From the NCBI GenBank assembly GCA_964387845.1, contig CAYLXA010000011.1, positions 1 to 64,000 of the forward strand: a stretch of DNA of 64,000 bases, written 5' to 3'. This DNA comes from an uncultured bacterium. GTDB lineage: Bacteria > Omnitrophota > Omnitrophia > Omnitrophales > Abzuiibacteriaceae. The notes beneath the pieces were generated by a model. That model saw nothing but the letters and a program-made list of their open reading frames with translations, did no database searches and had not been told where the DNA came from. Shown here piece after piece: positions 1-64,000 of the stretch. Numbering within the stretch: the stretch's first letter is position 1; every line of letters starts with the position of its first letter. A program made the position numbers and the translations under genes.

Positions 1-171
1 TTAATACCCGACTATTTTAACTCCAAGTGGTGCACTTGCTTATTGAACTTTTGCTAATACTTCACCTTATATTATTACTATTCAGTAATATAAATTAACT
101 TTAATAATACTTTTTATACCGTTTATATTGAAAAATGAGGATTTTTAGGTATACTTTTATCAATTCGCCAT

Positions 172-3100
172 TTGGAAGGAATGTCGAATTATCCTCCGGC
201 AAGAATAATGAGATCACAAATTATTTTCCTCAAAGTTGTCGCCATCACGCTTTGTTTTACATTTTCGGTTACCAGCACAATTGCCTATGGCGATTCGTCT
301 GTCATCATAGAATCTTTCAAGCATAATGCATGGCACGTCACGCCCGCATTTCCGGGGAATAAACCTGCCCAACTCCTTGATTTTGCCCGCAAAGCCGATC
401 TCGTTGTTGCCAGCGGACGTGCGGAGCTTCGTGCAAAAGAGCTGCAAGCTACAAGCCTCAAGCTGCAATCTGATCCGTCCGCGCTGAAAGTCTTGAAGCC
501 TGAAGCTGAAGAATCCCGATCTGAATTGAGGAACGAAGAAGGTGAACTTATGAAACGTCCTCGCGCGCGGCGTGACGCTCGGGAGGACGCCGCTGAGATT
601 GAGCCCGCAGTTGAAACTGAGGCGGTGGTCCAAGCCGAAGACGCTGAAATCAATTACAACCATTTTGCGCAAAGAATTATTAATGAACCGGTGGGGAAAT
701 TGCTGATCGATAAATCTATGGTTGAACAGATCGGCAAGTTAAACGTACCGCAATTCAAACAGATGTTTTATATGGATGTGGGGGCACTCAATGCGTATTT
801 CGTCTTGTATACAATGATCAAGGAAAATCGGGAATTAAATCCGGCTATTCATGACCATATTTTGACGGAAGAAGCAAAGGAAAGGGAAAAAACGGCCGCA
901 GCGGACAAGGCTGTTCAAGCCAAAGCCCAGGAACAAGAAGTTACTGCCCGAGATACAGCTTCAAAAGTGAAGTTGGTTGAGAAAAAGCGGGCAAAGTCTC
1001 AGAAGAAAGAAGCCGGTATAGATACGATTGAACGTGTACAGCTGGCGCCGGTTGAAGCCACAAAATTGACGCAGGGACTTTTTAGGCGGACGTTATCAAA
1101 ATATAAACAGCTCTGGAAACAGATCAGACAAAATAATCTGGATAAGAAGGACCGTGCGTTGGTCATGGCGACAAACATTATGTTGCTGGGCGGCGCTGCT
1201 TTCAGCACGATGCTTTGGGTATCGACTGATTTCGGCAAATATGCCGCGTGGTTTGGATATTTATCAACCGTTTTTTTGAGTGAAGCCGGCCTGCCGCTGT
1301 TTGTTAATTTTGTGGGAACGATCGATGAAATGGTTTTGGATGTGAAGGCAGTCAACGCGACCGAACGATTTATCGAATCACTTGATCGCTTTGAAGAATT
1401 TTTCCGCCGAATGCCGTTAAATCCGATCACGGAAAAAGGTTTGATCAAAGGAATCCGGAGTTTGCCGGCTGAGATTCAGCTTGAGTTGAAGAAAATCTCG
1501 GAAGGCAAAGATTGGGATTACCGGAATCTTGAGAAGTGGTACGAAATCCGAAGAAATCAGGTTATCCGGATTTTGAGAAAAGCGGATCTTGTTATTCCTG
1601 GCGAATTGGAAAATGCGCCGGCTTGGCAGGAGGAGGAAAATGGTGGCAACCCAAGGGTTCATCGCGGCAAACTTCTAAAATTGGTTTCAGAAGCGGTTAA
1701 TGATTCACGCAACGCGAATCGGGTCGAGGAATATCGGAAATGGGCGGAAAAATACAAGAAGGCGCGGACATTATTGCGTAAGATCAAGGGCTTGAATGAA
1801 GAAGAGATGCACTTGCTCGCTGTTCAACTCACCACAACATCGTTTTACGGGCATCCGGAACTTGAAAAACGTCTGGTACGCGCATTCTCGCGTATCGAGA
1901 AACGCCAAAAAAACGCGGATCAGGCGGTCTTTCTTGACCGGGAAGAAGGAAGCAGTTATACATTCAGTGCGCAGGGCCTTGTTGATTACGTGGCCGCGCG
2001 CTTCAGATTATCGGAATCAGACTATGATCTGGAAATTGATCCGGTGCCGCCTGATTTTGTTAATCAGGTCCGCATCCGTTCCGAATTGCGCATCTCATTT
2101 CTTCAAAAACTAGCAATTATCACAACGTTACTGACCGCATTCTTTATCCCGAACACATCAAAAGCTTCGACCATTCCTGTCGGATTTATGCCGCCCATTG
2201 ACAGCGCTTACCTTCATTCAGAAGGCGTCAGAGAAATCCGAGACGATGAAAAAAATGTTTGGCAATATCAAAAATATTCCAACCTCGATATTTTAACCGC
2301 CGCCGCAGTTTTAAATGCGACGAGAGAAAGTCCAAACGCTTCAGTTGATGCTGGTGTGATTGGCGTTTTCAGAAATGAAAGGAAACCGCTTGAGGAGCGG
2401 ATCTTGGCAGCGACCGTTTTAATGCTTAAACAGAAGGATTTTAAGAAAGAAGCGGGTGACTTCCTGGTCAAAATTCTGCATGACGAAACCAAGCCCGGTC
2501 TTGACCGTACGATGGCCGCAGCGGCTTACGCGCGGCTCATTGACGAGTCCTCTCATAAAAAAACACATAAATTTGCTATGGATTATTTGGTACGGGTTCT
2601 TTATGACGCCGACAAGCCTTATGCAGAACGTTTATATGCCGCGTCAGCCTATGCGTTGTTCAAAGCAGGAAGAGATTACATTGACGGGCCTAATTATAAA
2701 ACAACCATTGAATATGCCATGAGCATTCTGGTCAGCGCATTGCATGATGAGGAAGCGCCGGTTTCTCATCGGCTGATTGCCGCTGCTGCTTACGCCGGGC
2801 TTGATGATATGAATTTCGGCGATACGCATGAATATGCTATTCGGTATCTCAAGCAGGTTTATCAAAATCCGAAATCTCAATTTTCAAACCGTGTTACAGC
2901 TGCAGCGGCGCTGCTTGCGGCGGATGAATATGATTCAGAAGACAAATTTCTGGCTCTTATGCTTCGTTTGCCGTCGTTTGATAAAAAAGGAAATGTTGTT
3001 AATGAAAGGACGCCTGTTGATTTGCTTGATGCGATTCAGAACGGTGCGTTAACAGATGCCGGTGCGCATGCGGTAAAAGAGAAATTAAAAACCATACTTG

Positions 3101-6100
3101 ATGAAGGCCGTTTGAACCATGACGTGGGTCTTTTAGTGCGTTACGCGGAGGTATTGGAAAATCCGACCGCCGTTGATTTTGCGGAAATTGTGAAACTGGT
3201 TAGTGCTGTGCTGCCTGATGAAGAAAATCGACTTGAGTTTTGGTTTGATATCGCCAAGAAAGTTCAAGATCCGGAAAAGTTTAATTTTAATTCTTACGTC
3301 TTAAAAAATCTTCTGACCGATCCCGTTCTAGATCCCGCTCAGGTCCCCGATCAGGAAATCATGGAATTCCTGATTAAGAATCATCCCGACCAAGAACTGC
3401 GCAAGCAGTTGAAAGTTCGCATGAAAGAGTCGCAGTGGCAAATGGTTAAGGGGACGCAGGTGGTATACCTTGCGCTGGTTTTTATGGTGGGTGTCGGAAT
3501 CAGCATCCAGCAAATGAAAGCCCGCCGCCGTTCCGAACTCAGAAGTATTTTGATTGAATTGTGGAATTCAGTCCAAACTATTGCACGTGATCCTATTTAT
3601 GGCCCGTCGTATGCGATTTGTTTCGGTTTGATGGCTTATATGGTAATTAAGTTTGGGCCGAGACGCGGCAGTTTCTTCCCGGGAAGTTCGCGGAATATAG
3701 AAAGAATGATCCGCGCAAAATTCAAGAATGCATCTCCATCAGATTTAGATCAAGCCCGGACGATTGTCAAAGAACTTCGGGATAAAATCGAAAAAAACCT
3801 GGAACGGCCGCATTTCGAAATACGCTATGTGCTTCCTGCGATTATTCAAAGTGCAAACAGCGTTGAGCAATTGAGAAAGTTTGTGGAATCCTTGGGCGTC
3901 TGGAAGGATGCCGGATGGTTTGATCGATTAATTGGCGGAGTTCTGCCTTTATCTTTGGTTGGACGCCTTGGTGAAGCACCTCTTTTAGTCGGAAATCCTT
4001 ATGAAAAGCCGGCAATTGAAAAGGCGATGAAAGGGATTGCCCGGGCTATTCAGAGCTCCGATGAATTCCGAGAAGGGTTTGAAACCGTTGTCATTTTCTT
4101 TGAAAAATTGAAGCAGGCAACTGCAAGAAAAAAATATTTTCGAAACGAAAGTATTATTTCTCCTCAAGTTGCTTGGGAAGAACTGCTCCAGAAAGCGCAC
4201 CAAATTCGGATGCAGCACGGCGATTTTACCGTTTCTTTTCAGCCGGAAGAGCGGGAGATCATTAACAATCGCTACACTGACAAAGTTCTGCAACACCAAG
4301 TAATTTCTGTCAATGAACCGAGCGTGGCTTCTGCGCGTTCCGTCCCAACTCACAATAAAATGCCGGGAACGTCTATTGATGGGAAAGTTGGGACGGCTCA
4401 GACTTCCGATGAAAATTCGTCAGGTTCTTCAATGAAAGTCAGGGCCGAATTGCGGCAGGCGAGCAGCCGCATGCGCGCCAAGCAGGAACGTTTATTTACC
4501 GAGCGCGCGGCGAGCCGGCGTATTGCAAGAATTGACCGATGGTTTCAGCATTATCATGATGATTATGACATGAACTGGAACCCCGAATTTTTTGCGAGTA
4601 AGCACGAAACATTCCTGGACCGTATCAAAACACAATTGCGGGATTTTGAAATCGAGAACGAAGCTATTGATATCGCGATAGAACAATCCATGTCAATTTT
4701 AATAGCGGGCGTTCCCGGCGGCATCATCCGCGCTTTCCTCAAGCGTTTTACGAACATGGTGCATCGCCATATTTACGGCCCCGTGGCGGTAGAAGAAATC
4801 AATGACCGCATGCGGCATTTTAAAGAAAGAATTGATAGAAGTCTTGAATCCGCCGCCAGCCTCGATGAAAGGCGCCGCTTGATGAAAGGTTACCGCTTAA
4901 AGCACGGCTATCTTTGGATAGACAATGTGAGGACAAGTTTTGAGGAACTTCCGGTTGATCATTCTACCGCATCTACCGTGAAAGTGATCGGCCCGCGTGA
5001 AATGAAAATCCATCAAATTGCCGGCTACTTCGAAAATATTTTGCACCGCAAGAGAGGATTGCTGACGGATCAAAAAGACCATGAAATTCTCAAGTTTCTT
5101 GTCGGCCGTTTAACGGATTCTGACCCTTGGGTGGTAAAGGCGGCAGTGTGGGGGATTAACCGTATTGCGGACCGGATGGATCCCGTGCTCAAACAATTTA
5201 TTTTGGAGCGTTACTATGAAATTCTGAGCGGCAATCACAGTGAAGTTGCCCGGGGCTCTATTGCACGGTCCATCCGTGAAGTTTTTAACCCGCAAAGTTT
5301 GGATGTCGCACTTGAGATGTTGAAAACGGAGCAAACCGAATGGGTGCAGACTTACCTCGTTGAGGTCATTCAAACCATTGTGAGCCAATCCGATAAAAAA
5401 TCACTCCGCTACAAACATTCCCGCGACATTATCGAGCAGCTGCTTGAGAAGGCGGTCGGTGATCCTGACGCAAAAAGATCGCACATCATGCTGCGCGTCG
5501 GAAGCATTAAAGCATTGGCCGAGCTTTTATGGTATGACCCTGAAGTTTTGGACCGCTTGAAAGAAATGGTTTTAACCGAGCCGGATTCTACCATTCAAGA
5601 AGCTGCAATGTGGGCACTTGCAAGATTGCATGTGGCAACGCCGGAAGGGATGGCTCAGATCGATTCGTTGCTAGAAACTTTGACGGCATATCTGGAAAGC
5701 AGTCATGCAGGCCGAAAAAACGTTTTCTTAGAACAATATGCCAGACAGCTTCTTTTTTGGCTGCAGCGGCTTTCGTCCAATCGAGATCTGAAAGCAAAAA
5801 TTTTATCGATGAAGCGTACGAATCCTGATTTTTCTTTGACCGAGAAAATTATTTTAGGCGCACTGAACCAGATTGAAAAATATACAAAGAGATTGAAACT
5901 GCTGGAACATGCAAATTGGATTTTTGAGTTGTTCCAGAGTGCGATTTTTAGGCGCGCCCGCTCAGGCTCAGCCCGTACATTAACAGCGTATCATGACCGA
6001 TTGAAAGCACAGGCCAAACGTGACGCGGTTTATTTCAGCGGTCGCGCGATGAATCCGGTTATTTTACTCGACATCGATGCGATTCTTCCGAAAGAGGGCG

Positions 6101-9100
6101 ATGAAGCCGCAAAAGCATCTGAATCCGACCACGTTTTCGATATTTTAAAATCGTTTATGGATAGAGGCTGGAGCGTGGTCGCGACAGACCGGTATCGCGA
6201 AGAGCGTGATGCAGCTCACTTCAACGTTGCCCAGGGCGCCGAAATGAAATTAAAAAGCAAGGTGCTCAGGCAAGCCATCAAATTTTTGGCGTCAAACCGC
6301 CCGATCCGTATTCCTTCAAAAGACTGGTCGCGGGGCAAGCGGCATCAGCGCATGTCCGGCCTCTTGGTTCCTGTTCCGGACGAACCGATTGTCGTGCTTG
6401 TACACGGGCCGGAACTTTGGATGGTGAAAGACATCATGCCCGGCACTTTTTCGGGAATCGTATCGGTTGGTGATTATAAAGATGCTTCTAACGGTGTCTA
6501 TTTAGACAAACTCATTGACGCCATCGAAAAGAAAGCCAACGGCCGGATTGTTCAGCGTGAACCGTCACGTTCTGAGCTGCGGCATGGGCCTGAAGATTTT
6601 GTCAGAGACGAAACCGCGCGAATGGTTCGTGAGCTGGTCGGCACTTTCTACAAAAAATCTGTTTATCCTTTCGCGCACGAAATCGACAAAGGCAATATAC
6701 GCATTGAAGATCAAATTTTAGAGGAAGCGGCCCAGGCGGGGCTTTTCGGCCTCGCGATTCCGGAAGAGTTTGGCGGCTCGGGCCTCAGCCCTATTTTAAA
6801 AATCATTGCCGACATCATCGGCTGGTATATCAATCCTTCCGTTGCGCTTTCGATCGGTGTTCACAATAGCGTTGTCAAAGGGCCGATTCAAGATTACGGA
6901 ACGGAGGAGCAAAAAAAGAAATATCTCACGAAACTCGCGAGCGGTGAATTGATCGGCGGCTATGCGCTCACAGAATTGGAAGCCGGGTCCCAGGCATTGA
7001 GCAAGCGGTTTCCACTCCAGACGACCGCTGTCCCCGTGGAAGTCGACGGAAAACAATACTACAAACTAAACGGAACCAAACGGTTTATCACGAACGCCCG
7101 TTTTGCCGGTGTTTTTGTGGGTTTTGCGATGCTGGGTGACGAGCGAAGAGTATTTATCATTGATCGTGACTTGGAAGGTGTTTCGGTCGGAGAGGACGAG
7201 CAGAAAAGCGGTTTAAAAGGTTCTTCGACCGCGGATTTAATTTTGCAAGACGTTTTGGTTCCGGCTGAAAATCTGATCCCGGGAGACGGGATCAAAATCG
7301 GCATGTCTACCATGAGCCAGGGGCGCCTCAGCATCGCCGCAAGCGCTTTGGGCGGAAGCATGCGGATTTTTGATGATACGCTGGAATATTCGAAATTGCG
7401 CAAACAATTCGGCGGGCCAATTTGGCAATTCGGCGGCGTTAAGCAAACTCTGGCGGAAATGGCCGCGGATCTTTACGCGCAGGAGTCCGTTGTTTATGCG
7501 GTCGCATCTCTGCTGACCGAAGGCAAAGTGAATGCGGCATTTGAATCGGCGGTTGCCAAAGTTTTCGTGACGGAGAAATTTAACCACATTGCCCAGAAGG
7601 GCGTCAAAACACACGGCGGCGCCGGTTACATTTCGGATACGCCCACGGCGCGCATCGGCCAGGATGCGATTGTTACTGAAATTTTTGAAGGCATGAATGA
7701 TGTGCTTTATTCGAACGTGATTGCAGCCCTCTATCTTAAGAAATTGATGACGGAAGGCAATCAGGTGCTGAACATCTCGGATTACGGCCAGTTTTATCCG
7801 GAAATCCAAAAACTTTCGAGTTTAATCGGGCAAACCGGTAAAGTCATTCTCGGAAAATTCGGAACGCTCACGCCGGAGAATCAAGATGAGTACATGGCAT
7901 TCGGGAAAATGGCCTCCGAATTTTACGCAATTGTGTCCGCAGTGCGCAGGACCCGGAAAATAACATCAGAAATTAATCCGGATGACCCCAAACTGAAGCA
8001 TTTTTTGGATGTCACACGGCTGGTTGTAGCGAGAGGCACTAAACGGATCCGCGATGAGGCGTCTCATTTTGTAGATCCGGATGTGTTCGGCGTTTCTTCC
8101 GACCAGCGTAAGTATTTTGAATTAACCCGCGGCATTGCGGAACATCTCGTTGTCAATCCGCCGAAACGCATTGTTGAATTCAACGCCTCAAACGAAAGTC
8201 AGTCAAGCCGCGCCGAGCTTCGTCTCGATCCCGTTTATCTTGTCGATTTGACAGTGTTTGGCTTGCTTGCCATTTTACCGTCTTGGTTTGCGCTTAAACT
8301 GACAACCGAGCGCTATGCTAAGCGAACGATCGATCAGCTATATTCGCCGGCGGTTCAAGAAGAGATGGATGCGAATCGTTCTTTCAATGTCAATTTTTTA
8401 ACATTTTTTTATGACCGGGCAGTTCATTGGGTCCGGTTTCTTGTAATATCATTTTTGCACGGTTTTAGTGCATGGGTAGCCAGCTATTACGCTTTCGCCA
8501 TGTATTATCCGGCGGCTTCAATTTTTTGGCCTCTTGTTGCGGCTGCGGCTGCATTTGGCGCTTCCGGTGTTTCTTTATGGATTCGCGACAAAAAGCAGGT
8601 GCGGCAAAAAATAACTGTGGCTGCACAAATTCCGGCCAAGCAAATTCACGGAAAGTTTGAGCTGAATTTTGATTTGGTTTTTGGCTTTGATTTACGCGAA
8701 CTTTTAGACGGTAAAACAGGGGAAGAGCAAGCGCTTCAAAATTTACGGGCAAAAGTAGAAGAGCAGGTGGAGAGGATCGCCGCAAACAAGGGCGCCGTTC
8801 CCGCCGAGGTGGGAAAAGTTTTGGTTCCGGTGACGCCTGAAAGCTTTGCGAGCACAGGACCCAATTTCAAAGTGGAGGGCCTTCGCGGCCAGTTTACAGT
8901 TCGCATCCCTCGAAGCAATATCAATACTATGCACTCTTTTCCGCTCAATGTTACGTCCGTCTATTTGGGCGGCCAAAAAATCGCGGTCGGCACCGTGTTT
9001 TTCGAGAAAAATAAAGATGCGCGCTCAGAGTTGAGGTCCGAGGGTGCAGCAAAAAGTGCTTTTTCGAATTTCTTAGCGAGTGTGCCGGAAGATTCTGAAA

Positions 9101-12100
9101 AATGGAAGAGTTTTTTGCGCGAGCAGCTAGCGCTTTTTGCAGCCGAATGGGTTAAGCTGCCAGGGGAATTGCAAAATTTTTTCCCGGAAGAAACGCATTT
9201 ATTTCAGGAATTTACGGCTGATAATATTCCGGCGGTCAATTTAGACAATTTCTTTAAATTAGCTGCCGTGCGCGATGCCGTGGTTGATTTTATGCCGAAG
9301 CTTAACCAAAGCAGCTCTCTTCCGCAAAATGCCGAAGCCGTTCAGATCCCGGGTTTTAACGGTGCGCTTCTGGATGGCTGGGTGATTCGCGCGGCTGACA
9401 GCAAGCAAGAAAATCATCCGGCGTTTCTGATTTTGCCGCCATGGGGCGATGATATCTCAAAATACGGAAAGCTCGCCGAACTTCTTCATCAAGAGTTTCC
9501 ATCTTTTCATGTGATTGGTTTGGATTACACCAAAGATCCAAATCTCGAAACCATTTTGAATACCGGCGGAATCGCAGAAAGTTTTGATATTGAAGCGGTG
9601 ATTCGCGCGCTTTCCAGATTTTCCGATTTGAAGATTGATCCGTCCAAAATCACGGGCATCGGTTATTCGATGGGCGCTAATACTTTGGCGATCCTGCAAA
9701 AGCGCACCGGGCTTTTGTCTCATTTTGTGCCAATCGGGCTGCACGACAGTTACGCCTCCGTGCTTGCCGGCTATTATGAGAATGTCCATATTCCGCGCAT
9801 TGCAAGAATCGTTACACGCCGGGGCTATTCATTCATTGATTGGACTGACCCAATGATACGAGAGCATGCCAAGCGATTATTGATTGAAGCCAGGCTTCGA
9901 ATGAACCAATTTACTATCGCAAGAAGGGAAATTCCTGTTAAGCCGGAGGATGATCCGTTTTTAGATTTGGCAGAAACCGCATCATCGCTCCAAATTCCGG
10001 TTCATTTTGTATTTGAAGAGGAGTCTGATCTGTTACAGGAAAGCGTTCGTGATTTTTACCGCGCTCTGGCAGGGCAAATGAATGAATCAGGCCGAACGGC
10101 GCAATACAACACCTATCCCGGAAAGCACAACAAGATTGATCCGGCATCTTTGGTCAGCGATCTCAAAACTTTTCTGACCTCTCGTTCCGAATTGACTTCG
10201 GCTCGAGCGGAGCCGAAGACTATTTCGGCATCATCGCAGAGCGCGATGATGTCCGAATTGCGGAAGCAAAATCATTTTATTTTGTTTGTGGCTGGGAGCA
10301 TTTTGTTTTGGGCGGGCTGCTTAATGACGGAGCAAAAACCTGTCAGCGAAATGCCCGCGGAAACGCCAATTGAACAAATCGCCGAAACTTCCGAACCGGT
10401 TACAAACGCACCGGCCGATGATATAAGTGAGCCTGCCGAGATTCAGAAGCAGCCGCGCGCACCGCCCAAAAGTGAATTTGAGACTTTGCTTGAAGCTTTA
10501 GAAACAGGAAATGACGACGAGCGCTGGGATGCCGCCAAGACGCTCAGCCGTTCCGCCAACTCTGCCGCAAGCGGCACATTTTTAAAAGCGCTTCAGGATT
10601 CCAATAGTTTGGTCCGCCGCGAAGCCATTATTTTCTTCCGCTATCACCATGATCCGCGAGCACCGAAAGTTTTGATCGAGCTTTATCGCAAAGAACTCGA
10701 TTTGGGCATTCGATCCGACATTGTCGAAACATTGGGAATTTTGCAGAGCGCCGAAGCCGTTTCGTTTCTAATCCAACGGATCAAACGGGAAGACGGCGCC
10801 GCTTTCTATGTTTTAAAACGCGCGTTGGTCCGTATCGGCGTTCAAGCGATTGAGCCGCTTATCGATGCGATTCGCTTTGAATACAACAAAGAATTGGCCG
10901 CTAAATATGAAGAAACCCTTCGGGAAATCTTCAGAAATCCGGACGCTGCCGAACAGCGCAAAAAAGCGGAGAAACACTGGTACGAAGCCGTCCGCCGCGC
11001 CGCGCTCGGAATTACCAGCCGTTCAGAGCTTCGTAAATTTCACGAACCAAAACCGCAAGCAAGCGGCGTGGACGCGGGCATTTATATTGAAGGGTTAGAG
11101 AAAGTAATTCGGGCGAATCGGTTCAGCGCGCTTCGCTATGACCGAACGAAAAAGCGCTGGGTCATGACTTCCATTTTGATAGATGGAAAGAAGCGCAAGG
11201 GCCTTCTGCTGTCTAGGAAGCAACTCGATGGAGTTAATCTTGCTTTTAGTACGCTTCATCAAAAACTACAAAAGGAAATGACGGAAAAGTCGAATGCACG
11301 CATCATTTTTGTTAAAGGTTTGATGCCTATATTGGGAAACCACATGCCTTGGGTTCAGCGCCCGGCCGGCCTGAGCGGTTTTTCGAAGCCGGATTTTATT
11401 CTTGACCGCAATGCTGCTTACAATCCTCTGGCTTTGTTGGATCAATTTGAATATGAAATCCGGCGTAAGCGCTTGATGGCCGGTCAATTTTCTCCTGCGG
11501 AGAAAAGAGAATTAATCAGAAACCCAAACACTTTTGATTTGCGCGTTAAATTCAAGCAGGTTTATCTGGAAGCTCATGCTCAGTTGATTCAGGATAATGT
11601 TATAAATTCCAGAGATGAGCTTTCGTTCTACGATTCAACCCAGAGAACGCGCCTGCTTGAGCTTGTGATTTTGCAAGCTGCGCAGGAAGCGACCCAAGTT
11701 CGTTACCGGTCTGTCGAAAACGCTTTAAAAGCACTTGATGAGGCAGCCAAGGATGGAAATCATTCAGGACATCAAGTCGCAATTGGTATCTTGGCCTTGC
11801 ATGCATCTGACATTGCAGCCCGATTAATTAAAAAATCCGATAATGAGTCAATCAAGATCGCCGCACTGGACTATATTGCATCGGCGCTTATTGATCAAGA
11901 TACAGCTTCCCCAGCAATAGAGATTACTGGTGGCCTTCATCATGAAATCCGAAATATTCTAACCAATTCTAAAAACCCCCGGCTTAAAGCTGCCGCACTT
12001 CAACTTTTCACAGTCTTGATTTATGTTCAGCTAGTAGATTCGAACGAGAAGCTTAATGCGCTTGAATATCATTATGCCAATCTCGAACTGGTGATCAGAA

Positions 12101-15100
12101 GCCTGATTCCAACTATCCGTCAAATGGCGCTGACGGAGAAGAACGCGCTCTTAAGATCTCATGCCATTATTTTCTTTCTCGCTCTGTCTTTGCGGTATCC
12201 TCAGTTCAGAGGAAGCCGAAGGACGTTAAAACGCTTAGCGCCCGAATTGGAGCGGTATGTGCTCGAAGGGAAGGATTCCAACATGACTCAAACGGGTATT
12301 TTAGTTCTTGAGCATCTTTGGCGTCAGTTAGACAAAAATCCGGAGCGCTTCGAAACATTTATCAGCCGGTATATTTTCGGAGAAAACCATGCGCCGACCG
12401 GAATTCGGCGTACTGAAACTTATTGGGCGGGCAAATTAGCGCACTCCGAAATCTCGGAAAAGATGCCGACTCTGGACCGGATTCTGGCTAACAATGATCA
12501 GTTATCTCGTTTTCTCACTTTTCTTTCCGTTATGCGGCTTGCTTATCCTTATAGCATGATTAATGGTAGTTATGAGCGCCCGATTGCTTGGGCTAAGAAG
12601 AACCAAAAGATTTTTAAGCTCGACGAGCTCCGCATTGCGTTTGTCAGTGAATCATACCGCCGCCATATTATTTTTACGGAAGACCAAAGTCTTGCACTCG
12701 AAATAAAATTCCCAGGCGAACGCGCTTCAAGCGGCGATGTTTCGAAAATTCACGTGACATTGGCCGAAAAGTTGCGGCAGCAGCCTAAGGGTGAAACGGT
12801 GGTCAGCGAACCACTCTTTTTTATAGGTTTGAAAGGGTTATTCAATCTTTATGGCCCCCGGGAAACCTCGATTGAATATAAAGAATTTCCTTTGGGAATT
12901 GTGGGGTTCCGGTATCAAGACTCGAAACGTTTGCGTAATGTGCTTGAAGATAAAGAATTGTGGCAAGCATTTGTTGAGGAAGCTTATGGGCCATCGGACA
13001 AGTATCAACAAAAGGCCTATGTGCGGATTGCTGCGGATTTAATTATTTTTGCACTCAAGATTCATGAATTGGGTTATCAGGCCAGCACGCGCCGCCTAAC
13101 GGATCTTCACCTTGAAAATTTTGCGCTGTTGCCCGACGGCCACGTTTTTTCCGTGGCTGATTTCGGAATTTATTCCCGTAGCGGCAGCCGTTTAACCAAA
13201 TTCCGTAAAAGAAAAGAAACAAGCGGCCTGCTTGCTGCATTAACGGCTTACAAAAGCAGTCTCATTAGCGCTTGGGACAATCCGACATTTGTCATGGAGG
13301 TCGTTGACGCTGTTTTGGTTAAACTTTTAACAGGCGTTACCGATCCGGCAGAAAGAACAGAAATCATTCTGCGTGTCTTTGGGGAAGTGCGGGATATTTT
13401 TGAAAAAGTCGGCATTTCACCGCTATTCGAGGATGCGCTTGTGCGGGCTTGGGATGTTAATCAAGAGCCGGATGGATATGAAGTCCGTCAAAAAATTGCA
13501 AAATCCATCATTTCCAGATCGGTTATCGCTATTGGAATCGCATCCGATGCGTGGTCTGCGCTTCGATACGACAAAGATCAAGAAAGATTGATTACATCAC
13601 CGCTTCCGGACGATCTTGTGCATCGATTCTGGGATCATCCGGAATTGTTGCAACCGCTAGAACCGGTATTGCTAAGTGATAAAGAAGTTAATCTTCTCGA
13701 TAAAGCTTTCAAGCTTCTGCCTGAAGTGGATCGAAACCAGTTTACGTCGGATCCTAATTCTATGATCGTGTTAATGAAAGGAATGGATGCGCACATTGCA
13801 GAATCAACGATTGATTTCAAAAGATTGACGAACCCGCACGCCTATCACGACTTGGTGTCACCGCGTTTCTTTTTTGACCAGCGGCTGATCAAAGACCCGT
13901 TTGAATTCATGAAAATACTTCACAACGAGATCAAACTGCGGAATGCGATTCTTCAGAGTTTAACCGAAGATGAAATCGCGATGCTAAAAAACCGTCATTT
14001 GCCGGCTGAGCTTCAATCGAAAATCATGAAAAAAACACAGGAAACCAGAGATTTGCAGTGGGACACTTACTTTCGATCAGCCGGAAAGCAAGAACCCAAT
14101 CAAGAACAATTAAGTCTTTTGGAGGACCTTATTGTCTATGGTGCGCAGGATCATTTGCATAAAACATTCGAGTCTCCCGCAGAAGCTTTGTTGGCATTAG
14201 CAAAATCATTAGGAGAATTGAAAGGCGCTCAAAAGAAACGAACTCAAGATTTTCTATTTTACATTCACAACGAAATTTTATCTTTGATTCTGCTCAATCC
14301 AGATGCGGACTTAGATTTAAGAATATCGGCGGTTGTCTATGAGATAGAAAAGGCCAAGTTAGAATCGTTTGCGCTTTTGACTGCCGAGCCATTGGCACGG
14401 CATTTGGAGCGTATCTACGACCGGCATAAAAACGTCCGGCTGCGTGTTGTAATTCTTCGCTTCCTAGCAATTGTTCATGAGCAAGTTGAGCGGGAGATGA
14501 GAGATAATTTAAAGTCAGGGGACAATTTAGTTAAAACTCGTTACGTCGTCGAATCGATTGCCTGGAGGATGGCAGTCGGCGTTTTGAAAAACAATAAAAG
14601 CAAACGTGTCGAAAAGGAGATCGTTAAACTTTTGCTGCAGCTTTTACGGCCTTATGCCGCGGTCTCTCAAAAACCGAATCATGGGCAGTTACGTCTGCTT
14701 CTTGAGGAGGCTGTGATTTACATAAACCAGAATATCGAAAAAGATCCTTCAAAGGAAAAAAACAAGCTGCTTGCCCTGGCAATTTTAAGCAGGCAGATTC
14801 CGATTGCAAGCGACTATTTGGAAGCTGCGCTATTGCGGTATATTTTCGATTCAGATGACATTAAAGGAATACGGATGCGAAAGTCTGGCTATCCGGCGAG
14901 CGATGCTATTCAGCCTTTTGAACAAAGCATGCCCACGCTTATTCAAATATTGAAAAACAAGCAGTATTTAGCGCGTTTCATGGTTGCGCTCAGTATTTTG
15001 CGTGAAGCTTTTCCGTACCACGTCCCCAATTCGCATGATTTTAATGAAGACCTGCTTGAAACCGTAGAAACCAGTGGCGCCGTGCGGCTGAAAGAGCTCT

Positions 15101-18100
15101 TAATCGCGCCGCTTATGCATGAATATTCAAGCCACTTGGTTTCCACAGAGGACGGCCGCAATGTTTTGCGGCTGGTGATTCCGGGCGATTCTGTGCGGCA
15201 TTTTAGTAACCATCTTCGGAAAAATCATGTAGGCAAAAGAAATTTATTATTTTTTATTCCCATCCTCGGCGTCCCATTTTTGTATGGAGCTCTGGATTCC
15301 CATCGACTTTCGGGGTTTGCGGGTTACCGGGAACGCGCCAGTGAAGGTTTGACCATGAAAGAAATCAGAAGGCGTGAAATGATGAATGATCGGATTCCAT
15401 CGTTGGTCAGGACGATCTTGACGCACTTTGGCCAGAAGTATGATGCATCGGCGCTTCATGAAGCATTGGTTCGTCAGGATGTCAATCAGATCACAAAACT
15501 CATCTTCAGCGATGAATATTATCAAGATTTCAAGCAATGGCTGCTCAATTATATGCGGAACGTTTTTCATATGGAAGAAAGCGAAGTTCCGGATGCCTTC
15601 CGGCGTGCTTTAAAACAATACTTTGAGAAGAAAGAATCGCTAGGCCGCACAGAAGCAGCCGTAAAAAAATCAGCAGAAGGAAGCGACGCTCAATCAAAAT
15701 CCCGTTCAGAGCTCAGGGCAGGTGAGTTGTCCGCGGAAGTCCAATTGGCCAATGAGATCACCAAAGCCGTCACAAATTTTGCATTGTGGAAATCATCGGA
15801 ACACAAAATGTCGGTCTCTCGTCAGCAAATGCAAGGCTATAGAGATGCGCATCGGGAAGCGGATGCTTTGGTTAAGGCCGGAATCAAAACTTTGTTACTT
15901 TCCAGGGAAAGGGCAAAGCTCATTCAAGCTCGAACTGCAGTTCAACAGGCTATGAACCAGAGCGGCGTGACGGCAAAGGCAAAGAAAAGATACGAGTTTT
16001 ATATTGGGTTGCTCAATCAAGCCACCGAAAATCGTTCCGTCCCGACTCACAATAAAACGCCGGATCAGACTTCCGTTGAATATCCTCGCAATTCTTCAAT
16101 GAAAGCCAGAGCCGAGTTGCGTTCGAATCAAGCGTATCTTTGGAAATCGAAAATTACATTGGAATTGGCAAGCCCGGCCGGGAAGCCGGACGCTCCTAAA
16201 CGGTATATATTTGAAATAGAAGGCCGCAAATTCATGACGTTCGATGATCCTGATTCGGCCATTGAAATTGTGGGCGAAAGAGCGACCGATCTTGGTGTGC
16301 ACGATCCTTTTCTCAGTATTATGATCACCGAATTGCTGCCGTGGATTTTTGTTGAAAGCTTCAAAAATAGGAGGGTACGCCAACCAGACGGAAATTTTGC
16401 GCTTCAATTTCCGGAACTTGATTCCGGAGAAAAAGATATATTGGAAAGCGAAGTGCAGGTTGCTTTTGGTATTGGGAGTCAGCCGAGTTATGTTGCGTTT
16501 GGCCCCCGATGGTATCGCTTACCCGAGCGCGAATCGATTAATCAGATTGTCAATCAGGCCACCGATAGTTTTGCAGGTGATGATTCAATCGAAAAGCGTG
16601 CAGTGCCGGCTTTGGTGACTTTGGTCAAAGTTTTGAATGACGAAAGCCGAAGCGATGTTGAAACTTACATCGAACAGAAATTTGGTCCGCATGAATTCTT
16701 AAAACGTATGCTGACTTCCGAGAGAGTTACAAAAAACACTTTTTTTGATTTTGTCCGCCGTAATTTATTTTTGGAGCGGATCGGTGAAAAGTGGTTTCCC
16801 TACGGCCTATATACAGATACTAGGCGGTCTGAGCTAAGGCATGATTTTCGCTTTCTCCTAGGAATAGAGCGCGAAGAAGAAATGCAGAAAATCTTCGACA
16901 AGATTAAGCGGGGAGATTCCAACGACATCGAGCAAGCCTTAGGTTCCTTGATTGATTTTATCGGTACGATTCCCAATTTTTTAGATGACCGAAAGTGGGC
17001 GGAATTAAGGAAGTGGATTGCCCGGAATGTGGTTGGCAGCATCAATGTTTCATCTTTTAATACAGCCGGTATTCAAGATTTACTTATCCGTTTTTACAAT
17101 ATCCTGCCGGGCCCTACGACATTGGCTCTGTCTGCTTCGCTGGATGATGAAACCGAATTTGGTGAGCGCATATTTATATTAACTTTCTTATTAGCGGGTA
17201 TTCAAGAATCCGAAAACATAGCAAAGGTTGTATTGCGCAATCGTGTTTTTCAACGAGAAGCAAGCCGGCCAAAAACCGATAATGAAGCCCAGCTTTTTAA
17301 TCAAATTCACCAAGCAATCGATAGAAAAATTAAAGATCAGGCTTCGCCTAGCCCGGCTGCCGGGGAATTATCCGACCCACGATCTGAGCTTCGGATTGCG
17401 TTTACGGATGAGCTTCATCCGGAATTGTTAAGCAGGGAATTTGCAGACGAAAATTCGATCCGAAACAATTTAATAGAGGTTATGAGCGAGCCCAAGACTC
17501 GTGTGGAACTGTTGGGAATTAAAACAGGCGAGTTCATTCAGCGCACGATGGGCAAGATGCAGGTTGTTTTCGAGAAAACCGGCGAACGGGTCGATTCCCT
17601 GACGGGTGAACATGTTATAGAAATCGAATTTAATGTGATTGCGACAAAAGTTCATACCGAGTCCGGAACTATCGAAGCGCGAACGAAACCAAACAGCCGG
17701 TTGTTTGAAGGGCTAAATGCCGGTATCGTGCCGGAAATTAAAATTCGTTTTAACACGGCAATGACGAACGGGATTCGTGCGGTCAATGCGCGCCACGGGG
17801 AAATGGACGAAATTTTCGCTTCTCAAGTTCCGGATTTGGCGAGCGGTTTGGAACGTGTCGGACCCATTGCGGGCCATGATCTTATTTTCGGTGAGGATGG
17901 ATCGCCGCTTTTTGCGGAATATTTTCTTAAAAGATTCGGCGTTCTGGCCGTCGTTACGAGTTCACAAGCTGAAGAAGACTTTTTAGATCCGATCCGGGAT
18001 GACTTACAAAACGGGGAAGTGTTGATTGTCGCTCAAAGTTTTGAAGAAGCGCGCTTGGAACTTAGGAAAAGGGGATTTACGAATCAATTATTGCTTGTTT

Positions 18101-18249
18101 CCGAGTTTGATTTCGTTTCTGATTCGGTTAAGTCACGGGCCTATCAAATGAAAGTCTTCAGCAGGTCTGAAATGCGGCGGTTGCTTTCGGTTGTGGAAGA
18201 GGCAGCCATTCAAATCCGTTCGGAGCTCCGGACAGCCGTTTCGGCGTAA
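172..18249 (+). CDS. giant multi-domain membrane protein (6025 aa): N-terminal signal/TM, HEAT-like repeat arrays, acyl-CoA dehydrogenase-like domain, alpha/beta-hydrolase domain, APH/kinase-like motif, multiple TM clusters; recurrent SRSELR motif
   Basis: Single uninterrupted ORF from the six-frame track. Domain-level similarity in one frame throughout: ACAD motifs (PEEFGGSGLS, LNGTKRFITN, FEGMNDV), hydrolase GYSMG nucleophile elbow, HEAT-like AAAAYA repeats. The likely true start is ATG at 181, preceded by GGAAGGA; the TTG at 172 is the track start. A hydrophobic N-terminus (IIFLKVVAITLCFTFSVTSTIAYG) suggests a signal peptide or anchor. Stop is TAA at 18247-18249. Confidence 0.8.
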   Translation: MEGMSNYPPARIMRSQIIFLKVVAITLCFTFSVTSTIAYGDSSVIIESFKHNAWHVTPAFPGNKPAQLLDFARKADLVVASGRAELRAKELQATSLKLQSDPSALKVLKPEAEESRSELRNEEGELMKRPRARRDAREDAAEIEPAVETEAVVQAEDAEINYNHFAQRIINEPVGKLLIDKSMVEQIGKLNVPQFKQMFYMDVGALNAYFVLYTMIKENRELNPAIHDHILTEEAKEREKTAAADKAVQAKAQEQEVTARDTASKVKLVEKKRAKSQKKEAGIDTIERVQLAPVEATKLTQGLFRRTLSKYKQLWKQIRQNNLDKKDRALVMATNIMLLGGAAFSTMLWVSTDFGKYAAWFGYLSTVFLSEAGLPLFVNFVGTIDEMVLDVKAVNATERFIESLDRFEEFFRRMPLNPITEKGLIKGIRSLPAEIQLELKKISEGKDWDYRNLEKWYEIRRNQVIRILRKADLVIPGELENAPAWQEEENGGNPRVHRGKLLKLVSEAVNDSRNANRVEEYRKWAEKYKKARTLLRKIKGLNEEEMHLLAVQLTTTSFYGHPELEKRLVRAFSRIEKRQKNADQAVFLDREEGSSYTFSAQGLVDYVAARFRLSESDYDLEIDPVPPDFVNQVRIRSELRISFLQKLAIITTLLTAFFIPNTSKASTIPVGFMPPIDSAYLHSEGVREIRDDEKNVWQYQKYSNLDILTAAAVLNATRESPNASVDAGVIGVFRNERKPLEERILAATVLMLKQKDFKKEAGDFLVKILHDETKPGLDRTMAAAAYARLIDESSHKKTHKFAMDYLVRVLYDADKPYAERLYAASAYALFKAGRDYIDGPNYKTTIEYAMSILVSALHDEEAPVSHRLIAAAAYAGLDDMNFGDTHEYAIRYLKQVYQNPKSQFSNRVTAAAALLAADEYDSEDKFLALMLRLPSFDKKGNVVNERTPVDLLDAIQNGALTDAGAHAVKEKLKTILDEGRLNHDVGLLVRYAEVLENPTAVDFAEIVKLVSAVLPDEENRLEFWFDIAKKVQDPEKFNFNSYVLKNLLTDPVLDPAQVPDQEIMEFLIKNHPDQELRKQLKVRMKESQWQMVKGTQVVYLALVFMVGVGISIQQMKARRRSELRSILIELWNSVQTIARDPIYGPSYAICFGLMAYMVIKFGPRRGSFFPGSSRNIERMIRAKFKNASPSDLDQARTIVKELRDKIEKNLERPHFEIRYVLPAIIQSANSVEQLRKFVESLGVWKDAGWFDRLIGGVLPLSLVGRLGEAPLLVGNPYEKPAIEKAMKGIARAIQSSDEFREGFETVVIFFEKLKQATARKKYFRNESIISPQVAWEELLQKAHQIRMQHGDFTVSFQPEEREIINNRYTDKVLQHQVISVNEPSVASARSVPTHNKMPGTSIDGKVGTAQTSDENSSGSSMKVRAELRQASSRMRAKQERLFTERAASRRIARIDRWFQHYHDDYDMNWNPEFFASKHETFLDRIKTQLRDFEIENEAIDIAIEQSMSILIAGVPGGIIRAFLKRFTNMVHRHIYGPVAVEEINDRMRHFKERIDRSLESAASLDERRRLMKGYRLKHGYLWIDNVRTSFEELPVDHSTASTVKVIGPREMKIHQIAGYFENILHRKRGLLTDQKDHEILKFLVGRLTDSDPWVVKAAVWGINRIADRMDPVLKQFILERYYEILSGNHSEVARGSIARSIREVFNPQSLDVALEMLKTEQTEWVQTYLVEVIQTIVSQSDKKSLRYKHSRDIIEQLLEKAVGDPDAKRSHIMLRVGSIKALAELLWYDPEVLDRLKEMVLTEPDSTIQEAAMWALARLHVATPEGMAQIDSLLETLTAYLESSHAGRKNVFLEQYARQLLFWLQRLSSNRDLKAKILSMKRTNPDFSLTEKIILGALNQIEKYTKRLKLLEHANWIFELFQSAIFRRARSGSARTLTAYHDRLKAQAKRDAVYFSGRAMNPVILLDIDAILPKEGDEAAKASESDHVFDILKSFMDRGWSVVATDRYREERDAAHFNVAQGAEMKLKSKVLRQAIKFLASNRPIRIPSKDWSRGKRHQRMSGLLVPVPDEPIVVLVHGPELWMVKDIMPGTFSGIVSVGDYKDASNGVYLDKLIDAIEKKANGRIVQREPSRSELRHGPEDFVRDETARMVRELVGTFYKKSVYPFAHEIDKGNIRIEDQILEEAAQAGLFGLAIPEEFGGSGLSPILKIIADIIGWYINPSVALSIGVHNSVVKGPIQDYGTEEQKKKYLTKLASGELIGGYALTELEAGSQALSKRFPLQTTAVPVEVDGKQYYKLNGTKRFITNARFAGVFVGFAMLGDERRVFIIDRDLEGVSVGEDEQKSGLKGSSTADLILQDVLVPAENLIPGDGIKIGMSTMSQGRLSIAASALGGSMRIFDDTLEYSKLRKQFGGPIWQFGGVKQTLAEMAADLYAQESVVYAVASLLTEGKVNAAFESAVAKVFVTEKFNHIAQKGVKTHGGAGYISDTPTARIGQDAIVTEIFEGMNDVLYSNVIAALYLKKLMTEGNQVLNISDYGQFYPEIQKLSSLIGQTGKVILGKFGTLTPENQDEYMAFGKMASEFYAIVSAVRRTRKITSEINPDDPKLKHFLDVTRLVVARGTKRIRDEASHFVDPDVFGVSSDQRKYFELTRGIAEHLVVNPPKRIVEFNASNESQSSRAELRLDPVYLVDLTVFGLLAILPSWFALKLTTERYAKRTIDQLYSPAVQEEMDANRSFNVNFLTFFYDRAVHWVRFLVISFLHGFSAWVASYYAFAMYYPAASIFWPLVAAAAAFGASGVSLWIRDKKQVRQKITVAAQIPAKQIHGKFELNFDLVFGFDLRELLDGKTGEEQALQNLRAKVEEQVERIAANKGAVPAEVGKVLVPVTPESFASTGPNFKVEGLRGQFTVRIPRSNINTMHSFPLNVTSVYLGGQKIAVGTVFFEKNKDARSELRSEGAAKSAFSNFLASVPEDSEKWKSFLREQLALFAAEWVKLPGELQNFFPEETHLFQEFTADNIPAVNLDNFFKLAAVRDAVVDFMPKLNQSSSLPQNAEAVQIPGFNGALLDGWVIRAADSKQENHPAFLILPPWGDDISKYGKLAELLHQEFPSFHVIGLDYTKDPNLETILNTGGIAESFDIEAVIRALSRFSDLKIDPSKITGIGYSMGANTLAILQKRTGLLSHFVPIGLHDSYASVLAGYYENVHIPRIARIVTRRGYSFIDWTDPMIREHAKRLLIEARLRMNQFTIARREIPVKPEDDPFLDLAETASSLQIPVHFVFEEESDLLQESVRDFYRALAGQMNESGRTAQYNTYPGKHNKIDPASLVSDLKTFLTSRSELTSARAEPKTISASSQSAMMSELRKQNHFILFVAGSILFWAGCLMTEQKPVSEMPAETPIEQIAETSEPVTNAPADDISEPAEIQKQPRAPPKSEFETLLEALETGNDDERWDAAKTLSRSANSAASGTFLKALQDSNSLVRREAIIFFRYHHDPRAPKVLIELYRKELDLGIRSDIVETLGILQSAEAVSFLIQRIKREDGAAFYVLKRALVRIGVQAIEPLIDAIRFEYNKELAAKYEETLREIFRNPDAAEQRKKAEKHWYEAVRRAALGITSRSELRKFHEPKPQASGVDAGIYIEGLEKVIRANRFSALRYDRTKKRWVMTSILIDGKKRKGLLLSRKQLDGVNLAFSTLHQKLQKEMTEKSNARIIFVKGLMPILGNHMPWVQRPAGLSGFSKPDFILDRNAAYNPLALLDQFEYEIRRKRLMAGQFSPAEKRELIRNPNTFDLRVKFKQVYLEAHAQLIQDNVINSRDELSFYDSTQRTRLLELVILQAAQEATQVRYRSVENALKALDEAAKDGNHSGHQVAIGILALHASDIAARLIKKSDNESIKIAALDYIASALIDQDTASPAIEITGGLHHEIRNILTNSKNPRLKAAALQLFTVLIYVQLVDSNEKLNALEYHYANLELVIRSLIPTIRQMALTEKNALLRSHAIIFFLALSLRYPQFRGSRRTLKRLAPELERYVLEGKDSNMTQTGILVLEHLWRQLDKNPERFETFISRYIFGENHAPTGIRRTETYWAGKLAHSEISEKMPTLDRILANNDQLSRFLTFLSVMRLAYPYSMINGSYERPIAWAKKNQKIFKLDELRIAFVSESYRRHIIFTEDQSLALEIKFPGERASSGDVSKIHVTLAEKLRQQPKGETVVSEPLFFIGLKGLFNLYGPRETSIEYKEFPLGIVGFRYQDSKRLRNVLEDKELWQAFVEEAYGPSDKYQQKAYVRIAADLIIFALKIHELGYQASTRRLTDLHLENFALLPDGHVFSVADFGIYSRSGSRLTKFRKRKETSGLLAALTAYKSSLISAWDNPTFVMEVVDAVLVKLLTGVTDPAERTEIILRVFGEVRDIFEKVGISPLFEDALVRAWDVNQEPDGYEVRQKIAKSIISRSVIAIGIASDAWSALRYDKDQERLITSPLPDDLVHRFWDHPELLQPLEPVLLSDKEVNLLDKAFKLLPEVDRNQFTSDPNSMIVLMKGMDAHIAESTIDFKRLTNPHAYHDLVSPRFFFDQRLIKDPFEFMKILHNEIKLRNAILQSLTEDEIAMLKNRHLPAELQSKIMKKTQETRDLQWDTYFRSAGKQEPNQEQLSLLEDLIVYGAQDHLHKTFESPAEALLALAKSLGELKGAQKKRTQDFLFYIHNEILSLILLNPDADLDLRISAVVYEIEKAKLESFALLTAEPLARHLERIYDRHKNVRLRVVILRFLAIVHEQVEREMRDNLKSGDNLVKTRYVVESIAWRMAVGVLKNNKSKRVEKEIVKLLLQLLRPYAAVSQKPNHGQLRLLLEEAVIYINQNIEKDPSKEKNKLLALAILSRQIPIASDYLEAALLRYIFDSDDIKGIRMRKSGYPASDAIQPFEQSMPTLIQILKNKQYLARFMVALSILREAFPYHVPNSHDFNEDLLETVETSGAVRLKELLIAPLMHEYSSHLVSTEDGRNVLRLVIPGDSVRHFSNHLRKNHVGKRNLLFFIPILGVPFLYGALDSHRLSGFAGYRERASEGLTMKEIRRREMMNDRIPSLVRTILTHFGQKYDASALHEALVRQDVNQITKLIFSDEYYQDFKQWLLNYMRNVFHMEESEVPDAFRRALKQYFEKKESLGRTEAAVKKSAEGSDAQSKSRSELRAGELSAEVQLANEITKAVTNFALWKSSEHKMSVSRQQMQGYRDAHREADALVKAGIKTLLLSRERAKLIQARTAVQQAMNQSGVTAKAKKRYEFYIGLLNQATENRSVPTHNKTPDQTSVEYPRNSSMKARAELRSNQAYLWKSKITLELASPAGKPDAPKRYIFEIEGRKFMTFDDPDSAIEIVGERATDLGVHDPFLSIMITELLPWIFVESFKNRRVRQPDGNFALQFPELDSGEKDILESEVQVAFGIGSQPSYVAFGPRWYRLPERESINQIVNQATDSFAGDDSIEKRAVPALVTLVKVLNDESRSDVETYIEQKFGPHEFLKRMLTSERVTKNTFFDFVRRNLFLERIGEKWFPYGLYTDTRRSELRHDFRFLLGIEREEEMQKIFDKIKRGDSNDIEQALGSLIDFIGTIPNFLDDRKWAELRKWIARNVVGSINVSSFNTAGIQDLLIRFYNILPGPTTLALSASLDDETEFGERIFILTFLLAGIQESENIAKVVLRNRVFQREASRPKTDNEAQLFNQIHQAIDRKIKDQASPSPAAGELSDPRSELRIAFTDELHPELLSREFADENSIRNNLIEVMSEPKTRVELLGIKTGEFIQRTMGKMQVVFEKTGERVDSLTGEHVIEIEFNVIATKVHTESGTIEARTKPNSRLFEGLNAGIVPEIKIRFNTAMTNGIRAVNARHGEMDEIFASQVPDLASGLERVGPIAGHDLIFGEDGSPLFAEYFLKRFGVLAVVTSSQAEEDFLDPIRDDLQNGEVLIVAQSFEEARLELRKRGFTNQLLLVSEFDFVSDSVKSRAYQMKVFSRSEMRRLLSVVEEAAIQIRSELRTAVSA
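2395..2950 (+). other. tandem ~47-aa HEAT/ARM-like repeats (motif R..AAAAYA.L.D....YA..YL..VL.D...P, 4-5 copies) inside giant ORF
   Basis: Repeated protein motifs AAAAYARL / AASAYALF / AAAAYAGL / TAAAALLAAD at regular ~46-47 aa spacing in the translation. Confidence 0.5.
4336..4455 (+). repeat. intragenic direct repeat copy 1 (encodes SVPTHNKMP...SSMKVRAELR) in giant ORF
   Basis: About 90% nucleotide identity to 16034-16122 over ~90 nt (cgttccgtcccRactcacaataaaaYgccgg ... cagacttccgWtgaa ... ttcttcaatgaaagYcagRgccgaRttgcg). Copy 1 has a ~30-nt insertion. Confidence 0.75.
6655..7745 (+). other. acyl-CoA dehydrogenase (ACAD)-like domain embedded in giant ORF
   Basis: The translated segment KSVYPFAHEIDKG...FEGMNDV carries canonical ACAD N-, middle- and C-domain motifs: GLFGLAIPEEFGGSGL, GGYALTELEAGSQ, LNGTKRFITNA, GGAGYISD, FEGMNDV. 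It begins directly after SRSELR copy 4. Confidence 0.75.
9350..10140 (+). other. alpha/beta-hydrolase fold domain (serine hydrolase, GYSMG nucleophile elbow at 9661-9675) embedded in giant ORF
   Basis: HPAFLILPPWGDD...HVIGLDY...GIGYSMGANTLAIL... followed later by Asp/His candidates (HFVFEEESD..., PGKHNK). Typical order of an a/b hydrolase with a G-X-S-X-G motif. Confidence 0.6.
10500..10870 (+). other. PBS-lyase/HEAT-like repeat module in giant ORF
   Basis: ERWDAAKTLSRS...LVRREAIIFF...PKVLIELY...IRSDIVETLGIL...AVSFLIQRI resembles E-Z type HEAT repeats. Confidence 0.4.
12990..13180 (+). other. protein-kinase-like (APH/LPS-kinase/ELK superfamily) catalytic-loop + DFG motif in giant ORF
   Basis: ...ADLIIFALKIHELGYQASTRRLTDLHLENFALLPDGHVFSVADFGIY. 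DLHLEN (13102-13119) matches the HGDLHPGN/HRDLKPEN catalytic loop (D...N). ADFG (13156-13167) matches the DFG metal-binding motif at canonical spacing. Confidence 0.4.
16034..16122 (+). repeat. intragenic direct repeat copy 2 (encodes SVPTHNKTP...SSMKARAELR) in giant ORF
   Basis: See copy 1 at 4336-4455. Near-identical nucleotide stretch despite otherwise unrelated flanking sequence. Confidence 0.75.
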
Positions 18250-18254
18250 GATTA

Positions 18255-18332
18255 GTGGTAAGTGGTAAGTTGTAAGTAGTAAGTGATAAGCAATTCGAAT
18301 AACTTAAAACTTACCACTTATCACTTACAACT
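18255..18332. terminator. heptamer-tandem inverted-repeat hairpin (gtggtaa gtggtaa gttgtaa gtagtaa gtgataa ... cttaccacttatcacttacaac) between convergent genes; probable bidirectional terminator/structured element
   Basis: Five tandem GTNNTAA heptamers at 18255-18290, a ~20-nt loop, then the reverse-complementary degenerate heptamers at 18310-18332. It lies 6 nt after the giant ORF stop and 5 nt before the stop of the convergent minus-strand gene. Confidence 0.55.
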
Positions 18333-18336
18333 GAGA

Positions 18337-18666
18337 TTACCGACGCGCTTCAACTGCAGTCAATCGATTGGCAATAACGCCAATATTTTCAGTCAATTCA
18401 CTGCGTGTGTCTTTCAAGTCTTTTGTGAGTTTCAAAAGCCCATCTTCAAGTCTAACGACTTTACTTTTTACGACATCAATGCCTAACTCTACCAAGTCTA
18501 AACGGCGATTAACGCCATGGAGCTCCGTTTCGACATTGGCTAGCCGCCTGTCTGTTGATACTTGGCTTTCGGCAATGAGATTGATTTTTTGATCCATCGA
18601 CTCGAGCAAAGTACCCACTTCAGTGACGGTGAACTTATCTGATTTAATAGCTTTTTCTTTTTTCAT
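18337..18666 (-). CDS. small coiled-coil hypothetical protein (109 aa)
   Basis: ORF with a strong SD (RC of 18670-18684 gives AAAGAGGAGAATGTT-ATG). Heptad-rich sequence consistent with coiled coil. Contains TRSELT, resembling the giant-protein motif. Confidence 0.55.
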   Translation of the reverse strand: MKKEKAIKSDKFTVTEVGTLLESMDQKINLIAESQVSTDRRLANVETELHGVNRRLDLVELGIDVVKSKVVRLEDGLLKLTKDLKDTRSELTENIGVIANRLTAVEARR

Positions 18667-18917
18667 AACATTCTCCTCTTTGGTTTGGCGTGGAGGAGAG
18701 GAGAGGTTTATAACAGAAAAGCCGGGCTATGTCAATGAAGTAAATATAGAAATATAAAAATTAATATGATTAATATTTATTTTTAATCCTGGACGGCCTT
18801 GCGCAACAAATTTCGTGCTTTTTTTGTCAATTTTAGGTAAAATAACTTCTCTTTCGGCTTCCCCTGATAGTTTCGTATGGGTTATGTCTCAGTAGTTTGT
18901 GCGGTTTTTTAATTGAT

Positions 18918-18976
18918 AAATTCAAAATTCAAATATCAAATCTCAAAATTTTGAATTTTTAATTTTGAAATTTGAG
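18918..18976. repeat. left arm of ~55-bp perfect inverted repeat flanking permease gene
   Basis: The reverse complement of 18918-18976 (…ttcaaaattcaaatatcaaatctcaaaattttgaatttttaattttgaaatttgag) matches 19905-19960 essentially perfectly. Confidence 0.8.
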
Positions 18977-18994
18977 TTTACGGTCATTAATTAC

Positions 18995-19897
18995 ATGAAC
19001 GGTATTAAAAGCAGGACCAAAGAAGCGATTGCGGCGTATTTGTTTCTTGCGCCCAACCTGATCGGCTTCCTGATCTTTACTTCCATTCCGGTCTTAGCAT
19101 CCCTCGTCCTCAGTTTTATGAAGTGGGACCTTTTTTCACCCCCTCAGTTTGTCGGTTTTGAAAATTTCAACGCGCTGTTTCACGATTCCTACTTTTGGCA
19201 ATATTGCTGGAACACGGTTTATTTGATGATGGCAATTCCGTTCAGCATTGCCGGCTCGCTGATTTTGGCGCTGGCGCTGAATCAAAAGTTGAAAGGCATG
19301 ACTTTCTTCCGGACTCTTTACTTTTTGCCGACGATTTGCTCCGGCGTTGCGATTTATATGCTGTGGCGGCTGGTTTATAACCCGGATTTCGGCATTTTCA
19401 ATATGCTGATCGCCAAATTCGGCGATTTGATCGGCGTGCCGCTTCAGGGGCCGTTTTGGCTGACGGATGAAGCATGGGCAAAGCCGGCGCTGATTATCAT
19501 GAGCGTGTGGCAGACGGTCGGCGGCTACAACATGATTTTGTATTTGGCGGCGCTGCAGGGCGTTCCGCGCGATTTATATGAAGCGGCAGAAATCGACGGT
19601 GCTAACAGCTGGCAAAAATTTTGGGCTGTGACGTGGCCGCAAATTTCGCCGACCACTTTTTTTATTGCCACGATGTCCGTGATCGGCGGCTTTCAGGCTG
19701 GATTCGATCCGGCCTACATCATGACGGGCGGCGGGCCGAACGGTTCAACCACGACCGTGATTTATTACATTTTCAACAACGCCTTCAAGTGGCATCAAAT
19801 GGGTTATGCGGCTGCCATTTCGTGGGTTTTGTTCCTGGTGATTTTTGTGGTGACGCTCGGTAAGTGGAAATTATTCAGTAAAACAGTGCACTATTAA
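18995..19897 (+). CDS. sugar ABC transporter permease (MalF/UgpA-type, binding-protein-dependent inner-membrane component)
   Basis: Track ORF 18965-19897. The likely start is ATG 18995 (MNGIKSRTKEAIAAYLFLAPNLIGF...). Contains the EAA-loop region (EAAEIDGANSWQKFWAVTWP) typical of MalF/UgpA. Confidence 0.85.
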   Translation: MNGIKSRTKEAIAAYLFLAPNLIGFLIFTSIPVLASLVLSFMKWDLFSPPQFVGFENFNALFHDSYFWQYCWNTVYLMMAIPFSIAGSLILALALNQKLKGMTFFRTLYFLPTICSGVAIYMLWRLVYNPDFGIFNMLIAKFGDLIGVPLQGPFWLTDEAWAKPALIIMSVWQTVGGYNMILYLAALQGVPRDLYEAAEIDGANSWQKFWAVTWPQISPTTFFIATMSVIGGFQAGFDPAYIMTGGGPNGSTTTVIYYIFNNAFKWHQMGYAAAISWVLFLVIFVVTLGKWKLFSKTVHY

Positions 19898-19900
19898 CGC

Positions 19901-19962
19901 AAATTCAAATTTCAAAATTAAAAATTCAAAATTTTGAGATTTGATATTTGAATTTTGAAATT
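19901..19962. repeat. right arm of ~55-bp perfect inverted repeat (intergenic between the two permease genes)
   Basis: Reverse complement of the 18918-18976 arm. Confidence 0.8.
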
Positions 19963-19967
19963 AAATT

Positions 19968-20849
19968 ATGAAATCAAAAGACTCCGCAAGGCATCAGCTG
20001 ACGGCTCGCAAAAAGAAGCCGCTGACGATTAAGGACCTCGGGATTTATATCGTGCTGATCATTGGCGCGATTACGATGGTGGCGCCTTTTCTGTGGATGA
20101 TCACGACATCGCTCAAAAATCCGGGCGATGTGTTTTCCTACAAGAAAATTTGGTGGCACGACTGGGTGCCGATGTCGTTTGTGTGGCGCAATTATATTGA
20201 AGCGTGGAATGTCGTGCCGTTTGCGCGCTTCTATTTAAATTCGATTTTGGTTGTTTTGCTGACCACATTCGGGCAGGTGGCGACGAGCGCGATGGCGGCT
20301 TATGCATTTGCGCGTCTCCAATTTCCCGGGCGCAATCAAATCTTTTTTTCCTATTTGGCAACCATGATGATCCCGGGTGCCGTCACGATGATCCCGGTTT
20401 TTATTTTGCTGCGTCAGCTCGGATGGATTGATACGTACAAGGCCATGATCTTGCCCGGCATTTTTACGGCGTACGGAACTTTCATGCTCCGGCAATTTTT
20501 CCTGACGCTGCCGAAAGACCTGGAAGATGCGGCGATGATTGACGGCTGTTCTTATTTTGGAATTTTCTGGCGGATTTTGCTCCCGCTTTCGCAGCCGGCA
20601 CTCGCAACGCTGACGATTTTTACGTTCATGGGCTCCTGGATGAATTTCATGTGGCCTTTGATCGTCATGAATTCCGAAGAAAAATTTCCGCTGCCGGTGG
20701 GCTTGGCGTATTTCCAAAGCTTGCACCATACGGATTGGACATTGTTGATGGCAGGTTCTGTGATGATGATTCTGCCGATTCTGCTTGTCTTCATGTTCGG
20801 CCAGCGCTATTTCGTGGAAGGTATTAAGCTGACGGGAATTAAAGGTTGA
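19968..20849 (+). CDS. sugar ABC transporter permease (MalG/UgpE-type)
   Basis: 293-aa ORF with 6 predicted TM segments and an EAA loop (EDAAMIDGCSYFGIFWRILLP). Confidence 0.85.
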   Translation: MKSKDSARHQLTARKKKPLTIKDLGIYIVLIIGAITMVAPFLWMITTSLKNPGDVFSYKKIWWHDWVPMSFVWRNYIEAWNVVPFARFYLNSILVVLLTTFGQVATSAMAAYAFARLQFPGRNQIFFSYLATMMIPGAVTMIPVFILLRQLGWIDTYKAMILPGIFTAYGTFMLRQFFLTLPKDLEDAAMIDGCSYFGIFWRILLPLSQPALATLTIFTFMGSWMNFMWPLIVMNSEEKFPLPVGLAYFQSLHHTDWTLLMAGSVMMILPILLVFMFGQRYFVEGIKLTGIKG

Positions 20850-20931
20850 TGAAGCGCCCCGTTGCGGCCCTGATTTTCATTGAAGCATCCAAGCGGTTAT
20901 TAATTGGAAATCAGGACCGTCGTGACTACCA

Positions 20932-22209
20932 ATGAATAAACGGCAGGGAAATAATAGGAAAGTCACGGCGGCTCTGATTTTAGCAGCGGGTAAGGGCGTC
21001 CGGATGAATTCGGATTTGCCCAAAGTACTTCATCCGGTTAGCTGTAAACCATTGCTAGGACATATTTTAGAAGCAGTTGAAGGAATCAGCGCAAGATCGA
21101 TCTTTGTAATTGTCGGGCACGGCGAAAAAGAAGTCCGCCAATATATCGGAAGCCGTGCGCAAGGAATCCGGCAAATGCCGCAGCTGGGGACGGGCCATGC
21201 GGTTTTATGCGCAAAGCCCAAACTCAAAAGCTGGAAAAACGATCTTTTGATTTTGCCGGGTGATGCACCCTTTGTGGAACCTGCGATGCTCCGCGAATTG
21301 GTTGCGCGGCATCAAAAGAGCGATGCCGGCGCCACGGTGCTGACGGCGCAAGTTTCGGACCCGAAAGGTTACGGTCGGATTTTGAAAGAGCACGGCAGTA
21401 TTTATGCGATCCGAGAAGAGCTCGACGCGTCGGAATCTGAACGCGCGATCACTGAAGTCAATACCGGCGTTTATGTGTTTGACACCGTGCGTCTTTTTGA
21501 ACACCTCGGGCGCCTGAAAGCAGACAATCAGAAAAAAGAATATTATTTAACGGATGTGATCGATTCGTTCGTCAGTTCCGGCATTGAAGTCCAGAGTTTT
21601 GAAATCAAATTATCGGGTGATGCGTTGGGCGTTAATTCGAGAATAGATTTGGCCAAAATGGAAAAAGCAATCAATCAAAGAGAAATTGAAAAACATCAGC
21701 GAAACGGCGTGACGGTCGTATCGCCCGAGAACACATGGATCGCATCGGGCGCTAAAATCGGAAAAGACACGACCATTTTTCCTTTTTGTTGGATTGAAGA
21801 CGGCGTTGTGATCGGCGAAAAATGTCAAATCGGCCCGGCGGCGACAATCCGGAAAAATACGAAAATCGAAAGCGGCGTTGTGATCGGCAATTTTGTGGAA
21901 GTGACACGTTCGAAAATCGGCAAAAAAACACGGATCAAACATTTGTCCTACATCGGCGATGCGCAGATCGGTAATGACGTCAATATCGGCGCAGGGACGA
22001 TTACGGCGAATTTTGACGGGAAAAATAAGAATAAAACCGTTATCCAGAACGGCGCTTCGGTCGGCTCCGGGACCACGCTGGTAGCGCCGGTGAAGCTTGC
22101 GAAGAAATCAAAAACAGGCGCGGGATCTGTTTTGTTAAAAGGAACTTCCGTGAAATCCGGTGAAACATTCGTCGGAATTCCGGCTCGAAAAGTGACACGA
22201 AAAAAATAA
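20932..22209 (+). CDS. glmU: bifunctional UDP-N-acetylglucosamine pyrophosphorylase / glucosamine-1-phosphate N-acetyltransferase
   Basis: N-terminal LILAAGKGVRM nucleotidyltransferase motif; C-terminal left-handed beta-helix hexapeptide repeats (IGxxVxIG...). Confidence 0.9.
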   Translation: MNKRQGNNRKVTAALILAAGKGVRMNSDLPKVLHPVSCKPLLGHILEAVEGISARSIFVIVGHGEKEVRQYIGSRAQGIRQMPQLGTGHAVLCAKPKLKSWKNDLLILPGDAPFVEPAMLRELVARHQKSDAGATVLTAQVSDPKGYGRILKEHGSIYAIREELDASESERAITEVNTGVYVFDTVRLFEHLGRLKADNQKKEYYLTDVIDSFVSSGIEVQSFEIKLSGDALGVNSRIDLAKMEKAINQREIEKHQRNGVTVVSPENTWIASGAKIGKDTTIFPFCWIEDGVVIGEKCQIGPAATIRKNTKIESGVVIGNFVEVTRSKIGKKTRIKHLSYIGDAQIGNDVNIGAGTITANFDGKNKNKTVIQNGASVGSGTTLVAPVKLAKKSKTGAGSVLLKGTSVKSGETFVGIPARKVTRKK

Positions 22210-22228
22210 TCAAAGAAAGAACTTATCC

Positions 22229-23185
22229 ATGAAAAATAATATCGCTGTGATATCGGGAAATTCAAACATTAACCTCGCCAAATCCATTTGCCGAGGGCTC
22301 GGTGTTCCGCTTGACCGCGTTGAAGTGGGCCGGTTTCCGGGCGGGGAAATCCGCGTCCAGATCGATGAAAATGTGCGCGGAAAAGACGTCTTCATTATTC
22401 AGTCCATTTGCACGCCGCCGAATGATCATTTGATGGAGCTTTTGATTTTGATTGACGCCGCACGTCGCGCATCTGCCGAGCGCATCACGGCTGTGCTTCC
22501 TTATTATGGATATGCCCGTCAGGACCGAAAAGACCGTCCGCGTGTTCCGATTTCGGCAAAGTTGATCGCCAATTTGCTGGTGACGGCCGGTGCGAACCGG
22601 ATTTTGACGATGGACCTTCACTCCGGGCAAATTCAGGGTTTCTTTGATATTCCGGTGGACCATCTTTATTCGGTCAATGTGCTTCGTCCGTATTTTATGA
22701 AAAAGAAACTGAAGAATTTAACGGTCGTATCGCCGGACGTGGGCGGCATCAAAATGGCGCGTGCTTACGCAAAGCTCCTGAGCGCACCTTTGGCGATCGT
22801 TGATAAGCGCCGGGAGGATGCTCAAAAGACTTCCGTGATGAATATCATCGGCGATGTGAAAAATCGAAACGTTGTTTTGGTGGACGACCTTGTTTCAACG
22901 GCCAGTTCGCTTGTGGAAGCGGTCGCGGCACTCAAAAAGGCAGGCGCCATCAACGTTTATGCCGGAATTGTGCACCCGGTTTTGGCCGATCCGGCCTTAG
23001 AGCGCATCAAAAAATCGGACTTGAAAGAATTGGTCGTTACGGATACTATACCCATCCCCGCGTCTCGGAAGATCTCCAAGATTAAGGTCCTATCGGTTGC
23101 CGGATTATTAGGGGAAGCCATTAAACGTATTCATGGTAATCAGTCAGTGAGTTCGCTTTTTAGAACATCAGAAGTTGAGGCGTAG
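22229..23185 (+). CDS. prs: ribose-phosphate pyrophosphokinase
   Basis: MKNNIAVISGNSN...GGEIRVQI...; PRPP-binding motif VVLVDDLVSTASSL. Confidence 0.9.
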   Translation: MKNNIAVISGNSNINLAKSICRGLGVPLDRVEVGRFPGGEIRVQIDENVRGKDVFIIQSICTPPNDHLMELLILIDAARRASAERITAVLPYYGYARQDRKDRPRVPISAKLIANLLVTAGANRILTMDLHSGQIQGFFDIPVDHLYSVNVLRPYFMKKKLKNLTVVSPDVGGIKMARAYAKLLSAPLAIVDKRREDAQKTSVMNIIGDVKNRNVVLVDDLVSTASSLVEAVAALKKAGAINVYAGIVHPVLADPALERIKKSDLKELVVTDTIPIPASRKISKIKVLSVAGLLGEAIKRIHGNQSVSSLFRTSEVEA

Positions 23186-23223
23186 TAAGGGTTTACATTG
23201 AATTTAAAGGAGAAACGCAGGTC

Positions 23224-23946
23224 ATGAAATCAGTAGAATTAGAAGCAAATTTGAGAGAAAAAATAGGCAAAACGGCTGTGAAGAAGATCCGCGCCCAAAA
23301 GCGGATTCCGGCGGTTGTTTACGGTCATCAGGTCAAAAAGCCGATTTCGGTCGATTTTGATTATAAGCAGTTTGAAGCGGCGCTTCATACAAAAGCCGGC
23401 GAAAACGTGCTGATCAATCTTAAGATTTCGGGCAAAGAAAAGCTCGATAAGACCGTGATCATCAAGGATATTCAGCATCATCCGGTGACTGATTTCATCG
23501 AGCATGTGGATTTAAACGTTATTTCGCTGACTGAAAAAATCAAAGTGAACGTTCATGTGACTGTCGCTGGCGAAGCTCCGGGCGTTAAAGAAGGCGGCGT
23601 GCTGGATTTGGTCCGTCACGAAATCGAAGTCGAATGTTTGCCGACTCACATTCCGGAAAAGCTCGAAGTGAATATTGAAAAACTTGGAATCGGCGATTCG
23701 ATTCACATCAAAGATATGAAGTTCCCGTCTGATGTGCATTGCATGCTCGATCCGGACGAAGTGGTGGTCGCAGTTCATGCGCCGAAGGCCGAAGAAACGC
23801 CTGCTGCCGAAGGTGAGGCTCCGACGGAACCTGAAGTGATCGCAAAAGGCAAGGAAGATAAAGAAGGCGAAGAAGGCGCAGCTCCGAAAGCAGAAGCGAA
23901 GGCCGACAAACCTGCGGCGGAGAAGGCTGAAAAACCCGCGAAGTAG
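23224..23946 (+). CDS. rplY: 50S ribosomal protein L25 / general stress protein Ctc, with Ala/Glu/Lys-rich C-terminal tail
   Basis: N-terminus MKSVELEANLREKIGKTAVKKIRAQKRIPAVVYG is typical of L25/Ctc. Conserved rplY-pth adjacency. Confidence 0.85.
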   Translation: MKSVELEANLREKIGKTAVKKIRAQKRIPAVVYGHQVKKPISVDFDYKQFEAALHTKAGENVLINLKISGKEKLDKTVIIKDIQHHPVTDFIEHVDLNVISLTEKIKVNVHVTVAGEAPGVKEGGVLDLVRHEIEVECLPTHIPEKLEVNIEKLGIGDSIHIKDMKFPSDVHCMLDPDEVVVAVHAPKAEETPAAEGEAPTEPEVIAKGKEDKEGEEGAAPKAEAKADKPAAEKAEKPAK

Positions 23947-23951
23947 TTTGA

Positions 23952-24536
23952 ATGAAATGCATCGTTGGGCTTGGAAATCCCGGAAGCGATTACGAAAACA
24001 CCAGGCACAATGTCGGATTTATGGTCATCGATTTATTGCGGCGCGGATCGGTCAGCCGTGAGAAAGATTCAAAATTGTATTGGCACGCTCTTTTAAAAGT
24101 TGAGAATTCCGAAACGGTTTTGGTTAAACCCAAAACCTTCATGAATTTAAGCGGTCAAGCGGTGCTGGAAGTTTTCAGCGAATTTTGCGAAGCCAAACCG
24201 GAAAATTTGCTCGTTGTTGTTGACGACGTAAACCTGCCTCTCGGTCAAATCCGAATCAGATCCAAAGGAAGTTCAGGCGGCCATAACGGCCTCGAATCCA
24301 TTATCGGTATGCTAGGTACCAGTCATTTTCCACGTTTAAGAGTTGGTATCGGTAAGGAAGGTCTGGCAGGGCAGGATTTAACAGATTATGTGCTGGGCAA
24401 GTTCACGAAGTTGGAAAGCGAAAAGCTTTCCGATAGTTTACGCCGGGCCGAGATGGCTTGCAAAGCATGGACGGCTGAGAATATCGTAGCGGCGATGAAT
24501 TTGTTTAATCAGAAGGATGTTCCGGATCAGGAATAG
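23952..24536 (+). CDS. pth: peptidyl-tRNA hydrolase
   Basis: MKCIVGLGNPGSDYENTRHNVGF motif. Confidence 0.9.
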   Translation: MKCIVGLGNPGSDYENTRHNVGFMVIDLLRRGSVSREKDSKLYWHALLKVENSETVLVKPKTFMNLSGQAVLEVFSEFCEAKPENLLVVVDDVNLPLGQIRIRSKGSSGGHNGLESIIGMLGTSHFPRLRVGIGKEGLAGQDLTDYVLGKFTKLESEKLSDSLRRAEMACKAWTAENIVAAMNLFNQKDVPDQE

Positions 24537-24624
24537 CAGTTTAAAACTTAACGTTGTGCAATGATTGGGTTTGTGTTAAATTAGCACCTTTAAAAGTAAA
24601 CATTGACGGAAGCGAGGGAATGAA

Positions 24625-24993
24625 GTGAGTTCAACTAGGCAATATGAAGCAATTTTGATCTATCCGCCGGTTTTTGCGGGTGAAAAGTTAAACGAGGCAG
24701 TCCATGCTTTTCAGGATTTGGCGGGAAAATTTGGAGCCAAAGTCGCCGCACATCAGGATATGGGTAAACGTTCGATCGGTTTTCGCATTAAGAAAAATTC
24801 AGAAGGCAATTATGTGCATATCGATTTAAATATGGATCCTGCCAAAGTTTCCGAACTCAAAAAAGCGCTGACGCTCAATGGCGATATTCTCCGTTATTCG
24901 ATTTTTTTAAAGCCGGTCATTACACGAGTTTCCACTTATAAGAAACCCGCAACGCCGCCTCAGCATTCCGCTACCAGCTCAGCAAAAGGATAA
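24625..24993 (+). CDS. rpsF: 30S ribosomal protein S6 (GTG start)
   Basis: YEAILIYPPVF... S6 signature; conserved rpsF-ssb-rpsR-rplI order. Confidence 0.9.
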   Translation: MSSTRQYEAILIYPPVFAGEKLNEAVHAFQDLAGKFGAKVAAHQDMGKRSIGFRIKKNSEGNYVHIDLNMDPAKVSELKKALTLNGDILRYSIFLKPVITRVSTYKKPATPPQHSATSSAKG

Positions 24994-25016
24994 AATCAGG
25001 GATAGGAAGGTGAATC

Positions 25017-25493
25017 ATGGCCGCTTCATTTAACAAAGTTTTCTTAATGGGAAATTTAACGCGCGATCCGGAACTTCGCTACATTCCTTCCGGCCAAGCC
25101 GTGACTGGTTTTACAATTGCCGTCAACAGGGTCTATTTATCGCAGTCAGGCGAGAAAAAAGAAGAAGTCAGTTTTCTTAAAGTTGTTGTGTGGGGCAAGC
25201 GCGCGGAAGTTTGCAATGAATATTTGAAAAAAGGTTCCCCAGTTTTTGTGGAAGGAAGGCTGCAAACCCGTTCATGGGATGCGCCGGACGGCACAAAGCG
25301 CAGCGCGGTGGAAGTTGTGGCACAGAGTGTTCAGTTTTTAAGCCGTGGCACATCAGGTGGCGCAAAATCACAGGCATCTGACGCGCCGGCAGCAGGCGAT
25401 GATTCGATCATCGATGATTCATTTGGTGCTCCGCCTGAGGCAAGTGCCAAACATTCTAATGAGCCCCAGCACGACGAAGAAGTTCCGTTTTAA
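25017..25493 (+). CDS. ssb: single-stranded DNA-binding protein
   Basis: OB-fold N-terminus (FNKVFLMGNLTRDPELRY...); acidic C-terminal tail ending DEEVPF. Confidence 0.9.
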   Translation: MAASFNKVFLMGNLTRDPELRYIPSGQAVTGFTIAVNRVYLSQSGEKKEEVSFLKVVVWGKRAEVCNEYLKKGSPVFVEGRLQTRSWDAPDGTKRSAVEVVAQSVQFLSRGTSGGAKSQASDAPAAGDDSIIDDSFGAPPEASAKHSNEPQHDEEVPF

Positions 25494-25524
25494 TAACCAA
25501 AATTAATCTAGAAAGAGGTAAGAC

Positions 25525-25902
25525 GTGTTTAAACCAAGAAAAACATTCGGTGGCGGCGGACGTTCAGGCGGCCGTTCAGATTCTGCAGGAGGCCGCGGTG
25601 GTTATGGCGGCGGACGTTCAGGCGGCCGTTCGGCCGATTCGCGCGGCGGGCGTGATTTTCAAGAAGGCCGGGAAGGCCGTGGTGGCGGAAAGTTTTTCCG
25701 CAAGAAAACATGCCGCTTTTGTGAGGAACGCGTTTCTTTGATTGATTTCAAGGAAATCGACCGGCTGGCGAAATTCATGACCGAAAAAGGAAAAATCATT
25801 CCGCAGCGTATTTCAGGCAATTGCGCAAAACATCAAAGGATGTTGTCGCGTGCCGTGAAACGCGCGCGTCACGCAGCGCTTGTTCCGTTTCAAGCTGCTT
25901 AA
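25525..25902 (+). CDS. rpsR: 30S ribosomal protein S18 with ~55-aa RGG/Gly-Arg-rich N-terminal extension
   Basis: C-terminal [63 protein letters not shown] is canonical S18. The N-terminus carries GGRSGGRS repeats encoded by an in-frame 25-nt direct repeat (25556-25580 / 25610-25634). Confidence 0.85.
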
Positions 25903-25916
25903 TTCAGGATTCAAAC

Positions 25917-26369
25917 ATGAAAGTTATTTTACTGAAAGACGTTGAAAATATCGGCAAGGCCGGCGATACCGCCGATGTCAAAGAAGGTTATTTCCGCAAT
26001 TTCTTAAGCCCGCGTAAATTGGCGCAGGAATCATCCGTTTCCGGCCTCAGGTTTCTAGAAGCCAAGCGGAAGCAGTCTCAGTTGAAAGCCGCGAAAGAGA
26101 AAGAAGAAGCGCTCAAGGTTTTAACCAAGCTTGAAAAAATAAAGATCGTGTTTGAGCGCAGAGTCAGCCAAGAAGGAAAATTGTTCGGTTCTGTTACGAA
26201 TCGTGACGTCGAAGAAGAGCTCCATAAGCAGGGTTTTGCGGTTGATCGCAAACACATCGAGCTGGTTACGATGCATCAGGTTGGTGAAGGTGTCGCAAAA
26301 GTCAAGCTTCACCCTGAAGTCGAATTGAAACTTGCGGTTTCTGTCGTGGCTTCCGCGGCTAAATCGTAA
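25917..26369 (+). CDS. rplI: 50S ribosomal protein L9
   Basis: MKVILLKDVENIGKAGD... start at ATG 25917. The track ORF starts earlier in frame but overlaps rpsR. Confidence 0.9.
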   Translation: MKVILLKDVENIGKAGDTADVKEGYFRNFLSPRKLAQESSVSGLRFLEAKRKQSQLKAAKEKEEALKVLTKLEKIKIVFERRVSQEGKLFGSVTNRDVEEELHKQGFAVDRKHIELVTMHQVGEGVAKVKLHPEVELKLAVSVVASAAKS

Positions 26370-26442
26370 GACCAAGTTTCATTCTAAGATTAATCAGAAT
26401 TAAAACGATCACAAGGCTTTATACAAAAAACCGATCCCATCC

Positions 26443-27807
26443 ATGCCGTCAAATTCTGACCTCAATCTTGTCGAGAAGATTCCCCCTCAAAATATTGAAG
26501 CTGAAACAAGCGTATTGGGCTCAATGCTGTTTGAGTCTGATGTCATTCCGCTTGCGATCGAACTTCTGAACGAATCATATTTTTATATCGAAGCGCACCG
26601 GAAAATTTTTAACTGCCTGATTTCGCTTTTTGACTTGAACCGGCCGGTCGATATCATCACTGTCACCGAAGAGCTCCGGAAGCGCAAGCAGCTGGAAGAA
26701 ATCGGCGGCGCAAGTTATCTTACACAGCTCACCGCTAATGTACCGACAGCCGCCAATTTTGAGCAACATGCACACATCGTCAAGGAAAAAGCGATTTTGC
26801 GCGATTTGATTCAAACTGCGACACAAATTGTGCAGGATAGTTTCGACGCGGCTGCCGATGTTTCTGACGTGTTAGACCGCTCGGAACAATCTATTTTCAA
26901 GATCAGCCAGCGCCGCGTTGAAGGCAAGTTTTTTGGCATGAAGGAAATTATCAAAAGCAGCATTGAAACCATCGATCAGCTTTATCAGCGCAAAGAGCAT
27001 GTGACCGGCGTTGCGACCGGCTTTCATGAATTTGATATTAAAACTGCAGGGCTTCAGCCCTCGGACTTGATTATTGCCGCAGGCCGTCCGTCAATGGGAA
27101 AATCAGCGTGGGTGACTTGCATCTGCGAACATGTCGGCATCACACTCAAAAAACCGGTTGCATTTTTCTCGCTTGAAATGAGCAAAGAGCAGTTGGTCCA
27201 ACGTATGTTGTGTTCTCATGCGCGTGTTGATGCGCAAAAAGTGAGAACGGGTTATTTGTCGCATTCCGATTGGCCAAAGCTGACGAGCGCGGCCGGAAAA
27301 TTATCGGAAGCGCCGATTTTTATAGATGATACCCCGGGTCTGAGCGCGCTTGAAGTGCGCGCAAAAGCCAGGCGCCTGAAAGCGCAATTCGGAATTGAGA
27401 TGGTTGTGATTGATTATTTGCAGCTCATGCGCGGTAATACGCGTTCTGAAAACCGCCAGCAGGAAATTTCCGAAATTTCGCGCTCACTCAAGGCGCTGGC
27501 GCGTGAATTGCGCGTTCCGGTAATTGCAGTCAGTCAGTTATCGCGCGCGGTTGAGGCGCGTACAGGAAATCGGCCGCAGCTTTCCGACCTCCGCGAATCA
27601 GGCGCAATCGAACAAGATGCCGACGTTGTTGTGTTTCTTTACCGCGAAGAGTATTACCGGCCGACCGAAGATAACCGCAACAAAGCGGAAGCCATTTTGG
27701 CCAAGCAGCGCAATGGCCCCACAGGCACGGTTGATCTCGTTTTCTTGAAGGAATGGACACGTTTTGATAACCCGGAATTTCATCGTGAAGAAGAACCTGT
27801 CGCTTAA
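26443..27807 (+). CDS. dnaB: replicative DNA helicase
   Basis: N-terminal DnaB domain (PPQNIEAETSVLGSML); Walker A (AAGRPSMGKSAW), SQLSRA and arginine-finger motifs. Confidence 0.95.
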   Translation: MPSNSDLNLVEKIPPQNIEAETSVLGSMLFESDVIPLAIELLNESYFYIEAHRKIFNCLISLFDLNRPVDIITVTEELRKRKQLEEIGGASYLTQLTANVPTAANFEQHAHIVKEKAILRDLIQTATQIVQDSFDAAADVSDVLDRSEQSIFKISQRRVEGKFFGMKEIIKSSIETIDQLYQRKEHVTGVATGFHEFDIKTAGLQPSDLIIAAGRPSMGKSAWVTCICEHVGITLKKPVAFFSLEMSKEQLVQRMLCSHARVDAQKVRTGYLSHSDWPKLTSAAGKLSEAPIFIDDTPGLSALEVRAKARRLKAQFGIEMVVIDYLQLMRGNTRSENRQQEISEISRSLKALARELRVPVIAVSQLSRAVEARTGNRPQLSDLRESGAIEQDADVVVFLYREEYYRPTEDNRNKAEAILAKQRNGPTGTVDLVFLKEWTRFDNPEFHREEEPVA

Positions 27808-30139
27808 TTTTTTAGTAGCGGCTTTGCTGCTTTCGTCGATGCTTTGCATACCTGCATATGCAGAAGACCAAAATCCGCCGCCGGCGGATCCTCAAACCGC
27901 TCAACCCGCTCCGCAACCGGCGCAGAATTTGACGGTGCTTTCGGTTAATGTCCGAGGCAATCAGGTTGTGAGCACCAACACGGTCCTCAATAAAATCATC
28001 ACCCGCGAAGGCCAAACGCTTTCACAAGAAGCCATTAATGAAGATATCAAGCGCCTTTATGCAACCGGTTTTTTCCGGGATATCCGGTTTGACGTTGACC
28101 CGCAGCAGAGCGGCGTCAATGTGATCCTGGTTGTGGACGAGAAGCCGGTAGTGAAGAAAATTACGATCCAAGGCGCCAAGGCTTTCAAAGAAGACAAGCT
28201 TCGTAAGGAAATTAATATTCTGGAGGGCCAGATTCTTGATGAAAAATTTGTTGTCGAGGGCGTCCAAAAAATCGAACAAAGGTATTTGAATAAAGGATTT
28301 CGTTTTGCCAAGGTGACTTACGAAATCAATGTAAATGAAGCAAGTAAAGAAGCTATTGTTACCATCCGGATCGACGAAGGGCAAACTTATCTAGTCCGGA
28401 AAGTCAGCTTTTCCGGAAATCAGACCTTTCCAAGCCGGCAGCTTCGTAAAATCATGAGAACCAAAATTCGAAACCTTTGGATGCTCCGCAAAGGCGTATT
28501 TAAAGAAGATGTATTTAACGACGATTTAGACCGGCTCAGCTTGTTTCATCAGGATGAAGGCTTTTTGGATGTCAAAGTAGCGCCCGATTTTGAATATGAT
28601 GAAGGCAAGAACCGGATGCATGTTTCGATTATCATTGAAGAAGGCCCGCGCTACACAACAGGCGACGTAAAGTTTCAAGGCAATAAGCTTTTCGCCGACA
28701 GTGACATCTGGCAGCGCATGACCATGCTTCCGGGCACGGTTTATTCGCAGCGCAATTTGGCAAACGACATAGATTCAATCCGAAAATTCTATTACTCGAA
28801 GGGTTATATGGATGCCCGCGTAATTCCCGAAACCAAACTGAATCGCGGGACAACGAAAGTGGACGCAATCTACACGATCACGGAAGGGGATTTGTATTTT
28901 GTCGATAAAGTCAAAATCCGCGGCAACAACAAAACAAAAGATATTGTGATCCGCCGGGAACTCCGCGTTTATCCGGGCGAACGTTTTGACCTTGAAAAGC
29001 TGGAGAAATCAAAGGAACGCCTCACCAATCTGGGTTATTTTGAGGAAATCACTTACGATACCGAACCAAGCACAACGCCGAACCGTAAAGACATCGTGTT
29101 CCGCGTAAAGGAAAAACAGACGGGCGAACTTTCTTTTGGTGCAGGCTTTAGCTCCGTTGACCAGTTCATAGGATTTGCTGAAATTGCGCAGCGGAATTTC
29201 GATTTGACCAATTGGCCGCGCTTCACGGGCGGCGGACAAAGTGTGTCGCTTCGGGGCCGTTTGGGATCAATCAGCCGCAATGTCGAGTTTAATTTTACCG
29301 AACCTTATCTTTTTAACTCAAAATATTCATTTTCGCTCGATGCGTACAATACGCGGTTTGAGAACCGGAACGTCGACTTTAGCCATGACCGCCTGGGCGC
29401 CGGCGTAACATTTGGCAGGCGGCTGAATGACCGTGTGGCGGTGGGTACCGGATACACGCTTGAAAATGTCGAAGTAGATGACATTGCAGACAGCGCTGCT
29501 CAGATTATTAAAGATTTCGCGGGTGACAATCTTTTGAGCCGTGCACGGGTGTTTGTGACGCGCGATACCCGGAACAACGTCTATAATCCGACCAAAGGCT
29601 CTTTTGCACGTGCCGTTGCGGAATTGGTCGGCACATTTTTAGGCGGTGATCACGACTACTATATATTGCAAGCCGGCGGTACGAAATATTGGACAGTTTT
29701 CAAGAAATCGGTTATCGAGTGGCGCAATCAATTTGCCGCAGCGGGCGGTATTAGTTCCACGGAAGACGTTCCGATTTTTGACCGGTTCTTTGCCGGCGGT
29801 CTTGGCACGATCAGGGGCTACAATTATCGCCGCGTCAGCCCGAAGGAAAATAACCGTCCGATCGGCGGTGAAACGCTGTTTATTACCAGTATCGAATACA
29901 CGTTTCCGATCCCCATTTTGGACAATTTTAAGGGAGCTGTGTTTATAGATGCCGGTCAGGTTTCGAGCGAAAGCTTTGATTTTTTCGGCTCCGATGATTT
30001 TGTAGTTTCAATCGGCCCCGGCGTTAAAATCAATACGCCGATCGGCCCGATTGCTTTCTATTACGGTCTTCCGATTTTAAATCGCGATACGGAAGATGAA
30101 AACGGACGTTTTGAATTTAGTTTAAGCCGCAGTTTCTAA
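27764..30139 (+). CDS. bamA: outer membrane protein assembly factor BamA (POTRA repeats + Omp85 beta-barrel)
   Basis: Signal peptide, multiple POTRA-like segments, C-terminal barrel ending ...FEFSLSRSF. The start is either ATG 27764 or GTG 27785; both overlap the dnaB 3' end. Confidence 0.9.
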   Translation: MITRNFIVKKNLSLNFLVAALLLSSMLCIPAYAEDQNPPPADPQTAQPAPQPAQNLTVLSVNVRGNQVVSTNTVLNKIITREGQTLSQEAINEDIKRLYATGFFRDIRFDVDPQQSGVNVILVVDEKPVVKKITIQGAKAFKEDKLRKEINILEGQILDEKFVVEGVQKIEQRYLNKGFRFAKVTYEINVNEASKEAIVTIRIDEGQTYLVRKVSFSGNQTFPSRQLRKIMRTKIRNLWMLRKGVFKEDVFNDDLDRLSLFHQDEGFLDVKVAPDFEYDEGKNRMHVSIIIEEGPRYTTGDVKFQGNKLFADSDIWQRMTMLPGTVYSQRNLANDIDSIRKFYYSKGYMDARVIPETKLNRGTTKVDAIYTITEGDLYFVDKVKIRGNNKTKDIVIRRELRVYPGERFDLEKLEKSKERLTNLGYFEEITYDTEPSTTPNRKDIVFRVKEKQTGELSFGAGFSSVDQFIGFAEIAQRNFDLTNWPRFTGGGQSVSLRGRLGSISRNVEFNFTEPYLFNSKYSFSLDAYNTRFENRNVDFSHDRLGAGVTFGRRLNDRVAVGTGYTLENVEVDDIADSAAQIIKDFAGDNLLSRARVFVTRDTRNNVYNPTKGSFARAVAELVGTFLGGDHDYYILQAGGTKYWTVFKKSVIEWRNQFAAAGGISSTEDVPIFDRFFAGGLGTIRGYNYRRVSPKENNRPIGGETLFITSIEYTFPIPILDNFKGAVFIDAGQVSSESFDFFGSDDFVVSIGPGVKINTPIGPIAFYYGLPILNRDTEDENGRFEFSLSRSF

Positions 30140-30167
30140 AATAATCACCAGACGAAAGGATGCAGCC

Positions 30168-30689
30168 ATGAAGTTGAATCAAAAATTATTGTCAGTGTTT
30201 TTATTATTCGTGTTTGTTTTTGGATTGGCCAAGGCGGGTTTTTCGGCTGAACAGAAAATCGCTTATATCGATATCGGCAAAGTGTTCGATGAATACGAAA
30301 AAACCAAAAAGTTTGACCAAGAACTTCAGGAAGAAGGGAAAATCAAGCAAAAGGAGCGCGATGAAAAGGTATTGGCGATCCGAAAGCTGAAAGATGAGCA
30401 GGCTATTTTGTCGGATGAAAAGAAGAAAGAAGCCGACGTTAATATTGAAAAGAAACTCAGAGAGCTCGAAGAGTTTGATCAATCAATCGGGCGCGAACTA
30501 AATGCAAGACGCGACAAGGTTGTTAAGGAAATTTTTCAGGATATCGACGGGCTTCTCAAACAATACGGAGAGCGCAAAGGTTATGACTTTATTTATAACG
30601 ACCGCGCACTCGTGTACCGCAATCCGAAATATGATAAGACCGACGAAGTGCTCAAAGAATTGAACGAGTCGTATAAGAAGAAAAAGTAA
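30168..30689 (+). CDS. skp: periplasmic chaperone Skp/OmpH
   Basis: Signal peptide plus a Lys/Glu-rich coiled-coil body; position between bamA and the lpx genes. Confidence 0.85.
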   Translation: MKLNQKLLSVFLLFVFVFGLAKAGFSAEQKIAYIDIGKVFDEYEKTKKFDQELQEEGKIKQKERDEKVLAIRKLKDEQAILSDEKKKEADVNIEKKLRELEEFDQSIGRELNARRDKVVKEIFQDIDGLLKQYGERKGYDFIYNDRALVYRNPKYDKTDEVLKELNESYKKKK

Positions 30690-32050
30690 TGAGTGAACAC
30701 CAGAAGACCATTCGCAAGCCGATTTCCTTAGAAGGTAAAGGGATTCACTCCGGGAAATTAGTCCATATTTCGCTGAAACCGGCGCCCGCCAAAAGCGGTA
30801 TCCGTTTTACGCGGACGGATATTGACCGCTCCGAACAGGTTGCCGCATCGGTGGAAAATGTTCATCAAGATCACGGCCGTCAGACGTCAATCGGCACAAA
30901 GCGATGGAAAATCCTGACAATCGAGCATCTGATGGCGACGCTGCACGGTTTACAGGTCGATAACTTATTAATAGAAGTCGACAGCGAGGAATTGCCGGCA
31001 TTGGATGGAAGCTCCAAGCTTTATGCCGATGAGATATTGAAGGCCGGCCTCGAAGAGCAGGATGCCGTTCGCGAATATCTGAACCTTACGATCCCGATAT
31101 TTATTCAGGGGAAAGACTACTCGCTTGCGCTTTTTCCGGCTTCTGAGTTATCAATTTCTTACACGCTCAGCTACGGTCATTCCGATTTGAGCGAACAATT
31201 TTACACAACCCTCATCACACCCGAGATTTTCCAGAAAGAAATCGCGCCGGCGCGCACGTTTTGCCTCAAGGAAGAAGCTGAAATGCTCCGCAAAAGCGGT
31301 TATGGAAAAGGTGCCGACTTTGACAACACGCTTGTTTTCGAGAACAATAAACCGATGAATAACCAGCTTCGGTTTCCAAACGAAGCGTGCCGTCACAAAA
31401 TTTTAGATTTGCTGGGTGATTTATATTTGGTCGGGCAGCCGTTTAAAGCGCATGTGATCGCTTGCCGCACCGGCCATGCACAGAATTACGAATTAGTCCA
31501 AAAGCTTTATGATTTACGCCTGACGGCTGCGAGGTCTGTGCCCGCTGCTTGCAATCAGCCGATTTCGGAAAGCGGCAAATGCGGCCAGGCCATGATTAAA
31601 AAGATCCTCCCGCATCGCGATCCATTTTTGTTTATCGATCAGATTCTCGAAATGGAACCCGGAAAGCGGATTGTCGGCATCAAGAAAGTGAAGCCCACCG
31701 AATTTTTCTTTCAAGGGCATTTTCCGGGCCATCCCGTAATGCCCGGCGTGTTGATTATTGAAGCGCTTGCACAGTGCGGCGGATTTTTGATGTTGTCGAA
31801 GCCGGAAAATCTCGGAAAAATTGCATACTTTATGACTATCGAAAAAGCAAAATTCAGAAAACCCGTGTTTCCCGGCGAGGAGCTTCGGTTAGAAGCGGAA
31901 GTGATCCGCGACCGTATCCGCACCGGCGAATGTTCGGGCAGGGCCTATGTCGGCGAGAATTTGGTCTGCGAAGCCAGCGTGCGCTTTGCGGTTGTGGAAG
32001 CAAACACCAACGGGAGCCCTGAATCCGAGCCGAGCATTAAAGGTGATTGA
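30689..32050 (+). CDS. lpxC-fabZ: bifunctional UDP-3-O-acyl-GlcNAc deacetylase / 3-hydroxyacyl-ACP dehydratase (LpxC-FabZ fusion)
   Basis: N-terminal LpxC (KTIRKPISLEGKGIHSG..., HxxxD zinc site) fused to C-terminal FabZ hot-dog (ILPHRDPFLFIDQI...GHFPGHPVMPGVLIIEA). Confidence 0.9.
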   Translation: MSEHQKTIRKPISLEGKGIHSGKLVHISLKPAPAKSGIRFTRTDIDRSEQVAASVENVHQDHGRQTSIGTKRWKILTIEHLMATLHGLQVDNLLIEVDSEELPALDGSSKLYADEILKAGLEEQDAVREYLNLTIPIFIQGKDYSLALFPASELSISYTLSYGHSDLSEQFYTTLITPEIFQKEIAPARTFCLKEEAEMLRKSGYGKGADFDNTLVFENNKPMNNQLRFPNEACRHKILDLLGDLYLVGQPFKAHVIACRTGHAQNYELVQKLYDLRLTAARSVPAACNQPISESGKCGQAMIKKILPHRDPFLFIDQILEMEPGKRIVGIKKVKPTEFFFQGHFPGHPVMPGVLIIEALAQCGGFLMLSKPENLGKIAYFMTIEKAKFRKPVFPGEELRLEAEVIRDRIRTGECSGRAYVGENLVCEASVRFAVVEANTNGSPESEPSIKGD

Positions 32051-32059
32051 TAGCCAATT

Positions 32060-32851
32060 ATGGAAATCATGACAAACAAAACCAGCATTCATCCGACAGC
32101 CATTGTTCACCCTGGCGCCAAGTTGGGCGCCGGAGTTGAAGTGGGGCCGTATTCCATTATTGAAGGCACGGTCCAAATTGGCGACGGAACCAAAATCGAC
32201 TCGCACGTGGTGATCAAAGGCCACACGACAATCGGCCGTGAAAATGAAATTTTTACTGGCGCTGTTGTCGGAAGTTTAACACAGGATAAAAAATACAAAG
32301 GCGGCGTCACTTATCTAAAGATTGGCGACCGGAATAAAATCCGCGAGTATGTCACAATCAATCCCGGCACGGGCGACGGAACGGAAACTGTTATCGGTAA
32401 CGATAATTTAATCATGGCTTACGCACACATTGCGCATGATTGCATTTTAGGCAGTAACATTACACTCGCAAATAATGGCACGCTTGCAGGTCACGTGATT
32501 GTTGAAGACCGTGCCATTATTGGCGGCTTAAGCGCGGTACACCAATTTGTTCGCATTGGATATTTGTGCATTGTCGGCGGTTGTTCGAAAGTCGTGCAGG
32601 ACATTCCGCCTTTTATGATGGTGGATGGCCATCCGGCCGAAGCATACGGACTTAATTCCGTCGGCCTGGAACGTGCAAAGGTTTCGAAATCAGACCGGTC
32701 TAATTTAAAGAAAGCTTTCAAAATTCTTTTTCGTTCTAAATTGACACTTCCTTCTGCGCGCGAGCGCATCAAAAAAGAAGTTCCGAAGTGCCCATCCATT
32801 GATACTCTCCTGGAATTTCTTTCCAAGTCAGAACGCGGTATTTGTAACTAA
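32060..32851 (+). CDS. lpxA: acyl-ACP--UDP-N-acetylglucosamine O-acyltransferase
   Basis: IHPTAIVHPGAKLG hexapeptide beta-helix plus LpxA C-terminal helical domain. Confidence 0.9.
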   Translation: MEIMTNKTSIHPTAIVHPGAKLGAGVEVGPYSIIEGTVQIGDGTKIDSHVVIKGHTTIGRENEIFTGAVVGSLTQDKKYKGGVTYLKIGDRNKIREYVTINPGTGDGTETVIGNDNLIMAYAHIAHDCILGSNITLANNGTLAGHVIVEDRAIIGGLSAVHQFVRIGYLCIVGGCSKVVQDIPPFMMVDGHPAEAYGLNSVGLERAKVSKSDRSNLKKAFKILFRSKLTLPSARERIKKEVPKCPSIDTLLEFLSKSERGICN

Positions 32852-32968
32852 TTCATTTTAAATCACTTACGCTAATTCCGATAGAAACTTTGAAATAGTT
32901 GTATACATTTTTGTAACAGTCATATACCATACCGCTCTTAACAATTTTGTAATATAGAGAAAAATCAA

Positions 32969-33772
32969 ATGGCAAAAATTGGGCTCATAGCAGGAAACGG
33001 AAAACTGCCGATCGCAATTGCTCGGGAAGCAAAGTCATCGGGTTTTGAAGTGCATGTGTGCGCGATTAAAGGCGAAGCGCTTCAGGATTTAGAAAAAATA
33101 GCGGACTCTATTGAATGGGTAAAGCTCGGCCAACTCGGAAAACTCATTCATTATTTTCACGCTCAAGATGTTCGTGACGCTGTAATGGCGGGCAAGATTA
33201 CGAAAACCAATATTATGAAAGGCGACATCATTCCGGACGTTGAAATGGTGAAGATGGTTGCCGGAATCAAAGACCGGAAAGACGATACGCTGCTTGGCGC
33301 TGTCGCCGATTATTTGGGCCGGAAAGATATCCGAATTTTAAGTTCCGTAAAATTTCTTGAAGATTCGCTACCGAAAACCGGTGTTCTGAGCAAGCGCAAG
33401 CCCAAAAAAAGCGACGAAGAGGAAATTGATTTTGCGTGGCAATTGGCCAAACAAATCGCCGGGTTTGATATCGGCCAGACGGTTGTTACCAAAAACAAAG
33501 CCGTCCTTGCCGTTGAAGCGATCGAGGGAACTGACGAAGCCATTTTACGCGGCGGAGAATTGGGCGGCGGCAGCGTCGTGGTTGCGAAAGTCGCCAAACC
33601 GAATCAAGACATGCGGTTTGATGTTCCGACAATCGGGCTTCAAACTTTGGATGCCATGGTGCGTGCCAAGGTCGATATTCTCGCAATCGAAGCGGGGAAA
33701 ACGATCCTGCTTGAAAAGGACGAATTTTTGAAGAAAGCGGATCAGTATCACATGCTGGTCGTCGCGAGGTAA
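32969..33772 (+). CDS. lpxI: UDP-2,3-diacylglucosamine hydrolase LpxI (DUF1009 family)
   Basis: MAKIGLIAGNGKLP... N-terminus and ~270-aa size are typical of LpxI; lipid A gene neighbourhood. Confidence 0.7.
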   Translation: MAKIGLIAGNGKLPIAIAREAKSSGFEVHVCAIKGEALQDLEKIADSIEWVKLGQLGKLIHYFHAQDVRDAVMAGKITKTNIMKGDIIPDVEMVKMVAGIKDRKDDTLLGAVADYLGRKDIRILSSVKFLEDSLPKTGVLSKRKPKKSDEEEIDFAWQLAKQIAGFDIGQTVVTKNKAVLAVEAIEGTDEAILRGGELGGGSVVVAKVAKPNQDMRFDVPTIGLQTLDAMVRAKVDILAIEAGKTILLEKDEFLKKADQYHMLVVAR

Positions 33773-33778
33773 AAGAAG

Positions 33779-35335
33779 ATGAAAAAAGACGATTTAAGCG
33801 GGTTAAAGCGCGAGGTTAAGGAATTAACAGCGCTCAACGAAATTTCGAAAGCCATTTCGTCTTCCCTCAATTTAGAAGAAGTGGTCCAGAAAATGATGGA
33901 CGTGCTCCATCAGCATTTGGGCATGGAGCGGGGCACGCTGACGCTTCTTGACCCCAACACACAAGAGCTGACAATCGAAGTTGCGCGCGGCCTTGACCGG
34001 CATGCCATTGAGCGGGGAAAATACAAGCTCGGCGAAGGCATTACCGGAAAAGTGGTGCAATCCGGCAAGCCGATCGTGGTTCCCAATATCGGTGAAGAGC
34101 CGCTTTTTCTTGACCGTACAAAATCACGAGGTGATTTAAAAAAGGCTAACATTGCTTTTATTTGTATTCCCATCCGTCTCGGCCAGCGAGTTGTCGGAGC
34201 GCTGAGTGTCGACCGCTTGTTCCAGGAAGACATTTCATTTGAAGAGGATTTGCGCCTTCTCAACATTATTGGTTCGATGGTGGCGCAAGCCGTCCGAGTC
34301 CACGAACTCGTCGAAGAAGAAAAGCGGTCACTTACCATTGAAAATCAACAGCTTCGTACGGAACTCAAGAAAAAATTCAGGCCGGATAACATCATCGGCG
34401 ACAGCAAGCGGATGAGTGATGTTTATTCGGCGATCCAGCTTGTCTGTAAAACCAAAGCCACGGTTTTAATCCGCGGCGAAAGCGGTACCGGAAAAGAACT
34501 TGTGGCGCATGCGATTCATTATCAAAGCGACCGTGCGAACAAACCGTTTATCAAAGTATCCTGCGCTGCACTTCCCGAAACCCTGCTTGAGAGCGAGCTC
34601 TTCGGCCATGAAAAAGGGGCATTTACTGGCGCCAATGCCATGAAAATGGGCCGGTTTGAACTCGCCAATGAAGGAACGATTTTCTTGGACGAAGTCGGTG
34701 AAATGAGCCGCGCGACGCAGGCGAAGCTGTTGCGCGTTCTTCAGGAACGAGAATTTGAACGCGTCGGCGGCGTCGAAACAATCCGCATCAATGTGCGTTT
34801 GATTACGGCTACGAACCGTGATCTTGAAAAAGAAGTCAGGGAAGGGCGTTTCCGGGAAGATCTTTATTACCGTTTGAATGTGGTTCCGATCTTTATGCCG
34901 CCGCTTCGGGAGCGGAAGGAGGATTTAACCCTGCTTGTGAAATATTTTCTCGAGAAGTTTAATAAAGAAAATAATAAACAAGTGAAGCATTTAAGCGAAG
35001 ACGCTTGGGATCATGTGATGGGTTATTCGTGGCCGGGCAATGTCCGGGAGCTTGAGAACGCAATCGAGCGCGCGATGATCATGTGCCAAACTGATACGAT
35101 TTCACGTGAACATTTTCCGATTGATTTACAAGCACGCATTTCACCTATTCAGGAAATCATCAATAGCACCAATGCGGATTCTGGGCCTGATTTACTGAAA
35201 GCGGTCGAAGCGCTTGAAAAGCGCATGATTATGGATGCGCTCCAAAAAACTGCGGGCAATAAGCGCAAAGCGGCGCAGACGCTGGGGATCACAGAACGAA
35301 TTCTGGGCTATAAGGTTAAAAATTATAATTTGTAA
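33779..35335 (+). CDS. sigma-54-dependent transcriptional activator with N-terminal GAF domain (NifA/NtrC-like) and C-terminal Fis-type HTH
   Basis: AAA+ sigma54-interaction motifs [33 protein letters not shown]; C-terminal HTH ([19 protein letters not shown]). Confidence 0.9.
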
Positions 35336-35452
35336 GAATCGCCCTTTTTTATCTGAAATTCTTCCTTTTATTTCCCCCTTGCTTGCAAAAGGCGTTGCAG
35401 TACAATAAGTCCTTCATGTTTAATAGCCCTTCTAAATTCTAATACGAGCTTA

Positions 35453-37183
35453 TTGATGCAAACACTCATTAAACGTGTTGACCGCCCCAGAGAATTAAGC
35501 TGGTTTCAGGCCGGCGCCATGCTGTACGGTGACTGGGGGACGAGCAAAGCCTACGTGCTCGGTATCGCATTTGCGCTTTCAGGCCACGCATCCTGGTTCT
35601 TTCTCGGGTTGATGTCCGGGCTTACGGCTTTGGTGGGCGTTTGTTATATCATCATCTGCCGTATTTATCCGGACGGCGGCGGCGTTTATTCTTCCGTCAA
35701 ACATCGCTCTAAGAATTTGGCCGTGGTCGGCGCTCTTCTATTGGTGGCTGATTATGTGATTACGGCTTCACTGAGCGCGCTTGAAGCGTTTCACTATTTC
35801 AATGTACCGCACCCGGAAATTTGGGCAATTTGCGTCATTATTTGTATCGGAATTGTGAATTGGGTCGGTCCGACAAAAAGCGGAAGCGTTGCGGTCTTTA
35901 TTGGCCTTACCGCATCAATAACCGCCGGCGTTTTGTTTTTCTGTACACTTCCTTCTTTGCCGCACGTTGAGTTAAGTTGGCCGCAGGGTGATTGGTTTCA
36001 AAATTGGGCGAATTTTACGGGAATCGTTTTAGCGTTATCCGGAGTTGAAGCCGTCGCTAATATGACGGGCATCATGAAAAATCCGGTTGATCAAACAGCC
36101 AAAAAGGCCATTTGGCCGGTCTTGTTAGAAGTATCGGTATTAACTTTTTTGCTCGGTGTTGCCATGAATGCAATACCGGGACTGACGGGCCACACCGAAG
36201 ATATGTTGAGAGCGCTCGGCAGTCACTTTGTGGGTCCCTGGTATGGCCAATTGATTTCCATCGTTTTCGGATTTTTGCTGCTGTCAGCAACCAATACGGC
36301 AATCGGAAGTTTGGCAAGCCTTCAATTTTCGCTCGCTAAAGACGGGGAGCTGCCGCATGTTTTTGCAAAACTAAACCGTTTCGGCATGCCGTTTGTAGGG
36401 TTGATGGTTGCAACCGCACTTCCTGTTTTGATCCTTATCTTAGAGCATGATGTTCTGCATTTGGCCGCGCTTTACGCGATCGGTGTTGTGGGCGCGATTA
36501 CGCTCAATATCGGTGCTTGTGCGACCAATTTTCAAATTCAAATCGGCAAGAAAGAAAGATTATTATTAACGATTGCTGCCATTATTCTTTTGTTGATTGA
36601 GCTGACTATTGCTTATCAAAAACACCACGCCCTCATCTATGTTTTGAGCGTGATTGGTATCGGTTTATCTCTCCGATATCTTGCAAAACTGGTCTTGCCG
36701 GCTCCTGTGGTTGAGCAGATTCCCGAAGTTAATGTGTTAACCGTTGCCGAGGCAAAGGAAATTGCGCCGCTTTATAAAAGTTCATCGCTCGTAGCGCTTA
36801 AATCCTTAAATCCATTATTGCTCGAAGAGGCTGCCTTAAGACTGAAAGCGCGGAAAGAAAATTCTATCTATTTAACCTACGTTGAAGAAAGTCCCGCAGG
36901 CCGTGAACTGCCGACGGAACTTGCACCTTCGATTGAATCGATGGCACTTTTGGAGCAAGCGCAGAAGGCTTTGGAAGAGCGCGGCATTACCGCAGTTCCG
37001 ATTTGGCGGTTCGGTGAAGACCCGGGTAAATTAATTGCCGATGCCGCGCGCGAGTTGAATGTCAATACGGTTATGATCGGCGCAACCCGTAGGAGCGCTC
37101 TCATTAGTCTGTTAAGAGGCGATGTGCTTCGAACTCTTGCCAAACATCTTCCCACAGGTTGTCATCTCCTCATTAGCGGATAA
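35453..37183 (+). CDS. APC-family permease fused to a C-terminal universal stress protein (UspA) domain
   Basis: About 12 TM segments with an APC-like N-terminus, then a C-terminal ~140-aa Usp-like alpha/beta domain (…NVNTVMIGATRRSALISLLRGDVLRTLAKHLP). Confidence 0.7.
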   Translation: MMQTLIKRVDRPRELSWFQAGAMLYGDWGTSKAYVLGIAFALSGHASWFFLGLMSGLTALVGVCYIIICRIYPDGGGVYSSVKHRSKNLAVVGALLLVADYVITASLSALEAFHYFNVPHPEIWAICVIICIGIVNWVGPTKSGSVAVFIGLTASITAGVLFFCTLPSLPHVELSWPQGDWFQNWANFTGIVLALSGVEAVANMTGIMKNPVDQTAKKAIWPVLLEVSVLTFLLGVAMNAIPGLTGHTEDMLRALGSHFVGPWYGQLISIVFGFLLLSATNTAIGSLASLQFSLAKDGELPHVFAKLNRFGMPFVGLMVATALPVLILILEHDVLHLAALYAIGVVGAITLNIGACATNFQIQIGKKERLLLTIAAIILLLIELTIAYQKHHALIYVLSVIGIGLSLRYLAKLVLPAPVVEQIPEVNVLTVAEAKEIAPLYKSSSLVALKSLNPLLLEEAALRLKARKENSIYLTYVEESPAGRELPTELAPSIESMALLEQAQKALEERGITAVPIWRFGEDPGKLIADAARELNVNTVMIGATRRSALISLLRGDVLRTLAKHLPTGCHLLISG

Positions 37184-37314
37184 AAATTCTTCCGGCACAT
37201 TTTTGTGAAAAACCGACAAAAATGTAGTTTTGAGGCTGTTTCTAGCCTGACTTTTTAGGGCCTGTCAGTTTTATTACCTCTAATATCCCGTCTTTTATTT
37301 TGAGAGCAAGCGGA

Positions 37315-37331
37315 TTGGCATGACGCTTGCT
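37315..37331 (+). promoter_or_regulatory. sigma-54 (-24/-12) promoter TGGCAT-N6-TTGCT upstream of amt-glnK; flanking direct repeats agagcaagcg (37302-37311, 37372-37381) are candidate activator sites
   Basis: Sequence tTGGCAtgacgcTTGCt gives GG-N10-GC with correct spacing, ~95 nt upstream of the amt ATG. A sigma-54 activator gene lies two genes upstream. Confidence 0.5.
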
Positions 37332-37426
37332 ATTCAAGCCGCTAATTGAAAGTCCGCCCTCTATCCTATTTAGAGCAAGCGCTGGCAATCAAAATCAAAA
37401 AAACCCTGATAAGGGAGGATAAAATT

Positions 37427-38809
37427 ATGGAAATCTCAGAAGTCAAAATAATGGCAGATACAATATGGGTGCTGCTGGCAGCCATGTTGGTGTTCTGGAT
37501 GAATGCCGGATTCGGATTGGTGGAATCGGGCTTTGCACGCGCAAAAAACTGCGTGAACATCCTGTCGAAAAATTTCATCGTATTCGCAGTCTCCAGTATC
37601 GCGTTTTATTTCTTAGGCTGGGGCTTAATGTTCGGCGATGGCAATCCGTTTATGGGTTTGCAGGGCATTTCGATGTTGGGCGGCGCTGATAATAGCCCGG
37701 CGTCTGGAGATGCTTATCAAGGTGTTTACAGCGCAATTAGTTGGGCCACCGTTCCTTTGTTGGCAAAATTTTTCTTTCAGCTCGTGTTTGCAGGAACGGC
37801 GGCAACGATTGTTTCCGGAGCGGTAGCGGAAAGAATCAAGTATGTTTCCTTTATTGTGTTTTCATTTATTCTTGTCGGGTTAATTTATCCGATCGTCGGC
37901 CATTGGATTTGGGGCGGCGGATGGCTGGCAAGCGCAGGCATGTGGGATTTTGCAGGTTCAACGGTTGTGCACTCAGTGGGTGGCTGGGCGGCACTGGCCG
38001 GTATTTTGGTGTTAGGTCCTCGCTTTGGAAAATATGGAAAAGATGGCAAAGTTCATCCGATTCCGGGCCACAACATGAGCACCGCAACGCTTGGTGCTTT
38101 TATTCTTTGGCTCGGCTGGTTTGGATTTAATCCGGGCTCCACAATGGCAGCTGCTGTGAATGATATTGCGCGTATCTGCGTGACCACAAACAGTGCTGCG
38201 GCTGCGGCAATTTTGAGCGCAACCATCGTTTCCTGGATTTTGCTCGGAAAACCGGATCTTGGCATGACCATCAATGGTTGCTTGGCAGGTTTGGTTGCCA
38301 TCACGGCACCTTGCGCATTTGTGAGTGTTAACAGCTCGCTTATTATCGGAGCACTTGCAGGTGCATTGGTGGTTGTGGCAGTTATTTTCTTTGACAAGGT
38401 TAAAATAGACGATCCCGTTGGTGCTTTGTCAGTTCATTTGGTGAACGGCGTATTTGGTACCATTTGTGTCGGCCTTTTTGCGCAAGCGGATATATTGCCG
38501 AATACCACCGGAAACGGGTTATTTTATGGCGGCGGCGCCACACTTTTAATGGCACAATTAAAAGGCATTGCTGCAACCGGCGCGTTTGTGTTCATCGGTT
38601 CGCTCGTTGCATGGTTTATCATTAAGGCGCTCATGGGTATCCGCGTGACCTTGCATGAAGAAATCGAAGGTCTTGATATCGGCGAACATGGCAATGCGGC
38701 CTATCCGGAATTTGCGGGCAGAAAGCAAAGCTACACTTTTCTCGGGCTTGGCAACCGCAGTGAATTGACGTCGGAAGCTGAGAAAAAAGAAGAGTACGCA
38801 AAAGTTTAA
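37427..38809 (+). CDS. amt: ammonium transporter
   Basis: Track ORF 37346-38809. The true start is ATG 37427 with SD GGGAGG. Amt/MEP/Rh signatures and 11 TM segments. Confidence 0.9.
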   Translation: MEISEVKIMADTIWVLLAAMLVFWMNAGFGLVESGFARAKNCVNILSKNFIVFAVSSIAFYFLGWGLMFGDGNPFMGLQGISMLGGADNSPASGDAYQGVYSAISWATVPLLAKFFFQLVFAGTAATIVSGAVAERIKYVSFIVFSFILVGLIYPIVGHWIWGGGWLASAGMWDFAGSTVVHSVGGWAALAGILVLGPRFGKYGKDGKVHPIPGHNMSTATLGAFILWLGWFGFNPGSTMAAAVNDIARICVTTNSAAAAAILSATIVSWILLGKPDLGMTINGCLAGLVAITAPCAFVSVNSSLIIGALAGALVVVAVIFFDKVKIDDPVGALSVHLVNGVFGTICVGLFAQADILPNTTGNGLFYGGGATLLMAQLKGIAATGAFVFIGSLVAWFIIKALMGIRVTLHEEIEGLDIGEHGNAAYPEFAGRKQSYTFLGLGNRSELTSEAEKKEEYAKV

Positions 38810-38851
38810 GCGCATATTCGCACCATAAACTTCTTAAAGAAAGGAACGAAA

Positions 38852-39193
38852 ATGAAAAAGATTGAAGCAATAATTCGGCCCGAAAGGCTGGAAGAAGTGG
38901 TCGAGGCGCTTGAGCGCGCAGGATATCCCGGTATCATGATTACCGAGATCGAAGGCCATGGGCTCCAGAAGGGCGTACGCCAGCAATGGCGCGGTGAAGA
39001 GTTTCAGGTTAACTTTCTGCCGAAAGTGAAGGTCGAGATCGTCGCCAATGAAAAAGAAGTGGATAGTATTGTTGACGCGATCATTCGGTCGGCCTCTACA
39101 GGCGGAGTCGGTGATGGGAAGATATTTGTTTCCAACGTTGATGAAGCGATCCGGATCCGCACGAAAGAACGCGGCGTCAAGGCGCTCAGTTAA
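38852..39193 (+). CDS. glnK: P-II nitrogen regulatory protein (GlnK-type, amt-linked); Tyr51 of T-loop replaced by Phe
   Basis: Aligns along its length to GlnB/GlnK (…GHGLQKGVRQQWRGEEFQVNFLPKVKVEIV…DGKIFVSNV…IRIRT). The T-loop is RGEEF rather than RGxEY. Confidence 0.85.
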   Translation: MKKIEAIIRPERLEEVVEALERAGYPGIMITEIEGHGLQKGVRQQWRGEEFQVNFLPKVKVEIVANEKEVDSIVDAIIRSASTGGVGDGKIFVSNVDEAIRIRTKERGVKALS

Positions 39194-39220
39194 TTCGGTT
39201 AACTGAAGTTACAAAATTTA

Positions 39221-39253
39221 GGGGCAGTCCTTCGGGGCTGCCCCTATTTTTTT
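39221..39253. terminator. rho-independent terminator (ggggcag-N10-ctgcccc + T8) after glnK, abutting the lpxB 3' end
   Basis: GC-rich 7-8 bp stem followed by tattttttt. A second perfect small hairpin cagttaa-ttcgg-ttaactg (39187-39205) spans the glnK stop. Confidence 0.7.
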
Positions 39254-39255
39254 CT

Positions 39256-40398
39256 TTAGAGGTTGTTGAGGATGGCTAGGGCCGCTCGCTCGGCAGCGCC
39301 TGAAGGCCCGATGTTGTTTCGGATTTCTTCCAAGTCGCGGATTATGCGGCTTCTTGATTCTGGATTCTGGATTAAATCCAAAATTGCTTTTGAGATTGCC
39401 GCAGGTTTTGCGTCATGCTGGATGAATTCCTGGATAATTTTCCGGCCCGCTGCGACATTGGCGAGGCCGATGTAGGGGATTTGAATCAGCATTCGCCCCA
39501 ATAGGTAAGTCGTCCAATGCGTCTTATAAAGAATCACAAAAGGCGTGAGTGTCAGTGCCGTTTCAAGTGTAGCAGTTCCGGATGTGACAATTGCGGCATC
39601 GGAGGCGTGCAGCATGGGTTCTACCGCCTTGCCGCGTATCCGCTTAATCGATAGCATAGGCTCGTAATTTTTGAGAATTGAATCGTAGATTTCGAGGCCT
39701 ACATTTTCACTTTCAGGAAGTAGAAACGAAACCGATTTGGTTTCTTGTGAAATAAGCCGGGCAGATTCCAGAATGACGGGCAAAATCCTTTCGATTTCTG
39801 TTTTGCGTGAGCCGGGCAGAAGTGCAATCACTTTTTCGGCGTTTTCCACGCCGAATTCTTTCTTTAACGCCTCTTTTGATTTTGTAACCGGCGCGCGCTC
39901 TGCGAGCGGATGGCCCACCCAAGTGACGGGAACGCCGGCTTCCTGATACATTTTCTCTTCGAAATGAAATAAAACAAGCATCCGGTCGACCGTTTCCTTG
40001 ATGAGATGAATCCGGTGCTTGGCCCAAGCCCAAAGCTGCGGTGAGACATAATAAAAAGTTTTGATCCGCCGGTTGATTTGTTTTGCAAAGCGCAGATTGA
40101 AGCCGGGGTAATCAATCAGGATGAGGCAGTCGGGCTTTAACTTCAAAACATGCTGCAGTGTGGCATAGAAAATTTTCCGGATTTTGAAATATTTAGCCAG
40201 CACGTCGCCAAATCCGATGGCAGCCAGCGCGCAAAGGTCATCAAAGAGCTTGACGCCCTCGGCTTCCATTAATTTTCCGCCGAGGCCTTCAAATTTTAAA
40301 CCGGGATTTTGCTTTTTAAGCGCACGGACAAGCTCGGCACCGCGTTGGTCGCCTGAAGGTTCCCCCGCGATGAGAAAAATGGTCTTAGATTCAGGCAT
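39256..40398 (-). CDS. lpxB: lipid-A-disaccharide synthase
   Basis: …IFLIAGEPSGDQRGAELV… is the LpxB N-terminal signature. The likely start is ATG 40396-40398 (MPESKTIF...), giving an ATGCCTGA overlap with the upstream gene. The track ORF extends to 40518. Confidence 0.85.
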   Translation of the reverse strand: MPESKTIFLIAGEPSGDQRGAELVRALKKQNPGLKFEGLGGKLMEAEGVKLFDDLCALAAIGFGDVLAKYFKIRKIFYATLQHVLKLKPDCLILIDYPGFNLRFAKQINRRIKTFYYVSPQLWAWAKHRIHLIKETVDRMLVLFHFEEKMYQEAGVPVTWVGHPLAERAPVTKSKEALKKEFGVENAEKVIALLPGSRKTEIERILPVILESARLISQETKSVSFLLPESENVGLEIYDSILKNYEPMLSIKRIRGKAVEPMLHASDAAIVTSGTATLETALTLTPFVILYKTHWTTYLLGRMLIQIPYIGLANVAAGRKIIQEFIQHDAKPAAISKAILDLIQNPESRSRIIRDLEEIRNNIGPSGAAERAALAILNNL

Positions 40399-41335
40399 TG
40401 GAGTACTTTGGGGAATTTTTTTTGATATCGTCAACGATCTGAAGCCCGATTTTGAGCGCATCGCGGGCTTCCACATCAACTTTTCCGTCGGTTTTTCCGG
40501 AGAGAACCGCCTGGACAAAACTTTCGAGTTCGGCTTTGAGCGGTTCGCCTTTTTGGATTTCCAATTTTTCGCTCGTGATGCCCAAGATTCCTTTTTTAAA
40601 GATCTGGGCGGTTTGCGCTTGATAATCGAGAGAGATGTAAGCGTCTTCCTGAAAGATCCGGATTTTGCGCTGTTTGTCGGGCGTTAGGCGCGAGGCCGTT
40701 AAATCAGCAACAGTGCCGTTTTTGAACCGGATTCGCACATTGGCGATGTCTTCGTGCGGCGTGAGCACATTGATGCCGACACAGTCCATGAACGCAATTT
40801 CGGATTTGACGAGCTGAAGCACGATATCGATATCGTGAATCATCATGTCGAGCACAACGCCGCAGTCTTTGACACGGTCGGTGAAAGCGCTTAGGCGGTG
40901 AATTTCGAGGAAACGGATGTTTCTTGCAATTTTTTGAATTTTTTGAAGCCCGGCGTTGTGCCGTTCTACGTGACCGACTTGGAGAACGAGTTTCTTTTGC
41001 TTTGCGATTTCAATTAATTCATCCGCTTCACCCAGTTCAAGCGTGATTGGTTTCTCGATCAAGACATGCGTCCCGGCTTCCATAAAAGGTTTTGCTACTT
41101 CATAGTGGTAAGCGGTCGGTACGACAACGCTGACGGCGTCGACTTTTCCGATCAAATGGCGGAAATCGGTCGTAAATTGTGTTCCAAGCTCCCTGGCTTT
41201 TTCTTCTTTGGATTTATCGCGGTCGCAAAGAGCAATCAAGTCAACATTGGGAAGGGAGGCGTAAATCCGGGCGTGTTCTTTGCCCAGATGCCCGATTCCG
41301 ATAACAGCAACTTTCAATTTTTTACCTGTATTCAT
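40391..41335 (-). CDS. Gfo/Idh/MocA-family NAD(P)-dependent oxidoreductase
   Basis: N-terminal Rossmann KVAVIGIGHLGKEHARIY…; EKP motif. Commonly found next to lpxB. Confidence 0.8.
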   Translation of the reverse strand: MNTGKKLKVAVIGIGHLGKEHARIYASLPNVDLIALCDRDKSKEEKARELGTQFTTDFRHLIGKVDAVSVVVPTAYHYEVAKPFMEAGTHVLIEKPITLELGEADELIEIAKQKKLVLQVGHVERHNAGLQKIQKIARNIRFLEIHRLSAFTDRVKDCGVVLDMMIHDIDIVLQLVKSEIAFMDCVGINVLTPHEDIANVRIRFKNGTVADLTASRLTPDKQRKIRIFQEDAYISLDYQAQTAQIFKKGILGITSEKLEIQKGEPLKAELESFVQAVLSGKTDGKVDVEARDALKIGLQIVDDIKKNSPKYSNA

Positions 41336-41476
41336 AACCGAGTCGGCATTTTATCAGACGGGGCTTGAAAAGCAAATTGATAAAGTTTGCCGCAATTGAC
41401 TTTCGTTTTTGAATTGGTTAGTATGGCTCGTTTTCTCTAAAATGTGATGTGACCTTCATTTAGAAAGTTTTAGGAT

Positions 41477-43231
41477 ATGGGCGTCTATAAGCGGCTTTTA
41501 GGATATGTTTACCCGCACCGGCACAGGCTGGCGATGGCTGTGGTGTGCATGTTTTTCCTTTCTATATCGCAGGTACTGGTTTCGGCCGTGCTTTATATCG
41601 TCGTTAACGGCTTTTACAACGAAGGTTACGTTATTATAGAAAATATTCCCCACGCGCCGGATTTTGTGCAAGGAATCCGGTTTCCGGTCACCTGGATTCC
41701 CATTATAGTTGTCGGCGTCTTTTTATTTCGCGGTGTTTTTGATTACGCCTCCAATTACCAGATGGCAGCTGTTGGTATCCGCGCAATCCGGAAAGTGCGC
41801 GATGATTTGTATGAAAGGCTGGTTCATCTGTCGCTTGATTTTTATTCGCGCGGGCGTACCGGCGAATTGATGAGCCGCATCTTAAACGACGTCGGATTTA
41901 TCCAGGGCGGTATTACGGATGTGCTGGTCGACCTTGTCAAACAACCCTTCGTTATTTTGTTCAACATCCCCATGATTTTCATTTGGGGCGGGCCGGTTGC
42001 GATCGCGGCAGTTTTGGTATTTCCGATTGTGGTGATTCCGATTGCCGCACTCGGTAAGCAGCTGCGCGGACTGACGCGGAAAATGCAGGAACGCACCGCC
42101 GATATTTCATCGATGCTCGAAGAAACTTTTACCGGCATCCGAATCGTCAAAGCGTTTAACATGGAACAGCGGGAAATCGAAAAATTCAAAGGCGTTAACC
42201 GCAGCGTTTTCGAGTTTTTCAAAAAAACAATTCGTGTGACCGTGATTCAGCGCCCGATCATCGAAGTGTTTGCCGCAATCGGTGCCGGCACGGCAATTTG
42301 GTTTGGCTATCAACATTTGACCCCTGACCGTTTCGTAGCGCTCATCGGATCGCTTTTTATTTTCTACGAGCCGTTTAAAAAACTGAGCAAGGTCAATAGC
42401 ACGATTCAACAATCTATTGCGGCCGGAAACCGGATTTTTGAAGTGATGGATCAAGTGCCTTCCGTGCAGAGCAAGCCCAATGCGGCGAAACTCGCGGCGC
42501 CGATTCAATCGGTTTTGTTCGACAACGTTCATCTTTCCTATGAAACCGGCAGTGAAATATTGAGCGGCATCTCAATCGAAGTGAAAGCAGATCAAGTTTT
42601 GGCGATCGTGGGTCCGAGCGGTTCCGGGAAAACTTCCTTGGTGAATATGATTCCGCGTTTTTATGATCCGACCAAAGGAAGCATCAAGATCAACGGGATT
42701 GATATCCGTGATTGTGAATTGAAATCACTCCGTGAACAAATCGGCATTGTGTCGCAAGAAACTGTTTTGTTTAACACAACGGTCATGGAAAACATTGCTT
42801 ACGGAAAACCTTCCGCAACTTTAGAGCAGGTGATTGAAGCCGCTAAAGCTGCGTTTGCTGACGAATTTATACGAGCACTGCCGAATGGATACGGAACGAT
42901 CGTGGGCGAAAAGGGCGTCAAGCTTTCCGGCGGTCAGCGTCAACGGCTTTCGATTGCGCGCGCGCTTCTCAAAAATCCGCCTATTTTAATTTTGGACGAA
43001 GCTACGTCACAGCTGGATACTGAAAGCGAAAGACAGGTTCAGGCCGCGATTGACCGCCTGATGCAGGGAAGGACCGTTTTTGTGATTGCGCACCGGCTTT
43101 CGACCATTCAGAGCGCAGACCGGATTATTGTATTGGAACGGGGAAAGATTGTGCAGTCCGGAACAAACGACCGGTTGCTGCAAGAAGAAGGTCCCTACAA
43201 ACGCCTTTACAACCTACAGTTTAATATTTAG
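41477..43231 (+). CDS. msbA: ABC transporter permease/ATPase, MsbA-like lipid A/lipid exporter
   Basis: 6-TM ABC exporter domain plus NBD with Walker A GPSGSGKTS, signature LSGGQRQR, Walker B ILILDEATS. Confidence 0.85.
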   Translation: MGVYKRLLGYVYPHRHRLAMAVVCMFFLSISQVLVSAVLYIVVNGFYNEGYVIIENIPHAPDFVQGIRFPVTWIPIIVVGVFLFRGVFDYASNYQMAAVGIRAIRKVRDDLYERLVHLSLDFYSRGRTGELMSRILNDVGFIQGGITDVLVDLVKQPFVILFNIPMIFIWGGPVAIAAVLVFPIVVIPIAALGKQLRGLTRKMQERTADISSMLEETFTGIRIVKAFNMEQREIEKFKGVNRSVFEFFKKTIRVTVIQRPIIEVFAAIGAGTAIWFGYQHLTPDRFVALIGSLFIFYEPFKKLSKVNSTIQQSIAAGNRIFEVMDQVPSVQSKPNAAKLAAPIQSVLFDNVHLSYETGSEILSGISIEVKADQVLAIVGPSGSGKTSLVNMIPRFYDPTKGSIKINGIDIRDCELKSLREQIGIVSQETVLFNTTVMENIAYGKPSATLEQVIEAAKAAFADEFIRALPNGYGTIVGEKGVKLSGGQRQRLSIARALLKNPPILILDEATSQLDTESERQVQAAIDRLMQGRTVFVIAHRLSTIQSADRIIVLERGKIVQSGTNDRLLQEEGPYKRLYNLQFNI

Positions 43232-43277
43232 CCTCAGTTTTCTTTGTTTTTATCTGTAAATAAGCTATAAATCCTGC

Positions 43278-43306
43278 TTGCTCCCATCAGGCGATATTGA
43301 TATAAT
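43278..43306 (+). promoter_or_regulatory. candidate sigma-70-type promoter for rpsB-tsf (TTGCTC -17- TGaTATAAT)
   Basis: -35-like hexamer at 43278-43283, 17-nt spacer, extended -10 TATAAT at 43301-43306. A hairpin cttcatgtt-tcacgacaa-catgaag (43345-43370) lies in the leader. Confidence 0.4.
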
Positions 43307-43481
43307 TTCCTACTTTTTGGTTTCCCGCTCGTTCCGCAGGTCTTCATGTTTCACGACAACATGAAGGGCTTGAAAGTGAAGATGCGACAGGCGATTGTCC
43401 CGCCTATTTTTCCTGAAAAACAATCATTGGATTGAGCAGGTTGTAAAAAATAGTTTGTTCACTAGGAGGTTTATTTTGTCA

Positions 43482-44336
43482 ATGTCAGTAACTTTGAAGC
43501 AATTGTTGGAAGCAGGCGTTCATTTTGGCCATCAAACGCGCCGGTGGAATCCCAAAATGGCGAAGTATATTTTTGGCGAGAAGAACGGAATTTATATCAT
43601 CAATCTCGAGAAAACGCTCACAGCGCTTCAGTCTGCCTGCGAATATGTGAAGCAGGCGGTTTCGCGCGGCGAAGTGATTCTCTTTGTCGGTACCAAAAAG
43701 CAGGCGCAGGAATCCATCCGCACCGCAGCCGACGAGCTGCAAATGCCTTACGTCAATCAACGCTGGCTGGGCGGCATGCTGACCAACTATGAAACAATCC
43801 GCAAAAGTCTCCACAAGCTTGATGAAATCGATACGATGGAAAGAGAAGGCACCTATCAATTTCTTGCCAAGAAAGAAGTGAACCGGATCAAGAAAAAAGG
43901 CGAGAAGCTCAACAAGGTGCTTTCCGGAATCCGCAACATGAAGCGTTTGCCTGGCGCCGTTTTCATTATTGATCCCACAAAAGAAGAAATCGCAGTCCAA
44001 GAAGCCCGCAAGCTGGGCATTCCGATCGTTGCATTGATCGATACCAATTGCGATCCGGATTTGATCAATCATCCGATTCCAGGCAATGACGATGCGATCC
44101 GCTCCATCAAGCTGATTGTCGAAGCTGTGAAGCAAAGCGTGATTGAAGGCCGTAACGAACATCAACGCATTGCCGACGAAAAGGCACTTGCCGAAGCGGC
44201 CGAGACCGCTAAGCAGATGCAAGAATCCAGCGAAGAAGCTCAGGAAGAAATCTTGGAAATTGCAGATGAAGTTGTCGCAAAATTAGATGATGAAGACAAA
44301 CCCCGCGCCAAGAAAGCGCGCGTTAAAAGCGATTAA
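43482..44336 (+). CDS. rpsB: 30S ribosomal protein S2
   Basis: [26 protein letters not shown]; SD AGGAGG before ATG 43482. Confidence 0.9.
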
Positions 44337-44348
44337 GGAATTTAGATC

Positions 44349-45185
44349 ATGACTACTAATGTACATTCTTCTCAAGTGAAAGAACTCCGCGATATTACCG
44401 GAGCCGGCATGATGGACTGCAAGCAGGCGCTGCTTGAAACCGGCGGTGATATCGAAAAAGCAAAAGACTATCTCCGGAAAAAAGGCGTTGCCTCAGCCGA
44501 TAAGCGTGCGTCGAAAGAAGCTAAAGACGGTATGATTTTTATCCAGAACGACGGAAAAACCGGCGCCATGGCCGAAGTCAATTCCGAAACTGATTTCGTT
44601 GCACGGACAGATGATTTTCAAAAACTAGGCGCAGCAGCAGTCAAAGCAGTTGCCGAGAAAGGCGAAGCTGCGATTGAGTCGGATGCGATTCAAACACAGG
44701 CAAAAGAAGTCAGCGGAAAAATAGGCGAGAAGATTTCGGTCCGCCGCGCTGTCCGTTTTCAAACGAACGCAGGCCTCGTGGTTTCGTATCGCCACCACAA
44801 TCAAAAAATCGGTGTGATGGTTGAGCTTGCATTTTCGAATGCGGCACTGGCCCAAAATGCGGAAGTAGAAAAGCTGGGCAAAGATATCGCCATGCAGTCC
44901 GCCGCTCTTCGGGCTCCGTTTTTGAGCAAAGATCAAGTATCTGCCGAATTTTTAGAGCGTGAAAAATCGATTTTCAGGGATCAAGTCAAGGACAAACCGG
45001 CCAATGTGCAGGATAAAATTATTGACGGCAAATTACAGAAGCGCTTCGAAGAAGTTTGTCTGCTCGAGCAGAAATCCGTGATTGATCCGGCAAAATCCAT
45101 CGCGCAATTGGTGGATGCGCTCGGGAAAAAACTTGGAAGCCCGATCACCGTAAAACGTTTTCAGCGCTTTGAAATCGGTACTTGA
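44349..45185 (+). CDS. tsf: elongation factor Ts
   Basis: VKELRDITGAGMMDCKQAL UBA-like N-terminus; rpsB-tsf-pyrH-frr synteny. Confidence 0.9.
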   Translation: MTTNVHSSQVKELRDITGAGMMDCKQALLETGGDIEKAKDYLRKKGVASADKRASKEAKDGMIFIQNDGKTGAMAEVNSETDFVARTDDFQKLGAAAVKAVAEKGEAAIESDAIQTQAKEVSGKIGEKISVRRAVRFQTNAGLVVSYRHHNQKIGVMVELAFSNAALAQNAEVEKLGKDIAMQSAALRAPFLSKDQVSAEFLEREKSIFRDQVKDKPANVQDKIIDGKLQKRFEEVCLLEQKSVIDPAKSIAQLVDALGKKLGSPITVKRFQRFEIGT

Positions 45186-45329
45186 TATCATTGAAAATTT
45201 CAAAGCGTTTATTAATATGAATCAAGTACCGCACTTACTACGCATCGGACCTTATTTGTTTATTAATGAGGTAAGTGCGGCGCTGAATAATCAATAGAAC
45301 ACAGCCTGAAACCAACGGAGCCTGTCTCT

Positions 45330-46049
45330 ATGAAAAGTAAAAGAGCCGCGTTTAAGCGCGTTGTTCTGAAAATCAGCGGTGAAGCACTGCAGGGAAGCCA
45401 GCATTACGGCATTGACCACAAAGTGGTTCTCACCATCGCCAAACAAATCAAAACCGTCAACGATTCCGGCGTTGAAATCGCTTGCGTTATCGGTGCGGGC
45501 AATATTTTCCGCGGCATGCAGGCTGTTCGTCAAGGGATGGACCGCGTTAATGGTGACTACATTGGCATGCTGGCGACGATGATCAATTCGCTTTCACTGC
45601 AAGATGCGCTCGAAAAGTTGGGCGTGCATACCCGCGTGATGACGGCCATCCCGATGGAAAAGCTAGCGGAGCCTTACATTCGCCGCCGCGCACTCCGGCA
45701 CTTGGAGAAACGGCGTGTGGTTATTTTCGCCGCCGGAACCGGCAATCCTTATTTCACGACCGACACCGCCGCTGCACTGCGCGCCATTGAAATCAATGCC
45801 GATGCGGTATTAAAAGCAACGCGGGTCGACGGTGTTTATTCGGGCGATCCATTGAAGGACAAAAAGGCTAAAAGATTTGTCCGGCTTAAATATTTAGATG
45901 TTCTGAAAAAACAGCTGCAGGTCATGGATGCGACCGCAGTGTCATTGTGTATGGAAAACAAGCTTCCGATTGTCGTATTTAATTTAAATACGCCGGGCAA
46001 TATTGAAAAAGTAATGCGCGGCGATTCGATCGGAACCGTCGTTAGTTAA
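45330..46049 (+). CDS. pyrH: UMP kinase
   Basis: [12 protein letters not shown]… amino-acid kinase fold. Confidence 0.9.
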
Positions 46050-46069
46050 TTCAGCAAGCGAGGATTATT

Positions 46070-46642
46070 ATGCAAACCGCAACTTCTGCCAAATCTGTTC
46101 TCGATGAAACCCAGAACCGCATGCAAAAATCCGTTGATGCGACCCATAGCGAATTCCGCAGTATCCATACGGGCCGTGCTTCCATTGCATTGGTCGAAGC
46201 TATTCCGGTTGAGTGCTACGGATCATCCAAGCCGCTAAAAGGTATCGCGTCCATCACAACGCCGGATGCTAAGACGATCAATATTCAACCTTGGGATCCG
46301 TCGATCATTAGCGCAATCGATAAGGCCATCGTCAAAGCCGAGCTTGGCTTGGTTCCTTCAAATGACGGCCGCGTGGTTCGGATTAAAATTCCGTCACTGA
46401 CGGCAGAGCGGCGCAAAGAATTGGATAAAATTATTCGCAAAATCGCAGAAGACGGGCGCGTTTCAATCCGCAACATCCGCCACGAAGCAAATGAAGCGGT
46501 GAAGCGGCTTGAAAAAGCGAAGACGGTCAGTGAAGATGAATCGCGGGGTACTCAGAAAAAAGTTCAGGAGGCCACCGATCGCTTTACGAAAATGGTTGAT
46601 GAGCTTCTGGCGAAGAAGGAAGTTGAAATTCAGGAAGTTTAA
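46070..46642 (+). CDS. frr: ribosome recycling factor
   Basis: Canonical RRF sequence (…IRNIRHEANEAVKRLEK…). Confidence 0.9.
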   Translation: MQTATSAKSVLDETQNRMQKSVDATHSEFRSIHTGRASIALVEAIPVECYGSSKPLKGIASITTPDAKTINIQPWDPSIISAIDKAIVKAELGLVPSNDGRVVRIKIPSLTAERRKELDKIIRKIAEDGRVSIRNIRHEANEAVKRLEKAKTVSEDESRGTQKKVQEATDRFTKMVDELLAKKEVEIQEV

Positions 46643-46647
46643 AGACA

Positions 46648-46778
46648 CAGTATCTAGTATCTCGTATCTAGTATCTAGTTGAACTTATTATTATATGAAT
46701 AGATATTGTTTCTTTCACGTTTTCCTTCCGTTCAATTCTTTACTAGATACTAGATACCAGATACAAGATACGAGATAC
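46648..46778. repeat. large imperfect palindromic element built from tandem GTATCT-N heptamers (arm 46648-46678; inverted arm 46743-46778)
   Basis: Arm agtatct agtatct cgtatct agtatct; inverted arm actagat actagat accagat acaagat acgagat. Same architecture as 18255-18332 and 55337-55414. Confidence 0.6.
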
Positions 46779-46787
46779 GGAAATAAC

Positions 46788-46861
46788 GGGCCCATAGCTC
46801 AGTCTGGTAGAGCACTGCCCTTTTAAGGCAGGTGTCGTTGGTTCAAATCCAACTGGGCTCA
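46788..46861 (+). tRNA. tRNA-Lys (anticodon UUU)
   Basis: Cloverleaf GGGCCCATAGCTCAGTCTGGTAGAGCA-CTGCC-CTTTTAA-GGCAG…GGTTCAAATCC…; anticodon loop CTTTTAA. Confidence 0.85.
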
Positions 46862-46865
46862 ATTT

Positions 46866-46958
46866 GATTTCGGATTGTGGAGTGCAGATTGAGAGAATAG
46901 ATTGATGATTGTTGATTCCGAAATCCGAAATTAACAATCCGAAATTGTATAATTTGTT
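46866..46958. repeat. inter-tRNA inverted repeat with tandem TCCGAAA heptamers (gatttcggattg ... caatccgaaatt)
   Basis: atttcggattg at 46866-46877 pairs with caatccgaaat at 46934-46945. Tandem tccgaaa tccgaaa ttaacaa tccgaaa. Confidence 0.45.
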
Positions 46959-46961
46959 AAT

Positions 46962-47035
46962 GTCCCCATCGTCTAGCCTGGTCAGGACAAGAGCTTTTCA
47001 AGCTCTCGGCAGGGGTTCAAATCCCCTTGGGGACA
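46962..47035 (+). tRNA. tRNA-Glu (anticodon UUC)
   Basis: GTCCCCATCGTCTAGCCTGGTCAGGACA-AGAGC-TTTTCAA-GCTCT…GGTTCAAATCCCC…; anticodon TTC. Confidence 0.8.
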
Positions 47036-47051
47036 CTTTTCTCCGGTATTC

Positions 47052-48266
47052 ATGCCAAAATTTATTCGCTCAAACCTGATTATTTTTGCTGCGGGGTTTT
47101 TGCTCATCTCTATTTTTTCCACTATTCGTTACGAACGGTTTGCATCGAAACGCCAGTACGGGGATTTTCACGTTTACTATGTAACCGGTGAACGGATGCT
47201 GGCAGGCCAATCGATTTATGTCGATGAAACCGAAAAAGTAACGCCCTATAAATATTCACCGCTCACTGCATCTTTCTTTTCCTTACTCGCACTTTCAAAC
47301 GAAAGAACCGCAGCCGGTGTTTGGCACTGCCTCAATCTGGTCTTTTTGCTGGTAAGCGTAATCGCCGGGGGAGGGCTTGCGCGAAAAATTTCAGACGGTC
47401 ACGGAAAATATTTCGTTGCATGGTCTTCGATTTTAGCCGTTATCGGAATTTCGCCGGCCATTCTCCATTGCATGAATTCGGGGCAGGTGGGAATCGCGAT
47501 TTTATTTTGCTATGTGCTGGGCGTTTATTTCACCTCCCGCGATCGGGACATCGCCGCCGGATTTTTCTTTGCGCTATCGTGCATGTTTAAATATCTTCCG
47601 ATTTTGATTTTGCCTTATTTTATATGGCAGAAAAAATGGAAACTGGTTTGGTCTATGATCGGCTGGCTGTTTGTGCTTCATTTTTTGCCGGCGCTTTGGC
47701 TCGGCTGGGATATCAATCTTCGGTATCTCCGGCAATTTCTTCCGTTTTTGACCGGAACCACGCTGGATCATATTTCTCTCCTGGATTTCAAAAATCAGTC
47801 CATGTGGGCGTATTTATACCGGCTGTTTTTCTATGATTTGGGCTTGTTTGAAATCAGAAATCACCCGCACTGGATCTTAGCTTTCGGGGCAATCCTATTC
47901 ACCGCGCTTTACGGACTTGTGATTTCTAGGACGCGTAGAGGATTTCTAGTGCTAGGCTGTTCGTTGCTGGCAATTTTGATCGTGATCTTCAACCCTAATG
48001 CTTGGAAGCATAATTTTGTCCTCTTTTTGCTTCCATATCAAATTTTACTTGCCGCGGCGCTGCAGCTTGGTTGGCAAAGCCGGCAAGCCACGCTTTTGAT
48101 GCTGGTCAGCATCTTATTTTTCGCCTCAAACCAGTCTCTGGTCGGTTGGGGCGGCCGGTTGGAACTGATGTCTTTATCGATTTTGCTTCTGGCCGGGCTG
48201 GTTCTATTCGCCGGATTGCTTCTCAGCCGGTTCCCTCAGGATCCTGCCCCAAAACACAACCTTTAG
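47052..48266 (+). CDS. polytopic membrane protein, DUF2029/GT87-like glycosyltransferase family (tentative)
   Basis: About 11 TM helices. N-terminal GDFHVYYVTGERMLAGQSIY motif resembles GT87/DUF2029 mannosyltransferase-like proteins. No SD. Confidence 0.5.
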   Translation: MPKFIRSNLIIFAAGFLLISIFSTIRYERFASKRQYGDFHVYYVTGERMLAGQSIYVDETEKVTPYKYSPLTASFFSLLALSNERTAAGVWHCLNLVFLLVSVIAGGGLARKISDGHGKYFVAWSSILAVIGISPAILHCMNSGQVGIAILFCYVLGVYFTSRDRDIAAGFFFALSCMFKYLPILILPYFIWQKKWKLVWSMIGWLFVLHFLPALWLGWDINLRYLRQFLPFLTGTTLDHISLLDFKNQSMWAYLYRLFFYDLGLFEIRNHPHWILAFGAILFTALYGLVISRTRRGFLVLGCSLLAILIVIFNPNAWKHNFVLFLLPYQILLAAALQLGWQSRQATLLMLVSILFFASNQSLVGWGGRLELMSLSILLLAGLVLFAGLLLSRFPQDPAPKHNL

Positions 48267-48405
48267 GGCTTTATCTGACCCTTTAACCCAATATCTAGTA
48301 TTACCCAAAAAGTCTTTCTAAAGCCGTTAAGTTTCTCTAAGTTGTTGACGTACTTGTTGTTTAGGCGATATCGGTGATTCAAAAGTCGCATTTTGGAGGT
48401 GGCTC

Positions 48406-48549
48406 ATGATCACTAAAATGTTAAAAGTATTTGTTCTGACTGTTGCCATGACCTCAACTGTGGTAACCGCATCTTTCGCTTTTGACGGGAAAGATGCGCT
48501 TTCTGGTGTAGTTGTCAAATCAACACTTAAAGCAACGACTTGTCTTTGA
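48406..48549 (+). CDS. unannotated small secreted/membrane peptide (47 aa) with signal-peptide-like N-terminus
   Basis: ATG 48406 preceded by SD GGAGGTGG (48395-48402). MITKMLKVFVLTVAMTSTVVTASFAFDGKD… Below the track's 60-aa cutoff. Confidence 0.35.
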   Translation: MITKMLKVFVLTVAMTSTVVTASFAFDGKDALSGVVVKSTLKATTCL

Positions 48550-49177
48550 CTATCTCTTGAAACCTTCCCGATCTTTTTTCTTCATAACAGCAGCAGGCTT
48601 TTTACTCTTTATTTTGATTTCACACCATCCAGCGGTTCATAGTTTGGATGTTTATTGGATGGGCATATTATACCGTAGCGATATTTCGTTCTTTAATATT
48701 GTGTTTATTCCGTTTATTTTGTGGGGATCGCCTCAAATTATAATCCCCGCGTTTCTTTTGTTATCATTCTGGTTTTATCAGCAAAAGAACTTTAAAGCGG
48801 CTTATTTATGTCTTGCGTCTCTTATAATCGCAACAGGCCTTGAGTTTGTGCTTAAGAATATTTTATGGGTTCCCAAGCCTTCCACAGAGTCATTCGGATC
48901 GCGGTTTCCATTTAAATGGACAGTTGCTTCTTACAAAACCCAGTCGTCATTGCCTAGCGGGCATGTTCTTAGAACGGTTCTTTTTATCTTATTCCTCGTT
49001 CATTGGATTCCTGCGATTCGTAACCGCAAGGCCCTGAAAGTATTTTTAATGTTCTTGCCCTTCATTACAGCTTTTGCTGCAGTCTATTACGGTGCGCACT
49101 GGACAAGAGATGCCGTCGCAGGAGCGTGGCTTGCGGTCTTGGCTTTTCTAGTCTGTGATAGATACGTTGCCTCTTGA
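48512..49177 (+). CDS. PAP2-family (type 2 phosphatidic acid phosphatase) membrane phosphatase
   Basis: PAP2 motifs KPS…, LPSGHV, GAHWTRDAVAG. The true start may lie downstream of 48512. Confidence 0.75.
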   Translation: MSNQHLKQRLVFDYLLKPSRSFFFITAAGFLLFILISHHPAVHSLDVYWMGILYRSDISFFNIVFIPFILWGSPQIIIPAFLLLSFWFYQQKNFKAAYLCLASLIIATGLEFVLKNILWVPKPSTESFGSRFPFKWTVASYKTQSSLPSGHVLRTVLFILFLVHWIPAIRNRKALKVFLMFLPFITAFAAVYYGAHWTRDAVAGAWLAVLAFLVCDRYVAS

Positions 49178-49306
49178 ATGTTCGGCTGCCTTGACACTCT
49201 ACTTTCCTTATGATAATTTAAGCCCACTTTTTAAAAATCAAACTCATGTAGTTTGATTTTTAGCGTTAGTTTCCGGACGCTAAATTCCAAAAGGAGGGAC
49301 TTCAGC

Positions 49307-49825
49307 ATGGCAAAAAAGCTGGAAGAAAAGATTTTAGACGTTGATGCGAGTATGCAGGGAACGATCACATTTCGTGATCCTGTTAACCTGCGTATTAACG
49401 GAAGTTTTGAAGGCCGTTTGGATGTCCGAGGGAATTTGACCATTGGTGAAAATGCTAACGTGAAAGCCGATATCAGAGGCGATAAAATCTTAGTTGCAGG
49501 AAAAGTGACCGGTAATATCACGGCGTCTGCCAGTCTGGCGGTTATATCGCCTGCGGTGATTCGCGGCAACATTAAGTCCCCGATTTTCAGTGTTGCTGAA
49601 GGTTCCGTTATTGAAGGTCAAGTATCGATGACAAATTTACAAAATTTAGATGCCAATAGCACGCTGTCGTTGCGCGATTTAGCCCAGTACCTTGAAGTTG
49701 AGATGCGCGTCATTGAAGAGTGGGCGCGTGAGAAAAAAATTCCCGGCCGTCAAGAAAACGGCGAGTGGCGGTTTAATAAAGCCACGATTGATAAATGGGT
49801 GCAGGACGAAAAAGTAAAATTGTAA
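49307..49825 (+). CDS. bactofilin-domain protein fused to C-terminal excisionase/MerR-type HTH (HTH_17) DNA-binding domain
   Basis: SD AGGAGG then ATG 49307. Beta-helical bactofilin repeats (INGSFEGRLDVRGNLTIGENANVKADIRGDKILVAGKVTGNI…IRGNIKSPIFSVAEGSVIEGQV). C-terminal LSLRDLAQYLEVEMRVIEEWAREKKIPGRQENGEWRFNKATIDKWV. Confidence 0.7.
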   Translation: MAKKLEEKILDVDASMQGTITFRDPVNLRINGSFEGRLDVRGNLTIGENANVKADIRGDKILVAGKVTGNITASASLAVISPAVIRGNIKSPIFSVAEGSVIEGQVSMTNLQNLDANSTLSLRDLAQYLEVEMRVIEEWAREKKIPGRQENGEWRFNKATIDKWVQDEKVKL

Positions 49826-49876
49826 AGTTGATCCGATTCTTTCCGATTTTGTTCCACCAAAGATTTTGCATTTGAA

Positions 49877-50170
49877 ATGCTGCTAACCGAAGAAGAAGTC
49901 CAGAATTATTTAGGAGTTGACCGTTCTCATATTGAAAGGTTGATGAAACGCGGGAAACTCACGGCTTTTCGTGTCGGCGGCTCCTATCTCCGATTCCGCA
50001 AAGAGGAAGTCATTGCACTTAAAGCAGGTAAGCGCTTTGTGCCGGCCGAACAAATGGGCCGCAGGAGTTGGCTGGATCGTGCGCGTGATTTTTGGAAGTT
50101 TTACAGTTTTTATGTCCTCTCGTCGATTTTGATTGCACTCGCGGTTCTCCTGATTATCCAATACATCTAA
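49877..50170 (+). CDS. HTH_17 (excisionase-family) DNA-binding protein with C-terminal transmembrane helix
   Basis: LLTEEEVQNYLGVDRSHIERLMKRGKLTAFRVGGSYLRFRKEEV; hydrophobic C-terminus FYVLSSILIALAVLLIIQYI. Confidence 0.6.
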   Translation: MLLTEEEVQNYLGVDRSHIERLMKRGKLTAFRVGGSYLRFRKEEVIALKAGKRFVPAEQMGRRSWLDRARDFWKFYSFYVLSSILIALAVLLIIQYI

Positions 50171-50175
50171 TATTC

Positions 50176-50556
50176 ATGACCGTTCCGTTCCAAATTGGCG
50201 TTGATATCGTGAGCGTGCGCCGGATGGAAGAATCCATCAAGCGTCACGGAAAATCCTTTCTCGATAAAGTATTCACGGCCGGCGAGCAATCTTATTGCGA
50301 AAAAAAGCGCAATAAGTATGAAAATTACGCTGCACGGTTTGCTGCCAAAGAAGCAGTGATTAAAGCCAAGGGCGGCGGTGCGGGCCGGATGCGTTTTAAA
50401 GATATCGAAGTCAAACGAGGCAAGAACGGCAAGCCATTTATTTCGATTACTCCTCAAGTCCGGCGTGAAATGTTCATCAAACCAAAAGCCGAATTTGAGC
50501 TGACTATGGCGCACGAACGGGAATTTGCGATCGCAACCGTCCTGATGTCAGCCTAG
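50176..50556 (+). CDS. acpS: holo-[acyl-carrier-protein] synthase
   Basis: MTVPFQIGVDIVSVRRM… is the AcpS 4'-phosphopantetheinyl transferase signature. Confidence 0.85.
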   Translation: MTVPFQIGVDIVSVRRMEESIKRHGKSFLDKVFTAGEQSYCEKKRNKYENYAARFAAKEAVIKAKGGGAGRMRFKDIEVKRGKNGKPFISITPQVRREMFIKPKAEFELTMAHEREFAIATVLMSA

Positions 50557-50560
50557 CGCT

Positions 50561-51268
50561 ATGCGTTATCTGATCGTTAACGCCGACGATTTTAATCTCA
50601 CCCAAGGTATTTCCCGCGCGGTTTTTTGCGCGCATGACCGCGGCATTGTGAATTCCACAAGCGTGATGATTAATTTTCCGCTGTCCTCATATCAAATATC
50701 GGGCCTCAGTAAACGCCCGGGCCTTAGCGTTGGGCTTCATTTGAATGTCACATCGGGTTCTCCGAAATTCAAAAAGGCAAGCGCATACCTATCCGGCAAA
50801 TTTGACCCGCATGTTTTATTCGCTGAATATGAATCACAGATCAAAAAGTTTCAAACAGTGTTTAAAAGGAAGCCGGATCATTTAGATACGCATCATCACA
50901 TTCATGCATCGCCAAAAGTTGCGTTGGTCTTATCCAAAATTTCGAGAAAATATAAAATCCCGGCCCGTCGGTCGGCTACGCTTCGAAGCGCAGCGACAAC
51001 CGATTATTTTTTTGGGAATTTATCGCCGCAAAAATATTGGACTCACACAAGTTTGCTGACGATTCTTGAAAACTTACCGCAGGGGACGAGCGAAATTATG
51101 TGTCATCCCGGTTTTGTTGATTCCGACCTGCGTTCCAAAAGTTCGTTCTTAAAGGGGCGCGAATGCGAGCGCAAGCTTTTTTCGAAACGATCATGGCGCT
51201 TGTTTTTGCGCCGCCACGGCATTCAACAGGTAAAATTTTCAAGCCTGCTTCCGGGCTCTGTGTTATAA
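50561..51268 (+). CDS. YdjC/ChbG-family carbohydrate deacetylase-like protein
   Basis: MRYLIVNADDFNLTQGISRAV…VNSTSVM…DTHHHIH is the YdjC signature. Confidence 0.75.
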   Translation: MRYLIVNADDFNLTQGISRAVFCAHDRGIVNSTSVMINFPLSSYQISGLSKRPGLSVGLHLNVTSGSPKFKKASAYLSGKFDPHVLFAEYESQIKKFQTVFKRKPDHLDTHHHIHASPKVALVLSKISRKYKIPARRSATLRSAATTDYFFGNLSPQKYWTHTSLLTILENLPQGTSEIMCHPGFVDSDLRSKSSFLKGRECERKLFSKRSWRLFLRRHGIQQVKFSSLLPGSVL

Positions 51269-51278
51269 TACGCGGCTT

Positions 51279-52049
51279 ATGAGAGTCCTGATTACCAATG
51301 ACGATGGTATTCACTCGCCGGGGTTAAGGGCGATTGTGGATGCGATCCACAAAGAAGCCGAATGCCTGGTAGTAGCACCGCACAAGGAAAGGTCGGCGAC
51401 GGCGCATTCTATTTCTCTTTATGATGAAATTTGGGTCGAATCGGTTCACATCGGGGACGGGCTAAAAGGATATTCGGTCGAAGGAACGCCGGCTGATTGT
51501 GTGAAATTTGCGTTTGCGGAGCTTTTGAAGAAGAAAGTCGACCTCATTATATCGGGCATTAACCTGGGGTTAAATACGGGTATCAGCGTTTATTATTCAG
51601 GGACTGTGTCGGCGGCGCGTGAAGGATTGATCAACGGCGTTCCGTCGATCGCCATTTCGCAAGGCAAGCAGCAAACGCGCGATTTCGCATATGCCGGGAA
51701 GCTCGTATCAAAGTTGGTGCATGGCTATAAAAATTTACATTTTCCGAAAGATACATTTTTAAATATCAATGTACCTCCCGTCGAATCTCAGCAGGTGAAA
51801 GGGATTCGAGTGACGAAACAGGCGCATTCACGGTTTGACGAATGGTTTGAGGAAATTAAAAAATCCGGATCTAACGGCCGGAAACCGTATCAAGTCCGCG
51901 GCGATATCGAAATTTTAAGTCCGGACGGCACGAGCGATGAAGAAGCGATTCGAGAAGGTTATGTGTCGATGACGCCACTTCTTTTGGATTCAACGCATTA
52001 CAAGCAGATGTCCCATTTTGAGAAATGGGTGAGGGATAACGGAATTTAG
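51279..52049 (+). CDS. surE: 5'/3'-nucleotidase SurE
   Basis: MRVLITNDDGIHSPGL… plus SurE core motifs. Confidence 0.9.
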   Translation: MRVLITNDDGIHSPGLRAIVDAIHKEAECLVVAPHKERSATAHSISLYDEIWVESVHIGDGLKGYSVEGTPADCVKFAFAELLKKKVDLIISGINLGLNTGISVYYSGTVSAAREGLINGVPSIAISQGKQQTRDFAYAGKLVSKLVHGYKNLHFPKDTFLNINVPPVESQQVKGIRVTKQAHSRFDEWFEEIKKSGSNGRKPYQVRGDIEILSPDGTSDEEAIREGYVSMTPLLLDSTHYKQMSHFEKWVRDNGI

Positions 52050-52066
52050 TTTTTTGGAAATTTGAA

Positions 52067-52258
52067 TTATTTCGGAACGGCGCCGTCAAGTGTCTCGAAC
52101 ACAATGGTGACGAGGCTGTGGCAGCGCGGGCACTTGATTTGCTTGAAAGCTTGGATGTTGTCGTGTTTGGGCCGGTACATAATGCTCAAGATCTTGGTTG
52201 AGAACTTGGCTTCTTCGCCGGACCACTGACAGGATGTACAAGCGTATGTCTGTTTCAT
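52067..52258 (-). CDS. small zinc-ribbon protein (CxxC…CxxC), hypothetical
   Basis: 63-aa ORF convergent with surE. Cys pairs CTSC and CPRC. No clear SD. Confidence 0.35.
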   Translation of the reverse strand: MKQTYACTSCQWSGEEAKFSTKILSIMYRPKHDNIQAFKQIKCPRCHSLVTIVFETLDGAVPK

Positions 52259-52469
52259 CGTGTAGAGTTGTATCGGCAGCGGGTTAGCGAACTTAAGAAA
52301 TTTGCAGGAAATTTTTAAGATTTTTTATCAGTAATACTAGATTTAGTGGTATCTAAGGTAAAATACCACAGGATTATGGGTAGCCCCGCGTCGCTGACTT
52401 TGTCAGCTCCTGGGGCGAACATCTTCCTTTATGAATAAGCACCTGAGACTTTTAAGGCAGAAGATATTC

Positions 52470-52542
<73 letters not shown>

Positions 52543-52594
52543 AATTTAGTTTTTGATATGTTGTTGTTTGTTATCACGTTGTACTAATCCTTGT

Positions 52595-52680
52595 GCCGAA
52601 GTGGCGGAACTGGCAGACGCGCTGGACTCAAAATCCAGTGGTGCTCAAACACCGTGTGGGTTCGATTCCCTCCTTCGGCA
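52595..52680 (+). tRNA. tRNA-Leu (anticodon CAA), long variable arm
   Basis: GCCGAAGTGGCGGAACTGGCAGACGC…CTCAAAA anticodon loop…GGTTCGATTCCC…CTTCGGCA; 86 nt. Confidence 0.8.
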
Positions 52681-52719
52681 CTGATTTTCATTAAAAATTA
52701 AATAACACTATTTGGGAAT

Positions 52720-52857
52720 CAGCGCTGCCCCTGAATCTCGATAAAACACGTTTTTTCGTTTCTTGATATTCAGGGGCGGCACTGACTTTCATTAAAGTGT
52801 TCCATTCGATTATTAATCAAAGTCAGCGCCTGCACTTGAGTGGCAAAACTCAAGTGC
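52720..52857 (+). promoter_or_regulatory. structured leuS leader: inverted repeat cagcgctgcccctgaat/attcaggggcggcactg (52720-52784) and hairpin gcacttgagt-ggcaaa-actcaagtgc (52832-52857)
   Basis: Two strong stem-loops between tRNA-Leu and the leuS start. No T-box consensus seen. Confidence 0.45.
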
Positions 52858-52872
52858 GGCACGTGTAAAGTT

Positions 52873-55329
52873 ATGACCGACAAACACAAACCCTATCCAT
52901 TCGACCAAATTGAACCCAAATGGCAAAAGCATTGGGTTCAAAATAAAACTTTTAAGACGCCGGATCCGGGAGAGCCGGGAAGCGAAAAGCCGAAATTTTA
53001 CATTCTCGACATGTTTCCGTATCCTTCGGGTGCGGGGCTTCATGTCGGCCACCCGGAAGGCTACACTGCCACCGACATTCTCGCACGCTATAAACGTATG
53101 CGTGACTTCAATGTCCTGCATCCGATGGGCTGGGATGCGTTTGGACTTCCGGCCGAGCAGCACGCACTTGAAACCGGCACGCACCCCAAAGCCACCACCG
53201 AGAAAAACATTGGTGTTTTCCGCAGGCAAATCCAATCGATCGGTTTCAGCTACGACTGGGACCGCGAAGTCGATACAACCGATCCCGATTATTTCAAATG
53301 GACACAATGGATTTTTCTCCAACTGTACAAAAAAGGGCTCGCTTACGAAGCGGAAGTTCCGGTGAATTGGTGCGAAGCGCTTGGGACTGTGCTCGCCAAC
53401 GAAGAAGTGATTGACGGCAAATCGGAGCGCGGCGGCCATCCGGTTGTGAGAAAGCCGATGCGGCAGTGGATTTTAAAAATCACGGAATATGCGGACCGGC
53501 TGCTGGAAGATTTGGAAGAACTGGATTGGTCGCCTGCTATTAAAGAAATGCAGCGCAACTGGATCGGAAAGTCCGTCGGTGCTGAAGTGGATTTTCAAGT
53601 AGCGGGTTCGAATGAGAAAATCCGCGTATTTACAACTCGTCCCGATACTTTATTTGGCGCGACTTACATGGTTTTAGCGCCTGAGCATCCGCTTGTCAAA
53701 AAAATGGCAACCGCTGATCAGAAAAAATTTGTTGAAGCTTACATTGATCAGACCGCGCGTAAAACTGACTTGCAGCGCACAGACCTAGCCAAAGAAAAAA
53801 CGGGTGTCTTTACCGGCGCTTACGCCATCAATCCCGTCAATCAAAAACAAATTCCGATTTGGATTGCGGATTACGTTTTGATCAGTTACGGCACAGGAGC
53901 CATCATGGCAGTTCCTGCGCACGATGAGCGCGACTTTGAATTTGCGACAAAATTCAAACTCCCGATTGTCGAAGTGATTTCAGGCGGCAATATTTCGAAC
54001 GAAGCTTTCACCGGTATCGGAAAATGCATCAACTCAACCACGCCGGATAAATCATTTTCTATCGACGGACTTCCGAGTGACGCTGCAAAGGAAAAAATCA
54101 CAAAATGGCTCGAAGATAAAAAAATCGGCGAGAAATCAATTCAGTACAAGCTGCGCGACTGGCTTTTCTCGCGCCAGCGGTATTGGGGCGAGCCGATTCC
54201 GGTGATTCATGTCGACGGCAAACCAAAACCGCTTTCTGAGAAAGATTTGCCCATCATGCTTCCAGAAACTAAATCTTACAAACCAACCGGAACCGGCGAA
54301 AGTCCGCTCGCCGGGATTCCGGATTGGGTCAACACCAAAGATCCTGAAACAGGGAAGCCGGCGAAACGCGAAACCAATACGATGCCGCAATGGGCCGGTT
54401 CCTGCTGGTATTATTTGCGCTACCTGGATCCGAAAAATGGCAAACAACTCGTTGATCCCAAAAAAGAAAAATATTGGATGCCGGTCGACCTTTATGTCGG
54501 CGGTGCCGAGCACGCGGTGCTTCATTTATTGTACGCACGCTTTTGGCATAAAGTGCTTTACGATGCCGGCGTGGTTTCAACAAAGGAACCTTTTCAAAAA
54601 CTTGTTAATCAAGGAATGATTTTGGGCGAGGACAATCAGAAAATGTCCAAATCGCGCGGCAATGTGATCAATCCCGATGACGTGATCCGCGAATATGGCG
54701 CAGACAGTCTGCGGCTTTATGAAATGTTCATGGGCCCGCTTGAAATGGTGAAGCCGTGGTCCATGCGCGGGGTGGAAGGTGTTTCACGGTTTTTGGCGCG
54801 TGTTTGGCGCCTTTTTGTTGATCGTGACGACAAGCTTCAAAAAACGATTGAAAACCGGCAGCCGACGAATGATGAATTACGCGTTCTGCATCAAGCGATT
54901 CAAAAGGTGACGGACGATCTGGACAACATGCGTTTCAACACAGCGATTTCAGCGCTGATGGTGTTTGTGAACGAAATGACAAAAGCTGCAACGCAGCCAA
55001 AATCAATGCTCGAAACCTTTCTGCTGCTTTTGGCGCCGTTTGCGCCGCACATTGCCGAAGAACTTTGGAGCCGGCTGGGGCATTCGCAAACACTGGCTTA
55101 TGAAAAGTGGCCTTCTTACGATAAGAAGTACTTAGTTCAGGACGAGGCCGAAATTGCCGTTCAAGTATTGGGTAAAATCAAGGCACGCATCGTCGTTTCG
55201 CGCAATATATCGGAAGATGAATTAAAGGCAAAAGTACTCGAACTTCCTGATATTAAACCCCTTATCGACGGCAAAAAGATAAATAAAATCTTTATAGTCC
55301 CCGGGAGATTGGTTAATATCTTAGTCTAA
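52873..55329 (+). CDS. leuS: leucine--tRNA ligase
   Basis: [12 protein letters not shown] (HIGH) and KMSKSRGN (KMSKS) motifs. The likely start is ATG 52873 ([10 protein letters not shown]…); the track ORF begins at 52840. Confidence 0.9.
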
Positions 55330-55336
55330 CAGCGAT

Positions 55337-55414
55337 GCTTCAAGCTACAAGACTCAAGCTTCAGGCTTCAAGATAGTGCGTTTCTGCTTGTAGCTTGTAG
55401 CCTGTAGCTTGCAG
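55337..55414. terminator. heptamer-tandem inverted-repeat hairpin (cttcaag ctacaag actcaag cttcagg cttcaag … cttgtag cttgtag cctgtag cttgcag) immediately after the leuS stop
   Basis: Same architecture as 18255-18332 and 46648-46778; 13-nt loop. Confidence 0.55.
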
Positions 55415-55430
55415 TTTGAAATTTGAAACT

Positions 55431-57467
55431 ATGCGACACATCCAGGTTAAAGATCGTCAGCTTCAGTTCGGCAACAAAAAAATCCCCCTTATCAGCGGCG
55501 AAGTTCATTACTGGCGCCTCAATCCCAGCTACTGGAAAGCCATTCTTACCAAAGTCAAGGAAATGGGCCTTGATATTGTTTCTACCTATGTGCCGTGGGA
55601 TTATCACGAATACAAGCAAGGCAAATTCGATTTTCATGGCAAAACGGATGAAACCCGCAATCTCGTAAGCTTTCTGGAGTTAACACGCAAGATGGGTTTT
55701 TGGGTCATCATCCGGCCCGGTCCTTATATTTACAGCGAATGGCCGAATGACGGCATTCCTTCTTACGCCTATAAATATCACCGCCTTCATCCCAAGTTCC
55801 TGGGATACGCCGAAAATTATTTAAGAAAAGTCACCGCCGTCATCAAACCATATTTGGCATCGCGTTCCAAAGGCCACATTGTTCTTGTCCAAGCCGACAA
55901 CGAAATCGATCCGTGGCCGGATGCATTCGGGCATCAATACGGACTTGCCGGAAAACCCGGCATGTTCCAGGAATTTTTGAGCCGGCGTTACGGCGGCGAT
56001 ATTGATTTGCTCAACCGAAACTGGAAAACCGAATACAAAAGCTTCAACGAGGCCGGCCCGTTTATTGCTTGCATGATGAAAGATGAGCGCGGGCTTCCTT
56101 TAAAGGGTGATAAAGAACTCCGCCGAAATCTTGATTATTTTGAATTCAAATATGATTACGCACATCAGTGTGCCAAATGGAATATCGAGATATTCCGCAA
56201 GCTCGGCGTCGATGTTCCGCTCTATTTGAACCTGTATCCGTTTTTTTATGCCCACGATTGGGCGCGCATGCAGTCTGAAAGCGATATGGTCGGAGTCGAT
56301 CTTTATCCTTCCAATGAATTAATGGAAGATGAGCATGAACACCGCAAGATGGTTGACAAGATCCGATATTTAAAGAGCATTTCGAAAGTTTCTTATATTG
56401 CCGAATTTGCCGCAGGTGTCTGGCATGCGCGGCATTATGAATCCGGTGTCCTGATGCCGAATCACTACCGCCTGATCACACTTTCCGCTTTGCAGGGCGG
56501 TGCGGCCGGATGGAATTGGTATATGCTCGTCAATCGCGACAATTGGTACATGTCGCCCATTAACGAATGGGGAAGGCCGCGCGCCGAGCTTTATCACGTT
56601 TTCAAAGACTTGGTTCATCTTTATCGCGAACTTGATCCGCCGTCATTGGAAAAATTAACGAACATCGCTGTGACGTTCAATCCCATTCAATATGCGGCGC
56701 GCACGATGCCGGTCGAAAGCCAGATTTTGACGGCGCTTTATGAAGCTGACCTGGATTATGAATTTATCAACCCCGAAATTGGATTGAGCGACAAGCCGAT
56801 TCTGTTTTATTCCGGTAATCAATGGCTCGGCAGGAAAGCGCAGAATAATTTAAGAAAGTACGTGGAGAAAGGCGGTATTTTGGTGGCATTCCGCAATTTT
56901 CCGAGAAAAGATGATAATTTCGAAACCTGCGATATTTTGGGCTTTGAGGAACCCTCCCGGATTTTATTTGAATTCCGTAGGAAGTTTGTCATCAAGCTTG
57001 ATAAAAAATCCAGCGCAGAAGCGAATAGCTCGGTTTTTAGTTATGATCACTGCAGCGGCAAACCGGTCAAGGTGGATTTTGGCAATTACGGTTCCCATAT
57101 CATCGGTTATGAGAAAAAAGTAGGGAAAGGCACGATTTTCCACTTGGGCGTGGAACCGACGAAGGAAATTATTCTGGCTATCCTTAGCTATTTCGGAATT
57201 GCGATTTATACCCATACGACTACGCGCGATGTTAAAACCAGCTTATTTCGGAAAGGGAAACGTTTTTATTTGATCGCGGTCAATAACGGAAAAGAAGACA
57301 AAAGCGCCGTGGTCGAATTGGGCCTCCCCAACGGGCGGGTCAGGCGCGTCAAAGCTACCGACCTTCAAACGCACGAAGAAAAAGAATATGTTTGCCATCA
57401 AGGTGTTTCGGTAAATGTCGATATTCCTAGAAAGGACGGCAAGGTCTTAGAAATCACTATTAAATAA
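55431..57467 (+). CDS. GH35-like beta-galactosidase family glycoside hydrolase
   Basis: TIM-barrel GH35-like motifs (…VSTYVPWDYHE…, …IIRPGPYIYSEWPNDGIP…, …QADNE…). Start ATG 55431 (MRHIQVK…). Confidence 0.6.
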   Translation: MRHIQVKDRQLQFGNKKIPLISGEVHYWRLNPSYWKAILTKVKEMGLDIVSTYVPWDYHEYKQGKFDFHGKTDETRNLVSFLELTRKMGFWVIIRPGPYIYSEWPNDGIPSYAYKYHRLHPKFLGYAENYLRKVTAVIKPYLASRSKGHIVLVQADNEIDPWPDAFGHQYGLAGKPGMFQEFLSRRYGGDIDLLNRNWKTEYKSFNEAGPFIACMMKDERGLPLKGDKELRRNLDYFEFKYDYAHQCAKWNIEIFRKLGVDVPLYLNLYPFFYAHDWARMQSESDMVGVDLYPSNELMEDEHEHRKMVDKIRYLKSISKVSYIAEFAAGVWHARHYESGVLMPNHYRLITLSALQGGAAGWNWYMLVNRDNWYMSPINEWGRPRAELYHVFKDLVHLYRELDPPSLEKLTNIAVTFNPIQYAARTMPVESQILTALYEADLDYEFINPEIGLSDKPILFYSGNQWLGRKAQNNLRKYVEKGGILVAFRNFPRKDDNFETCDILGFEEPSRILFEFRRKFVIKLDKKSSAEANSSVFSYDHCSGKPVKVDFGNYGSHIIGYEKKVGKGTIFHLGVEPTKEIILAILSYFGIAIYTHTTTRDVKTSLFRKGKRFYLIAVNNGKEDKSAVVELGLPNGRVRRVKATDLQTHEEKEYVCHQGVSVNVDIPRKDGKVLEITIK

Positions 57468-57484
57468 GAAAGCATCCGCCCGAT

Positions 57485-58375
57485 ATGTACGAATCGTTTT
57501 TCGGATTTAAAGAGTGCCCCTTCAACGTTACCCCAGATCCCAGGTTTATCTTCTTTAGCCGTCAGCACACCGAAGCTTTTTCGAGCTTGCTTTATGGAAT
57601 TGAATCCCGGAAAGGTTTTATTGCCGTTACCGGCGAAATCGGAGCCGGAAAAACTACGCTTTGCCGCCTTTTGCTTGAGAAATTAAAAGGCCGCGCGAAA
57701 ACATCGTTGATTTTAAATCCGAATTTATCGGAATCCGAGATTTTGCTTTCGGTGGTTGAAGATTTCGGCGTGGGTGTGCGCAGAAGCCTTTATCCGCAGA
57801 ATGTAGAGAAAGATTCAAATCTGGTGATCTTGCCGCCCGTTTCGGGAAATAAAAAAAGATACTTTGATTTATTAAACCGCTTTTTGCTTCACGAGTTTGA
57901 ACAGGGGTCGAACGCCGTATTGATCGTGGATGAAGCGCAGGATTTAAAACCAAGAGCGCTTGAGCAAATCCGCCTGCTTTCGAATTTAGAAACAGACAAG
58001 CACAAACTGATTCAAATCATTCTGGTCGGCCAGCCCGAACTTCGAGATACCTTGAACAGCCCGAATTTGGAGCAGCTCCGTCAGAGAATCGTGGTTTCCT
58101 ATCATCTGCGTAATCTCGATTTGAACGATACCAAAGCCTACATCATCCATCGTCTTCGTGTGGTGGGCTGGATGGAAGAAATGCTTTCGATCGATGCGTC
58201 TGCGTTTGAAGCAATTTACCGCTGCACGGAAGGCATTCCGCGGCTCATCAATGTTTTGTGCGACCGGACGCTTTTGTCGGCTTATGCAAAAGGCGCGCGG
58301 GCCGTGAACGCTTCCAATGTGGAAGAAGCCAGAAGTGATTTGGCATGGATACCGGAGATGGCCGCCGCTGCTTGA
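57485..58375 (+). CDS. ExeA/GspA-like AAA ATPase
   Basis: Walker A GEIGAGKTTL and Walker B ILIVDEAQ in the AAA_22 arrangement typical of ExeA. Confidence 0.6.
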   Translation: MYESFFGFKECPFNVTPDPRFIFFSRQHTEAFSSLLYGIESRKGFIAVTGEIGAGKTTLCRLLLEKLKGRAKTSLILNPNLSESEILLSVVEDFGVGVRRSLYPQNVEKDSNLVILPPVSGNKKRYFDLLNRFLLHEFEQGSNAVLIVDEAQDLKPRALEQIRLLSNLETDKHKLIQIILVGQPELRDTLNSPNLEQLRQRIVVSYHLRNLDLNDTKAYIIHRLRVVGWMEEMLSIDASAFEAIYRCTEGIPRLINVLCDRTLLSAYAKGARAVNASNVEEARSDLAWIPEMAAAA

Positions 58376-58384
58376 GGTCATGAC

Positions 58385-59068
58385 ATGAGCATTATCAACG
58401 ATGCCCTTAAAAGGGCCGAGCAGTTTCGAAAGTGGACCAGCAGCGAAGTTTCAGCCGCCACTCATTCAGCAAGCCGTTCCGAAGTTGCGGTTTTAGACGA
58501 GCCGCCGCCTCCAAAAGTTCAACCGGTTACGCCGCGCCCCAAAATCAAAGTCGAGGCGCCAACCGAAATTCCGAAACCGCTTCCTGAGAAGAAAGCCAAA
58601 ACTCAGGCTGCTTCTCCGAATTCATTCTTAATTGTTTCATTGGTCGGATTATCAGTCTTGATTGTGGTGGCGCTCTTCCTGCTTTTATCTCGTTTTTCTG
58701 TCAGCCATGACTCGATTTTGAACCAAACAATCGCAGAACCTGTTTCCGGCATTCAGGCCGATGCAGCTCTCTTGACGGAAATTCAAGCGCCGGCGGTTGT
58801 TAGTCAAGCGCAAGCTCCCGCGATCCAGGCGCCCAAACCGGAATCTAAACGCATCATCCGCAAAGAACGAAAAACACCGCGGCCTCTGAAGTCTCAATAT
58901 CAATTGACCGGTGTTTACGGGATCGGCGGGTCAGAACGCTATGCGTTCATCAACGGCAAGATCGTGCAAACCGGCGGAATCGTGAATGATGCTTCCGTGG
59001 TGTCGATCGATCAAAATTCCGTGACGCTCAAGCGCGGAAGCCGTGTTTTTGTTTTGACGATGCCCTGA
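58385..59068 (+). CDS. GspB-like bitopic membrane protein with Pro-rich linker (partner of the ExeA-like ATPase)
   Basis: N-terminal cytoplasmic segment, Pro-rich region, single TM (LIVSLVGLSVLIVVALFLLL), C-terminal periplasmic domain. Gene-order inference. Confidence 0.4.
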   Translation: MSIINDALKRAEQFRKWTSSEVSAATHSASRSEVAVLDEPPPPKVQPVTPRPKIKVEAPTEIPKPLPEKKAKTQAASPNSFLIVSLVGLSVLIVVALFLLLSRFSVSHDSILNQTIAEPVSGIQADAALLTEIQAPAVVSQAQAPAIQAPKPESKRIIRKERKTPRPLKSQYQLTGVYGIGGSERYAFINGKIVQTGGIVNDASVVSIDQNSVTLKRGSRVFVLTMP

Positions 59069-59110
59069 GTTTTTGATATAAACCCGAATATTCCCTCCAC
59101 GCAATTTCCT

Positions 59111-59253
59111 ATGAAGCCATACTCTGTCTACGAAAAGATTATTTTCCTGATTTTCCTGATTTTGCTACTTGTGTGGACGGCTTGGGGGCGTTGGGATGAC
59201 CTGAAGTTTGAAAGTTTCGGCCTCATTCAGTCTTTGCGGGATTTTCTGATAAA
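59111..59253 (+). CDS. unannotated small membrane peptide (47 aa), hypothetical
   Basis: ATG 59111; MKPYSVYEKIIFLIFLILLLVWTAWGRWDDLKF… with a single TM. Contains tandem ttcctgatt repeats. Low confidence. Confidence 0.25.
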
Positions 59254-59263
59254 ACCCGATTGA

Positions 59264-59292
59264 TTGACATTCCTTTCAGCGGATGGTAGAGT
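59264..59292 (+). promoter_or_regulatory. candidate sigma-70-type promoter TTGACA-17-TAGAGT for the rfaE-kdsB-pyrG-kdsA-kdsD operon
   Basis: Perfect -35 hexamer at 59264-59269, 17-nt spacer, TAGAGT at 59287-59292. Confidence 0.35.
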
Positions 59293-59337
59293 ACGCACCC
59301 ATGTTAATTGTCATCCATCCAAACCGTATTCATTAAC

Positions 59338-60369
59338 ATGGCGATCAAGAGCAAGACACCTAAAACTCCTAAAACATCGATTCCCAAGAGCCGTTTTACC
59401 AGTCTCATTCGGCACTTCAACAAAAATCACCTCATCATTATCGGCGATTTCATATTAGATGAATTTGTCTGGGGAACGGTAGACCGCATTTCTCCCGAAG
59501 CGCCGGTTCCGGTTGTGCGTGTAGACCGTGAATCATTCATGCCGGGCGGGGCGCTCAATGTGGCGCATAATATCCGTTCGCTGAAAGGCATCGTGTATCC
59601 GTGCGGCGTCGTGGGCCGTGATCTTTACGGTAGAATGCTGCTGAAAGTTATGCGCCGCGAAAAAATCGAAACCGGCGGCGTGATTTACGATAAGGCCCGC
59701 CCGACAACCTTAAAAACACGTGTGATTGCGCATTCGCAGCAAGTGGTCCGCTTCGACCGCGAAAAGTCTGGGAATATCAGCGAAGCCGACTCCAAACAAA
59801 TCCTCAAATTTGTCCGCGAAACTCTCAATCATTCACATGTTTTAATTATCGAAGATTACGGAAAAGGCGTTGTCACGCCCGAGCTTTTGCGTGAAATCAT
59901 TCAACTGGCCCGTTCGCGTAAAGTTCCGATCCTGGTGGACCCAAAAGAGAAAAACTTTTCATACTATAGAGGCGTCACTGCCATTACGCCGAACAAAAAA
60001 GAAGCACTGGCGGCTTATGGCGCCCGAACTTCGGATGAACAACCGTCGCTCGAAAAAGTCGGCGAGCGGTTGCTTGAAAAATTTGAATGCGATGCCGTGT
60101 TAATGACGCTCGGCGAAGAGGGAATGATGCTGTTTGAAAAAAATGGCGACATCACGCGGATTCCGACCGCCGCGCGCGAAGTGTATGATGTTTCCGGAGC
60201 GGGCGACACCGTGATTTCCGTTTTCGGTTTGGCATTGGCATCCGGCGCCACGATGAAAGAAGCCGCGTTTTTAGCGAACGCAGCCGCGGGCGTTGTGGTC
60301 GGCAAACTCGGAACCGCAACACTTTCGCAGGAAGAATTGCTGGATGCGCTGAGCGGGAAAAGCACATGA
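59338..60369 (+). CDS. rfaE: D-glycero-beta-D-manno-heptose-7-phosphate kinase (RfaE domain I / HldE kinase domain; PfkB family)
   Basis: …LIIIGDFILDEFVWGTVDRISPEAPVPVV… matches the HldE N-terminal kinase signature. DVSGAGDT PfkB motif. The track ORF starts at TTG 59308. Confidence 0.8.
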   Translation: MAIKSKTPKTPKTSIPKSRFTSLIRHFNKNHLIIIGDFILDEFVWGTVDRISPEAPVPVVRVDRESFMPGGALNVAHNIRSLKGIVYPCGVVGRDLYGRMLLKVMRREKIETGGVIYDKARPTTLKTRVIAHSQQVVRFDREKSGNISEADSKQILKFVRETLNHSHVLIIEDYGKGVVTPELLREIIQLARSRKVPILVDPKEKNFSYYRGVTAITPNKKEALAAYGARTSDEQPSLEKVGERLLEKFECDAVLMTLGEEGMMLFEKNGDITRIPTAAREVYDVSGAGDTVISVFGLALASGATMKEAAFLANAAAGVVVGKLGTATLSQEELLDALSGKST

Positions 60370-61100
60370 AAGCAATTTGCGTGATTCCGGCCCGGCTTGA
60401 ATCCACAAGACTTGCGCGCAAACTTTTAAGGCCTCTTGCTGGCAAACTTTTGATACAATACGCCTACGAAAATGCAAAGCGCGCCAAAAAATGTGCAAAA
60501 GTTTTAGTGGCCTGTGATCACGAAGATTTGATAAAGGCCGTCGAAGCGTTCGGCGGCGAAGCGGTGCTGACGAGTGAGTATCACCAAAGCGGTACCGAAA
60601 GAATTGCGGAAGTGGCGGAAAAATTTCCGGCCGATGTGTATGTGAATTTACAGGCGGACGAGCCGCTCCTTCATTCGAGCGCAATCGATGATCTGATTTC
60701 CGCTTTTGAAGTCGAGCCGGATTTGAAAATGGCGACGGCTTGCATCCGGATGCGCGAAGAATCCGATTTTCTGAACCCGAATGTCGTAAAAGTGGTCAAA
60801 AATCAGAAGGATGAAGCGCTTTATTTTTCGCGTTCGCCGATTCCGCATGACCGCGAAAAGGCATCGACAGATTTTTTTAAGCATCTCGGGATTTACGCGT
60901 ATGAGCGTCAGTTTTTGATTAAAATTCCGAAGCTGACGGCGTCGAATTTAGAAAAACGCGAGAAATTAGAACAACTGCGCGTACTCGATAACGGTTTTAC
61001 GATCAAAGTTTTGGAAACGGCTTACGATTCGATCGGCGTTGATACGGAAGAGGATTTGAAAAAAGTGGAGAAAATATTGAAAGAAGGCGCCCGTGCCTAA
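60366..61100 (+). CDS. kdsB: 3-deoxy-manno-octulosonate cytidylyltransferase (CMP-Kdo synthetase)
   Basis: [19 protein letters not shown]… is the KdsB signature. Confidence 0.9.
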
Positions 61101-62775
61101 GTATATTTTTGTGACCGGCGGCGTGGTTTCATCGCTCGGCAAAGGCATTGCTTCCGCGTCCATCGGCAAGCTGCTCGAAACCAAAGGGCTTAAAGTCATG
61201 ATGCAAAAGCTGGATCCTTACATCAACGTGGATCCCGGCACGATGAATCCTTACGAGCACGGCGAAGTTTACGTGACGGATGACGGCGCCGAAACGGATT
61301 TGGATTTGGGCCATTACGAGCGCTACACACATTCACCGCTCGGAAAGTTCAGCAACGTCACGACCGGCCAGGTTTATTACAGCGTGATTTCAAAAGAGCG
61401 GCGCGGCGATTATTTGGGCAGCACCGTTCAAGTAATTCCGCACATCACGGATGAAATCAAGGAAAGAATCCGCGCAGTGTCGAAAGGCAAACGCTGCGAT
61501 GTCGTGATTTCCGAAATCGGCGGAACGGTCGGCGATATCGAATCGCTTCCGTTTTTGGAAGCCGCGCGCCAATTCCGCCACGAAGTCGGGCGCGACAATG
61601 TGATTTTCATTCACCTCACACTTCTTCCGTTTATCCGGGCAGCCGGAGAACTCAAAACAAAACCGACTCAGCACAGCGTCGGCCGTTTGCGCGAAATCGG
61701 TATTCAGCCCGACATTTTGCTTTGCCGGACGGAACGCCGCCTGGGAAATGACTTGAAACGTAAGATCGCGCTTTTCTGCGACGTGGATACCGACGGCGTC
61801 ATCGAAGCGCGCGACGTTCGGACGATTTATGAAGTCCCGCTGATGTTTAAAGAGCAAGGACTCGACAAAGCGATTTGCCGCTTTTTGGGAATCGATTATA
61901 AAGCCGGCAATTTGCAGGATTGGAAATCGAACGTTGTGGATAAGGTCCTTAATCCGAAGCATCGCGTCAGAATCGCGGTGGTCGGAAAATACATCGAACT
62001 GAAAGACGCCTATAAATCAATTTATGAGGCGCTTACGCATGCCGGTATTGCAAGTAATACGGAAGTGATCATCCGCCGCTACAACGCTGAGCGGATGATG
62101 AAGGGGAATTTGGACCGCTTTCTCTGGAATATTGACGGTATTTTGGTTCCGGGTGGATTCGGCAGCCGCGGCATCGAAGGAAAAATCCGCGTGATTCAGT
62201 ACGCGCGTGAAAATAAAGTGCCGTTTTTCGGCATTTGTTTGGGGATGCAATGCGCTGTGATTGAATTTGCGCGCAACGTTGCCAATCTCAAAAATGCAAA
62301 CTCCACCGAATTCAATAAAAAGACCCCGCATCCCGTGATCAGCATGCTGGAAGAGCAGGAGGGCGTTAAAGACCTGGGCGGCACCATGCGCTTGGGTGCA
62401 TATCCGTGCGATTTGAAAAAAAATACGAAAGCGCATGACGCGTACCGCGCAGACCAAATTTCAGAGCGCCACCGCCACCGTTACGAATTCAATAACAAAT
62501 ACCGTGAAACGCTCGAGTCACACGGGCTGCGCGTTTCGGGAACCTATCAAAATAATAAGCTGGTTGAAATCGTTGAGTTGCCGGAACATCCGTGGTTTGT
62601 GGCCGGCCAGTTTCATCCGGAGTTTCAATCAAAGCCTGACGTGCCGCACCCATTGTTCAAATCATTTGTAGCCAAGGCGCTTCAATTTAAGCGCTCGGTT
62701 GATTTAGCGGATCATGAACAAGACGACGATAACCAAAACACCGAAACCATCCATGAAACCAGTACGCTTGCTTGA
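61093..62775 (+). CDS. pyrG: CTP synthase
   Basis: [19 protein letters not shown]…; C-terminal glutamine amidotransferase domain (GICLGMQ). Confidence 0.95.
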
Positions 62776-63574
62776 CATTACTTTCGGAAGCCCGAACGAG
62801 TTTGTGTTGATCGCGGGCCCCTGTGTCATTGAAAACGAGAAAAGCGCGCTGCGCCACGCCGAGAAAATTTCGCAGGTCGCACGCGAACTTCAGATTCCGT
62901 ACGTGTATAAATCCAGTTTCGACAAAGCCAACCGCTCTTCCGGAGATTCCTTTCGCGGTCCTGGTATCAAAAAAGGCTTGGCAATTCTGAAGAAAATCAA
63001 AAAGGAATTTGATGTTCCGATTTTAAGCGACATTCACGAAATTGCGCAGGTGAAGCCGGCTGCTGAAGTGATCGACATTCTGCAAATCCCGGCGTTTTTG
63101 TGCCGTCAGACGGATTTGGTGGTTGCGTGTGCCAAGACGAAAAGAATTGTGAACGTGAAGAAAGGCCAGTTTTTGGCGCCGTGGGATATGAAAAATATCG
63201 TCCGAAAAATTGAGGCCGCCGGAAACCGCAATATTTTACTCACGGAGCGCGGCGTTTCGTTCGGCTACAATTATTTGGTGAGCGATTTCCGCGCGATCCC
63301 GGTCATGCGCGAACTGGGTTATCCGGTTGTGTTCGACGCAACGCATTCCGTACAGCTTCCGGGCGGCTTGGGGCATGCTTCAGGCGGTAACGCCGAATTT
63401 ATTCCGACGCTTGCACGCTGCGCGATTGCGAGCGGTGCCGATGCGATTTTCATGGAAGTCCACGAAAATCCGAAGGAAGCCAAATCCGACGGGCCAAACA
63501 ATTTGCCGCTTTCAGAACTCAAGTCGCTTCTTACGGTTTTAAAACACATCCGCCGGGTAGCGCCTGTCCACTAA
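62756..63574 (+). CDS. kdsA: 2-dehydro-3-deoxyphosphooctonate aldolase (Kdo-8-phosphate synthase)
   Basis: …[11 protein letters not shown]…; DAHP/KDO8P synthase fold motifs. The likely start is ATG 62756; the track ORF starts at 62714. Confidence 0.85.
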
Positions 63575-63575
63575 A

Positions 63576-64000
63576 ATGAAATCCGACCGCACGCTGGCCA
63601 AAAAAATCATCAAAGTTGAAGCTGACGCGATCAAAGCGCTTTTGTCGCGCATTGACCAAAAGTTTGAGAAAGCGCTCAGCTTGCTCGAAAATGCCTCAGG
63701 CCGTGTCATCATCACGGGAATGGGCAAGCCCGGTTTGATCGGCCGAAAAATCGCGGCAACACTTGCTTCGACGGGAACGCCGAGTCTTTTTTTACATCCG
63801 GCCGAAGCCATTCACGGTGATTTGGGGATGGTGACGAGGCATGACGTTGTGCTAGCGATTTCAAACAGCGGGGAAACGGAAGAAATCACAAAACTGCTTT
63901 CCACGATTAAAAAAATCGGCTCCAAATTAATCGCGTTAACGGGGAATTTGAAATCCACTTTGGCGCGCCATGCGGACGTGGTTCTGGATGTCGGCGTTCA
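63576..64000 (+). CDS. kdsD: arabinose-5-phosphate isomerase KdsD/KpsF (SIS domain), 3'-truncated by window end
   Basis: ATG 63576. SIS-domain sequence …GRVIITGMGKPGLIGRKIAATLASTGTPSLFLHPAEAIHGDLGMV… runs off the window. Confidence 0.8.
   Translation, partial: MKSDRTLAKKIIKVEADAIKALLSRIDQKFEKALSLLENASGRVIITGMGKPGLIGRKIAATLASTGTPSLFLHPAEAIHGDLGMVTRHDVVLAISNSGETEEITKLLSTIKKIGSKLIALTGNLKSTLARHADVVLDVGV

Follow-up and report, generated by a model that had tools for sequence, protein, structure and literature searches.

A conserved sigma-54 promoter and a putative activator site pair upstream of amt-glnK, beside a NifA-family activator gene, in an uncultured Omnitrophota bacterium

In enterobacteria, the expression of glnK-amtB and glnAp2 is controlled by NtrB/NtrC. 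The placement of a sigma-54 promoter and an enhancer-binding protein before amt-glnK is of the textbook kind; the Omnitrophota, in which we encountered it, are an unstudied phylum with few or no cultured representatives, and searches of the literature for a nitrogen regulator described in this phylum returned nothing relevant. Here we ask which protein, acting at which DNA sites, governs amt and glnK in a 64-kb stretch of an Omnitrophota contig (hereafter the window, meaning that whole stretch). We consider it likely, with good confidence, that amt-glnK is a sigma-54 operon activated by the adjacent NifA-family protein via a pair of ACA-N4-TGT sites at 37197-37225. The comparison provides a testable regulon definition for Omnitrophota nitrogen control, consisting of regulator, site, promoter and the targets amt, glnK, glnA and possibly gltB.

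The window ORFs and their Pfam matches give the gene order as a GAF/AAA+/HTH sigma-54 activator, a Usp-tailed permease, amt and glnK, with a strong terminator after glnK. The four gene calls of the original prediction (activator, permease, amt, glnK) were borne out by ORF coordinates and Pfam domains. The principal features are:

32969-33772, forward strand: lpxI, first gene of the activator-carrying operon (Pfam LpxI_N and LpxI_C)
33779-35335, forward strand: NifA-family enhancer-binding protein (GAF, Sigma54_activat, AAA_lid_14 and HTH_8 by Pfam)
35453-37183, forward strand: permease with C-terminal Usp domain (Pfam Usp at residues 456-568, E=1e-9)
37427-38809, forward strand: amt, ammonium transporter (Pfam Ammonium_transp, E=1.2e-120; NCBIfam TIGR00836, 416 against a cut-off of 343)
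38852-39193, forward strand: glnK, PII signal protein (Pfam P-II, E=1.2e-30; translation inspected)
39219-39256, forward strand: intrinsic terminator closing the amt-glnK operon (12-bp stem, 8 G-C pairs, T-run; top terminator-like match)

The amt gene starts with the ATG at 37427, preceded by the ribosome-binding site AAGGGAGGA, and forms with glnK a two-gene operon ending at the terminator. No rpoN gene was found among the scanned ORFs of the 64-kb window; RpoN is implied indirectly in this genome by the GAFTGA-bearing activator.

The sequence ahead of amt contains a -24/-12 element:

37316-37331, forward strand: sigma-54 promoter TGGCATGACGCTTGCT, with GG at 37317-18 and GC at 37329-30 (predicted transcription start ~37342, deduced from the position of the -12 element)

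This TGGCAT-N5-TTGCT sequence has the canonical GG-N10-GC spacing, matches 10 of the 11 specified positions of the TGGCAC-N5-TTGCW consensus and ends 95 nt before the amt ATG, as had been proposed. The earlier reading of a -24/-12 promoter here holds up, with the correction that the spacer is N5 rather than N6 and the element spans 37316-37331 rather than 37315-37331. Taken by itself the match is weak evidence: exact TGGCAY-N5-TTGCW occurs once in the 64-kb window, where 0.16 occurrences are expected, and at least once in 15 of 100 shuffles. It is convincing because of its position, its orientation and its conservation, since TGGCAY-N5-(T/A)TGC(A/T/C) precedes the first nitrogen gene (amt, glnK or glnA) in all 12 Omnitrophota loci compared, 44-121 nt from the start codon. 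The shuffle frequency, together with a weak sigma-70-like match at 37159-37187, could be taken to mean that the -24/-12 match is an accident or a relic, amt being transcribed from a sigma-70 promoter or by read-through out of the permease gene. We give this hardly any credence, as the element keeps its place relative to the first nitrogen gene in 12/12 loci, whatever gene lies upstream, and forms a conserved island in a diverged spacer. The comparison therefore supports the placement of amt-glnK behind a conserved predicted sigma-54 promoter. In a wider Amt-based genome scan across many phyla, sigma-54 promoters were found upstream of amt in 21 of 76 loci, against ~4.5 expected, and the synteny of the window was absent from all 80 loci of that scan.

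Where would an activator bind? The original prediction had pointed to two copies of the direct repeat AGAGCAAGCG flanking the promoter. Both exact copies exist, 69 nt apart, the first of them one position downstream of the proposed 37302-37311 and the second inside a conserved leader:

37303-37312, forward strand: upstream copy of AGAGCAAGCG (~ -39 to -30; lineage-specific)
37342-37426, forward strand: conserved 85-nt amt 5' leader, aligned with those of the two closest relatives, L084 and L095, and containing the downstream copy at 37372-37381 (~ +31 to +40)

As enhancer sites for the activator these repeats are highly improbable. In their favour stand the two exact 10-nt copies and a third occurrence of the 8-nt core, in inverted orientation, that overlaps the -12 element; the -12 region (CGCTTGCT) reads as the core's reverse complement. 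Dinucleotide shuffling of the 243-nt region nevertheless yields an exact direct repeat of 10 nt or more in 4.5% of cases (P ~0.045), and 18 of the 263 real tiles of that length in the window contain one, so that a 10-nt repeat of this kind is not more than chance; an enhancer would not be expected near -39 or +31. At the corresponding position L084 and L095, whose Amt proteins are 90% and 93% identical to that of the window, lack the upstream copy, and neither copy occurs in the nine other loci, all of which keep the promoter. The comparison thus largely refutes the repeats as enhancers. Copies with one mismatch are more frequent in the window than expected (12 against 4.4), the excess being due to matches inside coding sequence by ORF coordinates. 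The upstream copy belongs to a 25-nt segment (37288-37312) that is 76% identical to 37357-37381, and is probably either non-functional or a degenerate duplicate of a leader hairpin segment. An inverted repeat formed by AGCAAGCG and CGCTTGCT was also considered as an operator or hairpin, and was rejected because it is conserved in neither L084 nor L095.

The downstream copy is conserved because of the leader element in which it sits. The leader is ~92% identical to that of L084, compared with 49% identity at the 4-fold degenerate sites of amt, and is predicted to form a hairpin at 37346-37392, with the downstream AGAGCAAGCG in its 3' arm, and a 4-bp hairpin at 37404-37415 in which the Shine-Dalgarno sequence is base-paired at its first positions. 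All three aligned sequences are predicted to fold alike, with 19/19 pairs invariant and all variable columns unpaired. An RNA structure is not thereby demonstrated, because the thermodynamic z-score is an unremarkable -1.0 and the three sequences display no covariation. Four tRNAs were the sole Rfam matches in the whole window at gathering thresholds, and a permissive scan of 37150-37480 returned sub-threshold chance matches; no known riboswitch or leader was found by either search.

When the window is aligned with L084 or L095, in which synonymous sites are nearly saturated, only the promoter, the leader and one further element stand out as conserved:

37197-37225, no strand assigned: putative upstream activating sequence ACATTTTTGT-N9-ACAAAAATGT, two 10-bp palindromes, 19 bp start to start

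The pair, a perfect 10-nt inverted repeat that has no second occurrence in the window even when 3 mismatches are tolerated, is a conserved island within an otherwise diverged spacer. Relative to the predicted start of transcription it spans about -145 to -117. It is placed ~100 bp upstream of the promoter, beyond the distance of at least 70 bp taken for an upstream activating sequence, at which the activator would bind. The full 29-nt arrangement (ACAN4TGT-N9-ACAN4TGT) was found in 7 of 96 examined loci, once in each and always just upstream of a nitrogen operon. Two ACA-N4-TGT sites precede the promoter in all 12 Omnitrophota loci, by ~54-134 bp (less than 60 bp in two, L090 and L093), against a background density of 0.15 such sites per kb; their spacing is 19 bp in eight loci, 18 bp in one and 29-32 bp in three. 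The docking sites of the activator are thus most likely these conserved palindromes and not the agagcaagcg repeats, an assignment to the neighbouring protein that we infer from co-occurrence. The binding register is uncertain, because half-sites only 7 bp apart are close together for an HTH dimer of the Fis type; an alternative register, TGT-N9-ACA across the two palindromes, could be the one that is read. The original prediction had reported neither this pair, nor a second pair upstream of lpxI (see below), nor the conserved amt leader.

The NifA/NtrC-like activator gene that had been noted 2 kb upstream proved to encode a NifA-family GAF/AAA+/HTH protein. It comprises a GAF sensor (residues 31-172), a sigma-54 AAA+ domain (205-371; Sigma54_activat PF00158, E=3e-74), in whose translation the GAFTGA loop is seen, a lid, and an HTH_8 domain (476-516; PF02954, E=3e-11). 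With AAA+/GAFTGA and a C-terminal HTH_8, it is an HTH-bearing bacterial enhancer-binding protein. An identity as NtrC (NR-I) was rejected, since the N-terminus is a GAF domain, no Response_reg match was found in the protein by Pfam, and the TIGR01818 (NtrC) score of 360 is below the cut-off of 559.

The protein passes the NCBIfam equivalog cut-off for NifA (TIGR01817, 561.2 against 528.85), its best solved relative is Azotobacter vinelandii NifA (9qq6_C, E=9e-117), with which it shares the GAF-AAA+-HTH_8 architecture and is alignable over residues 15-517, and its Omnitrophota homologues carry NifA as their source annotation. Could it then be a genuine nif-specific NifA, incidentally placed beside amt-glnK? 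We judge this very unlikely. The margin over the cut-off is small, no nif gene is present in the window or in 11 related loci of ~15 kb each, and the conserved neighbours and targets are amt, glnK and glnA; moreover, TGT-N10-ACA is absent within 250 nt upstream of all 12 promoters. The recognition helix also differs, T-x-R-I/M-L/I/F-x-Y-K being common to the activator homologues and TPRQIAYR being found in A. vinelandii NifA. The inter-domain linker of NifA carries a CXXXXC cysteine motif, which the translated linker of the window protein lacks. A systematic annotation problem may lie behind the name, in that proteins accepted by the NifA equivalog model where nif genes seem to be absent are probably activators of nitrogen assimilation in general.

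The link between this activator and amt-glnK comes from gene neighbourhood. In the 11 Omnitrophota loci fetched via activator homologues (L084-L094), the activator, whose identity across the phylum is 63-91%, has a fixed position after lpxI, which adjoins or overlaps it (the two genes are 7 nt apart in the window and overlap in relatives). Downstream, amt, glnK or glnA follow in varying combinations in 10 of the 11 loci and, in one further case, on contig L096. Because nitrogen-assimilation genes adjoin it in these loci, each operon with its promoter, the activator is very probably the cognate regulator of the amt-glnK promoter. The exception, L094, has the activator, but neither a nitrogen gene nor the promoter or sites follow it; this case, and the variation in site spacing (18-19 versus 29-32 bp), were counted against the model.

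An alternative is that the promoter and the ACA-N4-TGT sites are genuine, the sites serving another regulator, an enhancer-binding protein or a repressor encoded elsewhere, with the NifA-like protein controlling other targets. Half-sites so close together are unusual for HTH_8 dimers and L094 shows the activator free of adjacent nitrogen genes; yet adjacency of regulator and target is kept in 11 loci, the sites recur ahead of the regulator's own operon, and they co-occur with activator homologues in three other phyla. We therefore regard a regulator encoded elsewhere as unlikely and favour the adjacent activator.

The recurrence ahead of the regulator's own operon concerns the following element:

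32905-32950, forward strand: two activator-type sites, ACATTTTTGT (32905-32914) and ACAATTTTGT (32941-32950), between lpxA and lpxI, 19 nt ahead of the lpxI start

In a scan of the window with a weight matrix built exclusively from other Omnitrophota loci, these were the two top matches (17.0 and 16.2 bits). Equivalent pairs lie upstream of lpxI in L084 and L086-L090, several of them flanking a -10-like hexamer (TATAAT or TGATATAAT), and the same arrangement was found ahead of the activator gene of a member of the Bdellovibrionales (L048). The presence of the same sites upstream of lpxI-activator suggests autoregulation, and we propose the pair as a candidate autoregulatory operator of this operon. 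The scan returned no further credible regulon members in the window, where matches of at least 10 bits were not above shuffles; a match at 24066 was discarded, as it falls within pth and shows an imperfect triplet.

In the model that we propose, the sigma-54 promoter at 37316-37331 would drive amt-glnK from a start near 37342 to the terminator. The activator would bind the two palindromes at 37197-37225, presumably as one HTH dimer per palindrome, and binding would seed the AAA+ ring, which would contact sigma-54 through GAFTGA by looping over ~100 bp. The GAF domain may keep the ATPase inactive until nitrogen limitation is signalled; purely by analogy with NifA, 2-oxoglutarate and/or GlnK could carry this signal. 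Repression by the activator of its own lpxI-activator operon is also probable, through the second site pair, which straddles a sigma-70-type -10 region.

This scheme resembles NtrB/NtrC in its predicted sigma-54 promoter before ammonium transporter and PII genes, with the logic of nitrogen limitation, in two activator sites ~100-140 bp upstream (putative in the window), and in the probable repression by the activator of sigma-70 promoters of its own operon. It departs from NtrB/NtrC in that the sensor is a GAF domain and not a phosphorylated receiver, with no histidine kinase nearby, in that the site is ACA-N4-TGT (NtrC-type TGCACC-N5-GGTGCA was looked for and none was found), in the order amt-glnK, and in the co-operonic arrangement of the regulator with lpxI. 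NifA-like GAF activators in a non-diazotroph have a precedent in Nlh1 and Nlh2 of Aquifex aeolicus (PDB 4g3k, 4g3v), which the window GAF domain resembles (E=2e-32 and 4e-22, for the GAF domain only). To our knowledge, the targets and ligand of Nlh1/Nlh2 are undefined.

A further parallel is the EbpA-RpoN pathway of Leptospira interrogans, in which, as summarized in PMC12655853, the GAF-type enhancer-binding protein EbpA and sigma-54 directly activate amtB and are needed for low-nitrogen growth (Hu et al. 2017). A GAF-type activator acting with sigma-54 on an ammonium transporter gene is common to that pathway and, as predicted from sequence, to the window; EbpA differs from the window activator in being described there as FhlA-like, with two GAF domains. 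An uncultured member of the Leptospirales (L010) encodes a full-length homologue 46% identical to the window activator and has the same site pair upstream of amt, preceding a -24/-12-like sequence with AG replacing GG. Full-length homologues, 46-47% identical, are likewise encoded by the Bdellovibrionales locus L048, where a site pair with 30-bp spacing lies upstream of the sigma-54-like promoter of porin-amt, and by an Acidobacteriota locus (L053), where a pair with 30-bp spacing, one site imperfect, precedes the sigma-54-like promoter of amt. In L007, again outside the Omnitrophota, a site pair lies ahead of glnA-gltB.

From these observations we tentatively put forward a broader conjecture, to which we would give somewhat less than even chances: that the "NifA"-annotated GAF activators of the Omnitrophota and their homologues of 46-47% identity from Leptospirales, Acidobacteriota and Bdellovibrionales constitute a distinct, widespread master regulator of nitrogen assimilation that replaces NtrBC, reads a previously undescribed TACA-N4-TGTA pair and autoregulates an operon shared with the lipid-A gene lpxI, and that the 85-nt amt leader of the window clade is a new cis-regulatory RNA. 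The site motif could serve in nitrogen-regulon prediction in several poorly studied phyla.

The original prediction had described the whole locus as a coherent nitrogen-control unit. This description stands for amt-glnK, behind its conserved sigma-54 promoter and with the activator very probably its cognate regulator; it fails for the repeat enhancers and for the permease, which had been counted into the sigma-54 module. The membrane part of the permease gave weak matches to the APC superfamily (ApcT MJ0609, E=1e-4; GABA permease, E=8e-6, far below the NCBIfam cut-off) and no Pfam transporter family match. The gene occurs in the window, L084, L095 and L093 only, being absent from most loci, and homologues 70-72% identical (L081-L083) lie in unrelated contexts; a permease-based metagenome scan returned three homologues, none beside an activator gene or amt. 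Because it lies upstream of the sigma-54 promoter, has its own conserved candidate sigma-70-like promoter or, in L093, directly abuts the activator gene, and is missing from most relatives, the permease is an optional insert between activator and amt and is not behind the sigma-54 promoter. Its candidate promoter is located in the activator-permease intergenic region, where neither GG-N10-GC nor ACA-N4-TGT is visible:

35380-35413, forward strand: candidate sigma-70-like permease promoter, TTGCTT-16 nt-TACAAT (by consensus match)

Both hexamers and their spacing are shared by the window and L084, in which the flanks differ.

The amt-glnK genes of the window are predicted to form a sigma-54-dependent operon whose activator is encoded next door, a core reading of the original prediction that was borne out by comparison of related loci. 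The four open reading frames stand as originally given, being confirmed by ORF calls and domain matches. They form a block bounded by lpxI (+ strand) and lpxB (- strand), within a lipid-A/BamA cluster, with the following features:

33779-35335, activator, 518 aa, with GAF, Sigma54_activat, AAA_lid_14 and HTH_8 domains
35453-37183, permease, a 576-aa membrane protein whose only Pfam match is a C-terminal Usp domain
37427-38809, amt, with an ATG start and the ribosome-binding site AAGGGAGGA ahead of it
38852-39193, glnK
39219-39246, 12-bp G+C-rich hairpin followed by a T-run, 3' of glnK

The GAFTGA loop, which contacts sigma-54, was found in the activator protein. The promoter at 37316-37331 is TGGCATGACGCTTGCT, i.e. 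TGGCAT-N5-TTGCT with canonical GG-N10-GC spacing, and not the N6 element first described. No other sequence in the window matches TGGCAY-N5-TTGCW exactly; by itself this match is weak evidence, since at least one exact match per 64 kb was also present in 15 of 100 shuffles. The related loci compared were eleven retrieved through activator homologues (L084-L094) and two through Amt homologues (L095, L096). The activator homologues at 63-91% identity were all from Candidatus Omnitrophota, and those that are named carry the name NifA. The sequence TGGCAY-N5-(T/A)TGC(A/T/C) precedes the first nitrogen gene in 12 of the 12 loci with a nitrogen operon, irrespective of which nitrogen gene comes first, at 44-121 nt from the start codon (after correction of the start called too far upstream in L091). 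A further -24/-12-like sequence with one mismatch, GGGCACTTGATTTGCT at 52128-52143, between surE and a tRNA gene pair, is probably due to chance.

In these loci the backbone dnaB-bamA-ompH-lpxC/fabZ-lpxA-lpxI-activator-[variable genes]-lpxB is fixed, and what varies is nearly always a set of nitrogen-assimilation genes. The case for the activator as a nitrogen regulator rests most strongly on this conserved linkage.

Genes following the activator gene in the window and related Omnitrophota loci
Window, L084: permease-amt-glnK
L095: 3' end of permease only, then amt-glnK
L093: permease-amt-glnK-glnA
L086, L088, L091, L092: amt-glnK-glnA
L089, L096: amt-glnK
L087: glnK-glnA
L090: glnA alone
L094: receiver-domain gene only

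The lpxI and activator genes are separated by 7 nt in the window (32969-35335) and overlap in most relatives (L086-L088, L091-L093 around 7001-7004), so that one operon joins envelope biosynthesis to the nitrogen regulator phylum-wide. The glnK-glnA spacer of L086 (10573-10694) contains an inverted repeat that is long and almost perfect, ACACAAATGCAGGG(G)TGA...TCACCCTGCATTTGTGT, with one unpaired G and a T-run after it; this is a strong terminator or attenuator, so that glnA of L086 would be expressed separately or under attenuation.

Upstream of the promoter, each of the 12 loci carries a pair of ACA-N4-TGT palindromes whose core is A/T-rich (consensus TACAAWWTTGTA). These are putative activator sites, with a spacing of 19 bp in most loci (8), of 18 bp in one other and of 29-32 bp in the remaining three. 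The window pair, ACATTTTTGT-N9-ACAAAAATGT at 37197-37225, is a perfect inverted repeat, with no second match in the window when three mismatches were allowed. Single sites have a background density of 0.15 per kb; among the 96 loci fetched, the 29-nt composite pattern occurred in 7, once in each and always at this position upstream of a nitrogen operon. The closest relatives are L084 and L095, whose Amt is 90% and 93% identical, respectively, to that of the window. Although the four-fold degenerate sites of amt are only 49% identical between window and L084, conservation with these two loci persists in three intergenic islands, formed by the site pair, by the promoter and by the amt leader.

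The enhancer role had originally been proposed for two AGAGCAAGCG direct repeats, of which the second was correctly placed (37372-37381) and the first lies one nucleotide from its assigned position (37303-37312, not 37302-37311). We discard this role because the upstream copy is absent at the homologous position in L084 and L095, neither copy was found in the nine remaining loci, and the positions, about -39 to -30 and +31 to +40 (+1 taken as about 37342), are unsuited. The repeat is within chance expectation, as exact direct repeats of 10 nt or more appear in 4.5% of dinucleotide shuffles of the 243-nt region and in 18 of 263 real window tiles; its 8-nt core is the reverse complement of the -12 region. 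As part of the leader, the downstream copy is kept in L084 and L095. The 25-nt stretch with the upstream copy (37288-37312) is 76% identical to leader segment 37357-37381, and may be a degenerate, lineage-specific partial duplicate of the leader hairpin segment, or chance; TGGCA follows both copies.

The conserved leader spans about 85 nt from the predicted transcription start to the ATG (window 37342-37426; L084 10570-10654; L095 235-318) and is about 92% identical between window and L084. Purifying selection on it is well supported. A single fold was predicted for all three sequences, with a hairpin at 37346-37392 whose 3' arm includes UAGAG...GCG of the repeat, and a 4-bp hairpin (CCCU/AGGG) that would pair with, and occlude, the beginning of the Shine-Dalgarno sequence. 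None of the 19 pairs varies, and variable columns fall in unpaired positions only; on the other hand, there is no covariation among the three sequences and the folding z-score is -1.0. We regard an RNA structure as no more than plausible. The leader has no Rfam match. Leaders of more distant loci are unrelated to that of the window.

The permease had been included in the sigma-54 unit, from which we remove it because its gene lies upstream of the promoter, has its own sigma-70-like sequence (TTGCTT-16-TACAAT, conserved in L084) and is missing from most loci. Neither a sigma-54 promoter nor a pair of sites was seen in front of this gene. It is an optional passenger, possibly linked to nitrogen metabolism; the similarity of its transporter part to the APC family is weak (ApcT, E=1e-4; GABA permease, E=8e-6), and homologues at 70-72% identity occur in unrelated contexts. 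In L093 the permease gene begins 3 nt after the activator gene.

A weight matrix for the sites, trained on the more distant Omnitrophota loci only, gave its top two window matches between lpxA and lpxI, immediately 5' of the activator-bearing operon; the matrix windows begin at 32902 and 32938, and the sites themselves at 32905 and 32941. Equivalent pairs precede the lpxI-activator operon in L084 and L086-L090, flanking in several of them a -10-like hexamer (TGATATAAT in L090, TATAAT in L087), and leave no space downstream for a sigma-54 promoter; a Bdellovibrionales locus (L048) has a like arrangement before its own activator gene. The activator probably represses its own operon, a negative autoregulation analogous to that of NtrC at glnAp1/glnLp.

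Among 80 Amt loci sampled across many phyla, 76 were testable, and a sigma-54-like promoter preceded amt or glnK-amt in 21 of these against about 4.5 expected; sigma-54 control of amt is thus common. Site pairs were also found in this sample:

L010 (Leptospirales), L043 (Spirochaeta), L044 (Acidobacteria), L048 (Bdellovibrionales): strict pairs, 30-bp spacing, upstream of amt operons
L053 (Acidobacteriota): pair with one imperfect site
L007: pair before glnA-gltB, followed by TGGCGC-N5-TTGCT

L010, L048 and L053 each encode a full-length homologue of the window activator at 46-47% identity, and these share the HTH helix motif T-x-R-I-L/I-x-Y-K. In L048 a small ORF (6443-7243), whose weak Gcw_chp match hints at an outer-membrane protein, is first after the promoter and precedes amt; a short ORF (about 4835) also lies ahead of amt in L010.

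A sigma-54 promoter with an adjacent activator at amt-glnK is a well-defined example, from an unstudied phylum, of a textbook class; our analysis adds two modest points, the distinct motif of the upstream sites and the conservation of the leader. NifA is the best solved relative of the activator, which has a GAF sensor of NifA type and narrowly passes the NCBIfam NifA equivalog model (561 vs 529 bits); however, the A. vinelandii NifA helix is TPRQIAYR and not the motif of the homologues. TGT-N10-ACA was not found before any of the 12 promoters, nor were nif genes in the window or fetched loci. Like NtrC, the activator is predicted to activate nitrogen-assimilation genes through sigma-54 and probably to repress its own operon, but it has a GAF sensor in place of a receiver domain. 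Aquifex Nlh1/Nlh2 are structural relatives of its GAF domain. Of the characterised systems, Leptospira EbpA-RpoN appears closest in function; it activates amtB directly, and EbpA is described with two GAF domains (review PMC12655853).

The T-loop of the window GlnK (38852-39193, residues 49-51) reads ...QQWRGEEF..., with Glu at 49 and Phe at 51. E. coli GlnK has Tyr51 and the cyanobacterial protein Ser49, so the window protein lacks the residues that usually undergo covalent modification. Giant genes are on record for Omnitrophota, and a single 6025-aa ORF (172-18249, + strand) fills more than one quarter of the window, with HEAT_2 repeats as the sole Pfam result in three 1500-aa segments scanned.

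Follow-up and report, generated by a model that had tools for sequence, protein, structure and literature searches.

The closest described kind to the element that we analyze here is the intergenic heptanucleotide SSR. Such repeats consist of tandem 7-nt units in intergenic DNA, with a core of 5-6 nt and one or two free positions; the number of units varies, the site and the type (single array or inverted pair) are kept, and the inverted pairs are capable of forming stem-loops. All of these properties recur in our element. The cyanobacterial tandem heptanucleotide repeats are known as STRR. More generally, an over-representation of heptamers in bacterial intergenic DNA has been known since 2007, and no function or mechanism for it has been accepted (PMC4692102). 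In Xanthomonas, GGGAATC repeats form 70-75 convergent inverted pairs per genome, at sites that are conserved between species, with lengths that vary and with a conserved core that includes free positions (PMC4692102). Tandem heptanucleotide repeats are also on record for Calothrix PCC7601, as cited in PMC4692102, and TAACTGA repeats for the Beggiatoaceae (PMC4679880).

Two further classes of hairpin resemble the element in part. REP sequences stabilize upstream mRNA against 3' exonucleases, and REP/BIME elements are, like ours, imperfect palindromes in spacers within or between operons, often just past stop codons. However, the many hundred copies of these enterobacterial palindromes conform to a common consensus and go together with RAYT transposases, whereas the hairpins considered here share no sequence and have arms made of tandem repeats. 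The stems cut by RNase III in rRNA operons and in the early mRNAs of phage T7 are likewise long imperfect stems between functional RNAs, a position that our element would share on a predicted co-transcript. Cleavage would leave a protective 3' hairpin, as the RNase III sites of phage T7 do on its mRNA. These stems have no counterpart to the tandem-repeat build of the element.

How, then, does the element compare with the known heptanucleotide SSRs? The known ones use one or a few heptamers genome-wide, whereas here each locus has its own heptamer. Unlike in the known cases, the orthologous locus changes its heptamer between lineages, in both arms together, and the arrays have no G-quadruplex potential and occur as a rule in the paired inverted form (16/26 arrays). 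This concerted switching of two arms at one orthologous site is, in our view, the main point of interest. In the literature that could be searched, no paper reports repeats of this sort, whether heptamer or tandem, for Omnitrophota (Omnitrophica).

Results

The element lies in what we call the window, i.e., the whole stretch of 64,000 nucleotides that was analyzed, between the gene for ribosome recycling factor (frr, 46070..46642, + strand, Pfam RRF) and a gene for tRNA-Lys(UUU) (46788..46861, + strand, found by ARAGORN and scored by the Rfam tRNA model at 71.4 bits), just where an earlier note on this DNA had placed a palindrome. frr is the last gene of an rpsB-tsf-pyrH-frr run, with the gene order present on an identical Logan contig, and its stop codon is TAA at 46640-46642. 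A gene for tRNA-Glu(UUC) follows at 46962..47036 (+ strand; ARAGORN, Rfam). The spacer between frr and tRNA-Lys measures 145 nt, nearly all of it occupied by a single inverted repeat, with 7 nt from the frr stop to the start of the element and 9 nt from its end to tRNA-Lys. The exact Frr protein is present on Logan contigs from SRR15237813, and its nearest named relatives come from Candidatus Omnitrophota/Omnitrophica MAGs.

The inverted repeat spans 129 bp (46650-46778), and its arms, fold and repeat counts confirm the earlier description of a palindrome of about 130 bp made of GTATCT-N heptamers. The left arm (46650..46679, + strand) has the 30 nt that had been estimated and reads GTATCTA, GTATCTC, GTATCTA, GTATCTA and a final GT (TRF period 7, 4.4 copies). 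Over 30 nt it is 93% complementary to the right arm (46742..46778, + strand), which opens with AC and continues with TAGATAC, TAGATAC, CAGATAC, AAGATAC and GAGATAC (TRF period 7, 5.4 copies). The center thus separates four GTATCTN units from five inverted ones of the form NAGATAC. The hexamer GTATCT is invariant in 9/9 units, i.e., at six of seven positions, and all variation falls on the seventh position (A, C, A and A in the left arm; T, T, C, A and G as the first bases of the right-arm units). TRF matches within the arm arrays are 90-91%. Since each arm is a tandem repeat, sliding one against the other by one or two units (7 or 14 nt) leaves them paired at 90-91%. By TRF the element is a non-coding heptanucleotide SSR with at least three tandem 7-nt units. 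The two-unit pattern GTATCTNGTATCT has 7 matches in the window, all of them within the element, where shuffles lead one to expect 0.04.

The center (46680..46741), said earlier to be AT-rich and about 65 nt long, measures 62 nt at 25.8% G+C; it is the loop that the long stem encloses, and it holds a pyrimidine-rich tract. At its ends stand the inverted hexamers that the same reading had picked out, TTGAAC (46679-84) and GTTCAA (46730-35), and this inner pair (46679..46735) adds 5-6 stem pairs in the fold. Folded as RNA, the + strand reaches -44.3 kcal/mol (z = -6.55, with 0/200 shuffles equally good); z is -7.10 for the - strand and -5.75 when DNA parameters are used. Intrinsic terminators also place a hairpin directly past a stop codon, and relatives carry terminator-like hairpins at this very position. 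However, a terminator has a G+C-rich stem, a loop of 3-8 nt and a U-tract, whereas the arms here have 33-35% G+C, the loop has 62 nt and a U-tract is absent (tail GGAAAUAAC). The element is thus no canonical intrinsic terminator, and intrinsic termination is unlikely; a consensus scan for one in 46643-46787, where the tail is GGAAATAAC, found none. In a search of the whole window with Rfam 15 at the gathering threshold only four tRNAs pass, and a permissive search of 46560-47080 returns only sub-threshold matches to generic long hairpins (e.g., MIR1883 at 31 bits vs. 128). Three GTATCTN units, GTATCTNGTATCTNGTATCT, match 36 viral contigs; a viral origin was rejected, since these matches, which lie 21 nt apart on contigs with several of them, look unrelated and were taken as coding repeats.

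A second heptamer inverted repeat had been reported between tRNA-Lys and tRNA-Glu, and it is indeed present (46866..46947, + strand), in a form that is degenerate and weaker than the frr element. Units of the type GATTNNG on the left (GATTTCG, GATTGTG, GAGTGCA, GATTGAG and so on) stand against CCGAAAT units on the right, where TCCGAAA occurs twice in succession together with two copies of AATCCGAAATT; the arms are 79% complementary, with z = -2.83. GATTNNG units 3' of tRNA-Lys are common to the window and to two of the compared loci (L038 and L050), and in L037 a non-heptamer hairpin takes the place of the heptamer hairpin in the tRNA/tRNA spacer.

We compared syntenic regions running from rpsB, tsf, pyrH and frr through the spacer to tRNA-Lys, in loci denoted by L numbers, and give relatedness as the identity of their Frr with that of the window. 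Inverted arrays of the type CGTATCT/AGATACG occupy the same site in five relatives with Frr 73-91% identical. In L037 (91%) the left arm reads GTATCTC, GTATCTC, GTGAAGC and GTATCTC, and the right arm GAGATGA, TAGATAC, GAAATAC and GAGATGC; arms of the same type are found in L038 (87%), L044 (75%, one left unit and three right), L046 (73%, with a center of 110 nt) and L165 (73%). The number of units varies at this conserved site, from 4+5 (left plus right) in the window to 4+4 in L037 and L038, 1+3 in L044, 4+3 in L046 and 3+2 in L165, and the purity of the units varies as well. L043 (89%) has a like layout, but there GTGAATC faces GATNCAC. L002 (74%) is alone in this range of identities in having no element, its spacer being 48 nt with a small GGGG...CCCC hairpin, and L166 and L167 (68-69%) are likewise without a heptamer element. 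Among the closest three, the third codon positions of frr are 48-59% identical. Because relatives with Frr identities of 73-91% carry a diverged version at the same place, the element is vertically inherited; it is old, belongs to a genus- or family-level clade, is variable in unit number and does not stem from a recent insertion.

One pair of relatives stands apart. The frr-tRNA-Lys spacers of L037 and L038 are identical at 139/145 positions; the left arm together with the 76-nt center is identical at 108/108, and all six differences fall in the right arm. Their coding DNA, on the other hand, is about 83% identical (some 15-20% of positions differ), with 59% identity at third positions of frr, and all their other spacers are 26-80% identical. 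Between the window and L037/L038 the spacer is about 61% identical and the center only 36-58%, and between the window and more distant lineages the center is unalignable. The L037/L038 identity points to a strong lineage-specific constraint on the center with occasional wholesale turnover, or to lateral exchange; by the same token it hints at a sequence-specific role for the center, unless exchange accounts for it. Simple selection for pairing does not predict the identity of left arm and center.

The distant loci come from a metagenome scan with alignment of Frr, and our statements cover the matches listed, mostly distant relatives; a 439-kb JGI contig (Ga0268299_1000056), which is not among them, was added through an exact match of its protein. 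In L050-L065, Frr is 62-83% identical to Omnitrophica-labelled proteins vs. 52-58% to cyanobacterial ones; on the same comparison the affiliation of L066 and L067 is ambiguous. Among the matches listed, several distant loci carry inverted heptamer arrays directly after the frr stop, with unrelated units: ATTAAGA/TCTTAAT in L053, AATTCAA/TTGAATT in L056, TACGGCG/CGCCGTA in L057 (a locus of 52% G+C), CGAATGA/TCATTCG in L067, AAAGGCA-type units in L066 and AGAGAGT units in L058, where the contig ends. These distant arrays stop a few nucleotides before tRNA-Lys, or before a partial copy of the tRNA-Lys 5' end. Elsewhere the spacer is built otherwise: L050 and L052 have a conventional G+C hairpin and then a T-run after frr, L051 has a long G+C hairpin, and in L059, L062, L065 and L167 the tRNA-Lys gene lies 2-21 nt past the frr stop. 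In all hairpin-bearing lineages the stems fit the spacer tightly, starting 0-7 nt past the stop codon and leaving 6-9 nt up to tRNA +1, and their loops are mostly 47-110 nt long, that of L057 being 19 nt.

Do the two arms change independently? We paired the first 42 nt of each spacer with the last 48 nt. The mean energy is -27.1 kcal/mol where both arms belong to one lineage and -11.8 kcal/mol (sd 5.6) where they are taken from lineages with different heptamers. Since own-arm pairing is so much stronger than pairing across lineages, the two arms change together, and a joint change of the heptamer in both arms is seen in at least six lineages. The same site thus bears the same architecture with at least six unrelated heptamers and with arms that always match, and for this reason the comparison shows pairing and the 7-nt period, rather than the sequence, to be the properties that are maintained.

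The heptamer-hairpin family proposed in the earlier note is real, for inverted pairs with period 7 stand at several other sites of the window. A repeat scan of the window finds period 7 commonest, with 12 raw hits, against none at periods 4-6, 8 and 10, five at 9 and one each at 11 and 12. An AGTNNTA hairpin (18252..18335, + strand, z = -6.86) begins 2 nt past the stop codon of a 6025-aa ORF, between convergent genes. An AAATTCA/TGAATTT hairpin (18917..18980, + strand, z = -2.91) ends 15 nt upstream of the first ABC permease gene, whose ATG is at 18995; a hairpin of the AAATTCA type (19901..19965, + strand, z = -3.30) takes up the 70 nt that separate two such permease genes, and a CAAGCTN hairpin (55337..55412, + strand) fills the spacer between leuS and a GH35 gene. 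With these, the hairpin units of the window are AGTNNTA, AAATTCA (two sites), GTATCTN, GATTNNG and CAAGCTN, alike in architecture and 7-nt period and not in sequence: among the window hairpins no single characteristic heptamer is reused at many loci, there is no common consensus palindrome of the kind that defines REP/BIME, and no sequence similarity connects one hairpin with another. A period-7 stretch at 440-472 was rejected as a member, lying within the coding sequence of a giant ORF. The structure in the remaining spacers of the window consists of ordinary G+C hairpins. One of these is a textbook intrinsic terminator at 39218-39254, so the organism uses that form too.

By autocorrelation, self-similarity at lags of 7, 14 and 21 is raised in intergenic DNA only, not in coding DNA. 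In 304 kb of Omnitrophota-like loci, the window included, we count 26 period-7 arrays, or 8.6 per 100 kb, vs. 0-8 arrays for each other period from 4 to 12, and 16 of the 26 have an inverted partner within 200 nt. In 972 kb from other phyla, the density of period-7 arrays is 2.2 per 100 kb, close to what is seen there for the coding-related periods 6, 9 and 12, and an inverted partner lies within 200 nt for 6 of 21. The heptamer-hairpin habit is enriched in Omnitrophota and is not exclusive to them. At individual sites the hairpins come and go between close relatives: CAAGCTN-type units at the leuS/GH35 site occur also in L037, with zero spacer in L038, and after surE a heptamer hairpin in L037 corresponds to G+C hairpins in L038.

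Fold energies of both strands, calculated for 16 spacers, are mixed, the - strand folding equally well or better in several lineages, and the mismatches in 19 hairpins comprise 18 G:T vs. 11 A:C (not significant) and 68 of other kinds. A consensus promoter scan of the center on the + strand, with the tool's own settings, found none. A laxer scan of 13 orthologous spacers with a sigma-70-like consensus gave only 8-9/12 matches at inconsistent positions, the best window candidate toward the tRNA being TTGAAC-17-GATATT (8/12 matches, not conserved in relatives), and a conserved sigma-70-like promoter in the center was rejected as a supported feature, since the matches are weak and inconsistent in position.

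Discussion

Our analysis gives good support to the view that the element is a long stem-loop, specific to this locus and inherited vertically, whose arms are inverted heptanucleotide microsatellites. Well supported, too, is a habit of the lineage, in which spacers are filled by hairpins with arms of tandem 7-mers, a different 7-mer for each locus and lineage. How could such a structure arise and be kept? We propose that replication slippage with a preference for 7 nt would expand and homogenize each arm, and that the pairing of the arms would be maintained either by selection or by arm-to-arm copying, i.e., template switching within the quasi-palindrome. Arms made of tandem repeats can slip by 7 or 14 nt and remain paired, so that the stem survives the gain and loss of units.

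The element probably lies on a co-transcript that runs from rpsB, tsf, pyrH and frr into tRNA-Lys and tRNA-Glu. Co-transcription of frr and tRNA-Lys is plausible from the gene arrangement and from the scans of the centers, which found no conserved sigma-70-like promoter, and in L059, L062, L065 and L167 the two are presumably co-transcribed because they lie so close together. On such a transcript the frr 3' UTR would be closed by the stem of about 35 bp. Cleavage by RNase P at the 5' end of the tRNA, which begins 9 nt beyond the stem, by RNase III in the stem, or by both, would separate mRNA and tRNAs; the frr mRNA would be left with a terminal hairpin as a block to 3'->5' exonucleases, as at REP sequences and T7 RNase III sites. 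From these relations, and from stems that begin so soon after the stop codon and end just short of the tRNA, we infer that the element may act at the RNA level, as an mRNA 3'-end barrier or as a processing stem. Taken as a whole, the reading of a heptamer hairpin built by slippage, transcribed between frr and the tRNAs and serving in this way seems to us about evenly poised between right and wrong.

Several other readings have to be weighed against it. The earlier note saw a MITE-like element, and a MITE inserted at the 5' flank of tRNA-Lys would suit the size of 129 bp, which lies in the MITE range, the inverted ends, the tRNA-gene neighbor and the absence of the element from one relative, L002; even the near-identical spacers of L037 and L038, amid diverged genes, could reflect lateral spread. 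However, in a blastn-short search of the 64-kb window, which is our coverage of this genome, and of about 1.3 Mb in 128 loci, the element and its center match only themselves, and among the 128 loci GTATCTNGTATCT has no match outside orthologous frr spacers. There is no target-site duplication in the flanks AAGACACA and GGAAATAA, no direct repeat around the element in the arrangement ...TTTAAAGACACA / element / GGAAATAACGGG..., and no clean empty site in the relatives, the 48 nt of L002 being a different sequence. Moreover, what might pass for terminal inverted repeats are microsatellite arrays, able to pair in more than one register, and not a transposase-type terminus; six syntenic relatives have diverged orthologous versions, and the other family members in the window share only the 7-nt period, not the sequence. 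A mobile insertion is hardly credible on this evidence. The note had itself named the opposite outcome, an element single-copy and unstructured in related genomes; single-copy it is, but in the relatives it is structured. A purely mutational origin, on the other hand, remains a serious rival. Here heptamer slippage and palindrome-templated repair would passively fill tolerated spacers, and the hairpins would persist as harmless, functionless by-products. Quasi-palindromes do get corrected by template switching. Close relatives can do without the hairpins, whose occurrence among them is patchy; the hairpins take the whole spacer (with zero spacer as the alternative state at leuS/GH35), neither stability nor wobble pairs show strand asymmetry, and one position of each heptamer varies freely; in addition, the intergenic heptamer excess is a known phenomenon for which polymerase slippage has been proposed as cause (PMC4692102). 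Such passive accumulation sits less well with persistence at one site across Frr identities of 73-91% (third-position identity 48-59% in the closest three), with the joint switch of both arms in at least six lineages, with the ordinary hairpins or terminators that hold the same positions in other lineages, and with a spacer whose conservation between L037 and L038 far exceeds that of all their other spacers and genes. We regard this origin as rather unlikely.

The L037/L038 identity also keeps alive, at low probability, two readings in which the center itself matters. In the one, the element would regulate the tRNA-Lys/tRNA-Glu operon at the DNA level, with a promoter and UP element in the center and with arms that are operator-like or form a supercoiling-sensitive cruciform. 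The AT-rich center, 100% conserved between L037 and L038 where the genes are at about 83%, would suit this, as would the invariance of six of the seven unit positions in all nine window units, the symmetry of stability between strands, and the weak promoter-like matches. These are TTGAAC-17-GATATT in the window and, in L037/L038, TTTAGA-16-TATTCT, from which transcription would start where the right arm begins or ends, at its edge. Yet the candidates reach only 8/12, shift in position and are absent in L043, L056, L057 and L066, and the 19-nt loop of L057 has no room for a promoter. No single DNA-binding protein is possible, because the heptamer differs between loci and lineages, and a 7-bp repeat puts successive sites on different faces of B-DNA; furthermore, cruciform extrusion is unfavorable with a center as long as 62-110 nt. 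DNA-level control is, in our estimate, distinctly improbable. In the other reading, the arms would be a processing stem around a small RNA encoded in the center, like the stems cut by RNase III around rRNAs, and a long stem that encloses an insert of 47-110 nt, identical in L037 and L038, is what one would expect of it. But the center is 36-58% identical between the window and that pair and cannot be aligned farther out, Rfam offers only generic long hairpins far below threshold, and L057 leaves just 19 nt for such an RNA; this reading is very improbable.

Returning to the slippage-built hairpin with a role in the transcript, one may ask whether hairpins with locus-specific heptamer arms that would grow, homogenize and even adopt a new unit in concert are an Omnitrophota class in their own right, one for which we found no description and which would imply a dedicated mechanism. 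We think this unlikely. If it were true, the mechanism would be arm-to-arm templated copying, or recognition by a factor that binds RNA or ssDNA in steps of 7 nt, and it would give a testable handle on the unexplained excess of heptamer repeats in bacterial intergenic DNA. In any case, the frr-tRNA-Lys spacer of Omnitrophota offers a natural time series of heptamer turnover at one site, and thus a test ground for slippage with arm-to-arm copying versus selection on the RNA stem. In annotation, the labels MITE, terminator and small RNA should be avoided for such hairpins.

Some further observations touch on the proposed role. Counting against an RNA-specific one, stability is not sense-biased and the hairpins are dispensable in some close relatives, the frr element being absent in L002, L166 and L167 and the leuS hairpin in L038. 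In favor of a role at the RNA level, ordinary hairpins or terminators occupy the same positions in other lineages, at frr in L002, L050 and L052 and at surE in L038. Finally, not all members of the family are 3'-end structures, since the hairpin at 18917-18980 lies in a 5' leader.

Results and Discussion

We find that the frr-tRNA-Lys spacers of L037 and L038, the loci of the closest relatives of the window (L037:8515-8659 and L038:10574-10718), are 95.9% identical, despite the fact that the genes of these two loci share just 78-87% identity. The match is complete across the left arm and centre of the heptamer hairpin (108 of 108 positions), and all six differences between the two spacers fall in the right arm. 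Each one of the remaining spacers of the pair is 26-80% identical. Since the likeness of this spacer lies far above that of both the genes and the other spacers, it would have to be explained either by constraint or by lateral exchange.

In the window itself, the best promoter-like match of the frr-tRNA-Lys spacer is GTGAAA-17-TATAAT (10/12 matches) on the minus strand at 46690-46718, directed away from the tRNAs and antisense to frr. At window 39218-39254, convergent genes are separated by a canonical intrinsic terminator (GGGGCAGTCCTTCGGGGCTGCCCC and then T7), which indicates that the organism uses standard terminators too.

The site 3' of surE offers, on comparison of three loci, a clear case of hairpin-type turnover. 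L037 carries a heptamer hairpin here with AAATTCA/AAGTTAA units (13939-14005), of which the window keeps the last ~18 nt and nothing more (AAATTTGAATTATTTCGG, 52050-52075), and in L038 two G+C hairpins (16197-16270) stand in its place.

Tandem GTATCTN arrays occur in 36 viral contigs (L129-L164), several of them giant-virus MAGs, and where a viral contig has several matches these are spaced 21 nt apart, and we take them to be in-frame coding repeats. The viral arrays look unrelated to the frr-tRNA-Lys element of the window. Separately, L082, a contig of unknown phylum whose Frr is 43% identical, has GACGAAT-type heptamer arrays (1500-2013 and 11089-11118; at least four sites within 12 kb), which make up a dispersed family on a single heptamer; the unit is that of the frr spacer of L067.

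The tRNA genes have variable surroundings of their own. In many Omnitrophota the true tRNA-Lys gene is preceded by incomplete copies of its own 5' end, GAGCCCGTAGCC... or GAGCCCGTCC-hairpin (L046:10745-10819; L047:10745-10894; L053, L054, L056, L066 and L166). L046 and L047, contigs that are otherwise identical, have one and two copies, respectively, of a 75-nt unit beginning with a fragment of this kind, a copy-number polymorphism. In L038 (10944-11090) a ~105-nt insert, missing from the window and L037, lies between 18-nt direct repeats of the tRNA-Glu 3' end (CAAATCCCCTTGGGGACA); downstream of tRNA-Lys, a similar arrangement is seen in L044 (3845-3975), L062 and L167. Insert and repeat together resemble the trace that a small element integrating at tRNA 3' ends would leave. 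The downstream tRNA-Glu(UUC) is co-directional with tRNA-Lys in the window, L037 and L038, whereas it occupies the opposite strand in the more distant L044, L046, L166 and L167, and by this comparison the tRNA cluster has undergone a local inversion.

Elsewhere in the window, a giant ORF (172-18249) encodes 6025 aa; no Pfam match was found for its last 999 residues, and its N-terminus is signal-peptide-like.
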